Shown piece after piece: positions 1-64,000 of a DNA stretch of 64,000 bases. The stretch lies in NCBI GenBank assembly GCA_036630325.1, contig CP142727.1, positions 186,001 to 250,000 of the forward strand, read 5' to 3'. This DNA is from Vairimorpha necatrix. Taxonomy: Eukaryota. Numbering within the stretch: the stretch's first letter is position 1; each line of letters starts with the position of its first letter. The notes under the pieces are model-generated. The model did not search any database, was not told the origin of the DNA, and was given only the letters and a program-made list of their open reading frames with translations. The position numbers were made by a program, and so were the translations under genes.

Positions 1-448
1 TTAAGAACATAAACAAATTAAAAAGCGATAGACACGCTAAAATGTATAATTTTAGAGTTTAACTTGTAACCTTGGCAAATAATTTATGACAATTTCAAAA
101 TTTTAATTTTTTGTAATAGATACGCGCTAATTGACCTAGAACCCTCATGGAAATGGCATGATTATGTCTTAATTTTTTAACTGTACAATGTCAAGTGTAG
201 TCAATATACATCATTGCAAAAAACAACAACTTTATATAGTTTCTGTATTTAATGTTAGTGTTTATTACATAACACAACTTCAAATACGCCGAACAAATAG
301 TAGGAAATAATCTTGTTAATGATTAAAACCCTTTTTTAAAATTTTACAATACACTAAATGAAAAATAATTGTGTCGTACTTCATGACATTAGTAATAGCT
401 ACATCTATCAGCTTCATCAAAAATAAGAATTCTAAATTGACATCCTTG

Positions 449-551
449 TGTAGGAATATATGTCAATGTCAAATATATAATCGAGTTGATATATTTGACA
501 TCTGATCTTTTAAACAATTTTATAAAAATAAACCCATGTTTTGTTCCAACA
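449..551 (+). repeat. 5' LTR of Gypsy-1 (103 bp)
   Basis: Direct repeat of 4055-4163, which has one extra TGTCAA unit. Confidence 0.95.
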
Positions 552-3500
552 ATTTGGCGACAAGCGACAAAAATATTCTTCTCATCTTCAGAAATGAAGA
601 GAAAGACGACCCACAACAGTTCATAGAGGACTTGATGGAAGTGGGCAGGTTGAATGAGTACAGCGAGGGTAAGATGTTACTTACATTCAAGATGTCTCTT
701 AGGGAAGAAGCAAAAGATTGGATAATGGCCCAACCAGTAGGGCCAGACTTGGGTGAACTAATAGATAGATTCAGGGAGAGATTTGTCAGTAATATGATTC
801 TGAAGATTAGTTTGGAAAAGCTTGCAGCATTGAAGTATACAGGTGGATCTATTCTGAACTATCTCGACAGAATGGGTGCCATAGCGAGGAAAGGAAATGT
901 ACCAGAACAAGTCCTGGTAGCGTTTACATTGAATGGTCTGCCGAATAATCTAGCTAACATCGTGCTTATTAACAACAAAGAGGGCCTTACGTGGAAATAC
1001 ATCTATGATTCATTAAAGAATATTAAGGATACGAGAGAGACCGAGCGAAACCAGATAGCATTCTCATACTGTCAAGAAGTTAAGGTCGAAGCAATAAGAA
1101 ACAAAGTTAATAGTAAAAAATCAAGCTATTCAAAAATTAGATGTTTGATCTGTAGCGAGCAAGGACATGTGGTCTCTCAATGTCGTTTCAACAGTTTAAG
1201 GAAAAGCTCTAAGGTGAAAAAACAAGTTAGAGAGGTTAGTATACCACAAGGGAATGATGAGATAGATGTGGAAGAAGAGGACTTGAATAAATTTATTTTT
1301 AATTATAGGTTATTAAATAGCAGAAGTAATCGATCCACTGTTAAGTTGGCTACACTTGAGAACAATAAACGACCGTTTAAGGTATTATTAGATACAGGTG
1401 CAGAAGTTAATTTGATTAGGCCGGAACACCTTGAAGACAAAACGAGATTGACTAGAGATAATCTTCAATTACGGGCGGCCAACGGGTCACAGATAAGAAT
1501 CATAGGGAAAACGATGCTGAAAATAAAAATAGAAGGATACATATTTGAAGACGAATTTATTGTAACACGGGACATCACCATGCCGTGCATAGTAGGATGG
1601 ACATTATTGGACAAATATGAAGTTGACCTAAGATTTGGAAATGGAAAGGTCAACATGGAGTCGGGACAAATCCTTAAAGGAAATGCAATTGGATATCATA
1701 GGATTAACACGGGAGATAGTGAGCCAGTCATGGCTCAGCTATATAAATTAGGCGGAACGAAAGAAAAAGAGGCATCTAAAATAATAAAAGAATACCTTGA
1801 GCTGGGGGTGATACGGCCAAGTGAGAGTGCTTGGCGAAGTCCAGTGATTGTAGTACCAAAAAAAGATGGAGGATATAGATTGTGTATAGATTACAGGCGG
1901 CTTAATGATATTACGATTAAGGATGCATACCCCATGCCTAGAGTGGATGAGTTTATTGATGCACTAGAGGGTGCAAGTTATTTTACTAAGATGGATGCAG
2001 AATCGGGATATCACCAGATCAATATGGCTCCAAAGGATATTGAGAAGACTGCCTTTGCATGCAGAGAAGGACTTTTTGAATTTGTAAAGATGCCTTTCGG
2101 TCTAGTAAACGGGCCAGCCACATTTCAGAGAGCAATGAATAACATACTGAGAGAGTTTTTATACAAATTTGTGGTTGTTTATATGGATGATATCTTGGTC
2201 TATAGTAGAACGTTCGAGGAACATCAAGCGCATGTTAGGCTGGTTATGGAGAAGTTGGTAAATGCTGGAGTAAAGCTGAATGAGAAAAAGTGTGAATTTA
2301 ATAAGAAAGAACTGAAAATCTTGGGGCATGTGATCTCGAAGGAAGGAGTTAGGATCGACACAGAAAGGATAAAGAGTATTGAGGAATTGCCGATTCCAAA
2401 AAACAAAAAGAAATTGCAATCATTGTTGGGGCTATATAATTACTGTTCGAAATTTATAAAAGACAGTCATAAGATAGTAAGCCCATTGTATAGGATCATT
2501 AAGTTGAAAAAGGAAGAGGAAATCAAATTTTGGAAAAGGGCATCAGAAAACAGGCAGTTTATCGAAGCCATAGAAGCGTTAAAGGCAGCTGTGAATAAAG
2601 CGACATTATTGACTATCCCAAATACGAGAGATAAATTCATTTTGACGACGGACGCGTCAAATGAAGGAAGTGGAGCCATGCTATCCCAGGTAATAGAAGG
2701 AGAGGAAAAAATGGTAGCATACTTTAGTTCTTTGCACACGAAAGCGGAAAAAAATTATTCTACAACAGAACAGGAGCTGTTGGCGGTAGTCAAAGCATTT
2801 CAACACTTCAGAGAATATCTACTGTTGGGAAAGTTTACCTTAAGAACGGACCATCAGGCTTTAAAGTATCTTTTTAAGTCAAGGAATATTAAGGCAAGGT
2901 TAGCGAGATGGTCGCTCCTCCTTCAGGAATATGATTTTGAAATTGAGTATATTGCGGGGCCCTCAAACTATGTAGACCATTTAAGTAGAGACTTCAAAAT
3001 TGAGATGAAGAAAATTGAAACGGTAAGCACTGCTGAAGAAAGGAAAGTTATAAACAGGGAAAGGGGACTAGAACTGGTCAGATTTTACCACGATATGTTG
3101 GGCCATGGCTCAAAGAAAAATATGAAATATAACATGAGACGTAAATATGAATGGAAGGAAATTAACAAAGATATAGATCAGTTTGTAGAGAACTGCGAAA
3201 TCTGCCAACAGGAAAGAGAACAAAAACAATTCAAAGATATTGTACCATTGGTGGCAAACAACATTGGTGAGATTTGGGAAATTGATATAGTAGGACCATT
3301 CAAGGAGAGTGAGGACGGGTACAGGTATCTACTGACAATGGTAGATCATTTCTCAAAAACGGGGGAGATTATCCCGATCCATACAAAAGACATGAACACA
3401 ATAGTGTATTTAGTGGACAGATACATCATAAAGAAATACGGAATTCCGAAGGCAATTTTAACAGATAATGGACGAGAGTTTAAAAATCGAATCTGTGAGG

Positions 3501-4054
3501 ATTATGCAAAAGAGAAACAGTTTACTTGGAAATACGGATCACCATACAGTCCGACCACCACAGGATTAATAGAGAGATTTAACAGAACAATAGGAATTAA
3601 ACTGAGGAAGATCACGGAATTTGGCAAGTTCGATTGGGCCAAATGTGCAAAAAAAGTAAATAAAGCCTATATGCAGTCCTATCACCGTGCCATAGGCTGT
3701 GCGCCCATAGAATTGCACCAAGGATTAGTTCTTAATCATATGGATCTGCAGGAGGGAATTAATATTAGAATGGATAGAACAGACTTTAGGACTAGAGCGA
3801 AGGAGAATTTAGAACGATACAGAGGGGAGTATGCAACACATGAGAAAACGGGTGCGCCCCAATTGGAAGAAATAAAGGTAGGTGACAGGGTATGGTACAG
3901 ACTAATTTTGCCCCAAGGAGGGAAACTGGAACCAAAATGGCAAGATAAAGGAACGGTCTTGGATAAAAGCTTTAAATCGTATAGTGTTTTACTTGACGAC
4001 GGAAGAACGATTACAGCGAATCGAAATCATGTAAAACTTTTAAAGGGGAAGTAG
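536..4054 (+). CDS. Gag-Pol polyprotein (Gypsy order PR-RT-RH-IN), 1172 aa
   Basis: CCHC knuckle CLICSEQGHVVSQC, protease LLDTGA, RT YMDD, RNase H TTDAS, integrase HHCC and DDE region (TDNG...IERFNRT); ATG preceded by AAACCC. Confidence 0.96.
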   Translation: MFCSNNLATSDKNILLIFRNEEKDDPQQFIEDLMEVGRLNEYSEGKMLLTFKMSLREEAKDWIMAQPVGPDLGELIDRFRERFVSNMILKISLEKLAALKYTGGSILNYLDRMGAIARKGNVPEQVLVAFTLNGLPNNLANIVLINNKEGLTWKYIYDSLKNIKDTRETERNQIAFSYCQEVKVEAIRNKVNSKKSSYSKIRCLICSEQGHVVSQCRFNSLRKSSKVKKQVREVSIPQGNDEIDVEEEDLNKFIFNYRLLNSRSNRSTVKLATLENNKRPFKVLLDTGAEVNLIRPEHLEDKTRLTRDNLQLRAANGSQIRIIGKTMLKIKIEGYIFEDEFIVTRDITMPCIVGWTLLDKYEVDLRFGNGKVNMESGQILKGNAIGYHRINTGDSEPVMAQLYKLGGTKEKEASKIIKEYLELGVIRPSESAWRSPVIVVPKKDGGYRLCIDYRRLNDITIKDAYPMPRVDEFIDALEGASYFTKMDAESGYHQINMAPKDIEKTAFACREGLFEFVKMPFGLVNGPATFQRAMNNILREFLYKFVVVYMDDILVYSRTFEEHQAHVRLVMEKLVNAGVKLNEKKCEFNKKELKILGHVISKEGVRIDTERIKSIEELPIPKNKKKLQSLLGLYNYCSKFIKDSHKIVSPLYRIIKLKKEEEIKFWKRASENRQFIEAIEALKAAVNKATLLTIPNTRDKFILTTDASNEGSGAMLSQVIEGEEKMVAYFSSLHTKAEKNYSTTEQELLAVVKAFQHFREYLLLGKFTLRTDHQALKYLFKSRNIKARLARWSLLLQEYDFEIEYIAGPSNYVDHLSRDFKIEMKKIETVSTAEERKVINRERGLELVRFYHDMLGHGSKKNMKYNMRRKYEWKEINKDIDQFVENCEICQQEREQKQFKDIVPLVANNIGEIWEIDIVGPFKESEDGYRYLLTMVDHFSKTGEIIPIHTKDMNTIVYLVDRYIIKKYGIPKAILTDNGREFKNRICEDYAKEKQFTWKYGSPYSPTTTGLIERFNRTIGIKLRKITEFGKFDWAKCAKKVNKAYMQSYHRAIGCAPIELHQGLVLNHMDLQEGINIRMDRTDFRTRAKENLERYRGEYATHEKTGAPQLEEIKVGDRVWYRLILPQGGKLEPKWQDKGTVLDKSFKSYSVLLDDGRTITANRNHVKLLKGK

Positions 4055-4163
4055 TGTAGGAATATATGTCAATGTCAATGTCAAATATATAATCGAGTTG
4101 ATATATTTGACATCTGATCTTTTAAACAATTTTATAAAAATAAACCCATGTTTTGTTCCAACA
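4055..4163 (+). repeat. 3' LTR of Gypsy-1 (109 bp)
   Basis: Starts immediately after the pol stop codon; followed by TSD CCTTG. Confidence 0.95.
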
Positions 4164-4565
4164 CCTTGGATTAAATTATGCCTAAATTTATACTGCATTT
4201 ACAGCTGCCAATAATCATTTTAGATTTTTTTTTTACAATACTATTTTAAAAACTACATAAATTTTCTTTTTAATTAATTCTTTGTACTGAAAAAAATAGT
4301 TCTTTGTTTATAGATCATTATAATGGAAAAATGTTACCTTTTTTATTGAATATACAGCAGATTTTTTCAATTAGCTAAAAGATATAACAACATATATGAG
4401 CAAGAATTTTTTATTGTTTCTTGTCAGTAGATTTTTATTTGTATTTTACCGATCTATTTTGTTTTGATTTTATATATAAAGTTTATAGAAAAATGATAAA
4501 TAAAAACATTTTATAATTAGTTATGGTGCTTTTTTTAATATAAACTATAGTCAAATTGTTTTATT

Positions 4566-4643
4566 TTAGAAATATCCTTCAAATTCTTTTTCTTTCTCTT
4601 TCTCCTTTTCTTCTTTTTTCTTGGATCCAAAAGCATAGCTCAT
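4566..4643 (-). CDS. candidate micro-ORF, 25 aa MSYAFGSKKKEEKEKEKEKEFEGYF
   Basis: Hand-translated ATG..TAA; AATAAA directly after the stop; coding-like composition in an AT-rich spacer. Confidence 0.35.
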   Translation of the reverse strand: MSYAFGSKKKEEKEKEKEKEFEGYF

Positions 4644-5199
4644 GATAAAAAATGTTACAACTGTAAAATTCATATTAATTCCTTAAAAATTTTTACTTTA
4701 AACGTTTAGTGACCAATAAATTTTCCAGGTATTAAATGTTATACAAATAAGTTTTTTTTTGATCAATCAAATTTTTAATTTTTTGATCAATAAAAAATAT
4801 TTACCAATAAAATCAAATAAATTTTTTTATTTTTTTTTAATGTAGACAATATTTCGTTTTTTACATTATTTAAGTATTGTTTTTATTCAATGTTTCATTG
4901 ATGTTTATTTTGTCACAAAATAGATTCATTTCATCTGTCAAAAATACCAATAATGTGTCAAAAAATCAATGTCTTTCAATATTAAAAAACTCAATGTAAT
5001 ATAAAATAAAATTTTAACATTATACATAAAATTCCTGTAAACTCTTTTATGGCGCATTTAGTTTCAGTGCAATCCGTCAATTAATTGATTTTTTTTAAAA
5101 ATTATCTAATTTGTCTACTAGGTGTTTTTCATGAACAAAACAAATATAATTTGCAATTTTAGATAAAATCTATTGACATATAAGATTAAAAATAACATT

Positions 5200-5420
5200 T
5201 GATTTTTTATACTTCTAAAATATGATATTTCTGATACTTCTAAAATATGATATTTATATAAAATGCACATTAAAATGTACATTTTTTAATAAATTTTAAG
5301 ACATCTAAGATTTCAAATAAAATATGATTTTTTTATTCTTCTAAAAAATGAAATTTATATAAAATGCACATTAAAATTTACATTTTTTTCATAAATTTAA
5401 AGATATCTAAGATTTAAAAT
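5200..5420. repeat. degenerate tandem duplication, ~101-bp period
   Basis: CTTCTAAAA(T/A)ATGA(T/A)ATTTATATAAAATGCACATTAAAAT at 5237 and 5338. Confidence 0.7.
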
Positions 5421-5580
5421 TAGAAAGATTTGTTTTTTTCATTTAAAATTTAAAAATCTTAGACTTTATTTTGAGGTAAAAATTTTTATCTATAAAATGA
5501 AAATTCATTATAAATTTAAAATTTTTTATATGACACTGTAAATTTTTTTCTTAATAAAAATAAAAAAATTTCATTTTTAT

Positions 5581-6795
5581 TTATTCATATTCAATTTTAT
5601 ATTCTTCTACTTCTGTCATTTTCTTCATCTCATATTCATCTTCATCATGCCCTTTAATTTCTATATCTCCAACTTCTAAATTAATCTTTTCACTAGTAAA
5701 ATACACATCAATAGGAAATATTTTCTTTATATCTTCACATTTACATTGAAAATCAAGTGAGTCAGAATCATTTTTCTTTATATTTCCAATATTCCATTCT
5801 ATGAAATTATCATTAGTCGTCAGATTAGTGTCGACTACTATAACATCTTTAATAGGAATATTTATATTTAGATTATTAATATCTTCTTCTGCTGTAAATT
5901 CCAAGCTTACTTGATAAGTTCCTTGTTTTACTTCACTTGGCCAGAATGTGAAACTTATTGGTAAATTCGTTATATTTTGACTTTTCCATTTCATTAAAGC
6001 TATGTTTTTATTAAGAGAGAAGTCTTTGTCACTTCTAATTATATTATTTTTACAAGATTGTTTGTCCAGCTTTGGACTGAATTTACACGCTGAAATGTCG
6101 CCTTTTACTTTTATTTCTAGATTTTTATAAGATTCATTTTTTATATTTAAAATCATTTCTCCATTTATTTCTACATTTTTAAGTGTATTTTCTACATCTA
6201 TTTGACATTTTAATTTTTCTTTTAGTAAAATGAAGATGCCTTTTTTACTAGTTTCAAAAGATTTAGTTTTTTTACTACTAGTTGAAACTTGACTTGTCTC
6301 ATTTTTACTACTAGTTATTAGTTTTTCTTCTTGATGAGAATGTCTTTCTTTATATTCATTTTTACTTGTACTACTCTGGATTTGACTATATTTCTTTTTA
6401 ATTTCGCTTGCTTTATTTTTCATCATCATTTTGTAGATCTTTTCTTCTTGACTCTCCATATTTTTTATAAGGCTCAGATTACTAAATATAGGAGTTTCGT
6501 TGTATAAGACATTATCTATAGTTATTAATTGATCAATAGTGTCTAGAGTACTATTATTACTAATATATTCTAGTATTTTCCTGCCTTTATTTTCTTTATA
6601 ATTTAGACTTGTTATTAAGACGTAGTGGACATTATTTTGGATATGTTGAATGTACTTGAAGAGGCCTTTTATGACTAGAGGCCTGGGGTCCTGCATGAAG
6701 TCGAGGATAAGATTCTCGATTTTGGAGATCTTGAGTTGGTCAGTGAAGCGGGAGACTATTTGGGATTTGTTGACGATAAAAGTGCCGACAATCAT
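5581..6795 (-). CDS. RET2: coatomer subunit delta (delta-COP)
   Basis: N-terminal longin-like region, MESQEEKI motif, C-terminal mu-homology domain (LMKW, LPISFTFWPS, IFPIDVYF); CCCCC before ATG. Confidence 0.85.
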   Translation of the reverse strand: MIVGTFIVNKSQIVSRFTDQLKISKIENLILDFMQDPRPLVIKGLFKYIQHIQNNVHYVLITSLNYKENKGRKILEYISNNSTLDTIDQLITIDNVLYNETPIFSNLSLIKNMESQEEKIYKMMMKNKASEIKKKYSQIQSSTSKNEYKERHSHQEEKLITSSKNETSQVSTSSKKTKSFETSKKGIFILLKEKLKCQIDVENTLKNVEINGEMILNIKNESYKNLEIKVKGDISACKFSPKLDKQSCKNNIIRSDKDFSLNKNIALMKWKSQNITNLPISFTFWPSEVKQGTYQVSLEFTAEEDINNLNINIPIKDVIVVDTNLTTNDNFIEWNIGNIKKNDSDSLDFQCKCEDIKKIFPIDVYFTSEKINLEVGDIEIKGHDEDEYEMKKMTEVEEYKIEYE

Positions 6796-7078
6796 TTGGG
6801 GGTAGAAAATTATGAAAAAACAAGATTAGAATTTAGAAATAATGTTCGATAATTTTTGCAATCATGACACTTCTGATGCACAGAGGCCTTAAAATCTTCG
6901 ATTTGTTTAATTCTGAAAATTAATATTTTTATACATATTAAGAAGACAGTGCATCTTTATATCTTGCAAGTAAGAGATAGGGAAGATAAAAACACAGATG
7001 TTCTCAAATTTATATTTGAAGACTTCTTTTACTAAATTATATTTTGTATATAATTAGATAACAAATCCATTTCTTGTG

Positions 7079-7600
7079 TGTTAAAGATAATCATTTACCT
7101 TTTATGTTTCATATCCTGCCCCGAATTATTCAAAAAGACTTAATTATAAAACAAGGCCTAAATAACCAGGGACAAGATCTTATATCAACTTCAACACACC
7201 GCGTCGTTTTCCCTTTTTATAAGTGTGTCATATCTTTAGTAAGATTATCATGTTACACTGTATAGGATAAATTTATACTTATATCTTGAATATTGATTAT
7301 ATTTACATGTTCTTAAAGGTAGTTCCCTTATAATACTTTCAGTGTTTCTTTTTTGTTGTGTATAAGAGTATTAATACATTATATTGTCATGCCTTTCCTA
7401 TTAATTTGTAATATACTTGACCCGGAGTTAAATCCATCTTATTCTTCCCACCTATTCTTAGACATAGTTTCTTTACAAATATTTTCTTCTTCCATGATTT
7501 TGCAAATAAGTTTTAATGTTCAATTTTATGGTATCTCTTGTAATTTAGTTCTGTTTTGCAGTATCATTTGTCATGAGATTTTACCAGTATTTTCTCAGTA
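7079..7600 (-). mobile_element. decayed 3' end of a Gypsy-like element with a 118-bp LTR (7079-7196)
   Basis: Minus strand: purine tract AAAAAGGGAAAACGACGCGGTG, then TGTTGAAG...ATTATCTTTAACA; the last 13 nt match the TRIM LTR end; upstream boundary approximate. Confidence 0.55.
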
Positions 7601-7667
7601 CTTGGATGCTGTTTATATCTTCATGTGTTTTGTTACATAGTGTAAAATATACTATATTATCTAAGTT

Positions 7668-7819
7668 TACAGGGCTCGATTTTCATCAGACAAGGATATT
7701 TAAGAGTTCAATGCGTAGTTTCAAGAACGAACTCCGCGAACTGTTAGAAGAGATTGTAAGCGTATCTTGTGAAAAGTAATTAGTAAGTAAGATATTATAT
7801 TAGACCCAAATAAATTTGT
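7668..7819 (+). mobile_element. 3' terminal fragment of a REL non-LTR retrotransposon
   Basis: Ends in VSVSCEK* plus a 3' UTR similar to 44583-44882; flanked by near-TSD TTATCT(A/T)AGTT at 7657-7667 and 7820-7830. Confidence 0.7.
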
Positions 7820-7861
7820 TTATCTTAGTTGTTTCTTCTTGTTTTAATTTCTTACCCCCTC

Positions 7862-8146
7862 ATGCTGGAAGTTATTGACGATCAAGTGGAAATTAGAGAT
7901 GACCATAAAAAATCTGTAAGAGTCACCATGCCCAAACTCACTAAATACGAGAGGGCACATATTCTTGGAGTCAGGGCATCCCAGCTGAGTGGCGGGGCTC
8001 CCCCGTTTGTAGATATTGAGGATGAGACTGATAGTCTGAAGATAGCCAGGAAGGAATTGGGAGAGAGGAAGATTCCTTTTATAGTGAGGAGAATATTCCC
8101 TGATGGATCATGTGAAGATTGGCCACTCAATGAATTAGAACTGTGA
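7862..8146 (+). CDS. RPB6: DNA-directed RNA polymerases I/II/III subunit RPABC2, 94 aa
   Basis: [18 protein letters not shown]...KIPFIVRR; start re-assigned to the ATG after CCCCCTC. Confidence 0.95.
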
Positions 8147-8253
8147 AAAGAAAGAAAGCACAAGTTTTCTTTTATTTATGCAGAAATAAAAAATATTAAA
8201 ATTTATATATAAAACTACGTGTAAGAATATTTATATTTTATATGTTTATTTGG

Positions 8254-8454
8254 TTATAGTTCTTTGATGTATAGTGGCCTGTACTGGGCCATATAAATAC
8301 AAGCCCATGATACATAAGTGAACCATATTGTCCCTATAATTCCTATTCTGTACTCATTTCTCCATTTCATCATTTTATTCCTTGTGGCCAGGAGGACGCC
8401 ACCAGTGGTGAGAGAAACCAAAACAAAAACCAAAAGAAGAGTCAACACGATCAT
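8254..8454 (-). CDS. VMA9: V-type ATPase V0 subunit e
   Basis: 66 aa, two hydrophobic segments, C-terminal WACIYMAQYRPL resembling the family W-x3-Y-x-AQ-x2-PL motif; CCCC upstream. Confidence 0.8.
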   Translation of the reverse strand: MIVLTLLLVFVLVSLTTGGVLLATRNKMMKWRNEYRIGIIGTIWFTYVSWACIYMAQYRPLYIKEL

Positions 8455-8480
8455 AAAAGGGGGTAAAGTAAAATATGAAC

Positions 8481-8556
8481 TAAATATAAGATTTATTGAA
8501 TATAGATTTAATATCTATAGATTTATTGAATATAAGATTTAATATCTATAGATTTA
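8481..8556. repeat. short tandem repeat, ~30-bp unit
   Basis: AGATTTATTGAATATA(A)GATTTAATATCTAT repeated ~2.5 times. Confidence 0.7.
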
Positions 8557-8670
8557 TCACTATATATATACCATTTAGATATAATCTAATAGATATTTTA
8601 AATATCAAATTCATAAAATAATAAATTTATCCAGTAGACGATTTATCTAATATATATTTTATTAAGTTAT

Positions 8671-9936
8671 TTATTTATGGTTTATTGTTAATTTGTGTAT
8701 TTCTCTATTCTGACACATTATTATTGAGTCGCCCGTATTGACAAATGTTCTACATTTCTTAATCTTAGTATTTATTATTACAAACTCCTTATTATAAATC
8801 TTCATCCCTGCCTCTGTAAAATACAAGTATAAATCTTTATACACCGTAATCTCACTAGTATCCCCTTTAATCTCTTTCTTATACTTAAAATCTTCATTAA
8901 TAAATATAATAGTATCATAAGTCATTATACTGATCAAATTACCCAAAACTCTAATATCTCTAAAAGAGAACTTATCTGTATAAATTATCTTATTAATCAA
9001 AACTAAATCTTCTGTAAATTGTAAAATGTCCCCATTAGAACTCAGGCCTAATAAATCATCTTTGTACTGGACAAGATTTATCAAATTATTATAAGATTCT
9101 TCTACTACTTCCAAATCTTCATTGAGTAACTGGACAGTGTCTCCTAGTAAATATAAATTAGTATTTATAACTACTAGTCTATTTATATTTCTAGTGTAAA
9201 TCTTGTTTATATCTTTAATATCTCCATCTATGACTTGTTTGATCTTGTTCAGTTTGTTGTTACAAATTAATAATTTGTTGTTAAAAAGAGTGACGTCACT
9301 GACTCCCCACTTGTCTAGTCTGAGGCAGTGGACTAATTTATAATCCTTAAGAATATAAATAATATTCATAGTGTCTACTAGAAATATATTAGAAGAATAA
9401 TGTTTTATGATCTTGATACTGTAATTAGTCTTAAATAGGCCAGGGGTGAAGGAAATAGAAAAACGAGAAGATTTCTTAATTTGACTTTTTTTAAACTTCT
9501 TATTATTTAGCCAGTCTGGCTCATTTTTGTATTTCTCCCTTAGGACTTCCTCATCTGACTCGGAGTCGGCCCAGGCCTCTTCTTCTGAGGAAGAAGAAAG
9601 AAAACATTTATCATCTCCAAAATAATCGCAGTCTTCTTCAGAGACTTCTTCTGATAAACTAGAAGAATCATCGTCTTCTATTAGACTTGATTGATTGTTA
9701 TTTAAGCTTGATGAATCGTCGTCTTCCATATGACTTGATGAATTATCTTCTGGATTAGATTGATCATTAATAGGACTAGAATGTTCATCTTTCTCTTCTT
9801 CTTTACTGATGGGAGATAATATCTCACTTTCTTTATTTGATGTTATTGTTTTACCTTCTTTATTATTTATTGTTATTGTCTCATCTTCTTTATTATCAAA
9901 TAAAATCGTCTTATTTTTCTCAGATCCACTTTTCAT
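8671..9936 (-). CDS. UTP18: UTP18-like U3-associated beta-propeller protein with acidic N-terminus
   Basis: AWADSESDEE...LREKY...PDW resembles the UTP18 N-terminal motifs; beta-rich C-terminus; start set at CCCC-ATG 9936. Confidence 0.55.
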   Translation of the reverse strand: MKSGSEKNKTILFDNKEDETITINNKEGKTITSNKESEILSPISKEEEKDEHSSPINDQSNPEDNSSSHMEDDDSSSLNNNQSSLIEDDDSSSLSEEVSEEDCDYFGDDKCFLSSSSEEEAWADSESDEEVLREKYKNEPDWLNNKKFKKSQIKKSSRFSISFTPGLFKTNYSIKIIKHYSSNIFLVDTMNIIYILKDYKLVHCLRLDKWGVSDVTLFNNKLLICNNKLNKIKQVIDGDIKDINKIYTRNINRLVVINTNLYLLGDTVQLLNEDLEVVEESYNNLINLVQYKDDLLGLSSNGDILQFTEDLVLINKIIYTDKFSFRDIRVLGNLISIMTYDTIIFINEDFKYKKEIKGDTSEITVYKDLYLYFTEAGMKIYNKEFVIINTKIKKCRTFVNTGDSIIMCQNREIHKLTINHK

Positions 9937-10835
9937 GGGGAAAAGAAAAAAGAGAAACAAGATTTCAAAATTGAATATGAGATTGTATTTTGTAAATTAT
10001 ATTTAGACAGTGCAATTTAAATCAAATGAAGTGGCTTCATAAGTAACTTATTGGGCTAAAAACTACTTTGGTTGATTTTTGATTAGGCCTCAGATCAAAG
10101 TTAAACTTTCACTCTATTAATTTTCATTTTTTTCTTTAAAAATATTGAAGCAAATTTTCTGTAAAAGCCATGCAGAGCATCACTGCTTTAATAAATAGAG
10201 CTTGTGTGTGAAATCTCTAAAAAATAAATATTTTCATTTTAAGAGTTTGTTCTCTTAATTTTTATTTATGCAGAAAATATAAATTTTAAAAAAAATTAAA
10301 AATTATTTATGCGCATTTTAAAATAAAATAAAACATTTTTAAATTTACTATGTAAAATATATGATAACCAGCATATTCGCTTTATAAAAATATATAATAA
10401 TTTTTGAACATTTCTTATATTCTAAAAATTCATTTAATATTAATTTTATGCTCATAATTTTCAATTAAAATTGAAAATTTACCATATCCGGAAACAAATC
10501 AAAAAAGAACAAAACACTATTTTTTAATATATCAAAATATTTATGAAAAAACACTCTCTATTATTAAAAACAGAATTTGATTTTATATTTCATAAATGTC
10601 AAAAAAGTCAAATTATATTAAAATCATTTAAAAACAAAATAAAAAACAAAATTCTGATACTTTAGATTAAAGTATAATTAATAAAGTGACCAATCAAACG
10701 TGTCAATTAATTGATTTTTCTGACATGAACCATGAAAGAATTGGGATTTGTGTTTGTTTCCTGTATTTCGAAATTGTTTGTTTTTGTAAACAAATTAAAT
10801 TTTTAATATAAAAAAAAATAATTTTCTACCCATAT

Positions 10836-11594
10836 ATGAATCTGTATTTTCCATTTTCTCTATTTATGCTTCTATCTCTAGCTTTTCGTACTACAAACAC
10901 TAATGAAAATGATTCTGGTTGGGTCGTGAATATAGTCAACTTTACAAAAAAGCATGTAGATCATATCCATGACTTTTTAATTAATTTAAAAAATAATAAA
11001 TTTAGTAAGGAAGATATTATAGTAAAACTTGATCAATTAAGGGATAAATACCCACATGAATCATGGACTGCTGTTAAAGTGGCCATTTTGTCATGTTATG
11101 ATATTTTAAATACACCAGCTAGCGTGTATATGGATGGTAAAATTGTTGAAAAAATTGTGCAAAATAACAAACAGGAAAAGGTTAAAACAGAAAATAATTT
11201 GGAATCTGTAATTCCAAATGAAGAGAGGGACGCCTTATCCGCTAAAATTATCATGGGGAATTTTGCTGGCGTCCCTAAGAATCTGCTCATTGAAGATGAT
11301 TTTATAAACTACTTGTTAGATCGATATACTCTTGTAGATATCGATCAATACAACAACATAAGCAAGTTTTTACACCTTGTAAAAGACAACAAGGTGTATG
11401 CTTATGAAGAAAAGGTGATAAGAGAATGGCCATCGAACTCAGTAATACTCGGTACCACTAAAGGGTGGGAAAACGTACTAATTGAGATGATCGTAATATT
11501 AATAAATAGAGATAAGGAGACTTATGCCTTTGTAAAAGAGGTATTGAAACTTTTTGATGATTATTTTAAGAACCGGGAAAAGAATAACTTATAA
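10836..11594 (+). CDS. hypothetical secreted protein, 252 aa
   Basis: Long ORF, hydrophobic N-terminal signal-like segment, CCC motif upstream. Confidence 0.8.
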   Translation: MNLYFPFSLFMLLSLAFRTTNTNENDSGWVVNIVNFTKKHVDHIHDFLINLKNNKFSKEDIIVKLDQLRDKYPHESWTAVKVAILSCYDILNTPASVYMDGKIVEKIVQNNKQEKVKTENNLESVIPNEERDALSAKIIMGNFAGVPKNLLIEDDFINYLLDRYTLVDIDQYNNISKFLHLVKDNKVYAYEEKVIREWPSNSVILGTTKGWENVLIEMIVILINRDKETYAFVKEVLKLFDDYFKNREKNNL

Positions 11595-11971
11595 AACACA
11601 ATAAAAAAATTCTTGTATGTCTTTTTTTGTAATACTATAAATAACTAATTTAAAAAGTCATATAATATTTATTTAATGTCATTGGACCATTATTTTATAT
11701 CATAATTATGTAAATATAAATTGTTATTTAATGTAATTGTACCATTTCATTATTTTTTATCATTATTAAGAAGTTATATGTACGTTTTTAATGTTTTGTA
11801 CGCCTTATATTAGATCCCAAGATACTTATATGTAAGTGATACAGTAAGTATTTTAAATTTTTTAGAAAAATTCGTCATAAAGAAATCACTTTAATATTCA
11901 TTTATTAGGTAAAAATTAGATCTAACTAATAAAATATTATCATATATTATATTGACCTTTACTTATTTAAT

Positions 11972-13822
11972 TTATTTTGTTAATTTTATTCTGATATTTG
12001 GAATATAATAAACTTTGAAAAATATAATAGTCGACATAATTAGAGAACACATAACACTAAAAAGTAAACTCAATGTTATGCAATCTGACCAATCTCCGAA
12101 ATCCTTATAAATAATTAATAACTTTTTTCCTTCATTATATCCCAACTCCATTGTTTTATTTTTCATTATATTACCTAACAAATTTAAAATATTTTTTTGA
12201 TTTTCAAATCTATCCGATAAATTAAAACATCTAGAATTCATAAACAACTTGTATAAATGTAAAGGATTAATAATAAATAAATAACCAAATATACCATAAT
12301 CAACAGAATTTGAATCTTTTACATAATCAATATAATTTTCAAACTCATTTAAAATTAAGAAAATTAAAAAATTCCAAAACGAAAAAAATGTAAAAATTGA
12401 CGATATGGTTTGTAAAATAGCAAAACAAACAATAAAAAATAATGAGAAACATAATATTGAAGGATACAATAATATGTTTCTATATAAAATACATAGAAAA
12501 AATAATTGGAAAATAAAAATTCCAAAATTTTTAACGAAATTGTAAAAAAATAAAGAATAAAAATATGTTCCGAAATTGTATCTATTATTGAGATATTCTT
12601 GATAGAAATTATCACTGTTCCATTCGCCAAGGTAACTTGTAAATATTCCTGCGTATAAATAAAAACTGAAAATGTAAGTCGTAATTAAATAACTCAATAA
12701 GAAAATATCGTAATATGAACAACTGTTTAAATCTTCTGAGATTGAAATTTCAAAAGTTTTTATACTGTAAAATATGTGACCCAAAATATTCAATAGTGGA
12801 ATAAACACCAATATGAACACATAAAAGAATTGTTTAGTTGATCCATCTTCGTCTAATAGCATTTTGACAGTTTGTTTCGATAAATTAAAAATATCTGACA
12901 TATTAGATTTCCAACTTAAAGTCTTAATATTATTACAGATCGTTGGTTTTGCGTCTTTACTTTTATTGTTTTCTATTATTTTTTCTACAAAATCTTTATA
13001 CTTCTCTCCTTCCTTTAAAGTTATTTTTTCTGATAATAAAACACTTAAAAATTCTGGAATTGATAGTTTGTCATCTTTTTCAAATTTTTTTTCTTCTAAA
13101 AAATTTTCCAATTCTTTGTTAGAACCATTATAAAATAATCCCTTTTTTGTCAATATTATCAAATCATCCAAATAATTAAACAGACAATCTTTATTTTGAT
13201 AATCGCTTACAATAACGATAGAATTGTTTTCTTGCGCGTATCTTTTTAATATATGATAAATTTCTAATGCATTTTTTGAATCAAGACCTACTGCAGGTTC
13301 TTCAATAATTAAAACTTCAGGATTATTAATAAAAGATATTGCGATATTTGCTTTTTGATATTCGGCAAATGTCAATTTTCGCATAAAAACATCTTTTTTA
13401 TGAAAAATTTTACATTTTTTTAAAATTTCTACAATTTTTTTATCTTTATTTGTATGACTTAGATTTTTATTAAATGATATATAAAACATTAAAACTTCGT
13501 AGATTGTAAAATGAGGATAATAAATACTTTCACTCGGCACAAAATGCACGATTTTTTTCCATTCTTCAACATTTCTTTCTTTGCCGTTGTAAAAAATTTC
13601 TCCGTATGTTTTTGATTCTTCTTTAATAAAACCGACCAATATTTTTAATAAGTCATTTTGGCCACAGTTTTTATTGCCTACTACGCCTGTCAGTCTACCA
13701 GATTTGATTGTGCCGGCAATAAAATCTAATTTTTTATCATATTCTTTGGGGTTTTTTGTATTTTTTAATATTTTCTCATAGTAAACATTTTTAAACTCTA
13801 TTTCTTTTATCTTAGAATTCAT
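11972..13822 (-). CDS. ABCG/White-type half transporter with degenerate ATPase motifs
   Basis: NBD-TMD topology; SGRLTGVVG, Q-loop region VPSE, LIIEEPAVGLDS; ~6 TM segments; CCCC upstream. Confidence 0.85.
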   Translation of the reverse strand: MNSKIKEIEFKNVYYEKILKNTKNPKEYDKKLDFIAGTIKSGRLTGVVGNKNCGQNDLLKILVGFIKEESKTYGEIFYNGKERNVEEWKKIVHFVPSESIYYPHFTIYEVLMFYISFNKNLSHTNKDKKIVEILKKCKIFHKKDVFMRKLTFAEYQKANIAISFINNPEVLIIEEPAVGLDSKNALEIYHILKRYAQENNSIVIVSDYQNKDCLFNYLDDLIILTKKGLFYNGSNKELENFLEEKKFEKDDKLSIPEFLSVLLSEKITLKEGEKYKDFVEKIIENNKSKDAKPTICNNIKTLSWKSNMSDIFNLSKQTVKMLLDEDGSTKQFFYVFILVFIPLLNILGHIFYSIKTFEISISEDLNSCSYYDIFLLSYLITTYIFSFYLYAGIFTSYLGEWNSDNFYQEYLNNRYNFGTYFYSLFFYNFVKNFGIFIFQLFFLCILYRNILLYPSILCFSLFFIVCFAILQTISSIFTFFSFWNFLIFLILNEFENYIDYVKDSNSVDYGIFGYLFIINPLHLYKLFMNSRCFNLSDRFENQKNILNLLGNIMKNKTMELGYNEGKKLLIIYKDFGDWSDCITLSLLFSVMCSLIMSTIIFFKVYYIPNIRIKLTK

Positions 13823-14534
13823 AGGGGTATGCTTTTGATTTTATTATTATATTTTATCTAAATGGTAAAAATAATTTGTATTTCAAATTGCATTGTTCTA
13901 TTGATTTGCGCGTTAGATGGTTTTTTTCATGTACTATATTTACAGTTAACGAATAAATAAATTAATAACGGTCAATAATTTAAAATTTATTCCCCTTTTT
14001 CTATTCCAGGAGGATATTTCAAATCTTTCGATTTTGATTTTCTAGCCCCTTAGTTTAGAATTATTTTAGTTTACCCAAGGGGAAAGATGCTTAACTACTT
14101 ATTAATTAAAAATAAAATTAATCAAAAGAAGGAAGATACGTCAACAAAACATTTATTAGTTATCTTTAAGGACGCATCTGTAATTTACATATTATAATAA
14201 AGTAGATGTTATGTCCATAATTTAACAATTTTTAAAAAATAGAAGAGATTGTTAGTATTAGAGGAGAATAAATTTTCATGAACTATAAATTTAAAGTTAT
14301 GTACAAGTTAACACTAAATACGAAGAATGAACAAAGACAGAATAAAAATAAATAACCTCAAGATTTATGTTTTTATGTTCTAATTTTTCTTATATTTTTA
14401 CTAGCACAAATTTATATAAATTTTTACTTTTTTTAAAAAAAGATACAGTTGTTAAAATTGAACAATGCTCTGTTTTTATTATTTTCCTGTATATTTTTTC
14501 TCTGATTATTTTCTTAAAATTTTACCCCTTAAAA

Positions 14535-14954
14535 ATGTTAGCTGGTAGAAAGACGAAATCAAGTCTAAGAAAAAAACAAAGAAAAGCTCTTTTTACTGCT
14601 GTCGGTAAAGATAGACTAAAAAGAATGAGCAGTCATCTTTCTGAAGAATTAAGAAGCCAATACGGCTTTAGATCATTCCCAGTAGCTGTAGGTGACATTG
14701 TTAAAGTACATTCTGGACCATACAAAGGCAAGGAAGGACAAATCTTGGAAGTTTTTCTTAAAGATTATAGAATTACAGTTGAAGGATGTTTAGAAGAAAA
14801 TGAAGAGAAAGAGAATGTTCCTGCCAAATTACATCCATGTAATGTTACTTTTGTGAAATTTAATATGGACAATGGAAGAGAAAAGCAATTAGAAGAAAAG
14901 AAGATTGCTAGAGTTCAACATATTGAAAGAGAACAGAAGAAGAAAGTTCAATAA
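14535..14954 (+). CDS. RPL26: 60S ribosomal protein L26 (uL24)
   Basis: [11 protein letters not shown]...[25 protein letters not shown]; start at the ATG after CCCC. Confidence 0.95.
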
Positions 14955-15182
14955 ATTATTTTAAAGAAATTATTTTTTAGAAACTATGTTTTATGTGTCA
15001 TTCTTAATTTTAATAATTTTTATTGTGTTAAAAAATACATGATATTTCTGCAAGTATTACTTGGAAATTAAAAAATTTTAAAATTTTTTTTTTGACAATT
15101 TTGCATTAAGTCTCAGCAGCACATTGAAATGGCACACGCTCTTAGTTATAAATATTCTTTAAGAAATAATATTTTCCCCCTC

Positions 15183-15818
15183 ATGAAGCCAGGATGCAGT
15201 GTCTTTGTTGGGAACATAGACTTCGAAGTCCCAGTAGACAAACTTATTGATGAATTGGGCGCTGTAGGGAAAGTAGTGGATTTTAAGTTGATGGTCGACA
15301 AAAACACAAACAAATCTAAAGGATTTGGATTTTGTGAATATGAATCTCCTCTTATAGCAGAAAAGGCCATTAAACAATTAAACATCTCATTTAATAACAG
15401 ACCGGTTGTAATTAATTACGCCGAAAAAGATGGTCCAACAGAGCAAAAAGAAGAAACAGGAACTTTAGATATAAACAATATCATCAATGTACTCAATAAT
15501 ATGGACGCGGATAACTTAAAAGAAGTAATTTTGTATTTAAAAAATTTGTCAATATCCCAGCCTACATATTTTAAAGAACTACTTAGCAAAAACCCAGAAC
15601 TTGTTTACGCACTGGTCTACTCACTAAAACTACTTAAACTTGTAGATGATTCATTAATCAAAGATTTTATTAAGCAAAGTTTTAAGATTAAAGACAACAA
15701 ATTACAAATATTAGAAAGAATCAGAAGTATAAACGACGACGAACTTCAAACATTCCCTGATGATGTAAAGGAAAAAATACTCTACTTGCGCAATAGTTTA
15801 TTTAGAAAAAAAGAATAA
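15183..15818 (+). CDS. RNA15: cleavage stimulation factor CstF-64/Rna15 (RRM + hinge)
   Basis: VFVGNI, SKGFGFCEY, LLSKNPELVYAL hinge, C-terminal helix; CCCCCTC before ATG. Confidence 0.85.
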   Translation: MKPGCSVFVGNIDFEVPVDKLIDELGAVGKVVDFKLMVDKNTNKSKGFGFCEYESPLIAEKAIKQLNISFNNRPVVINYAEKDGPTEQKEETGTLDINNIINVLNNMDADNLKEVILYLKNLSISQPTYFKELLSKNPELVYALVYSLKLLKLVDDSLIKDFIKQSFKIKDNKLQILERIRSINDDELQTFPDDVKEKILYLRNSLFRKKE

Positions 15819-16705
15819 ATTTATTTGTTGTACAATATATTATAATAGTTGCTCTTTTAGAGAAATCTCCACCTTTTATTACTTTAATTATTTTTTAAAA
15901 TTTTAAGGTATACTATAAAACTCATAGGTTGTATTTTTTTGCAAAAAATTAAAATATCAAATTTACAACGATCTTGTTCACTTAAATATGTTTAAATTTT
16001 TAGACGTGTATAATTGAATCAAAACAATATATAAAGTTGTAATTACTATAAATGTTCTTAAATGCTACGCTATTCTATAGAGAAACCTATCAAACAAATT
16101 TTTGGTAAAAATGCTAGCTATACGTGTCAAATGTCTAAAAAAGTTCGTCAAGGTCTTATTGTATTTTGTCAGTTGTCAATTAAGCTATGTGACTATAAGT
16201 AGGATGAATACTTGAGATATCAACTAAATTTGTAATTATATATAAAAACTTGCGAAAAAATCTACAAGCAGAACATCTGAAAGCGGACTCTATTTTGATG
16301 ATGACTGTAATAGTCAACTAAGTTCATATGCATTTTTCGTCAATAATTCAGAGAAACAACATATTTCTGGGTAATACAATTTATAAGCTGTGTAAAGTCA
16401 CAAAATTGTACAAAAGAATCTTAAGCTTCAACATAATGTTTGTTTGAGCGCGGGCTTAGATGATATTCTGAAAAGGTTTTTTGTCTAATTCTATAATGAT
16501 ACAATCGTAATAAACTCAAAAGCAGTAAATTAACAGAAAACAACGATGGTTCTTATAATATTATTAATAACGGTATATTTCAAGAATTAAAATTATTGGT
16601 AAAAATTAATTAATAAATTTTTTATCGATTTGAAATTATAGGCTTTGATAAGTAAAAAAAACTAAATCAATTTATTTCTTCAATAATAACTGATGTAGTA
16701 GTATT

Positions 16706-18004
16706 TTAGAATGCATTTTCTTCTAAGCCAGGGCTTGTTACGAATAGACTTGATATTGCATTATAACTTCCATAACACATATATAATGCACTCATTGTCA
16801 TTATTATTGTTGACAAAATTTTTTTAAAAGGTGCTTTATTTTCTCCATATAAAATATATAATAAAGAAGGCAGAAAAAATGCAATGTAATTTGCTGCCGT
16901 AGGTCCAAGCATCATATAAATAAAGTCTAAAGACATGTTAGGTATAAGATTAATTGATGTTGCTAAGGCCACTAGAGAAGCGACTATAAGTCCATGGAAA
17001 GATGTCGAGTCTCTGTATTTTACTGGTAATAATTCCTTGCAAAAATTTAAAGTAGGTGCGAAGGTCATAGGGAAGCTTGCTAATATTATAATCATTCCAC
17101 AAATGCCTTGGTATTTCAGTAAATATCTTAATACGCTCGAATAAATGGGATTAATTGAAGTGTTATTAATAAGATATTGATTTAAAGGCAAATTGTCGTC
17201 AAGAAAAACTCTCATAAGATCATTTAGCCCGATATAAGACCCCATAAGCCTGTATCCTAAAAATCCAGCCGAGCCATAAATCAGAAATCCTGAAAGTCCC
17301 AGTATTGATGAAATAATAATTAAATTTTTCTTACTCTGATTTTCCAATGAAGTAAATAAAATTGGAACACTGGCTTGCACAAACATTGACATTACAAACA
17401 ATGATAAACTGTATGTGTAATTAATTTCCCGACATGTTTCTACTGGAATTTTGTAAATAAAATCTTTTAAGCTAAGATTCAATATTGATAAAACAGCAAT
17501 AAGAGAGCACACACAAAATACACCGGCTTTTGACACAATCTTTAATTTATCTGTGTTTTTAATCATTCCCAATCCAAAAAATGACATAGCAAGAACTGAT
17601 AAAATCGCCACTTTGGCAGTTGAAAAAATTGAACTTGATTGTTCAGGAAAATATTGAGAAATTTGAATAAAAATAAGTTCTCGTAAATAGTTTTGGAATC
17701 CAACTGTAGTGGAAAATGAGGCTGCAACTAGTGCGGTTTTTACTGTAGGCGAAAGAATCGATTTTTTATTGTCAGTTATAGCAGAATAAGTAATAGGGCC
17801 ATCAGTACGCGTTTGATTTGTTTTCTTGCAACATCTGAGCAAATTATATACTGTAAATCCCGTTATACAAGCTACTATAAATAAAAAACCAAATGCAAAT
17901 AAATAACCAGATTTATTAAAAGCAGCTGGCATATAGTTAATACCAGATCCTAACATAGAACTGATTAAATAACATATTGCTGATTTAGTATCGAAATTTG
18001 GCAT
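16706..18004 (-). CDS. amino acid transporter (AAAP/Aa_trans family)
   Basis: MLGSGINYMPAAFNKSG motif, ~11 hydrophobic segments. Confidence 0.85.
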   Translation of the reverse strand: MPNFDTKSAICYLISSMLGSGINYMPAAFNKSGYLFAFGFLFIVACITGFTVYNLLRCCKKTNQTRTDGPITYSAITDNKKSILSPTVKTALVAASFSTTVGFQNYLRELIFIQISQYFPEQSSSIFSTAKVAILSVLAMSFFGLGMIKNTDKLKIVSKAGVFCVCSLIAVLSILNLSLKDFIYKIPVETCREINYTYSLSLFVMSMFVQASVPILFTSLENQSKKNLIIISSILGLSGFLIYGSAGFLGYRLMGSYIGLNDLMRVFLDDNLPLNQYLINNTSINPIYSSVLRYLLKYQGICGMIIILASFPMTFAPTLNFCKELLPVKYRDSTSFHGLIVASLVALATSINLIPNMSLDFIYMMLGPTAANYIAFFLPSLLYILYGENKAPFKKILSTIIMTMSALYMCYGSYNAISSLFVTSPGLEENAF

Positions 18005-20783
18005 CTTATAGGCCCTTGTAAAAAAAATTTATTTATACTTGTAAAAAAAAATTAATTTAGATACAATAATTAATTTAAGAAAAAAAATGGTATTGATGAA
18101 ATAATTAGTACAATACATTTTTGTTTTTTTTGACAGCTCGTTTAAAAATCTGCTATAACAAATTGACAGTTTATTTGATTAATTATGCTTAAAAAAAATA
18201 TAAAAAATATTTATTTTACAAAAGCCGAATATATAAATAATTAACAACTATCTATGCAATGTTTTTACTTTTTAATTTTAAGTAAAGACTTATTTTTTCA
18301 TGTAAATAACTCAAGTATTACTTTTACATGACATCCTTCATATACCTCTTACATTAAAGTAGGACCCGACCCCTGGCTAATTCTCCCTTAATTACAGCCG
18401 CGTATGGAAGTCAGCCTTCGTCCACATTGACAAAAAATAAATAATTATAAATGTCTATTCGAGTGTAAAATGTCTATATATGGAAAGCTTGCGGAAATAA
18501 CTTTCTCTCCAAATATGATAAGTTTTACACTTCTTAAAAATAAAACATAAAAAAATTTAAGCCCTGCATGGAGCCACGAAAAACACAAAAATCGGTAAAC
18601 ATTATAAGAATATATATTTTGGCTTAATTATAACTTTATCCTCTCCCTCTTACCAATATAAATTTAGTTTTAAATTTTAAACCTGTTTTGAAAGTCGAAG
18701 CGATAGAGCGCAAGAGAACAAATTTAAAATTTTCATAGCTAGAAAATATTCGCATTAAGATCTAATTTGAGTTCTTTATAAAAGAACAATATCAAAAACC
18801 CTTTTTAATAATGTATTTATGAAAACTATGTGTTTTATAGATTTCTAAATTTGTAAAATTATTTTAATTTTTACTCTTTTGACATTACATTTGTTTTTTG
18901 TTATTGTTAAACATGTTTTTAAATAATTTTTTGTGTTTTAAACAGATTCTAGGGTTGTTTATCATATATTTAAGTATATATGTATTAATTTGATTTTTTA
19001 GTGCTGCATTGTTTTTTATAGTCAAACTAAGTCGTGATATTTATTTTTATGCTCTTTAAAGTATTCTTAATCTTATATAACATCAATATAATAAGATATG
19101 CGTTTTTTATAAAAAAAAAAAATTTTATATATTGTTTTATTCTAAAAAATTTGATTTAACGATGTAATTACTTTATGTAATGTTGTTTGTATGAAGATAG
19201 ATCTAGACTTATCTTTATTATACACTGCACTGTATTATAAAAATAAGTATTAATTTATAAGCGAATGAGGGAAATACATAAAAAATTAAAAAAAAAAAAT
19301 TTTCTATTTTTTGTAATTATGTTATTTTCTAAATACTTTGTTTTTTTTGCCCCTCCCCATTTTTCCGCTTCCACCTTTGAAAAACGGGGATTAAAAATTC
19401 GCTAATTATGCTGATAGGTGGAGGCTAAAGTAAAAATGCTTTGAATTTTAGTTGAGCCGAGCAACAAGAGAAGCATTTCGCCTTAACCCTCCGTTTCAGG
19501 TGTGAATTAAATCTAAATTAAATAATTGAGATTTTTGTCTAAGATACAATACAATGAAAAATATTATAATTGGTGTAGAACAAGAGCGATTTTAATTATA
19601 AAAGTTAGTATTTTTTTAAAATATTAATTTAATGCTCTGTATAGTGTCCTTAAATTGGTTTCATGGGATGAGAGTCAATGCTTTTCTTAAATTAGAGACT
19701 TCTTAAATTTTTAATATTAATTGTTAGACATATATAAGTTAAGGGGTATTTATTTATAAAATTTATCTTTGGATATTCAATTCACAACATTAATAAAAAA
19801 AATCAATTATATAGAATCCAAAAATTTATGCATAATTAAAAATTATGTAATTTTTTTAACGCACTGCCCAAATTTAATATATCAACATTTTTTTGTTTTT
19901 TTTTCTTATCTATGTTGCTTTTTAGTAAATTATAATGTAGTTAGTTATTCTTTAAAGAAATATATTTAATTGTATTAAATGGTAAATTTATTCATATTGT
20001 CAAAAAAAAGTCCTATAAAAGTAAATTTATAAATTTTTATTTATTGGCTCTACAGCTAAATGTTCACTTAATATATTACCGACTTCTAGAAGAAACAACC
20101 CCAAAATAGAATATAACAATGTTTTGTTGAATTTCTATATGTTGATTAAATCGGCTGAAATTGTTTTAGTTGACATTACATGTATGTTTCAAGATATTAA
20201 CAGATTGTTATCATAAAGGATCACTTATTATTATTAATTATATCAAATACTGAAACTGCCCAAGGAAATAGTTAAAGAAGATGTTATTTTATATTTTTCG
20301 TATTTTCTTTTTTCATAAAGAACATGTGTAGTATAGATACAAGCGTTTTTTAAAAATATCTTAATATGACACAACCCCTTTTATACTTTTCAGATAAATT
20401 AAATTGCGAGCATTAATAATACAAAAGAACAACAACTCTTTAATGCCTTTCCTATATATCTATCAATTCGTGCAATAATTACCTAATGGAAATATTACGC
20501 ATATTTTTTTTGCATTACTCAATAATATGAAAAGTTAATTTATAATCAAAAAAATAAACTTGTTAAGGATGTCAAAAATAAATAATATAATTATTTTAAC
20601 ATTAAAATTTTTTTCCATTGGTAACATAAAAAAAATATATCTTTTAAAAAGTAAAAAACTGAAAATAAGTTATTAATTAATAATTCCGGCATTATGTATG
20701 ATAAAATAAATAGTTATAACCGTTAATATAGCTCACATTATTTAGTGCATTTATTTTTTAAAAAAATGAATAGAAATTTTTAT

Positions 20784-22261
20784 TTAAATTCTCTTTTTGT
20801 GTTGACTTGTTCTTGTTGCTATTAATACTCCCAGAATGATAAATCCAATTGCAAGTATGTAATATTTCTTGTAAGAATGAATTACAGGATATAACGGCAA
20901 TGAACCATGTTCATACATCTGTAATACTTTCATAGCAGATTTAGTGAAATTTTCCTTGGTAAGTGGAATCTTTGTGTGTCTAAATTGCTTATTTATAGGA
21001 TCATAAATAACTAAGGTAGGAGTTTCCATGTTCGGTAATAAAGACGGGACAAAGTTTTCATATTCATTTGTATTTAAAGCAGCGAAGAGCAAATTTACGA
21101 AAGGAGAACCTAAATGCCTATCAGCTGAAAAATCATTGAATTCTTTGATAAATTGCTCATCTTTTGTCAATAAGATCAAGGCAGGTTTAAATCCATTGAA
21201 AATGGAACTAAATGTAGAACTTTTGATCTCAGTAACGTAGCTGAAATGAGTATGGAAAAGCCAGGCCGATAGTTCATTTTCATCATTAATATTACCTTTA
21301 TATTCATAAAATCTGCCGTTTTTATAAACTCCCAGTTTGACCATATCAGAATCTTCTGCGTTAGCTTTTTCATCTTTAGATGACGGAAATATAGAGGCCA
21401 TTGCAAATAACATCTTATCATTTGTGTGATAAATCTTTGTTTTAAACTTGTACTTGTGTGCATGTTCTGCGAAGTATTGATTTGCTTTACTTTGATCAGT
21501 ATGGAATACTAAATATAATGGCTCGCCGTGATCGAGTAGTTGTATTGCCTGTTTGAATTCGGATACATTTAATTTTTTGAAGCTTTGTTCAATTAACTTG
21601 TCTGAGAATTTAGATAATTCATTTAAGTTTACTGACTCCAGGAATGGTACCATTAAACCGTTAAAGAATCCGTAAATAGCTGGATAACTTTGGAGGTTGT
21701 ACTGATGTACAAGATCTTTAGATTGAGCATATGATATTTTTCCGAAATTAATTTTACTTTCATAAATCTTTTGTAGTTCTAACATTATCGACTCGAATTT
21801 TGTTGACTCTTTGTAATAGAAATAAACAATCCATGGACCATCCAATCCTTGATACATGTCCGAATCTGTAAGTTCGAGTAGTTCTTTGGGCTTACTTTCA
21901 ATATGATCAGCGAAAATTGCTTTATCCAAATCAGTATGAGATGTTAAAAACTCTCCTATTTCCTTATACGACTTATATCCAGTAAATCTGCCGACCTCGC
22001 TCCCGTTATTTCTTAAGATGACTGTGGGGAAGAAGTTATTTCTTCTTTATTAAAATCGCATTCATTGCAATCAATTTTCTGAATGGTAATATCATAACCA
22101 TGTCTGTCCAGTGTATTGTCAATTTCACTTAGAACAGGTTCGAGCTTCTGACATGCTGGGCACCATTTCTGATAATAATCTGTAAGTACCAAACCATTGG
22201 GTTGTACGCCACATTCTTCTAAGACTACCTGCATAGTTAGACCAAGTACGACCAACAACAT
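20784..22261 (-). CDS. membrane-anchored PDI/thioredoxin-domain protein, split by a 1-nt frameshift near 22030
   Basis: Signal peptide + WCPAC; adding one base joins ITSFPTVILRNNGSEVGRFTG in frame to the 381-aa ORF; further thioredoxin-like folds, C-terminal TM and KKxx (KKRI). Confidence 0.8.
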
Positions 22262-22903
22262 TTTGTTTATTTATAAAATTTTTTTATTTATACTTTTATT
22301 TGTTTTGTTTTAGGTTGTTTGAAACAAAATTTAACAATTGTTAAACAATGTTAATTTTATATTACATTTTTAAATTATTTTTGCGATTTTTTTCTGTAAC
22401 ACAGAGTAAACAATTTGTAACGTTTATTTACATTTATTTCAGAATTGGTGTTTAGCTTTAATAATTGCTTATATTTCATTAAAAGTACTTTTTTTGTTCT
22501 TCCTCTCTTATCTGCAAATGTGTAGTGTTATTTTCATCTTAAAATATAATTCTACAATTTTATATCATTTGAAAATGCTTATTGAAAAGTTTAAAACAAA
22601 AAAAAATATCATCGAAAAAAATACAAATGGGTTTACGTATTATTTTAATACTAATAATTTTTAAATTTATTAATTTATTATTCTTTGTAAAAATTTAACT
22701 GTTACTAATAAACTTTTTATTTATGTTTAACTCACGTAAACAAGTTATACAATTGTTTTATGACATAGTATGGTGTTTTTGAGATATCTAAAGTCTAGAA
22801 AAAAAAAATTTATTTCTTCTAGATATACATCTCTTTGGTAAGTCAAATGAGATTACAATTTTATGTATGATATCTTACTAAAAAATAAAGAATATACATA
22901 CCC

Positions 22904-23860
22904 ATGATTTTACTTTTTTGCTTTAAAAATTATTACATTTTAGCTTTAAATAATTGTACTCATGATACTTTTGAACAGAATACAGCAGAACTTAATTTAA
23001 ATAATTATATTAATGAAAATACTGACGAGAACATCGATTTTATATCAATCTTATATGAAGAAACCAGTGAATTAATAAATGATAACGATATGGAATTGAT
23101 GACGGAAGAATTATTTGAACATTTGATAAATGGAGGGGACTATGATAAATACTTAGAAAAGTTAAAAAAACCTCAAATAGTTGATAATATAAATTCGCAC
23201 GAAATACCAGAAAACGAAGTTTTTTTAAATCACGATATATTGCATGATTCAAATATAGTTAATAATTGTATCTTTATCGATAAACAACTTACTGAAATGA
23301 GAGATAAATTTAACCAAATAATTGACGAATCAAAAAATCTATTTCCAATGCCTCATAATGAAATATTCTTCATTAATTTTAAATTTGACGAATTTGAAAA
23401 AATCAAAAATAACAGAAAATATTTGAGAGAAAGGTTTGTGATACATGAAAATAATTTATTAGGTCGCGCACGAAATATCAAAGATCTTTTTAAAAAAGAA
23501 AAATTTATTGATAATTTTAACATCATTTCCACCTTAGATTTCATTATTGAAGTATTTGAATACGTAATACCTCGAAATAACAATTTAAAGGTTAAAATTA
23601 GAGGTTTACAATTAAAATTTTTATTCTCATTGGACAAATGGAAAATCGAACAAGTGTTTGCTAACATTTTTTTGGATAATTTAATCAATGCAATTTATCA
23701 AAATTGTAAAATTAGCATGCCAGCTAAAGGTATAAAAGAAATCCAAATTCTAAAGAATTTGAAGTCTCTAAGAACTAATTTTTGCAATTTTAATGATCAG
23801 AAAGATAAGCTTTGTAAACTGATGCGTGAAACTTATGAAATAATTGCGAAATATCTATGA
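22904..23860 (+). CDS. hypothetical protein, possibly secreted, 318 aa
   Basis: Long ORF, CCC-ATG, short hydrophobic N-terminus. Confidence 0.8.
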   Translation: MILLFCFKNYYILALNNCTHDTFEQNTAELNLNNYINENTDENIDFISILYEETSELINDNDMELMTEELFEHLINGGDYDKYLEKLKKPQIVDNINSHEIPENEVFLNHDILHDSNIVNNCIFIDKQLTEMRDKFNQIIDESKNLFPMPHNEIFFINFKFDEFEKIKNNRKYLRERFVIHENNLLGRARNIKDLFKKEKFIDNFNIISTLDFIIEVFEYVIPRNNNLKVKIRGLQLKFLFSLDKWKIEQVFANIFLDNLINAIYQNCKISMPAKGIKEIQILKNLKSLRTNFCNFNDQKDKLCKLMRETYEIIAKYL

Positions 23861-24200
23861 TCGATTAATAAAATAAAATGAAATATAATATTTGTCATTA
23901 TAGTAAAAAAATATTCCATTGGTATTATTAATTGCTGAAAAACTTAATCTGCATTTTATGTATTATTTACGAAAAAAAGACTGATTCGTTTGTATTTTTT
24001 GTACAAGTGATGGTAATAATACATTTTATTTGTAGGCATAAATTTAATAATGTTGACGATAATAAATCCTTTTTACCAAAAAATCTTTAATTTTTTTTCT
24101 AATTAATGCAAAATGTGTTCTAATATAAGATTAGAAGACTTAAAAATGTTAAGGGGCGAGAATAGGACGCTAAAAAGATTTTTATATGTTAACATCAGCA

Positions 24201-24926
24201 GGTACATGGCCGTTTGGAACCCGCTTTGGGAAAATGAACCCGCATTGGGAAAATGAACCCGCTTTGGGAAAATAAACCCGCATTGAAATTTTAAAGGACC
24301 CCCTTTAAAAAAATGGAAAAATTGGCAAAAACAATGTTTGTTGAGGCAGATGAGGTTTTTAGTGATGTAATGTATTTATACGTGGAACATAAAGAAAAGT
24401 TTATTTTGGAAAAATTTGATGCTGAATCGGCGTGCGCCTTGCTCGTTTCTGTAATAGTAGAATACTGCCTTTTCCTTGAGGTGATACAAGAAAATGTATA
24501 ACCTATTTCTATACGATCTCTAATCAATGGGTAGCATATGATGTCACATTAGCTAAGCAAAGGGATGGAGCACAGTACTAAGAATCACTCCATAAATGCC
24601 GTTACCTCTAGCGATTCTGAGTCACAATATTATATAATTTAGTTGGTTTCGGCTCATTCCTATAAGAGATATTTGATCTTAACATAAACAAAGAAGAACA
24701 CTGTGAGTACCTTTTACAGTTTCAAAGGCTTTTCAAATTCCCAAAAATTAACGGATAAATTGTCTTCTGTCATTATTTAAAATAAATCATCAAGTCCTTT
24801 TTTTATAACTTTTTTTTATTTTTCCCTTTTTTTGAATTTTTCAAAGCGGGTTTATTTCCCCAAAGCGGGTTCATTTTCCCAATGCGGGTTCATTTTCCCA
24901 AAGCGGGTTCCAAACGGTCATGTACC
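24201..24926 (+). mobile_element. non-autonomous Merlin/IS1016-like DNA transposon, 726 bp
   Basis: GG-starting TIRs (~90 bp) with 19-bp internal repeats GAACCCGCWTTGGGAAAAT; 8-bp TSD CATCAGCA at 24193-24200 and 24927-24934; NHS transposase relic at 24583. Confidence 0.88.
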
Positions 24927-26174
24927 CATCAGCAAAGTAGTTTTATAGGAGACTAATTCCTTATGTTAGATTTCAGAAGTATTTTTAATTCTAAAAACCA
25001 TATTAAAAATGAATCGAAAGACGAATTAATACAAGCGATAAAGGATTTGCGGATACGATCGGTTGGCATTTTGAAAAATATATGTAACAAAGCATATGCG
25101 AGACATATTATCAAACGAAGTTGTAACATTTCCGTGATGTGACGAAAAATAATCAAATCATTATATAGATTTCATCTATTTCCATTATATTCAGGTAGTT
25201 CGTGGTCTAGAAAACGCTCTAATTCATATTTTAAATTAGTAGCAATTTTACAAAATTTCCGAAAAAAGGCTCTTGAGATATGATTATGGCAAATATACGA
25301 AAAGGGTATATTAACGGAATGCTTTTTTTTACAAACCAATATATCATTAAATATAGAGTATAGATTTTGTGAGGTAAATAGCAGAAAATAGACGTCCTAT
25401 GGCTATTGTGTCGTTGTCTATATCTTTCAAGGCAACAACTCAATAATTTATCTAATTTTAAATGCGATGAAAACAATTCTTTGACAATTAAAATATAACT
25501 AACCACTATCGTATTCAAAAATATGATAATAAATTCACTCTTCTTGTTTTTTTTGTCTTCGTGTCATATCTAGTATTTGGTTTTAAAACATTCAAAAACG
25601 GTACAATAAAAATTTTAAATGTTGTAAAATCTATAGTTATTCCAAAATTACGCTGTTTTTACATATATTAATTATAATATGCAAAACAATCAAAGTTAAA
25701 ACTATACATTAAGCAGAAAATATCGATAATAACACGGGATCCCTATGAATTTTAGAATAAAGTAATGCGCCACATAATATAACTTTTGGGAATGTTATAT
25801 TAGACATAAAAACTTTTATTACTATTGTTGTGGCTTAAATATTTAATGAAGTATATGTGTTGATTTTAAACGAATGCAATAAGTAAAAAAGAACTGTTGC
25901 CATACAAATAATAATTAGATTATTAGTTTGTTCTAATTTTGTTTAAACTAATGTTAATATTTATTATGACTAAAAAATATTAAGAGAAAAATTATTCTCA
26001 AGAACTCATTATCACAAGTACATTTGTTGCATTTATAAGTATCTAAATTAAAAATTATTACAATTTGATTTATTTTTGAATAGTAAGCAATTTTAAATCA
26101 ATTATTTTTACAAGATATTCATTTAATTTGTCAATATATCATTTACCGTTATTAATTGAATTTTCTTTTGCCCC

Positions 26175-26846
26175 ATGTCCAATAGAAATTTTGAAGAAGA
26201 GAAATTGTTTGTAAAAGATATGTTTCCACATTTAACTAAAGAGGACATAGAAAATTTATTTATATCATCTAACGATATAAATATCATAATCACTAAAATT
26301 TTAGACGGATCTTACAAAGGAATAAATTTAAATATGAAAGAATTATCAATAGTAAATTTTAGACAGAAAAAACAAGAAGCAGATTTATATTATCCAGAAT
26401 TATTCAATAATAAAGGGGTTGATGTGTCAAGTGGAGATCTTGATAGACAAAAAACGGATGCCATATTTTCAAGAATTAAAAATATTAAAAACAAGCTGAA
26501 TATTTGTAAAGATAAGAAAGTACTCGAATATCAGACGGAAGAAAAGCAAAAATTATATTCAGAGCTTGAGGATTTAAACAGAAAAAGAGCTCTAATGATT
26601 TTGAATAAATCTCTGCAAAAACCCGGCATGATAGATTTACATGGATTATATACGAAGGAGGCATTGATGTTTGCAAGCGATTACATAAAAATTTATAATC
26701 CAAAACAAATTAATTTTATAACTGGATGCAGTGGAAATTCTCAATCTTTGAGACCTTCTCTTATTAATTTTCTTATTGGTAAAGGTTACAAAATATTTGA
26801 CAAAGATGATCCATATATTAAAGGCATAAAAATAAATAGATCATAA
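26175..26846 (+). CDS. CUE-like + Smr domain protein (Cue2/N4BP2-like)
   Basis: N-terminal MFPHL, C-terminal IDLHGL and FITGCSGNS Smr motifs; CCCC-ATG. Confidence 0.8.
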   Translation: MSNRNFEEEKLFVKDMFPHLTKEDIENLFISSNDINIIITKILDGSYKGINLNMKELSIVNFRQKKQEADLYYPELFNNKGVDVSSGDLDRQKTDAIFSRIKNIKNKLNICKDKKVLEYQTEEKQKLYSELEDLNRKRALMILNKSLQKPGMIDLHGLYTKEALMFASDYIKIYNPKQINFITGCSGNSQSLRPSLINFLIGKGYKIFDKDDPYIKGIKINRS

Positions 26847-28054
26847 ATACCCTTCAATACAGTTAGAAAAATCAAAATAAATAATCCGGCTAAATATTAA
26901 GACATTTTACGCTTTGTCTTTGTCAAGTGACAGATCTCCAGTGGTCCTAAGATTGCCCTGGAGCTCAGAGAATACGATTCTATAAGTATTCTCTTCCTTC
27001 TCCCAACTATGTTTATGGAGGGAAAATGTATAATATTTTCCCGCCTAAAAATATAAAAGAAAATCATATCCGAAGGGTATGAAGAATAATAAAAACATTA
27101 GTTTAAAACATTTATCTCGTACTGATGGGAAACCATCAGTCCACAGTCTTCTTTTAAAATATGCCTTGCAAAGATTTCTACTTTGTGCAATGAGATTTTT
27201 GACTTTTTCCCATCTATTAAATTCGTCAAGAACATTATAGAATTTGTCAAACGTTATGCGGAATTATTAATATTTTCCTCTCATTCATATAGTGTAAAAA
27301 GTTTTAGATAGCATGTTTTGAAAGTATAACACGTCAAATATCATCCAATTATTTATTAAACGACATCAGACATTTGACATTTGGATTGTAAAGTGAGTAT
27401 ATAAATATTAATATAATTTATTTGGGTATAATATTCGGCTGTTTAATTACTTTTCACAAGATACGCTTACAGACTCATCTGGCAGTTCCAGGACTTCCTT
27501 CTGAGATTCACTCATTGGGCTCTCGAAGACCCCTTCCTGATCTGTATCAAGCCCATGTCTGGCTGACATAGTTGGGCTTTCTAAAGTCATTTTAAGGACT
27601 CTTGAGTGTTAATATGCTTCCGTTCTGGGTTCTAATCTGAGCACTTTGATATGCGTACGGTGAAAATTAGTTACTATTCCATCCCATGTCATCACATGAG
27701 GAATAATTTTCGGCTTGTATTTGTAGAGAGAAGCCACATGATTTGCGAGCAAGACGTATTTATGTTTCTTTTCTGTTTCTACTGCATGGAGGTTGTTAAA
27801 GCTTGTGATTCCAACTTCTACAACGATCACTTCTTTCCTCAACTTGTCTACAATTAGTATATCGGGCTTGTTATACTTTATTTTAATACTTGAATGTATC
27901 CTACTGTCGACTCGTATCTCAACATACTTATTAGCTACACATTCCTGGACTGAATGATTTCTAATTCTTTTGGCATGGGATAGGCCATACGTCTTACACA
28001 ACTGCAGGTGGATGCATCGCAGTGCCTCATTGTGCCGTCTCATGTAATCATGTG

Positions 28055-31000
28055 TGTTGAATATTTATAAATTTGTATTTTTATTACCCCTAAGATATCT
28101 TAAAATAAACATGGTGGAGAATATGAACGAAAAAATAACTAAAAACAACATAATACATGAAATAAAAAGAGCAGAGGCTCTTAGTAAATGGAATATAAAA
28201 AAGGACGAAGATAAAATGGATGAATTTATAAGTAGATTTGATGAAAATATCTTAAACTGGCATTTAGAAGAATTTGCTAATAAAAGAAAAGCAAGTTATA
28301 ATTATGAAGATTGGAAAAACAAAGCATTAGAGAAATTTAGTACAAAAATTTCTATTGTAGACCTTTGCTCTAAGAAACAAAGGGATAATGAATCAGTTTC
28401 TGTATTTATAAAGGAAACGATAAAATTATGCGAAGATTTAAAAATTGAAGAAAAGGATAGAAGGAAAATTCTAAAAAACGGCATTAAACCCAGATATAAA
28501 CTTATAAAAATATTTTTATCCAGTAAATATGACACTGACGATGAATTTTATGAAACCATTGAAGAAATGGAGAAGGAGGCCGATTTATCATTCTCCTTCA
28601 AAAATTTAAGCATAAAAGAAACTCCGAGAAAAACTTTAACCTGCTTCATTTGTAAAAAGCCAGGACACGTTTCTACAAGTTGCTATTTTCGGAATAGAAA
28701 TAGAGATACTGGTTCAAGTAAGCAAGTACATGAGGTAGTATCTGATAATGAAGAGAGATTAGAAGAAAGCACTTCATTTTATGAAAATAAAAACAATTAC
28801 GTCTACGTTAATTTTAAGAAAGTACCTGTGGTTTTTGATTCTGGTTCTAGTTTCAATTTTATTTCTTATTGTGCAGTTAGAGAATTGAAATTACAGGTGT
28901 CGAGGAGGATAAAGCAATTGAGCTTTTTTACGTGTTTAGATGAAGAATTTAAAGTACGAGATATAGTAGAGCTTGAATTTAATTATATGGACAAAATATA
29001 TAAAACCGAACTTTTTATTTTACCAAAGGTTGATAAATTTAAAATTTTATTAGGAAAACAGGAGTTAATCAAAATTTTTGCAAAGCCAAAAAACAGAGTG
29101 TGTCAAATTAAAACAAAACCTGGAGAAAAAGTCGTAGAAAGAGTGTATGGATTGCCACAGAAATTAGAAGTAGCCATAGACGCCGAGATAGAAAAGTTGT
29201 TAATGAAAAAATATATTCAAAAATCAAGATCTACGTGGTTAAACAATCTTAGACCAGTTATGAAACCAGATGGATCGGTTCGAGTAACAACAAATTTGAT
29301 TGCACTTAATAAGTTAGTAGATTTGGATAAATATTCGCTTCCAAGTATAGAAAGAATTTTACATAATCTAAAAGATCAAAAATATTTTTCAAAGTTAGAT
29401 TTAAAAGATGGATTTTTTCAAATAGAATTAGCAGAAGAAGACAGGCACAAGACAGCTTTTACACATAAACATCATTTGTACGAATGGAATGTAATGCCAA
29501 TGGGCTTTAAAAATTCGCCGGTCATATTTCAACGGTTTATGGATGATGTTTTACAAGAGGATATTGGTAAAAGATGTTTCATTTATGTTGACGATATTTT
29601 GGTCTTTGGAACAACTGAAGAAATTCATGATAAAAATTTTCGGATTATAACAGAACGATTAAAAAATAATGATTTGCGATTAAATGAAGATAAAACTATC
29701 TACAAAAAGACATCAGTAGAATTTTTAGGACACATAATAGAATATAACAAAATAAAACCAAAAATAGAAGCTAGCCAAGGTATTGATGAAATTAAACCGC
29801 CCCAAAATATAAAATCTTTACAAGAATTTCTTGGCTTTATAAATTTTTATAGAAAATTTATTCCCATGTGCTCAAGTGTTGCAGGATGCTTGTATGATTT
29901 ACTCAAAAAAGATAAAAATTTTTGTTGGGGAGAACTGGAAGATAAAGCTTTTAATGAGCTTAAAACTATTATAAAATCAAATATAGCATTATATCAACCA
30001 GACTATACAAAACCATTTATACTAGAAACAGATGCGTGTAATTCGGGTGTTGGGGCAATTCTCTCACAGAGACAAGGTGAAACGATTTATCCAATTTCAT
30101 ATGCTTCAAGAAGACTTTTACCTGCTGAGATAAACTATAGTATCAGTGAAAAGGAATGCTTAGCAGTATTATGGGGAATGGAGAATTTTAAATATTTCTT
30201 GTACGGGAATGAATTTGAAGTAATAACAGACCATAAAGCCTTAGAAGTTCTGAATAAAGGAGAAATAGGCTCTCAAAGAATACAGAGATGGCTAGATAGA
30301 CTTAGTCAGTATAATTTCACAGTAAAATACAGAAGGGGAGCAGAAATGGCACATGTAGACTATATATCTCGCTTATACCAAAAGGATGCCCAAGTTGTTA
30401 ATGAAATTCAAGATTTAAATGATGACACAAAAAGGAAACTTATTAAAGATAAACACGAAAAATTAGTTCATCGTGGAGCAAAAATAGTAGCCAAAGAGCT
30501 TAAAAGGGAATATACTTGGGATAATATGGAGAAATTAGTTGAAGAAGAGTTAAAAAAGTGTATAAGATGTAAAATGTATAATCCAAAAAGAGGAAAAGCC
30601 TTTTTGTTCGTTAAATCGTTTTATACAGGAGAAAAGGTAGCTATAGACATTATAGGACCAATAAATAAACAATATATAATAACAGGAATTGATTACTTTA
30701 GTAGAAAGGGGTTTGGAAAAGTTATTACCACTAGAGATAGTCAGAAAATTGTAGATTTTATAAACGAAATTAACAAACAAATATTAATTAAAGAGTTGAT
30801 AATGGATTCATCAAAAGAAAACCAAAGTAGCAAAGTAAAGAACTGGGCTATAGAGAATAAAGTAAAAGTACATTACACAACGCCCTTTCACCATCAATCA
30901 AATGGGCGTGTAGAAAGATTTAATAGAACTGTGCAGGAAGGGATTTACAAACAAGAGGGAAATCTAAATCTAAAATCAAAACTATTAAAAATGTTAGAGG

Positions 31001-31398
31001 CTTACAATAATATCTGCCACTCGAAACTAGGAATGTCACCAAACGAAGCTTGTAAAAAAGAAAACGAGACAAAAATAAAAGAAAAACAATACGAAGAAAT
31101 TATTATCTTTAACAAAGCAAACGAGAATAAAGAAGCCGAAGAAGTGTTTAATGAAAACGATCAGGTGATAATAAAGAACGAATTTGCTGTAGCTAAAGGA
31201 CAACCCAAGTTTAAAGATAGAGGACAGATTATAGAACGATTAGAAAATAATTCGTATATAGTATTATCGAAAGGAAGAAGGCTTAAAAGACATGCGTCTC
31301 AACTCAAAGTACTTGTATATTAGCTTATAAAAGAGGAGGGATGTTGAATATTTATAAATTTGTATTTTTATTACCCCTAAGATATCTTAAAATAAACA
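28055..31398 (+). mobile_element. Ty3/Gypsy LTR retrotransposon (Gypsy-2), intact, 3344 bp
   Basis: Identical 57-bp LTRs at 28055-28111 and 31342-31398; TSD ATGTG at 28050-28054 and 31399-31403; PBS TGGTGGAGA at 28112; PPT AAAAGAGGAGGGA at 31329-31341. Confidence 0.97.
28111..31323 (+). CDS. Gag-Pol polyprotein, 1070 aa from the first ATG
   Basis: CFICKKPGHVSTSC knuckle, FDSGS protease, YVDD RT, ETDAC RNase H, HHCC and DDE integrase (SNGRVERFNRT). Confidence 0.95.
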   Translation: MVENMNEKITKNNIIHEIKRAEALSKWNIKKDEDKMDEFISRFDENILNWHLEEFANKRKASYNYEDWKNKALEKFSTKISIVDLCSKKQRDNESVSVFIKETIKLCEDLKIEEKDRRKILKNGIKPRYKLIKIFLSSKYDTDDEFYETIEEMEKEADLSFSFKNLSIKETPRKTLTCFICKKPGHVSTSCYFRNRNRDTGSSKQVHEVVSDNEERLEESTSFYENKNNYVYVNFKKVPVVFDSGSSFNFISYCAVRELKLQVSRRIKQLSFFTCLDEEFKVRDIVELEFNYMDKIYKTELFILPKVDKFKILLGKQELIKIFAKPKNRVCQIKTKPGEKVVERVYGLPQKLEVAIDAEIEKLLMKKYIQKSRSTWLNNLRPVMKPDGSVRVTTNLIALNKLVDLDKYSLPSIERILHNLKDQKYFSKLDLKDGFFQIELAEEDRHKTAFTHKHHLYEWNVMPMGFKNSPVIFQRFMDDVLQEDIGKRCFIYVDDILVFGTTEEIHDKNFRIITERLKNNDLRLNEDKTIYKKTSVEFLGHIIEYNKIKPKIEASQGIDEIKPPQNIKSLQEFLGFINFYRKFIPMCSSVAGCLYDLLKKDKNFCWGELEDKAFNELKTIIKSNIALYQPDYTKPFILETDACNSGVGAILSQRQGETIYPISYASRRLLPAEINYSISEKECLAVLWGMENFKYFLYGNEFEVITDHKALEVLNKGEIGSQRIQRWLDRLSQYNFTVKYRRGAEMAHVDYISRLYQKDAQVVNEIQDLNDDTKRKLIKDKHEKLVHRGAKIVAKELKREYTWDNMEKLVEEELKKCIRCKMYNPKRGKAFLFVKSFYTGEKVAIDIIGPINKQYIITGIDYFSRKGFGKVITTRDSQKIVDFINEINKQILIKELIMDSSKENQSSKVKNWAIENKVKVHYTTPFHHQSNGRVERFNRTVQEGIYKQEGNLNLKSKLLKMLEAYNNICHSKLGMSPNEACKKENETKIKEKQYEEIIIFNKANENKEAEEVFNENDQVIIKNEFAVAKGQPKFKDRGQIIERLENNSYIVLSKGRRLKRHASQLKVLVY

Positions 31399-33139
31399 AT
31401 GTGAAAGCATACGATCACACTGGGTGGCCATATGATCTACTGTCTTTGCATATTCATGGCAGTGTGGGCATTTTATCTGTTTCTCTAAGAAAATACTTCG
31501 GTCCTGTAATGCACATAAATTTCCTTCCTCTCTCGGGCTTATATTTCCTTTTGTGAGCCACGTGGCAGCCTGTTTTATATCAATAAGTGGATCGTCTCTT
31601 GGTCTAAATAGCTTTGAATGGTTTGTTTTTATTTTTATATCGCTATAAAGAGATTCGGGTTGAGCCTCTATTAATATTTTAGCTGTTACGTTTTCCTTAA
31701 GTTTATATTTCTCTTTTATATATCCTTCTATGGTGGATAGATATGTGTAGCCAGTTTTCTCGGAGTGGAAAATCGCTTTGCGTTTTAGAACAGATTCTTT
31801 CGTGCTTTAAAATTCTTTGGCTAGTTGTAAAAGCATTCTTTCACTTTTATGTTCTACGCGTTGGAGCTCTCTTCCAAGTTCGGCTCTGGAGAGATATGAG
31901 TATATAAATAAACTTATGTTTTCTAAAAAAATTTTTTAAATACAACAAAATGTTTATCAAAAAAAAAAATAATCCAAAATTATCTTAAGTAAAATTCGCG
32001 TTTACGCCATTAACTTGGACCGAACGTAACTGATATTACTTTTGTTTTTTATTGTAATTTTTGAGTCTAATTTACAAGTCACTTGATTTATAATACTTAT
32101 TCCATATTTGTCTTCATTAAATACATTAGTTTATTGTTCAACAAACATTTATCTTGTGTTTCTTACGATAAATTCAGCCTTTTAGCTATAAAACTTCTTG
32201 GCAGCAATTTCAAGTATTGATGTAACTTTAAACTCCAAAACCAACCAAACAGATTACTAACTCAAAATAACTAAAAAAGATGTGCGTTTACAAATATAAA
32301 TAACTCCAACATCAGTAACTAAAATATAAGTGATAAGAATTATGACAAATTCAAAAACAAATAAAAAAGGAACTTCTAGTCCCTCTTGAAGGAATAAAAA
32401 ATCAAAGAAGTATTAAAAATATAAAAATTCATGTTTTTTAGCTGCACCAAGTAACAAAGCAGGGACTCTGCCATATTGTATTTTATGTTTGTCTAATGTT
32501 TCTTTCCAGATAGATATTTTTACAGCATTTTGCTAATTATTTTCCATATTTTCGTTGCATTATGTTTGTCAGTAGATCTTAAACATATGTATTTGCATGT
32601 TTAAGAAATCATTAATAAGTCAAAATAGTTTTAAACTCCAATTTATTGCTCCACATTTCCATTTTGTCATATTTTTTATAGCGAATAAAGACACTTCTTA
32701 TTTTTATAATTTTTTTTGCATTTAGAGAAATTTTTATCAAGTAAATATTTTTTTATAGCATGTTTTACAAATTCAAATTCTAAACGCATTTATTGCCCGA
32801 AAAAAAAAACGTGACCAATGTCGAGCAAAAAATGTTTAACATGCGCTCAAAGAAGAAAATATATTTTTAATTACAATAAGTAGGCATATAATTACTATTA
32901 GCTCTACTATTCTAAACAAATAATTAATATTCCACTTACCTTTCACATGAACTCTGCAAAAAAAAATCTAGAAAATAATCCATCCACGCTTTGTATGGCA
33001 TTAGTTGACGATCGTGTTATTTCAAAAGAATTTTTGTTTGATTGTTATCTTGTCGCTAGATCTTTGAAATGTACATGTTTATTGATCAATAACTATTACT
33101 TAAAGCTTTTGAATTCAGTTTGTCGTTACATCATCTAAC

Positions 33140-34620
33140 ATTGCTGGGTTCGGTTCTGGGCGCCAAAAGGGTTCTACTTTCCATGAAGAAGTTTGAAGAA
33201 CTGATTGAATGAAAATGCCTAGGATAATCATTAATTTGATTCAATCTGTTAAGAATATATATTTAATAAATTTAACCCTTAACTTACAATTATCTTTAAC
33301 ATGGTGGATATTAAAATTATTGAACCCAAACAAAAAAACAAAAGAAGAGGTTGCAAGTTCCGTCGAGGCATAACATAAACAAAATGCAGTATAGGTTAGA
33401 ATGGGGATGTTGGGTTGTTTAACAGAAGAGAAGGTGATGATTTGCATCAGTCAAGGGACCTTGATAGGTGAAGGAGTAGAGTAGCTATGAAGAGCTATTG
33501 AAAAACAGTACTGACTGTTCTAAGATCTGAAATAAGAGATGTGCAGATTAAGTGTAGTGGTAATCTCACCATTCACATTAAAGCTATCGTGGCAAGATTG
33601 TTGCATCTTTAGTGTTCAAATTTTCAGAGAGGTTTAAAAGAGAAGAAAATCAAAAACAAACTGTGTTGTAGTCGATGAATGAGATAGATGGAAAAAATCC
33701 GATTTCATTGTTAGGAAGACATGTGTAGAAAAATCACATGCCCATAGACTTTATTATGTATTATAACAGGGAAAGAAAGTACCGCGAAGACCAGTACTAG
33801 AAGGGATAGTAAGACGCGGTAGAATAAAGCGCAGCCCATGGTCAGTTAACATAAAAATGCACTTTTATTTTGAGAGCCAAGTAATTTGCGTATAGAGTAG
33901 TAAAGATAATTACATCACCCAATACTAAATTTAGCGCGGGGATGTTGAGAATATATATATAATAAAATTAACCCTTAACTTACAATTATCTTTAACACAA
34001 TCAAACATGTGCGCATCCAGAATAATGGATTTTTGGATCTAGTGTAGAAACGCATTACAAAGCAGAACAAAATAACGTTTGTAGTGAATAACGATACATA
34101 GAGTATTTGCCGGGCACAACCTAGTTTGATCTTGGCCGATGCATTCTGGGTGGGAAGAGATCCCAAAATTAATCAGGATACCAACGAAGTGATACAATAG
34201 AAATCTATGGGCCTTCTATGGGATTCTGTAACACAATGGCCGAAGACGATGGGAGTACAGTGACCAACACAATAAAAACGCGAGATATGTGAGATGGCGG
34301 TGTAAAATGCCCACTTTGAGATGTAGATAATTGTAGTAATCTTTGAGATAGTACGACGATGCATCTCCTCGGATTATATAAAACAGGTCCTTAAAGTAGA
34401 TCGATATAAAGCCACTCTGGATGCGATTTGAGGTATAGATGGGAAAATATTCTAACAGAGCCAAAGTCCAATGGCTACGATGAAGCTTGTTGCACGTGAT
34501 GGTTGTACTAAGAGATTAATGGAGAAAGAATATCTCAATACCAACTGGAATAGAATCACTCAAATCTTTTTGGTCCCTATGTAATGTTTAATGTTTCCCG
34601 ACCCCTATTTGCAAAGAACC
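33140..34620 (+). mobile_element. unidentified decayed dispersed repeat, homologous to 59485-60250 (-), hosting a TRIM insertion
   Basis: Colinear shared blocks, e.g. GGGCGC.AAAA.G.TTCTACTTTC, ATCTAGTGTAGAA.CGC, CTTGTTGCAC, ending TTTTGCAAAG. Confidence 0.6.
33247..33997 (+). mobile_element. non-autonomous TRIM-like LTR element, copy A (751 bp)
   Basis: 55-bp LTRs at 33247-33301 and 33943-33997 (3 differences); TSD CAATC at 33242-33246 and 33998-34002; PBS TGGTGGA; AGCGCGGGGA before the 3' LTR; no long ORF. Confidence 0.93.
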
Positions 34621-36265
34621 GGCTTACCATTTATAGTGTTATAGTTTACTAAAACAACTACCTTGTTAAAAAATCTTTTGTCTTATACCTATATCCGAAG
34701 AGTCTATATTTTGTGTCTTATAAAAGATCTATCCTGTTCTCCAGCAACTTGATGAATTAATGATTTTTACATAGATGTAATTAAAATTTATGTTTAATCT
34801 ACATTTATCTTAAATATTCTGGTCAATGTAGATTTTAATGAGTATTCATAAGTAATTAAAATTATTTTGAAAGTTCATGAGTTTTTTTAAAATGCTCAAC
34901 ATATGCATAAAGCTATTAATTTATTAAATGCATATGGTACTATATTCTTATTTATACAAATAAGTTATTTATTTTCAACCACATTCCCAAAATACAAATT
35001 TTTTTAATGTTTTTTTTTGATATAGCAGTCTTATTTTATTCTTGTTGTAAAAAATATATAAAAATTTTTTAAGCAATCAAATCTGTTGCAATTTAATTAA
35101 ATTTTAGTAATGCTGCATGTTTTTTTTTACGTCCAAGCTTGCTCGTATTTTATTTAATTTTCTTACATTTGCCTCTACCTATTTGATTTGTATTTGCACT
35201 TTTACTCAATTTGTTAAGTATACAACATTTTTGACGAACTATGAGGATTTTAAACTTATTTAGGTATGTTTTTTATTAATAGATTTATCTTATTTGCTTT
35301 CGCTTTTAGAATAGTCACTATATTTTTTTTTTTGCTAAGAAAAGACCTCATGTATTTTATATTTATAATATTTAATTAACCGTATTTAGAATAATTCTTA
35401 GCATTTACTTATGAATAATTATCCTTAAAGGTATGCTTTGCCTTTTTAGGTATCTTCTGTTCTTTGAGACAACAACATACGATTTTGGCATGTTATGATA
35501 GTGTTATATTTTAAGTTTGCTGTATTTTTAATAAACCAAATATATTTGCTCTACCTAAACAATTACTAGTCTTGGACCTACTTGCAAAAAATAGCTAAAT
35601 TGAAAGTCATAAACTAAAATAAAAACTTTTTATATGCAGAGTGATCTAATATTGGTATTGATCCCATTGTTTTTAATCAAAGACACCAAATATACATATT
35701 AGATGAATTAATTAAATCAAAAAAAGACATTGGGTAATATTTAATAAAAGGTATTAATTAAAAATTAGTTTATATAATGACTATTTATGTGATATTTATC
35801 AGCATGTCACTTTGTTTGTTTATAATATCTATAAGGCATTAATAAAATTAATTTGTTGATACTTGTAAGTGGTATAAATGACATATTTTTATAAAAACTA
35901 TCATATAAGTCAAGCCTTGAAACAACATTTGCATATTAGTATATATTTTACATTTAAAACATAATCTTATTGCAGTCGGCGCAAGTGAACAAAAACACAA
36001 TACTCGAGTATGTAGATTAAGATATTAATCGTTTATTTTAAATAAGTTAATTGAATTTTTGATCATACAATACATCTATTATAATATTCTAAATATTTCG
36101 ATGGAATATATAAGAAGAAAAGATTCGACTCCTAATAGCCGATTAAGAGAAGATCTTGAGCAAAAAATTTTCAAAGTCGGCTTCTTCTCTGATATCAAAT
36201 GTAATCATATTAATAACTCTTAAATTCTAAAAATATTACAATAAATATAATTGAAGCAAAAAAAT

Positions 36266-37114
36266 TTATTTTTTTTGTATTAATTCATCAATATAGCTCA
36301 GAATTTCTTTTACTTGGACAATTAAGTCTTTATTGACATCTAACGCTTCATAAAAATTTATATCTTCATAAAATTCATAATGATTGATGTATAGTTTTTG
36401 AAAATCATTAATCGCCATAGTTAAATATTTTCCTTTCTCGTGTATTTCTAAGGAACTTTTTTTTGAATAAACCGAAAAACGTATAAGTACTTTTATAATA
36501 AAATCAAAGAATTCAGGAGTGTATCCTTCATCTGTATTAAATAGATTTGCAATATCTCCATATTTGATTTTATAAAAATTAAAATTTTTTAAATTGTTTG
36601 CTATTTCTATTATAACATCCTTTTCCAAAGAAAACTTAGATAACTCATTCCATTGTAATTCTATTAAATCCAAAAACTTATTTATGTCTAAATTTTTCTG
36701 CGCATTGTTTTTATTCTTTTCATTTTTTGAAATATTTTCATTATTGCTTAAATATAGCAAATATTTATTTTTTATATCTAATTTAGTGACTAATTGTCTA
36801 AAAAATTTTATTTTGTCGTAAATATAATTTTCCCTTTCAAGAGTAAAAGAGTTTTTCTTACATGTTTCTGGAATGTCTCCAAATAAATAAATTTTCAGAA
36901 ATATTAGATAACATATTCTTGTAAAATGAAAGCTTTCGGGGTTGTACTCTAATATTTCGATTAATGCATCATTATTTGATGCGTCTGTTTTGTTCTCTTC
37001 GTCCATTTGTATATTAATGCAGTCAACTAAATCTTCAATAGTAATAATATTACTTTCATTTTCATCGGTTAAATATAACTTGGAGATATTAATAATAGAA
37101 TTTATCAACCGCAT
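36266..37114 (-). CDS. hypothetical protein, paralog of 39034-39876
   Basis: 282 aa; shares IFLKIYLFGD.PETCKK, FNTDEGYT.EFFDFII, KDLIVQV.EILSYID; CCCC upstream. Confidence 0.85.
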   Translation of the reverse strand: MRLINSIINISKLYLTDENESNIITIEDLVDCINIQMDEENKTDASNNDALIEILEYNPESFHFTRICYLIFLKIYLFGDIPETCKKNSFTLERENYIYDKIKFFRQLVTKLDIKNKYLLYLSNNENISKNEKNKNNAQKNLDINKFLDLIELQWNELSKFSLEKDVIIEIANNLKNFNFYKIKYGDIANLFNTDEGYTPEFFDFIIKVLIRFSVYSKKSSLEIHEKGKYLTMAINDFQKLYINHYEFYEDINFYEALDVNKDLIVQVKEILSYIDELIQKK

Positions 37115-38624
37115 TGAGGGGTGTAAGAAAACAAAATTTATTTAAAGAAAGTTTTTTAGATTGCAAAATTTTTAGCGTTGGTATAAATAAACATTATTTA
37201 TCACAATTTTAGAGAACTCAAGATCTAAATAATGTTTGCAACACCAACTACTAAATTTTTTTTAATAAAAGAAAAACGGGTTCTTAAATATTTGCTGTAG
37301 AAATTATTTTTTAAAAAGTAAATTTTAGTATAGCAAAGCTTAAAAATGCGATTATGAAAGCATTTCTCCAAAATGTAAAGCGCGTGTCAAACGTCAATAT
37401 TTAAGCTGAATTGAAATTTTTGACATATTGAGATATGATGACAAATTAAATATTATGCAAAAACGATTTAAATTTATAAATTATAAACAATATTGGCAAG
37501 TATTGTGAAAATCATATGATGTTTCTACCAAAATGCGTAGATTTATAAATTTGTATGAGTGTTGTGAAGTTGATCCCAAAACAAAACACATTTCTACTTT
37601 ATAGAAAATGTCTCCTTAGCTTTGGCATACGGTCAAAAAAGGGTTGGCTTGTGTTTTGATGCCAACGTTTATAGCTTTTGTTGAAATTTAGAATTAAATT
37701 TTTTGGATATTGAGACAACAAAGAACATTATGCAATTTCAAAAAACTTCATCTAGATAAATACGATCAAAAAACTAAAATTATTGTTTATTTAATATATG
37801 GATATTTTTTGAACTATGATGAGGCTCTATATGTAAATTTTTATTTAATTGAAGATATGCTAGTTTAAAGCCTTTGGTAATAGATATCGTTAATTTCAAA
37901 CAACAACAAAAAATATGCCAATTTCATATATCAATTTGTAATAGTTAATTTCTAAAATAAATACAATATATAACCCCGCGTTAGATTATGTAATTATTGT
38001 TTTTTTGTACGTTTCTTTAAAAAAATTAATTTGCATTAAAATCAATATTTTTTATCTTTTTTTAATTATTATATAATATTGATATACAGCCGAGAACTAT
38101 TTTACAATTGTAGCATTACAATACATATATCTGTAATATTATATTATAATTCATTTTAAATGTTGAAAACATATTAATAAATTTACACAAGTTTTATTTA
38201 CAAATAGTAGTGTTTTTTAATAGAATTATTTGCATCTTAATTTATAATCTTAATACTATTTTAAATTGTTCAAAAATTTTTATTGATTTAATAATATAAT
38301 GAAAAATTTATTCTGGATTATCGTTTCTTAAACTTTTAGCAAAAAATGTATAAGGGAATTTATTTTAACTTCCAGTGAAAATGATGGAAGTTTTTTATTT
38401 TAGATGGCAGAAATTGGAGAAAGTTTTTTTTAAAAAAGCTCCATTTTTCGATTTTCAAAAGAAGGAAAAAGCATTAAAAAATAATAATAAAACTTAGTAA
38501 AATTATATACAAATAAAAAAAATTTGAAGGACTAATCTTTTTTGGGGATATATATTCATGCCTGCAAATTTTCTTACGAGGCTTGTTAAAGATAATTGTA
38601 AGTTTTATAAGCAAATTTAATTAG

Positions 38625-38910
38625 GGTATGCTTAGTGTAGTTTATACTTCTGATTTAACAAGGATAGGTTCCGCGTTAGCGTCTCCTGCTTTTAGATAGC
38701 TTCAGATCCATGGTTCTTTCCATTTCGGTATTATCTTCTCTCCTTCGGTGGTCCACAGAAATGCATTCTAGTGTCTTCTTTAGTGTGATCATCTAGATGT
38801 ACGCTCCTACCATCTTTGGGTTTTGACTCGTGTGGTATAAGATTTTTGAAACCAGTTATTATACCGTCCCAAGTGATATTACAGGGAATTATCTTTGTTT
38901 TAAACCATAT
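38625..38910 (-). mobile_element. REL non-LTR retrotransposon 3' relic
   Basis: Translates to KTKIIPCNITWDGIITGF, like the KIIPHVMTWDGIV of the other copies; boundaries approximate. Confidence 0.65.
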
Positions 38911-39033
38911 ATTAAGTTAGATGCATATTAAACTTGTAATAATAGCTTTTTTTCTGATTAAGAGTTCTTATTATTTTTAAAACTTATTATGCTTTTAAAA
39001 CAAAAAAAAAATTTACAGATAGTTTATTTTTTA

Positions 39034-39876
39034 TTAATCTATTAAATCATCAATATAACTCAGAATTTCGCGTACTTGAACAATCAAGTCCTTATGAACT
39101 TTTAAAGCTACAAAGAAATCTGTTTTTTCTATAAATTCATAGTGACTTAAGTATAATTTTTGAAAATTATTTACTGCCATATTATAATATACTTTTTCCT
39201 CGCTCTTTCTTAATAAATTCTTTTTAGAATATATCGATAAACGTATAAGTACTCTTATGATAAAATCAAAGAATTCAATGGTGTACCCTTCGTCCGTATT
39301 GAACAATTTTTTAATTTCTTCACGTTTTATTTTATAAAAATCTAAAGTTTTTAATCTGTTTGCAATTTCCTTTATTGTATCTTCATCCAAAGAAAATTTT
39401 AATAACTCATTTGATTTATATTCTGATAAATTTAAAAACTTATTTATATTCGAATTTTTCTGTTTATTATCTTCAATCTTTTCTTTTTTTAAGATATTTT
39501 CATTTTTTTCGATGTATTCTAAATATTTGTTTTTTATTTCGAATTTGTCAACAAAATATTTAAAAATTTTTATTTTTTCAAAAATAAAATTTTCTTCTTC
39601 TAGAGTATAAACAGTTTTCTTACAAGTTTCAGGCATGTCTCCAAATAAGTATATTTTAAGGAATATAATATATTTTATCCTTTCAAAATGAAAATTTGCA
39701 TTTTTATACTCTAATGTCCCTACTAATATATCAATATTTCTTATATTGTTTTTGTCTGCGTTATCCACTTCTAAATTAGTGTAATCCGGGGTATTGTTGA
39801 TGCTTGATATTTGGTTTTCGCTTCTATCGTTCAAAGATAATTTAGAGATACTAATAAAGGAACTGACTAATCGCAT
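39034..39876 (-). CDS. hypothetical protein, paralog of 36266-37114
   Basis: 280 aa, colinear similarity over the full length; GCCC before ATG. Confidence 0.85.
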   Translation of the reverse strand: MRLVSSFISISKLSLNDRSENQISSINNTPDYTNLEVDNADKNNIRNIDILVGTLEYKNANFHFERIKYIIFLKIYLFGDMPETCKKTVYTLEEENFIFEKIKIFKYFVDKFEIKNKYLEYIEKNENILKKEKIEDNKQKNSNINKFLNLSEYKSNELLKFSLDEDTIKEIANRLKTLDFYKIKREEIKKLFNTDEGYTIEFFDFIIRVLIRLSIYSKKNLLRKSEEKVYYNMAVNNFQKLYLSHYEFIEKTDFFVALKVHKDLIVQVREILSYIDDLID

Positions 39877-40830
39877 TTAGGGGCAGACAAAAAAAAGATT
39901 TCTGCCAATTTACTGCATATGCTATGTTTAATAAAAACTGTAATTCCATGATATCATTATTTGGTCTAAAATTTGCAAGAACAACAAAAAGATAAACATT
40001 CATCATTTTGAAAAAATATATATCATCTGTCACATATGTCCAAAGACATGTTAAGAATTTCAAGTAGCATGTCAAGTTGGGTCACACAAACGAACAAACA
40101 CACGAAATTTTTAAAATTTTTACAACTTTCGTAAATACGCCAATGTTTGTAGTTTAGTGTTGATAGCAGATTATATTTAAAATAAAAGATATAAGAAAGT
40201 CTGTATCTGAAGAGGTTGGAATTAAGAGAAAGTAGTATACCATCAATAAAACAATTAAGATTAAAAATTTTCCAGAGAAATAGTTTAAAAATGGCCATGT
40301 CTCACGGATAAATGATAATATTCGCACAACGTCGTTATAAAATATATGCAATTAATATTTCAACATGAACTTTTATGAGACAAAAATAAATAATGTAAGA
40401 TGTAAAAATGTGCAACTAAAAACTTTTTATATATATGAAAATACTTAACTAAAACTATCTGTATGTCTTATACACGAATGTATACAAAATTCAAAACAAA
40501 AATTTTGATTGTACTAAATAATCGCATTAGACAAGATAGATAAATATCAAGATTATTTAAAAATTGTGTTTAGAATTGCAAGTATATTAACAGCAGAAAG
40601 AGTTGATTACTATAATATATTTGTTTTAAAAATTGTTAATAATTTATCAGAACTGGTTTGTTACATGCTATGTTCAAATTTAAAGTAAAGATAATTTATG
40701 CTTCATAAAAAAAATTTAAAAAGGCATACCTTAGATGCCATAAAAAAATGAAATAAGCTCAGAGGTGTGATATATGCATAATACATCTAGCTGGATTTTT
40801 ATTGCGATTATAATCGATAATAAATTATTC

Positions 40831-42090
40831 GGTGTTGGCCGTTTGGAACCCGCATTTAAATAAAAGTGGAGTGTAAAAATAAAATACAAATAGAGACTTA
40901 ATGGATTATTTCAATAAAGTTAGAAGACGTTTATACGTTAATTTTTCGGCATTTGATATGCCCAAATGGTAAATATAAGGGACTCATAGTGTTTGTCTTG
41001 CCAGATATCTTTCTTAAAAGATACAAAATTCCCTTATAGTTTGATCCTGTCAGAATCGTCTAAATTTACAAAGTTTATGGGCACTTCGGAGTTCTGTTTT
41101 TCATCAATGTTATTTATCTTAATGCGACATCATATACTCTCCATCGATCAGTGATCACAATAGAACAGGTAATACATTATTTTATTTTACTCCATGGAGA
41201 GTAAAAGTTTACCTACTAGCTACAGGAACGAGAAAGCCCATTTTATAACCTTTTTTTTGCCTTCTAGCATAATGATCCATGGTATTGTTGCCAAGATTAT
41301 ATTATGTCGGAAAAATAGCTTTTGTCAGACTCCGTTACTTTATCGATGCCATACTCATCTCTTTCCCAACCTCTGCCTATTATTTGCTACTTCCTCGATT
41401 GCACAATCTCTGCAAAACAAATCGTATTTACTTGCGAAAGTTAGAAATTTCAAGGCCTTTGGTATTTCGAAGAAGGATCACTTATTGATATACTTTATAC
41501 ATTCATATAATTCTCCAAAAACTTAGCAACGTGTTTTTAAACTATTAACGTTTCTCTATGACTAAAGCTGTACGGAAGATTTATAATTCTAAACATATCT
41601 AGCTACAGCACTGTTCTTAACTAACCTCATTAGTTTTTGAGAAGTGCATAACGCAAAAAACTATTTTTATCAACAAGCTCCTGCTAGAAAGGCACACGCT
41701 CACTCACTATTATTAAATGTTTCTAAAATGAACCTTATGTTCATTTTCTTATTTCCAACATTCCATCACTAATAATTTTAGTTTTTTCAATAAAATTCTT
41801 ACTAATTTTGTCATGTTTATCAAAGAGAGTTGTTACTAGCTGTGTTAACATGCCAATAATCAGACTGAATCTGAAAGATGAAACAAATGATAATAATCGA
41901 ATGATACTAGTTTCAGATCCAAAATTTAAACCCATTTAAAAAATCTTAGATGAAATAATATGCCAAAAAATATAGTTCATCTCTAAATAAAAACCTCCTT
42001 ATATATCAGCTCTCTTTCTAGTAACAGAGGTCTTTAAAATTTTCAGTGCGAGTTTATTTCCTTAATGTGATACCCAAACAGCCAGACCCC
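40831..42090 (-). mobile_element. decayed Merlin-like transposon, longer relative of 24201-24926
   Basis: Terminal TGGCCGTTTGGAACCCGC matches the 24201 TIR; broken transposase motifs VTESDKSYF (41311-41338), FLVPVASR, SIVITDRWRVYD (41132-41163). Confidence 0.75.
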
Positions 42091-44582
42091 AACTATTATT
42101 GTAACGTTAATTCTAGTAAGACTAAAACATTTTATTGCAAAAATGATTTGTATTTGTAGCACACATCATCAAAAATTAGTCTTTGGTATTAGCGCACCAA
42201 TAAACCCATAGTGGCTTAATATTCTAAAATGCTTTCTCCACTGCCTTTAAATTTTTTCTCAAATCATTCTACCAATCATACCTAAACAATTAGTCTTTGA
42301 ACGTGTTTAAATAGCCTTATATAAATATAGATTAAAATTCATTAAGCTAAATCTATATTGTATATATCGGATATTTGTATATAATATATCTCATGTGATT
42401 ATACAAATAGTATCATCTCAAGTTTATATATTTTGGTTGGTCTCTCACAAAAACTTTTTATTTTGAGCCCTTCATGTTAAGACATCTATAAGCTTATAAG
42501 CTGGTCTTTAATATTAAATTAGCTTTCCATAATTTTTTCCAAATAAGTTTTCAAAGACATCATCTATGGCTAGTATGTATATCCTATATGGTGCAGTGAT
42601 CATCATACGGCGGTAACTTTAAGTTGTATATGTTTTCTTTGATAGTAATTTCTATTTCCTCCTTTGCTGTAAGACACTGCACATTCAAACTCATGTATGT
42701 TTCTAAATTTTAAAATTGAAATAGGTTTGTTTATAATTAAAATAATATTTCAATCAACACAATACAACAAATTGAGACATATATCTTTTGGAGTACTATA
42801 AGCGAGGAGAAACCTAGTATATTGGAGGATATAATACTAAAATAATTATACTTGTTCGGCAAGAGACAATATAGTGATATAACATAGCTCTAGCGCATAA
42901 ATGTATGCAAAAAATTTAACCAAACTAATGTTTATATGTAAAAATTTATTTTACGAAGAGTTTTGTGAGCATTCTATGGAGTACCTAAAAGATATGGACG
43001 CAGAAACAGGCAAATGAAGATAGAGCAATGGCATTTCTTTCAAACACACAATATATTTTATAAAAATAGCACAATATGTTACTCACAAATAAACAATTCA
43101 TGTACATAATACACCAATAAGTATCTCAAGAAGTCTACGATTTATGAATAATTATAAACAATATATATAATTGCTTAGGGTCTGTCATTAACTATTAAAA
43201 TGTAAATTTGATTAATTTAAGCTTTAAAAAGAAAAAAACGAATCGTTGATCTCGAATTTTTTTTTGCTGTTTTTTTTTTTTATCTTATCATTTAAGCTAT
43301 AGGTATTTTTCTAATTCATTGAGTATTCAAAAATTTTGATTATAATGTACTTTTAACTAAATATAATATGTAGCTAAAAAATATTGTTCAACATTCTTTT
43401 TTTCTTATTTCAATGTATTTTTTAAAAGCAATTTTAAATTTAGCTAAAATTAACATTTATGCAATAAAAAAGTTTAGGTCAAAATTTTAAAAAATTACCC
43501 GCGTTAAAAAAAGATAAAATATCGACAAATAAGAATTCCAAGAATACCGCTAATTTTAAATATAATGAAATGCATAATAACATGTAAACAACTACAAAAC
43601 AAATAAATTTTTAATCTAGATGATGAAATTAAACGAAAGATAGTTTTCAATTTGGAACAATTATTTATCAAAAGCTACATTAAAACATGTGCTTAAATTT
43701 TAAATAATGAATTTACGAATTATTAGTGTTTCAAACAGATCTTAATAGTGTTGCGCTGAAAAGAACAAAAATAAAAAGCCCATAGGATCATTTATAATTT
43801 AAAAAACAAATCTAAATATGAAAAAAGTAATATAAGAAAGAGACGGGGGAAAAAATTGTTAAAAATTAACTTAAGTAAGATGAGCAAAAAGCAACGGGAG
43901 TAGAAACGTTAAAAGTTTCCGTGTTTTAATGTTGAATATTACAAAAAAGAAACAAAGAAAATCCTTTCTTGTATCAACGTGTCGACTATAGTTGCATTAG
44001 CTGTGTATTTTGAGTAAATATATGACTCTTAAAGGAATTATCTCGATCACAATAATGTATATCAGAGAGGTAAATTGGGGTTACTCAAGAAATGTGGCAC
44101 AAACAACGTTGAAGAGGGTTGACTACCATAAGCCTACTATGCCTAAAAAGTGGAACATCTAGGTTTTTTTCAATTTACATAGTTTTCTATGTATCTATAA
44201 TAAGAGTTAAAATTTTTTTGTATATAAAAAATAGTTTTGATTTCTATTGATCGAATGGAACATTTTTATACATGTGCACATGTTAAATTTTGAGAAAATT
44301 ACTTTTTTTGATGAGATGTTTTTTTAAAATATGAGTACCTTTTTTTCAAATAAGATTTCTGCATAAAATTTGTTTCATTATATTGAATTAAAGATAATTT
44401 TATGTAATCTTGGCGAATTTAAAAATGTATAATCTCAAACAACATATTTAGATCATTATTATAAAAAATATTTTTATGAGTTATAATAGACGAATTATTA
44501 TTGTTATCTATATTGTTAAATGAATTCAGGATATAAATTACGTGTTTAATAGTTTTTCGTAATTAATTTTTTAGCTTTCTTC

Positions 44583-44882
44583 ATTAATCCTTATGTGATG
44601 ACGTGGGATGGAATAGTAACTAATTTTCACCGTACGCATATCAAAGTGCTCAGATTAGAACCCAGAACGGAAGCATATATACAGTCAAGAGTCCTTAAAA
44701 TGACTTTAGAAAGCCTAACTATGTCAGCCAGACATGGGCTTGATACGGATCAGGAAGGGGTCTTCGAGAGCCCAATGAGTGAACCTCAGAAGGAAGTCCT
44801 GGAACTGCCAGATGAGACTGTAAGCGTATCTTGTGAAAAGTAATTAATAAGCCGAATATTATACCCAAATAAATTATATATA
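44583..44882 (+). mobile_element. 300-bp 5'-truncated REL non-LTR retrotransposon copy
   Basis: Near-identical to the 3' end of the 27408 element; 11-bp TSD TAGCTTTCTTC at 44572-44582 and 44883-44893. Confidence 0.9.
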
Positions 44883-45938
44883 TAGCTTTCTTCCAGCTTA
44901 GTCTTATGATATCTAAACAAAAAAACTTTTTTGTATGAAGAGTTAATTTTTTTTGCCTCCAAATTGCAGCGATCGAAAATTACACTAATATAATATTACA
45001 TAGTTACTACTTTAAAAAAAGAAAATTCGCTTTATTTGTAAGCGGACCAATATACATACGTTATGCGTAAATAAAGTTTTTAAGCTGGGATTTTTCTGCT
45101 GATACTCTAAATAAAGTTTAAATAATGTATATATGCCTCTAAATTAAGGCTTTACACGACTTTAGAGAACTTCCGGGCATTTGCTTACATGTTATTCAGT
45201 TAAAAATGTTGCCTTCTTCTGCATCTACTTTAATTCTATCTTCAAGGGTTCGGGGTTCTTTATTGTAATCTGGATTGACTAGAGGGCTTAAATGTGAATA
45301 TACAGTAAAAGCTAGTTTAAATTTTTTTTGGGGGGGAATAGCTAAATTATTGAAATAAGTATTTTTTTGAAATATACTTTTTATCCGAGATTTTAAATAT
45401 CTAAAACAAACTCTATATGAGGTAACTTTTCAAAAGTTTCTTTTCTTTCGGAATATCATTATCACATAAAATCTCCATTTGTAAAAATTCTAATATTCTT
45501 AAGAGTTTTCTTGCATGCGATTCATTTAATGATAACTTCAATTTGTTCTAAATTATCAGCCTCCTCGATATATTGTATGGATTTGTCGATATAACATGTC
45601 AGTTAGGTCAATATATAACTATACTAGCTTTTTATACATAAAAAACCATAAACAATTTTCCTAAAAAAGATTTTTCTATAATTACTCGATTAATTGTTAA
45701 AAGTATAGAATTATAGTTGACTTTATATAGAGTATACAATTCCCACGTCTTAAATTTTTAGTAAATATCATCAACTTTATTAGACAGAATGTTTTGTTGC
45801 TACTATTATTGTGGTTTTATAATTATCTGTGCATTTTTATTTTAGAAAGTTTCATTTTCTAGTCTTGCGTTTTTTACATTATTTTTTTGTTTTTACCATT
45901 ATATCTTAATTTTTATCTATTTATATTTTTATCATATT

Positions 45939-46806
45939 TTCACAATCTGGCTAGTTGAAGCAATTTACTGCTTCCTACAGGATAGAAATATTTTCTGCGG
46001 ACAAAAGGGACAATGTCCTAATTGTGGAACTCATAGAAAGACGTTGGCTATTTAGCTACCAAGTGTGATCGAATTTTTTGTTTTGATTATATGAAAGTAC
46101 ACAACGATTAAGTTAAATGCATTTATCTCTTACTATGTATTAAATGTGGGTTTAAGAAGACAAATTAAATACGTGGGCACCCAGTACAAAAGACCATGGA
46201 AAATAAGAGTAGATACGAGAATATCCACTAATACGAAAGTGACCCATAATAAGCCTATATTCTTGTGTTTGACAAGAAGAAGAAAGAAATTTTAATAGTC
46301 GAAGTTAATATAACCAACCAGGATCGACTTACTATAGTCGAGAACGAAAAACTAAGAAAATATGACCTTCTTCAAATGAACTGAGACTAATACATAAATC
46401 CCGCAGAAATAGTTCCTTATATAATGACATGAAATGGAGTGGTGACCAAAAACACAGAAAGTACATCGGGAAGCTGGAAATCCAATCCTACCTTGAAGCA
46501 CACATATAGTGTTTTGTGCTGAAGAAGTTCTAGAGTTCATCATTTTGAAACGACGACGAGGATACGATCAGGAAGATGCAGGAGAGAAAGAAGTAGCTAG
46601 AGCTGTAAGCGCACTAGCGAATATGGCGACTGTTAAAGAGGCTGTGTCGGCAAAAAAATGAAGTTGAATTTTTGGAGTTGAAAGACATAAATAATTCCAC
46701 AGAAACCAAAGTCTGTGAAGAGCCAAATCTCATGATACGTACCGGGGAAAGCTGTGCTATTAATATTTAAGATTAATGATTCATTAACATAATAAATCTT
46801 TTTATA
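45939..46806 (+). mobile_element. decayed REL non-LTR retrotransposon (second family)
   Basis: LQDRNIF, CPNC, LATKCDR, ILVFDKKKKEILIVEV and KYDLL motifs with stops and frameshifts; tentative TSD TTATCATATT. Confidence 0.8.
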
Positions 46807-47325
46807 TTATCATATTATTTATCCCACATGTCATACATGTCATTTTAGTTGAAATTCTTGACAAAATAATCTTCTTTATATCAATAATTTATTAACACAA
46901 ATTCATAAAAACATTACTATCCACATTATGTATTATGTCTTTTTGCGTTATGTCATATCAACTAATTTACTTGCCACGTTATCATTTTTGATTTTTGACG
47001 TCGCGATGCTGATCCTTAACATCACAGATAATTGTTTATAAACTAATGTAAATTTATTCAAAATCTTTTTTACTAGTTTAAAATTTTAAAATTAATATAT
47101 TCGTACTTCTTATTAGTTATGCGAATGCTATTTTAATTTGTTTGACTTTTTTACGTGTAAATAAAATATAATAAAAAAGAATTTAAAGTAACTTCATTTA
47201 ATCTAGTCGAATAGATTGCGTATGTTATAGAATAGCTTTATATTAAATTTATTACATATTTTGTGTGGACAATATTTTATTTTTACATTTAAACTTATTA
47301 TATAAAAATCAATATTAAGTACCCC

Positions 47326-49146
47326 ATGTTTTTTTTGTTAATATATTTAGCAACAATCAGATGTTCTGATTATATTTGGTTTATTCCAAATGACGATACA
47401 AAAATTACAGCATATGTATCTTTGAGAAGTATAGATAAAAATATAAAGTCTTCATTACTGACTCATAGGCTGGGGTTTTTCATTAGTGCCAAAAAAATTT
47501 CTAACTATTGCTTTTATACAAACTTTTTCGAATATGGATCACTGTGCTATTTTGAACCGGTAAATGATGATGTATATCACAAAATTCCAAAAATGCTAGA
47601 ATCGGTTCACTTTAAATACAATAAAGATTTGGAAAATGCTATATCATTTTATAATAATAGATTTATGTTAAAAACTACAATCACTCTAAAAAAAGATAAG
47701 GAGTCTTGGTTTGAACTATTATTTTTAAGTCGAAACAAAAGTAATATTAAATTTAAAAGAAGTAACCATTATATATCTAAAAATCGATTTTCTATACAAG
47801 AAATAAAATGGGGATCTTACGAATGTAAACACAAGCCTGAAGGAATTAAATGTTGCGATGAATTATATAAAAGAAGTAAATTTAAACATGCAGATTTTTA
47901 TGTCGCAGAAGAATTAAAAACTTTAAAATTTAGGTCAACGGAAGAATCTGTACGTGAAAAACTGAGACTAAATGATATCCGAAACAAAAGGTTCAAATTT
48001 TTTTCGAACAACGATAATGCAACTGAAACAACAGATATTATAGTAGAAGACATAAAAAACCAAGAGGAGCAAGGCAAACTAAATGCACAAATAATAAAAA
48101 ATTACATTCCCAACGGCAAACAAAGCGTTGATAATTGCAATTTTTTAACTAATATGGAGGAAGATTTGCATAATAAGACTCTAGATAAAGTTTCAGACTT
48201 ACATCTCAACAAGGACAATTTTTTTAATCTTAATTGTTGAGAATATAGATTTAATAAATTTAACCCTTAACTTACAATTATCTTTAACATGGTGGAGAAT
48301 AAAATTATGGAACCCAACAAAAAAAAGAAGAGGTCGTAAGTTCCGTCGAAGCATGAGACGTAAAAAAATGCAGTCTAGGTTAGAATGGGGATGGTTGGTT
48401 GTCTAACAGAAGAGAAGGTGATGGCTTGCATTAGTCGAGGGACCCGTATAGGTGAAGACGTAAAGTAGCTATAAAGAGCTATGGAGAAACAGTATTGACT
48501 GTAATAAGATCTGGCATAAGAGTTGTCGAGATTGAGTGTAGTGGTAATCCCACTATTACATTAAAGCTATCGTGGCAAGATAGTTGAACCAATGGTGTTC
48601 AAAAATCCAGAGAGATTTAAAAAGAGAAGAAAATCAAAAAGAAACTGTGTTATAGTCGAAGGATGAGATAGACGGAAAAAATTCGATTTCATTGTTGGGA
48701 AGACATGTGTAAAGAATAATCACATGCCCATAGACTACATGTATTAAAACAGGGAAAGAAAGTACCTCGAAGACCAATACTAGAAGGGATTGTAAGACGC
48801 GGTAGAGTAAAGCGCAGCCCATGGTCAGTTAACATAAAAATGCACTTTCTTTTGAGAGCCCAGTAGTAGGCGTAGGAAGTAGTAAAGATAATTTCATCGC
48901 CCAATTCTGAATTTAGCGCGGGGATGTTGAGAATATAGATTTAATAAATTTAACCCTTAACTTACAATTATCTTTAACATTAATAAAGACATTAGTAATG
49001 AGAATAAAAAAGAAGACCCCGACAAAGAACAGAAAAAATCGAATCCTACGCCGCCTAACCCGGACAAAAATAGAATCTTCGCTTTCTTAGTTTTGTTTAT
49101 GATTTTGGCAGTTATAACGTTAATTTTATATCTAGCTTCTAAGTAA
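47326..49146 (+). CDS. surface-protein family member 1, interrupted by a TRIM (304-aa truncated product ends at 48240; orphaned stalk/TM tail at 48985-49146)
   Basis: Signal peptide and family domain; removing 48235-48984 restores the frame to ...FLVLFMILAVITLILYLASK*. Confidence 0.88.
48235..48979 (+). mobile_element. non-autonomous TRIM-like LTR element, copy B (745 bp)
   Basis: Identical 55-bp LTRs at 48235-48289 and 48925-48979; TSD TTAAT at 48230-48234 and 48980-48984; PBS TGGTGGAGAAT. Confidence 0.95.
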
Positions 49147-49499
49147 TAAATAAAATAAATAAATCAAGTGTCGAAAAATTCATTTTGTATATACAAAACA
49201 ACATTTTTTTGTTATTATCACTTGTTACGTACAATATTATCATAATAAAATTAGTAATTATATAAATATTTGCAAATGAAAACATAAAAATAAATATATC
49301 GATAAAGTTGCTCTTAAATTATTTTTTCTGCCACTTGCGTTAAACTCTTAATAATTTTACTTAGTTAATTATTAAAAACTTTAAAGACAATCTAAAATAA
49401 AAAAATAGATTTAAAATGTTTTGTTCGATCACTAAATTATATAAACGAATCGAAATAGACAAATTAGCTAATTAATTTTTTTTGACTTTAGATATTTGT

Positions 49500-49830
49500 A
49501 TCACAGCTTGTCCCTGTATCGTTCACAGATTTAGCTCTTCCCAGGCTATGGTTCTGAGCAGACTTTGTTTTTCCACTTCAAATTCTTTGCTGTATTTTTT
49601 TAACAACACCACTTCTTAACAGTCGCCATATCAGAAAATGGATTTAAAACTCTAGGCACTTCTTCTATTTCGCCTCTTGGTCGTGGCCTCGTCGTCGTTT
49701 TATAAAGATGGACTCGGAATCTTCCTTGGGTACTATAGACCGAGTGCATGCTTAAGTAGGGGAGTTATTCATTTCCATGATTTACTTTCTGGGATATTTG
49801 ATCATCATGCCGTTCCATGTCATTACATAA
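49500..49830 (-). mobile_element. REL non-LTR 3' relic (second family)
   Basis: YVMTWNG; AAACGACGACGAGG and ATATGGCGACTGTTAA shared with 46420-46640. Confidence 0.7.
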
Positions 49831-52800
49831 TAATCTATTCTTGCTAAAATTAATATATTTGTCTCAGTATGAAGCAAGTAGGCAATTTTTTAGTTTTCTA
49901 TCTAGCCATAAAAATTTTGAAAAAATTTAAGTATTTTTATAATATATTTTAATTGTCCGATTGAGCATCTTGAGAGTATAGATGCACTATAATACACTAT
50001 AATGCCGTAGCAATTAAATTATATGCCTCACAAGAAAAGAGACCAGAATTATTTCAAATGTAAAAAATCTATTTATAAATCACATAGAAATGTTCAAAAG
50101 AATTTTGTAAATTATAGTATACAAAGATTTGTTGAAGTACGGAAGACGATTTAGAAACGAGACCTAAGATTCAGTTCAAGAGCTATAACTAAACATTCTG
50201 GTCTTAAATAAAACTATGACACAATGTCCTATATTTATTACTGCATACATCATGTATTTAATAAATTTTTCGTCAAGAAAGCATACTTCTAAAATAAAAG
50301 ATTTATTTAATTAATAAATTAATAAGATGTTTAATATCATATTTGAAGAAGAAACATGTACAAAGCAACGTTACGTTTTTTGAGCATTACAAGTATCAAA
50401 TGCCTTTGACATTGTTTTGATATATCTTACGATGTACCAATAAATATTTTAAAGAAACATTAAAATGTTTTCATTCCAACACTAAACTTAAAGATAACAA
50501 TGGCCTGTAACATTGAGTATAATATACAAACAATACTTTTTAAGCAATTTATTAAATCAATAATTAGTAATTATTGTTGAAAAAAAATATAAGGGGTTAT
50601 AAAGTACTTGTTAAATATTATCGCATCAACATGTTAATTTTAAGTCCTAAAAATCAAGCTACTATATTAAACAAATCTCTAAACATCTATCGATGCTAAA
50701 AGTTTTAGTTATAATTTTTTAAACTTTCTAAAATTTTTTAAATACAGAGTGTTGTTTGCTAATGTAATGTGTATAACTTGAAAAAATAATAATAGACAGA
50801 TTGTATTAATATTTCTAAGAATGTTTAAATCAATTTTAATACTTGTGAACTAAAATTGCATCATTAAGAGTTAATAAAAGTCTCAATGTAATTAAAGAGT
50901 AAATATGAGCATATGCTATAGTTATTCATTTGTTCTTTGCTAGACCAATAAATATGCAATTCAAAGTTTAATATTGTTATGAATATTATAATATATCACA
51001 TTTATTTGTTGTCTGAGTAAATTTTATCTAAAGCTTACTCAACTTAGATGAAATCAAGTTTCTTAGTATTTTATTAATTCTATTTAATACTGTAAAAATC
51101 GAATATTCACTTTGAAATATTATAAAACTTACAAAGATTACTTTTTTTTAATGGTGTCAAATAATATTTGGAATTATGTAATTAAGGAAAAATATAGTTG
51201 TGAAACTTCCAATTCTTTCATTTATAAATAAAAACAAGAATAAAAACATAAAGTGAATGACAATTATGTTTCACACATAGTTCTTAGTGGGGGGTTTTTT
51301 GATAGTACTATAAATTATTTTTTAATAAAATTGAATATTGAAATAAATTATACGTAAACATGCAGAATAGAATTCAAACAGACAAAATAAAAAAATTTTG
51401 TTTATTTAATTATTGTGATATATGACTCTGAAATTTTTTTGAAGATTTAAAAAAACATTAAAAAATCTAATAAAATTATAAATGTTTATTTTGAAATAAA
51501 TGAAAGTATCTAATGATTTTTTATTTGTTAGAAGTAAATCCAACTTATATATTAAAAACTAAGTTTTTATACTGTAACTACATTCCAATTAATGATAATA
51601 AATTAATTTGAAATCGGAGTCTCTGAATTAAGAGCTAACAAATCCGAATGAGGGATGAGGTATTTACATCGATTTGAAAATTGGTAATTAAATTTTTTTT
51701 ATCATATTGATCGAATTACTGATGTTATAGTATTTATAGTTACGATAATATAAAAATAAAAATTTCATTGCAATACATAAATTGATGATACTATAAATCA
51801 AGAACCAATTTTAAAATCCCGTTAAAAATTTTATAAGATTGAGGTATTAAAATAGTATCAAAGACAATACACTTTTCAAAAAGTCTCTTTGTCACGATGG
51901 TCTTTTAATGTTTAATGCCGAGGTAGTAAAACGTTATAAACCAAGAAAAGTTGATGAAACTAAATCAGTCAAATAGAGCATATTTTGAGTTTTATTTCGC
52001 ATAAAATTCTATTATAAACTTTTTAATATTTTTTAAAGACATCGTATAAAATTTAATATTAACTTAGTTTTTATACGTAAAACATTGCTATACAACAAAA
52101 ATCAAAACGAATAAGAGAAATTCCCACAAGAAGAAATCGATATAACAAAGTGGAAGCAATGAATTGTTAATATTTATATTTTGAATTAAAAACGGAGAAA
52201 TCAACAGCCAAAATATGAAAAAAAAATTTAAAAAAATTTTATTGATTAATGCTTATTGGAAATATTCAGTATTATATATATTCCCTTTGATTATTTAGAA
52301 ATCAATACGTCATCTATGCTAACAAATCTGAATGGTTACAACATTATTTATGGTTGATTTGTTATAATGAACTCGCTATTTCTGTATAAACCTTCATAAT
52401 TAACAGAGTAGTATACACTTTAATGTCCGTTAAAAGTAGTTAAGATGTAATCCCACGTAAAGCCACTTTATATGCAGGTCGGCATTGTGTATGATATCAG
52501 AATGAGTACTTAATTGACTGATTTAAGTGATGATCGTTGTATATGTGCCTGTTGTAGACTTTATACCTTTATATGAGTTTTAGAGTTGACAAGCTCGCCA
52601 AACCTAGCCTACGTGTGTCTTTCGATAATTTTTTTACAAATATGGCATACAAATACATATGGAATGGGGTAATTGTCCTGCGGCCTAGAGTTGTCATATG
52701 AGCTTAATATAATCTGATCATAATTTTTTTTAGATACCAATTATCTTAACAACATCTACATGTTTTTTCATGTCAACGATTAATCCTAAAAAATTCTAAA

Positions 52801-53740
52801 CTTAAAAAAGGGAATGATTTAATATCATTACTAAACGTCCACCAACACAATATAATTGTCGTAGTTGCTTACGCTTTAACCGAGCATTTATAATGCTTGA
52901 ATGTTTCTTTATATTTTTATAAGATTTACCGCATCTTATGGAAGGAGGAAAAGGACAAAACCAAATAAACAATTTACTAGCAATAATAATCAAAAATTAT
53001 GCGTATTTATATATTTATAAGAACTTAAGGTTTACTAAAAAGCCTTGATTTTTTATGAGTTTTATCAGTCCGCAGTTAGTGCATTATGCTCTAATTTGTT
53101 TAAAATACGAATAAATATAGAAGTAAATCAAAAATAGTGATATTGAAGCGATATAAGGAACGTAAAAATACAAATATACCTGAATTGAGATTCTTAGCCT
53201 TTGAAATTTCAAATTCATGATATTAAAATACATTATTGATATATCCACTATAATTTAAGTCGATAATAAACAAAATTATTTATAGTATAGATTACTTTTA
53301 AGGTTGAGCATTATTATATCTTCTTTGCAAAAATTAAAAAAATGCCATTTGGAATATTTGTATAAACAAAAATATGATCGGAACTTTTATTAAAAATTTA
53401 TATTATATTTTTGTTCGGTCTTGCAAAAAAACAGCCTATTTATTTTTAATATAGTGACATTTTGTTAGTATATAAGATTATGACGTCGATCGATGATGTC
53501 ATTTCTGTATATAAAACTTCTAGTTTATAATTAATTCGTAAATTGGAGTAATTTAATCAATACAATAAGTTCTTTCTGTCAAAATTTCTTCCTATGATAT
53601 TAAATGTATTTATATGAAATAGTTTTTTCTCTTTGAACATTCATCATTCTACCTAGGGCCATTAGATTTGATAATAACTACAATGATTTTCAATTCTTAA
53701 ATTAAAATTTCTATTTAAAAAACCAATTATTTAATGCCCC

Positions 53741-54820
53741 ATGCTTGTTTTGTTTTTTTATTCAATAACAATATTTTGTTCTGATTACATTTTTATTGAT
53801 AAAAATAGTGACACAGAAATAAGTCTATACGTATCTTTAAACAATTTAGACAATTTGTTGTTTTCATCATTACTGGTTCATAAGCAGAGTAGTAGCGAAT
53901 GTTATAAAGAAAAAGTGAATAATATTATGAAAATGTTTGAAAACGAAATCACGAATCCGCCATATTGTTTTAAACCTGTAAATGATATTGCATATACCGA
54001 ATTAAAAAAATTATTAGAATCGGTTCAATTTGACAATAATGAAGAGTTAGAAATGGCGAAATTATTCTATAAGAATAAATATATATTAAAAACGACATTC
54101 AATCTAGAAAATGAAAAGTTATATTACATTGAACAATTGTTTGTCAAAGGAAACCCCCAGCGTTATCTTTTTAAAGGAATCTGTAATGATATATTTAATG
54201 AAAATAAAAACATTATGGAAATAAAATGGTTACGGGGCGAATATGAGAACTCAAAATATTTAAGTAAAGACGTAAATGATATATATTGTAAATGTTTATT
54301 CAATTCTACCTATTTTTATCACACAGAAGATAAAGAACCTCTGGAATATAAACAAACGAAAGATACTGTAAATAATGAATCAAAACAAAGTTCTAGACGA
54401 ATAATGGGGATCGAAAATATGATAAACCACGCCAATGAAACAGAAAAAATGGATTATTCACGAAGCAAATACGAAAAGAATCTAGAAGAATACAAACAAA
54501 GATTTGAGCAGATAATACAAGATAATAGTAATAATAGCAATTCAAGAGATGGTGAATACAGATTAGAAACTAATATCGTCGATATATTAAATGATGGGGA
54601 TCGTGAATTAGATCAATGCTATCATATCGATGATGATAATGGTTTAAATTCTAATAATGAATATAATAATGTAAACAAAGACGAGGAAGAATCAAAAAGT
54701 TATTTAATTAAATCTAACTCTAAGCCAAAGAAGCATTTAGATAAAGGTTGGATTATCATTGGAATAATTTTGATTGTAAATTTGGGAATTCTTTCTCTCA
54801 TATCACATCTAATGTTTTAA
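53741..54820 (+). CDS. surface-protein family member 2 (signal peptide, conserved N-domain, stalk, C-terminal TM), 359 aa
   Basis: CSDYIFI..YVSL..LD..NPPY.F.PV..LLESV.F..YILKTTF motifs; CCCC-ATG. Confidence 0.88.
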   Translation: MLVLFFYSITIFCSDYIFIDKNSDTEISLYVSLNNLDNLLFSSLLVHKQSSSECYKEKVNNIMKMFENEITNPPYCFKPVNDIAYTELKKLLESVQFDNNEELEMAKLFYKNKYILKTTFNLENEKLYYIEQLFVKGNPQRYLFKGICNDIFNENKNIMEIKWLRGEYENSKYLSKDVNDIYCKCLFNSTYFYHTEDKEPLEYKQTKDTVNNESKQSSRRIMGIENMINHANETEKMDYSRSKYEKNLEEYKQRFEQIIQDNSNNSNSRDGEYRLETNIVDILNDGDRELDQCYHIDDDNGLNSNNEYNNVNKDEEESKSYLIKSNSKPKKHLDKGWIIIGIILIVNLGILSLISHLMF

Positions 54821-55244
54821 TAATAAAAATTATAGTCTAACAATAATTGAGATTATATATTTGTGATTACTGTTATTTTTTTTAAATTATTTTTTTTGTC
54901 TATTTTAAATTTTTCATTAACAATTATTCTTATATATATATAATTATTAGTTTTGATTTTGAAAATAATATCAAAATTAACATCTAAATATACAAGTAAC
55001 TTCATATTCTCACTTTGTTCACTCATATACTCTCCAAGGCTTCTTAGTGCCCAAATTAAACGTACAAAGAAACATTTAGAAGAACTGAGTTTGATTTGAA
55101 AAATAAAGAGAATCGCTTTTAATTTATAAATTTTATAGAAAGGTTTAATTTTTATATAAAAATAGATATTAAAATATTACTAATGTTTATACATTTTTGC
55201 ATTTTAATTTCTAATGCGTACTATTAAATTTAGAATTCATTATA

Positions 55245-56870
55245 CAGTCCATTTCATTTTTATAGACACCTTGTTTCATAATTATAGACACCTTGTTCCA
55301 TTTTTATAGACACCTTGTTTCATTTTTATAGAACCCTCATTTCATTATTATAGAACCCTCATTTCATTTTTATAGAACCCTCATTTCATTATTATAGAAC
55401 CCTCATTTCATTATTATAGAACCCTTGTTCTAAAATTTATTTTTATTTTTTTCATAATTTATTTATATAGTTGAATCGTAAAGAAGAGATTTCGATATAG
55501 ATATAAACATCAATATTTACATGGCAAACAATTAAAACATCTTAGAAGTTTTTAATTAAAATGTTTAATATTAATTCAAAAAAAATTCGCATTGACAAGA
55601 GCTTTCTCGATAAATTCTCTCATATGAGAAAAGTAACCATCCAAGACGAATACTTCTGTGTTCAACACGTCCTCAATACAATCAATTAACAAAGGAGTGG
55701 TTGTTGGTCTAGGTCTCTGTTTTACTCGGAACTTGAAACTGTTTAAAAACTCCTCGATGGGGTTTAGTTGTGGAGAATATGGAGGGAGAAGTTTTAGACT
55801 GTATCCTTTGTTTCTAAATGCAGCAGCTACTTCGGATGTTCTGTGTATAGATGTGTTATCCAATATTATAGATCTGTTTTCCTCTTGCTCACAAATAGGT
55901 AAATAGTTGTTAATGAATTGACAAAATCTGTAGATTTAAAATTCCGACTTTAGTTTTATGCGCTTATAATCCAATAACGCTTATAGCACACATTAAAGAA
56001 ACATTAGTCCCTTTCGAATTCAGGGCCGTTAACAACACTTAGTATTTCTTAAAGAATAACCAAAAGTATTGTTAAGGTGCAGATTTAAACCAGTTTTATC
56101 GAGAAATATTAAATTATCATTCGATATGATATCTATTACCCTAGCATATTGACACCTTAACAGCTTGTTCTGACTGTTTCTACTTAGTGGAATCAAAGTC
56201 AGGGGTTAGAACTATACACTATTTTTTTAACAAGTCTGCAAACAGTTGACTTAGAGTAATGTCCCGTGGAATTTAAATTTTGCAATTTATCGGATAAATT
56301 ATATAGACCTGGGCAAGGATTACGGGCCATTTCCGTTGCAATAATATTTAACACACCATAGAAATATCTTTTAAAGATTCACTCTTTTTTTGTCCTGCCG
56401 TTTTAAAGTTTAAGGTTGGTAAATTCTCCGTAGGATATCTTTTATATAGGCGTTTGACGCTAGACTTACTGAGATTTAAAGCAACTTCCATATCAAAAAG
56501 TTTCATACCAGGTCAAGTAACGAAAGAAAATTTTCGATTATCGACCCGGTAATCATCTTCCTGGTTTTTCTTGGAGTAGAAAACTGCGTTTCATCTTCTA
56601 TTTTAGCAAATGATCTTTTTTACGATATTCCTTAAGTTCATCTCTGACATTTAGTTTCTCATATTTTAAGGTTTAAAAATTTTAAAGGAAAGTAAAATAA
56701 ATTTTATAACAAGGTGTCTATAAAAATGAAACAAGGTGTCTATAATAATGAAATGAGGGTTCTATAAAAATAAAACAAGGTGTCTATAATAATGAAATGA
56801 GGGTTCTATAAAAATGAAACAAGGTGTCTATAAAAATGGAACAAGGTGTCTATAATTATGAAATGGACTG
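55245..56870 (-). mobile_element. Tc1/IS630-like DNA transposon with long repeat-array TIRs
   Basis: TA|CAGTCC...GGACTG|TA ends; arrays of 22-bp units (8 left at 55252-55427, 7 right at 56710-56863, inverted). Confidence 0.92.
55576..56650 (-). pseudogene. DD34E transposase, frameshifted
   Basis: IFLDKTGLNL (56081-56110), LDNTSIH...LPPYSPQLNPIE with 34 residues between D and E; no continuous ORF. Confidence 0.88.
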
Positions 56871-58291
56871 TAAACACGTATTAAGACTACAAGATTCGGA
56901 ACAATTAGGATTTTATCTTACTAAAGACCATCATAAAGGTATTTGAAGCTTTTTTGAATAAAAAAAATTTAGAATTTTAGAGCACTATCAAAAATTTAGA
57001 AGACAAGACAATTTTTCATTGGTAGGCTCATAACCAGCAATATCTTTGATACAGGCGTGATATATAATGTTTTTACTAATTATATTAAACCTTCTAAGAA
57101 ATGATTTTTTGGAACGATTTCATTTTTATATAACTGATTTTGAATGCAGATACATACACAATACAAAAACTCAACCTAGTGCTATTAATAATACGATTAT
57201 ATATGAATAATATAACATTAACTATTTAGTTAATAGAAAAATATACTTTGATCAAAAATAATGATATTTTAAAAAAAATTGTCAAAAAAGAATTTCTGGC
57301 AATTTATACAAGAATTTTTTAAAAAGTGTTTTTTTAAGATCACATTTGATGAAGTGGTACTTAATATCTCTTTAATATAGCCGGCAAGCTGGTAACCAAT
57401 ACTTTTCTAGCCATAAATCCATAAATTATCCTGAAATTTACTTTAAGCATATTTATTTTTGTCTAAACATATTCGTGAACTGAAAACGTCGGAGAGTAAA
57501 AGTGTTAAGATGTAAATCCATTGGCTGTTATGTTTAACTTTGAAAAAACGGAATTGTTACTGGAGAGCTTGTAAATTGATAAAACTTATGAGTAAAAGGA
57601 AAAATCAGCATCTAAGAGTTGTTAAATAACATCTCAGAAAGCAACAACAACAAAAATAAAATGGCGTAAACAAAATCTTTTAAAGAACTCGATTATACGT
57701 ATCTTTTTAGATTAGTGGAAGGCTTTCTTAAATCAATAACACATCTATTTAAAACCTTCATTTTGTGCAATCTCGTGTCAAAATCTCACATTATTCCGAA
57801 ACGTTGATCAGTTTATCGTTAAGAAACAACAAAAAAGAGCAAATATACAATACAACAACGTGCCTTTATTTATGTATATGTCTTTTATGCCATGTCGTAT
57901 AAAATTAACATGTGATATAATGACATGTTAATTAAATATACGTTTGTGTTGTCGATTAATAATTTAAATTTATGGCTTTATGAATTATATTAAAAAAATA
58001 AATTAGTAATTTCAAGATCAATTTATTGATTTGATTGAAACGGATTTAACCATCTATTTATTTAAACCATTGTTTCTTATAGAATGTTTTTATTTATATA
58101 ATTCTATATATAATAAGAGAAATTTGAAGTAAAATCGATTGATCTAGGCGCAATAGAAGACATTTACATTAAATATTTTGTTAGTCTGCTCTTTCTATAT
58201 ATTCAGCATTGCATAAGTTTTTTATATTAGTTTCTAATAATAATTTCTTTTTTTTAATTTTTTATAAAAAACATGAATTATTAATTACCCC

Positions 58292-59351
58292 ATGTTATTT
58301 ATGTTCTTATATTCAATTACAATATTTTGTTCTGATTACATTTTTATTTATCCAATAAATGACACAGAAATAAGTTTTTACGTTTCTTTGAACAATCTAG
58401 ATAACGAACTACAATTATCATTATTAATTCATGAGCTTAGTATACTTGATACTTTAAAAAGTTGTGTAAATCGTTATATTGGGGAATGGTTTGAAGTTGG
58501 AATTAATAATCCCCCGCATTATTTTAAACCCGTAGATATATCAGTATATCAAGAAATTGAAGATTTACTTCAATCAGTTCAATTCAATACCATGGAAGAA
58601 TTAGTTACAGCCGAATCATTTTTTAGAAACGAATATATATTAAAAACGACATTTACTCCAAGAAAATTCAAGTCATATTACATTGAAAGATTGCAAGTTA
58701 AAAAAGGCAACCCGGAATTTATTTTTAAAAAAAGCGAGGAAAGTATTTTTGATGATAAAAAAAATATAAAAAAATAAAATGGAAAATTCGCAAACTTGAA
58801 CACACGGGCGAAGAGGTTGAAAATGACACAAAGTTATATGAAAAAGTTCAATTTTTTGATGAAGATTTTTATCACACAGAAGATAAAACACCTCTGAAAT
58901 TCAAGACAACCAAAGAAGCTGAAAAAATTGAAAAAATATATGATGATTACTGTAAAAAGGGGCTTAAATTGGGAATAAACAGAGACAATATACCCAAAAC
59001 AATTAATACTTTATTAGTTGAAGATGTAAAAAAACAAAATGAACTCAAAAAACCAGATGAAAAAGTATTACAAGGCTACACTCCCAACAGTAAAATTAAT
59101 ATCGATAATTATATTTTCCAACCCAATAACAAGGATGGCCTCAATGCTAAAGTTACAGAACAAGATATAAACTCCAATCTTGATAATGAAAATAAACTAC
59201 ATAACAATAAAAACGAATATTTAAATAAAGTTTAAAAAAAATGATTTCTAAGCATCCTAATGCCGGGGATAAAGATGGAATTCTGCCTATAATTGTTTTG
59301 TTGATGATCTTGGTGATTGTTATCTTCATTTTATATCTAGCCTTCAAGTAA
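58292..59351 (+). pseudogene. surface-protein family member 3, with two frameshifts (~58770 and ~59235)
   Basis: Three ORF segments colinear with 61586-62653, ending ...VIFILYLAFK*. Confidence 0.8.
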
Positions 59352-59484
59352 TAAACATTTATTTTATCTTCTAATGAAATTTTGTTTTTTATAAAGTCAT
59401 ATGTGCATTTATTTGTATAAATTTTTTCGGAGGATCCGTATTTTTATTTTTTTTTGTTTTAAATTATTCTAATTTTTTTTCTTT

Positions 59485-60250
59485 GCAAAAAAGAGGTGGT
59501 AAGAAACCTAACATAGAGATCAGAGGGATTGTGTGCGATTCTTATCCAATGGGTACTGTGAGATTCTAACTCGCCAAAACCACCTCCATATAACTTGTCG
59601 GTGCAACAAGATTTTCCGAATTCATTGAATTTTGGCACTGGAAACCCTTTTCCATTATACCTTAAAACACGGTAAAGTCCCCTCCTAGCGAATATTCGAA
59701 TGGGAAAGGTTGTCTATGACCCGGGGAGAGACATCGACGTAGAAACTAAAGGTACCCACAATCGTCCGTATCGCTGCACGCCTCATTACACCGACACATT
59801 GCGTTCCGGCATAAATATTCGACTGCGTTGACTACTATTTTAGCACTAGTTTCCACCACCGTGTTACATAATCTACTATTAAAGATCCCTGAGACCTTTT
59901 TTGTTCTATTTCTTCATGTTTCTTAATTAGCTCTAGGATACAACTCTAGAGTGCACCAGCAATATCTCAACTAGGTCGTATCCAGCTATAATATTAGTAA
60001 AATATTAGTTTAACCACAAGAAAGATACTGTTTTGGCCTTAAGAAGCGCTTCTACACTAGATGCCAATCTCCTTGTGGCTATACATAAACAAGTTTCATT
60101 GAATCAACTTAATGATTTTGTGGACATTTTCTTCATCTGAGTTGTTCCAACTGCATTCTAGAAAGTAGAAGCATTTTTGCGCCCTTGGAATTTGAAACCA
60201 CCATTGCTCAATGAAAGAATCGCCTACGACCACTGGGTTAAAGGGTTCCT
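59485..60250 (-). mobile_element. unidentified decayed dispersed repeat, homologous to 33140-34620
   Basis: GC-richer island with blocks colinear to the 33-34 kb copy. Confidence 0.6.
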
Positions 60251-61585
60251 CTATTTTATTTATCAAGGACAGAGATATGATAAAAAAATCCCGAAGAAGA
60301 AGTGTCTGAACTGTAAATGCACTGGTTGAGAAGGTAATCGCTAAAGAGATAATGTGTGTATATGGAATTGTAGTAAAATTATGGAACTTCTAGGCATGGA
60401 TATGCACTGTATTTAAAATCTGTAAAGACCATGATCCTATAAGAGCCGCTAAAATACAAATGCGAAGAATTTGTTTTTGTAGAAAATATAAAAAAGTAAA
60501 TTTTAATTTAATAACTTAAGCATATTCTATTGAAACCTTTTCTATATAGCATTCAGATGTCAAAAATATCACAATAAATTGAAACACTTGACATAGGTTT
60601 TATGATCTAAATAATAGATGAACTTATGGTTTATTCTAAGAATACGTTTTTTAAATATTGTTATGATACTTTTTGCCACTTCTAAACAATTAAAGAAGAA
60701 CTAGTTGACATTTAACAATTTATTTAGAATTTGAAATTGTGATTTGTATCGTTAATTATACATCTAAATATGAAAAGGTCCTTACTTATACTATAAAATT
60801 CTATATTTTTTATATTACATTAAGTAAAACTAAATTTTTTTTTCAGTTTATTATCTAATACAATGCTATTTCTACCTTCATTTTGATCATCATATACATA
60901 AAAATCTTAATTTGATTATGACCATTTTTGGTGATATTGAAATCTAATAACAATGTGGTTAGTAATTTTTCATCAAAATTAATGAAAAATATGAACTTAA
61001 TGCTTCTTTTTATAATTGTAAGAAGTTATACTATATGTTAAAACTTTATCAATGTTATTTTAATAAAACTTAGTTTCAAAATATTGTCTTGGTTGTTTTT
61101 TAAATTTTATCTAACCCCTTCATAAAAAATTGTAAATACAAAAGAACAATCTAAAATATTAACAAAGTGTTACAAATTAAATTTATAAATATTTATGAAT
61201 TACATTATTAAGTTTTATATCCGTTTTAAATCATTTTACTTTATGTATATCTAAAAGCATGTTTTTTATTTAAAATCATAATTGCTCCTTTAGATTCTAC
61301 CTCCAAAACGGAAACCTAAAACTATTTAAGATGATACATAATATCAGGCTAATATATAAATCAATTTTTTATAAGAGGAGTATACGCTAGTACAAATAAA
61401 TGTTAACCACAATTTTTTGTAAAGCTAATCAATATAGACATAATGGGTATTTCTTTGAAAAAATATGTTTTCTCTTCAGATATTAACTTCTAAATTAAAA
61501 CTAATTAGCTTTTAAAAACCATATCATATACTATTAATCGTTTATACATATATTTTCGATATAAAAACCAATTACTAATTACCCC

Positions 61586-62653
61586 ATGTTTTTTTTGTTC
61601 TTTTATTCAATTACAATATTTTGTTCTGATTACATTTTTATTCATTCGATTAGTGATACAGGACTAAGTGTTTACGTATCTTTGAATAGTTTAGACAACG
61701 AAATACAATCATCATTATTAATTCATAAGCTAAGCAGATTAGACACTTTAAAAAGTTGGATGAATCGTTATATTTGGAAATGGTTCGATATAGAAATTAG
61801 TAATCCTCCATATTACTTTTACCCCGTAGATATTCCAGTATATCGCGAAGTCGCTGATTTACTTGAATCGGTTCGATTTAATAATAACGAAGAGTTGGAA
61901 TTGGCTAAATTATTTTTTAATAATAGATATATATTAAAAACAACATTTACTCCAGAAAAAGGCAAGCCATATTACATTGAAAGATTACAAGTTAAAAGAG
62001 GACCAGTGCAGTTTATTTTCGTAGGAAGTGACAATAGTATTTTTTATGATAATAAAAAAATAAAAAAAATTAAATGGGAAAATCGCAAGCTTGAACACAC
62101 TGCTGGAAAAGTTAAAGATAGATCAAAGATATATCAAATAGGCCTATTTAAACATGCTGATTTTTATCGCCCTAGGTACAAGAAATTGTTTTTTAAGCCA
62201 ACTAAAGAAGCTGTTTCTATTAAATCAATACACAATAAACCCCGTGAAAAAGAGTTGAACTATTCTTTATGCAAAAATAATGTGACTAAAACAAGAGAGA
62301 TTACACGGAAGAACGTAAAAAATCAAGAAGAAATAAAAAAACTGAATGTTAAAATTGTAAAAGAGAACAATTTTAAAAACAAAAAAAGTGTTGATTATCA
62401 CAATAATGAAACCAATGTTGAGACTGAATCAAAGACTACGTTTCTAAAACAATGTTTATATTCAACTGATGGCAATGAATTTAGTTCTAATAAAGAAATT
62501 AGCAATGAGGATATAAAAGACTCGAGTGACGATCAAAATAAATTAATTTCTGCACCGCCCAACGCCGGAGATCAAGATGGAAATAAGGCTTTAATCGTCT
62601 TGTTAATGATCTTAGGGATTGCCATATTTATTTTTTATCTGGCCTTTAAGTAA
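61586..62653 (+). CDS. surface-protein family member 4, 355 aa
   Basis: Signal peptide, family domain, N/K-rich stalk, C-terminal TM ...IFIFYLAFK; CCCC-ATG; TAATAAA at the stop. Confidence 0.9.
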   Translation: MFFLFFYSITIFCSDYIFIHSISDTGLSVYVSLNSLDNEIQSSLLIHKLSRLDTLKSWMNRYIWKWFDIEISNPPYYFYPVDIPVYREVADLLESVRFNNNEELELAKLFFNNRYILKTTFTPEKGKPYYIERLQVKRGPVQFIFVGSDNSIFYDNKKIKKIKWENRKLEHTAGKVKDRSKIYQIGLFKHADFYRPRYKKLFFKPTKEAVSIKSIHNKPREKELNYSLCKNNVTKTREITRKNVKNQEEIKKLNVKIVKENNFKNKKSVDYHNNETNVETESKTTFLKQCLYSTDGNEFSSNKEISNEDIKDSSDDQNKLISAPPNAGDQDGNKALIVLLMILGIAIFIFYLAFK

Positions 62654-63609
62654 TAAACATTTTTTTATATTTTATCGAATTTACAGCTTTAAAGCTCTAA
62701 GATGTTCTTTTTAAATGTCTATATATTCTTTCGATTTTTTGCATATTTTTTCACGTTCTAATATTTGGAATGGAACTAGTGACTAACAGTAAAAGTTTGA
62801 AAAATTTAGAATCAAAAACATCATAAAATAGGAATTGGCACATTTTTTAAAAAATCATATGTTCTTTTTTTTTTGTAATATTTATAATGATCATTAACCG
62901 CTTTAAAAAAGTACAATAAGAATTATCCATATAAATGTGTAAAATTACTTAGATAATATCTATCAATTTTTATTCTTTAGGCATCTATATTGTATTTTTT
63001 GATTTAAATATTATCATGTATGAGTAAAAATGCATTATAATTCCATACTCAATGGCGTGTTGATCATATTTTGTGAGGAACGAAAAACAGTGCTCGAAGT
63101 ATTTTTTAAATGACATATAGGCCTAATAAACAAGAAAAGGTAAAGTACAAGGAGTATTTTGATTATAATATTCCTGGAAACTTTAAAACAAAATTATAGC
63201 AAGCAAGAGCGAAGCCGAAATCTAGGGAGCACTTGGCCAGCCTTAATGATTAAGATGTAACTATACAATAATACCTTTGTAAATTTTTTTTGAGCTATTT
63301 TTATAAATGTTCAATAATACTTTCAGTTTTAATCTTTGAATTTGAAAATAAAAAAATATACAACACCTATAACTTTTCTAAGTGCAATTATAACGCATTA
63401 ATATGAAATTTTTTAATATTAAATAGTTTGGTTTATAGAAAAATATTAAAAAATCAAAACTATAGAATCAAAATATTATTATGTTATAAATAATTATAGT
63501 AAAATATTTTTTTTTTGCAATCCGTATATTTTTATCGAACGATAATAATTATATATAAGATTCTATTATGGTTTGTAAGTAAATATCATAGAAAGTAGAA
63601 CATAAACGT

Positions 63610-63870
63610 GCTAATCCAGCCCTCTCTCATAGCAGACACCAGGTTGATTTGCTGAAGAAACTTGTTTGAATTTCTTTATAAGGCGATAAATATACGGACA
63701 GAAACTGTTTAAGAGGAAACGGCTAGAGCTATAAGTGCACTAGCTGAGAGAGAATTTCTTAAGAAAAGATAACTGTATTATAATGGATTTGCGACGTTGC
63801 ATAAGATCATCTTAGATAGTAAGGTTAAAAACTTCGGCGAGCTTAATTCCATGGCAGAATACAGGAAGCA
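63610..63870 (+). mobile_element. REL non-LTR 3' relic
   Basis: GCTAGAGCTATAAGTGCACTAGC similar to 46596-46618; boundaries approximate. Confidence 0.5.
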
Positions 63871-64000
63871 TTTACCAATTACAACAAAAAAATCATGTAA
63901 ATCGTTTAGAACAAATTTATTTATCTACAAGAAATGTGTGATTTTACACGATTCAATAAATAAATTTTATATTATTTCTAAGTCTATAAGGGTTTTTTTT

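Follow-up and report, generated by a model that had tools for sequence, protein, structure and literature searches.

The question raised by this locus is how a Gypsy retrotransposon can work with LTRs of only 57 bp and with a gag-pol frame that opens on the border between the 5' LTR and the PBS. The copy, named element A here, occupies positions 28055-31398 (3344 bp, + strand) of the window, that is, of the whole 64-kb stretch of DNA analysed. On the whole, with a probability of about 80%, we read it as an autonomous and probably mobile Ty3/Gypsy element of a leaderless clade, in which gag-pol is translated from the junction ATG and the LTR acts as a host-type core promoter.

Structure and insertion site of element A

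By direct reading and Pfam, element A is a complete Ty3/Gypsy (Metaviridae) copy having LTRs, TSD, PBS, PPT and a single gag-pol frame, all on the + strand. The 5' LTR (28055-28111, TGTT...AACA termini) and the 3' LTR (31342-31398) are identical over 57 nt with TG..CA ends, and the TSD copies ATGTG lie at 28050-28054 and 31399-31403. The PPT AAAAGAGGAGGGA (31329-31341) adjoins the 3' LTR, and relatives have ..GGGGGGGA or ..GCGCGGGGA at the equivalent place. The frame covers 1070 codons plus the TAG at 31321-31323 (28111-31323). Along its 1070-aa protein the Pfam domains follow the Gypsy order PR - RT - RNase H - IN, namely the aspartic protease with DSGS (aa 231-319, 28801-29067; PF08284, E 1.2e-4), the reverse transcriptase with YVDD (aa 384-543, 29260-29739; PF00078, E 2.1e-36), RNase H (aa 606-734, 29926-30312; PF17917 and PF17919), and the integrase with its H2C2 zinc domain and catalytic core (aa 771-976, 30421-31038; PF17921, PF00665 and PF13683). 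A Gag zinc knuckle of the form C-X2-C-X4-H-X4-C, CFICKKPGHVSTSC, is read from the translation at aa 178-191 (28642-28683), while Pfam gives no zf-CCHC match in this protein at E<=0.01. Such an order of domains rules out membership in the Pseudoviridae.

The ends of the element are fixed by an empty site. Public contigs of runs X1 and X2, three from each, join 28049 to 31399 and skip 3349 bases, with 5 shared letters at the joint that correspond to the TSD; runs X3 and X4 have no such contig. The inserted unit is therefore exactly element A plus one TSD copy, so that the LTRs cannot be longer, and the idea of longer LTRs that merely look short is ruled out. A chance origin of the 57-bp repeat is likewise ruled out by a shuffle test, in which 0 matches are expected (100 shuffles), compared with the 2 found in the window at <=3 mismatches. 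In addition, one contig of run X2 leaves the 3' LTR at the identical last base and enters another flank (loose end 31391), which marks a second insertion. The earlier note on this DNA had described a complete Gypsy element with identical 57-bp LTRs, an intact ORF and a perfect TSD, and direct reading, Pfam and the empty site all agree with it.

Element A is probably autonomous and still mobile, and belongs to a microsporidian of the Nosema/Vairimorpha type. The nearest relatives named among the best protein matches are microsporidian, with V. necatrix (96% and 53% identity), N. granulosis, Pseudoloma and Enteropsectra; the closest public protein, P0001 (789 aa), is annotated without the Gag part. 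In a collection of viral contigs, none of 139 pattern matches is a relative. Gypsy LTRs typically, though not as a strictly defining trait, have at least 100 bp with separate U3, R and U5; that of element A has 57 bp, and identical LTRs of this length have little power to date the insertion. The contig depth along the element is uneven in the runs, and contigs of this kind cannot show RNA starts, ends or levels.

A probable start codon at the LTR/PBS junction

The PBS TGGTGGAGAA (28112-28121, with 28112-28120 being TGGTGGAGA) adjoins the 5' LTR directly and lies inside the coding frame. The last LTR base, an A, together with the TG of the PBS makes the ATG at 28111-28113, which is the first ATG of the open frame, and the PBS is translated as (M)VEN. 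This was the claim of the earlier note, and direct reading confirms it. These 10 nt also stand directly after the LTR in the related element L033 and in the mini-element T2 of the window. The frame is also open upstream through the LTR; we rejected this as meaningful, 19 stop-free codons having an estimated chance of about 1 in 5 at the base composition, and in L033 just 7 open codons precede the junction ATG.

For relatives we used the 28 best protein matches (P0001-P0028), 24 of which keep the N-terminus, together with elements seen as DNA, which are numbered with an L. A signature of the junction, [N/H/Y/D]-M-[V/A/G] within the 25 N-terminal residues, is present in 15 of the 24 microsporidian-like relatives and absent from 8 (P0003 and P0013-P0019). 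MVE itself occurs in 11 of the 24 close relatives versus 1 of 92 more distant matches; taken alone, such conservation reflects that of the PBS and not translation. At the DNA level, the junction ATG is in frame in 5 of 7 autonomous elements, including L033, L005, L001 and L038, where it was read directly. L033 shares 41% amino acid identity with element A and has a 58-bp LTR with the junction AACA/TGGTGGAGAAC, and the other three show ACA/TGGCACCCGA, with LTRs of 59 bp in L005, 66 bp in L001 (pair identical) and about 68 bp in L038. The junction frame is kept over three PBS classes, read as MVE, MAP and MAT, the third of which, TGGCGACA, gives M-A-T or L-A-T in the same frame. An exception is L012 (LTR 53-54 bp), whose junction ATG opens a frame of 7 codons only, followed by a 72-nt leader. 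LTRs of 53-68 bp recur among the relatives. The earlier note had named two findings that would speak against it. The first, a lack of the in-frame ATG at CA/TGG in related elements, does not apply, the ATG being kept in four DNA elements and, as a signature, in the 15 proteins; the second, a start at M5 or later, is weighed next.

A second in-frame ATG of element A, M5, lies 4 codons downstream of the junction at 28123-28125 and is a possible alternative start. It is conceivable that translation begins there, or that leaky scanning lets both AUGs be used, with the junction ATG as a mere by-product of CA/TGG and the PBS in a very short 5' UTR. The short distance between the two codons, the annotated start Met of P0003 (V. 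necatrix, 53% identity), which aligns with M5 and has no MVE, and the thought that a TSS within a few nt of 28111 could let the first AUG be skipped all speak for such a start. We consider it unlikely, however, as M5 is not kept in P0002, P0007, P0009, L033 and P0021. In P0007 the Met at residue 1 is followed by no other until residue 313, hence the junction AUG is there the sole AUG able to make Gag; in P0010 the first Met after the junction Met is residue 408. Moreover, the 5' UTRs reported for E. cuniculi are shorter than 7 nt (PMC2803860), showing that initiation at AUGs near the cap occurs in this phylum, and at +4 the junction ATG has a G, the most frequent base at this position in that report (PMC2803860).

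A start further upstream has to be weighed as well. Of the 15 relatives with the signature, 10 have an in-frame Met 3-22 codons upstream of the junction Met, and in L005, L001 and L038 the DNA shows it to be a true ATG within the LTR, so that translation there does not have to begin at the junction ATG, whose being in frame could be due to inheritance rather than selection. The ancestral start of the clade may then have been an ATG inside the LTR right after CCC, which element A has lost, using the next in-frame ATG or being poorly expressed, with a junction frame that reflects descent. The sequence CCCATG in the LTRs of element B and L005, the ATG 3-6 nt after CCC in L001 and L038, and the host genes that have CCC 0-7 nt ahead of their ATG fit this history. 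It is opposed by at least five lineages without the upstream Met (element A, L033, P0007, P0009 and P0021), whose frames are intact with 1027-1088 codons, and by element A having identical LTRs and a second insertion elsewhere. We hold it as possible though rather doubtful, and it leaves room for element A to use the junction ATG as its start.

The LTR as a proposed host-type core promoter

Three motifs of the LTR are candidate transcription signals. A TATA-like box, TATAAAT (28066-28072), stands 21 nt before CCCC and by its place may serve as a promoter element. TTTTTATTACCCC (28078-28090, with CCCC at 28087-28090) is a host-type T-run plus CCCC motif, putatively functional in view of the LTR alignment, the host ORFs and the published motif. 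AATAAA (28104-28109) is a candidate poly(A) signal in its 3' LTR copy (31391-31396); use of AAUAAA has been described for E. cuniculi (PMC2803860). The positions of CCCC, 20 nt before the ATG, and of AATAAA at the LTR end agree with those given in the earlier note. In all six aligned LTRs CCC is invariant and lies 21-27 nt before the LTR end. Among the host ORFs of the window, 12 of 16 have CCC 0-7 nt ahead of the ATG, compared with an overall density of 3.9 CCC per kb, and the distance of 20 nt in element A is further than in these genes. TTTTTATTACCCC is close to the Nosema promoter motifs, published as TTTTTTTACCCC and ACCCTT (PMC11592040; PMC2685015), and for N. ceranae a TATA at -27 and CCC at -10 to -3 are reported (PMC2685015), a spacing with which that of TATAAAT in element A was compared. 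The suggestion of an element adapted to microsporidian short-UTR transcription is thus supported by TTTTTATTACCCC, by the host ORFs and by the published motifs.

As an alternative, the 57-bp LTR might have no promoter of its own, the element being transcribed by read-through from neighbour genes and the motifs being chance occurrences in AT-rich DNA. Read-through is common in microsporidia, and transcription overrun with imprecise ('blurred') 3' processing is reported for E. cuniculi (PMC2803860). However, an RNA starting outside the LTR would have no terminal repeat for first-strand transfer and LTR regeneration, CCC is rare yet invariant in the aligned LTRs, where its spacing to the LTR end is fixed, and the LINE copy, within which element A sits antisense, is not an obvious promoter donor. 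This alternative is very improbable.

On the promoter reading, the LTR would be essentially a host-type core promoter, TATAAAT followed by the T-run and CCCC, set between two integrase end-sites. Transcription would start just after CCCC, at about 28091-28100, giving a 5' UTR of 11-20 nt. With such a TSS the junction AUG would be the first AUG of the RNA, and R, plus any U5, would be at most about 21 nt, a length covered by the R range of 10-21 nt reported for Sire, MMTV and RSV (PMC3601003). The AATAAA at the LTR end of element A would direct cleavage about 15-20 nt beyond the 3' LTR, which would leave the RNA with possibly no U5 and with a 3' end that may lie in flanking DNA. Most relatives have a AAATAAAT box just ahead of CCC, which could double as AT-rich promoter box and poly(A) signal. 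The predicted RNA fold of 28091-28210 is weak (z -1.9, with 9 of 200 shuffles folding as well), and the PBS is unstructured in it. A sigma-70/terminator scan around the 5' LTR gave 0 promoter-like sites, from a bacterial model that is not applicable to a eukaryote.

The putative primer tRNA and its possible relation to translation

Minus-strand synthesis in element A would be primed by a tRNA whose 3' end is of the Ala type (..TTCTCCACCA), and tRNAs ending in ...TCGGGTGCCA and ...TGTCGCCA would suit the other two PBS classes. When the pattern complementary to the PBS (a ...TCTCCA 3' end) was searched in the bacterial MAG that holds L033, all five matches were tRNA-Ala (4) or tmRNA (1); this MAG has 76 tRNA matches in bacterial-looking clusters, hence the result is a hint at an Ala-type acceptor end only. 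ARAGORN detects 0 tRNA genes in the window, and a literature search for TGGTGGAG with tRNA and retrotransposon gave nothing relevant by titles and abstract starts. From its sequence, tRNA-Ala is a plausible primer. Once annealed, the tRNA would cover the AUG, so that one RNA molecule would be either translated or primed, and priming may in this way compete with translation.

Comparison with known elements

The Nbr elements of Nosema bombycis, reportedly described by Xu et al. in 2006, are said to be microsporidian Ty3/Gypsy elements with a single polyprotein. Groups of such elements with a single polyprotein have also been presented by Parisot et al. 2014 (PMC4202319), and element A is like them in its PR-RT-RH-IN order, its one gag-pol frame and its microsporidian closest relatives. 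The main text of that paper has 0 occurrences of PBS and tRNA and the passages covered give no LTR length, which its supplements may list (PMC4202319). In the main-text literature covered on microsporidian Gypsy elements, we found no description of LTR length, PBS or start codon, nor any mention of a junction start codon or of LTRs of 53-68 bp, and a search on the shortest LTR found nothing relevant.

The LTR of Ty1, a member of the Pseudoviridae in the yeast Saccharomyces cerevisiae, has about 330 bp and is several times longer than that of element A. Ty1 is Copia-type, with two frames and a tRNAiMet primer, which element A is not; nevertheless the two work alike in having the start codon at or before the PBS and in translating the PBS. 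The AUG of Ty1 lies in LTR-derived RNA with a 53-nt 5' UTR, its PBS (nt 95-104) is within the GAG coding region, and the cis signals that govern its translation, packaging and priming extend over coding sequence (PMC5454406). A coding PBS without a leader thus has a precedent. In Ty1, however, the AUG is 41 nt ahead of the PBS, whereas in element A it overlaps the PBS.

Short LTRs are also known in other Gypsy elements, and the Bombyx mag LTR is 77 bp. Mag C and Mag A are short-LTR Gypsy clades, and the shortest Gypsy training set, that of Mag C, has a mean of 174 bp (Benachenhou et al. 2013, PMC3601003), compared with 57 bp for the whole LTR of element A. The LTR of element A has the conserved content reported there, with TG..CA ends, TATA box and AATAAA, and an R of 10-21 nt is possible (PMC3601003).

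The element A group illustrates that an LTR may get by with very little sequence, since 53-59 bp accommodate the integrase end-sites, a promoter, the 3'-end signal and homology for strand transfer, apparently by means of the compact promoter grammar of the host. We tentatively propose, as a broader and rather uncertain view, that a microsporidian Ty3/Gypsy LTR has shrunk to a bare core promoter (53-68 bp) and that the Gag start has moved onto the LTR/PBS junction, about 10 nt being both initiation codon and primer site, with priming and translation exclusive, R at most about 20 nt and U5 nil or nearly so. If true, no working LTR with a smaller architecture would be known, and the RNA would have an intrinsic switch between serving as mRNA and as genome. 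The overlap of start codon and primer site also offers a simple, testable model for how RNA is split between translation and reverse transcription. The usual LTR search settings require an LTR of at least 100 bp, and LTRs of the present kind are below this minimum of common LTRharvest and LTR_FINDER settings (PMC6265445), thus full-length copies and their 745-bp relatives are likely missed or mis-annotated in microsporidian genomes.

Non-autonomous mini-elements in the window

Two non-autonomous mini-elements, T1 (33247-33997) and T2 (48235-48979, 745 bp), are found in the window with LTRs, PBS, PPT and TSD. Both are below 1 kb and have no long frame, the three-frame translation being full of stops. 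Terminal-repeat retrotransposons in miniature (TRIMs) have been described in plants, and T1 and T2 are like them in size, in having LTRs, PBS, PPT and TSD, and in their missing coding capacity, but differ by 55-bp LTRs and a microsporidian host. Rfam gives 0 matches on T2. T2, whose LTRs are identical and 55 bp long, shares the PBS of element A, has a perfect TSD and is inserted within a host ORF, showing that such short LTRs suffice for mobility and that, with a copy inside a host reading frame, this family shapes genes of the parasite. The LTR of the mini-elements is more similar to the one in L033 than to the one in element A.

Structure of element A and its insertion site

Element A, at 28055-31398 of the window, is a microsporidian Ty3/Gypsy element with an unusual, conserved and extremely compact architecture. 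Its LTRs, on the forward strand at 28055-28111 and 31342-31398, are identical, 57 nt long and of the form TGTT...AACA; the repeat search finds just two matches to this repeat in the window at up to three mismatches, with 0 expected (100 shuffles). On direct reading, the target duplication ATGTG stands at 28050-28054 and 31399-31403, the PBS TGGTGGAGA directly 3' of the 5' LTR, and the PPT AAAAGAGGAGGGA (31329-31341) directly 5' of the 3' LTR. The ORF list has a single gag-pol frame of 1070 codons, extending from the ATG at 28111-28113, whose A is the final LTR base, to the TAG at 31321-31323, with Pfam domains in Gypsy order (protease, reverse transcriptase, RNase H, integrase zinc domain, integrase core) and a zinc knuckle C-X2-C-X4-H-X4-C at aa 178-191, read from the translation. 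The coordinates of the earlier note are all borne out by the reading of 27900-31600, the ORF list and the repeat search. In addition, the last A of the PPT and the TG of the 3' LTR form another ATG, opening a 71-codon frame (31341-31556, forward strand) through the LTR into the flank, which is probably chance.

In two of the public sequencing runs seen as contigs (X1 and X2, three contigs each, with none in X3 and X4), 28049 is joined to 31399 with five letters fitting both sides, and the 3349 bases skipped are accounted for by the element (3344 bp) together with one 5-bp duplication copy. Since the flank is itself a repeat, these contigs are uninterrupted copies of that flank; they fix the insertion ends to a single base, and the LTRs are truly just 57 bp. 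Element A lies antisense in the 3' part of the interrupted repeat (27609-28049 and 31404-31806, minus strand), a LINE copy whose frame reads ...CPHCHEYAKTVDHMATQC... before the element and ...KPDILIVDK...VVEVGI... after. This frame resembles the terminal region of R2/R4(Dong)-type LINEs, with its CCHC motif and restriction-like endonuclease; the 144-aa part has no match in Pfam. One X2 contig runs out of the 3' LTR, past the identical terminal ACA, into another flank, so at least one further insertion exists. Another X2 contig, of high depth, links 28625 back to 28116 with one added A between, a joint that may reflect a 510-bp tandem duplication within gag of some copy or an assembly artefact.

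Conservation of the junction ATG

With 7996 candidates scored, the polyprotein search gives 189 proteins at E<=0.001; the best 120 are numbered P0001-P0120. The top matches in these 120 are microsporidian, namely V. necatrix (96% and 53%), N. granulosis, Pseudoloma and Enteropsectra; the 96% relative is annotated as just 789 aa, without Gag, and many relatives have ~1070-1110 aa on contigs just 3.2-3.7 kb long. N-termini were inspected in the best 28 of the 189, and 24 remain after leaving out P0001, P0006, P0020 and P0028, whose N-terminus is cut. As the protein signature we take [N/H/Y/D]-M-[V/A/G] within 25 residues, the necessary reading of xxC-A/TG-Gxx.

The earlier note itself named lack of the in-frame junction ATG in related elements as one outcome that would overturn its reading, and the ATG is kept: the signature is present in 15 of the 24 proteins (P0002, P0004, P0005, P0007-P0012, P0021-P0026), and the ATG is in the polyprotein frame in 5 of the 7 autonomous elements seen as DNA, although these share descent and are not five independent trials. 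P0005 is counted from its DNA (L033), in which MVEN precedes the start as annotated; P0027, with HMGW at 21-24, is ambiguous, and the signature is absent in eight (P0003 and the subgroup P0013-P0019). MVE occurs in 11/24 near relatives vs 1/92 of the more distant ones (P0029-P0120). The PBS classes TGGTGGAG, TGGCACCC and TGGCGACA are read in the same frame as M-V-E, M-A-P and M-A-T (the last in P0026, P0122 and P0124), and TGGCGACA after a 3-nt spacer as N-N-L-A-T in P0121 and in element B, the second Gypsy element of the window.

Among the DNA elements, element A (57 bp, AAACA / TGGTGGAGAAT) and L033 (58 bp, 229-286 and 3535-3592, AACA / TGGTGGAGAAC) have an in-frame junction ATG and no ATG in the LTR, and L033 has its stop codon within the 3' LTR. 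The junction ATG is also in frame at ACA / TGGCACCCGA in L005 (59 bp, a single LTR on a permuted contig), L001 (66 bp, an identical pair) and L038 (~68 bp, with the 5' copy alone on the contig and its start inferred from TGTTG), with an LTR ATG 8, 5 and 6 codons upstream, respectively. Element B (103/109 bp) has the 3-nt spacer before the PBS and no junction ATG, with the frame kept and an LTR ATG directly after CCC. In L012 (53-54 bp, no ATG in the LTR) only 7 codons are open from the junction ATG, and a 72-nt leader comes next. This 4.68-kb Gypsy element (958-5637) has an ordinary layout despite its short LTRs; the leader carries a separate CCC, 17 nt upstream of the main ATG (1084), which could point to an internal promoter that makes an RNA for translation only. 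L001 (3.95 kb) carries an extra open frame of ~160 codons (MDKKSDINL..., 3430-3917) between pol and the 3' LTR.

The strongest single fact comes from P0007, in which the junction Met (MVEN...) is followed by no other before residue 313, beyond Gag; in P0010 the Met that follows the junction Met is 408. In element A another Met (ATG 28123-28125) comes four codons after the junction Met, at the position where P0003, as annotated, begins in the alignment. As 10 of the 15 signature proteins have an upstream Met, members of the clade may usually start within the LTR, and the junction ATG would then be a second or fallback start.

Probable host-type promoter module in the LTR

Six aligned LTRs share one invariant module, in which ACCC follows an AT-rich box at a distance of 21-27 nt from the LTR end. 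The version of element A is TTTTTATTACCCC at 28078-28090, with TATAAAT at 28066-28072, 21 nt upstream of the module CCCC (both forward strand). Of the 16 host ORFs in the window that reach 150 aa, 12 have CCC 0-7 nt before the ATG, the background being 3.9 CCC per kb. The same pattern is documented elsewhere: in N. ceranae a cytosine triplet lies mostly at -10 to -3 with a T-run before it and a TATA peak at -27 (PMC2685015); in E. cuniculi 5' UTRs are <7 nt, with a CCC-like motif ahead of mapped starts (PMC2803860); and TTTTTTTACCCC and ACCCTT are tied to active transcription in Nosema species (PMC11592040). The LTR thus carries host core-promoter grammar. The main points of the earlier interpretation are supported. 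The LTRs of element B and L005 have CCCATG exactly as in host genes; in element A and L033 no ATG follows the CCC, so that the junction ATG is the first. The CCCC-to-ATG distance in element A, 20 nt, is longer than in host genes.

Transcription would probably begin shortly after CCCC, leaving at most ~20 nt of LTR at the RNA 5' end and the junction AUG as the first AUG. R plus any U5 would be at most ~21 nt, acceptable because R is 10, 11 and 21 nt in Sire, MMTV and RSV (PMC3601003). The sole AATAAA of element A (28104-28109) would, in the 3' copy, put cleavage beyond the element; U5 may then be nil, and strong-stop DNA would pair with internal R. AAUAAA is used imprecisely in E. cuniculi (PMC2803860). 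An AAATAAA-type box stands directly before CCC in L033, L005, L001, element B and the mini-element T2, and could act both in the promoter and as a poly(A) signal. The primer tRNA would end in ...TTCTCCACCA, the C72, C71, U70 pattern of alanine acceptors; in the bacterial MAG containing L033, the matches to ...TCTCCA are four tRNA-Ala genes and the tmRNA (5/5), which is a hint only. Because a tRNA bound at the PBS would cover the AUG, we propose that translation and priming would exclude each other on any one RNA molecule.

Comparison with known elements

Single-polyprotein Gypsy elements of microsporidia are already known (PMC4202319), a report whose main text has 0 occurrences of 'PBS' and 'tRNA'. 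The earlier statement that a non-coding leader is usual is too absolute, since yeast Ty1 also has a translated PBS (53-nt UTR, PBS at nt 95-104) and cis signals in gag (PMC5454406). Gypsy LTR sets average 174-695 bp (PMC3601003), against 57 bp in element A, and the minimum LTR length in common pipelines is 100 bp (PMC6265445). A literature search of partial coverage found neither LTRs this short nor a start codon at the LTR/PBS junction described.

Other elements in the window

Element B (449-4163, forward strand) is a second intact compact Gypsy element, its protein just 27% identical to that of element A. It has LTRs of 103 and 109 bp, with an extra ATGTCA in the 3' copy, and the TSD CCTTG. 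Its start ATG (536) follows CCC immediately within the 5' LTR, the PBS-like TGGCGACAAGCG behind the spacer is translated, and the stop TAG (4052-4054) abuts the 3' LTR, leaving no non-coding internal sequence.

Two non-coding mini LTR elements, both on the forward strand, have the PBS of element A, mutated in T1. T2 (48235-48979, 745 bp) has identical 55-bp LTRs, PBS TGGTGGAGAATA, PPT ..GCGCGGGGA and a perfect TSD TTAAT; its junction ATG opens just 16 codons. It sits in the host ORF 47326-48240, whose C-terminal remainder with a hydrophobic tail resumes in frame at 48985-49146. T1 (33247-33997, 751 bp) is an older copy, 87.6% identical to T2, with LTRs differing at 4/55 positions, TSD CAATC and PBS mutated to TGGTGGATATT. 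The 77-nt stretch TGTTAAAT...TTTAACA at 38584-38660 (minus strand), whose last 21 nt equal the T2 LTR end, may be an old solo LTR; its flanks ATCCT and AGCCT match at 4/5 positions only. The neighbouring minus-strand ORFs 36266-37114 and 39034-39876 have no Pfam match and are 74% identical over a stretch of 300 nt (36238-36537 and 39000-39299), which suggests a local gene duplication.
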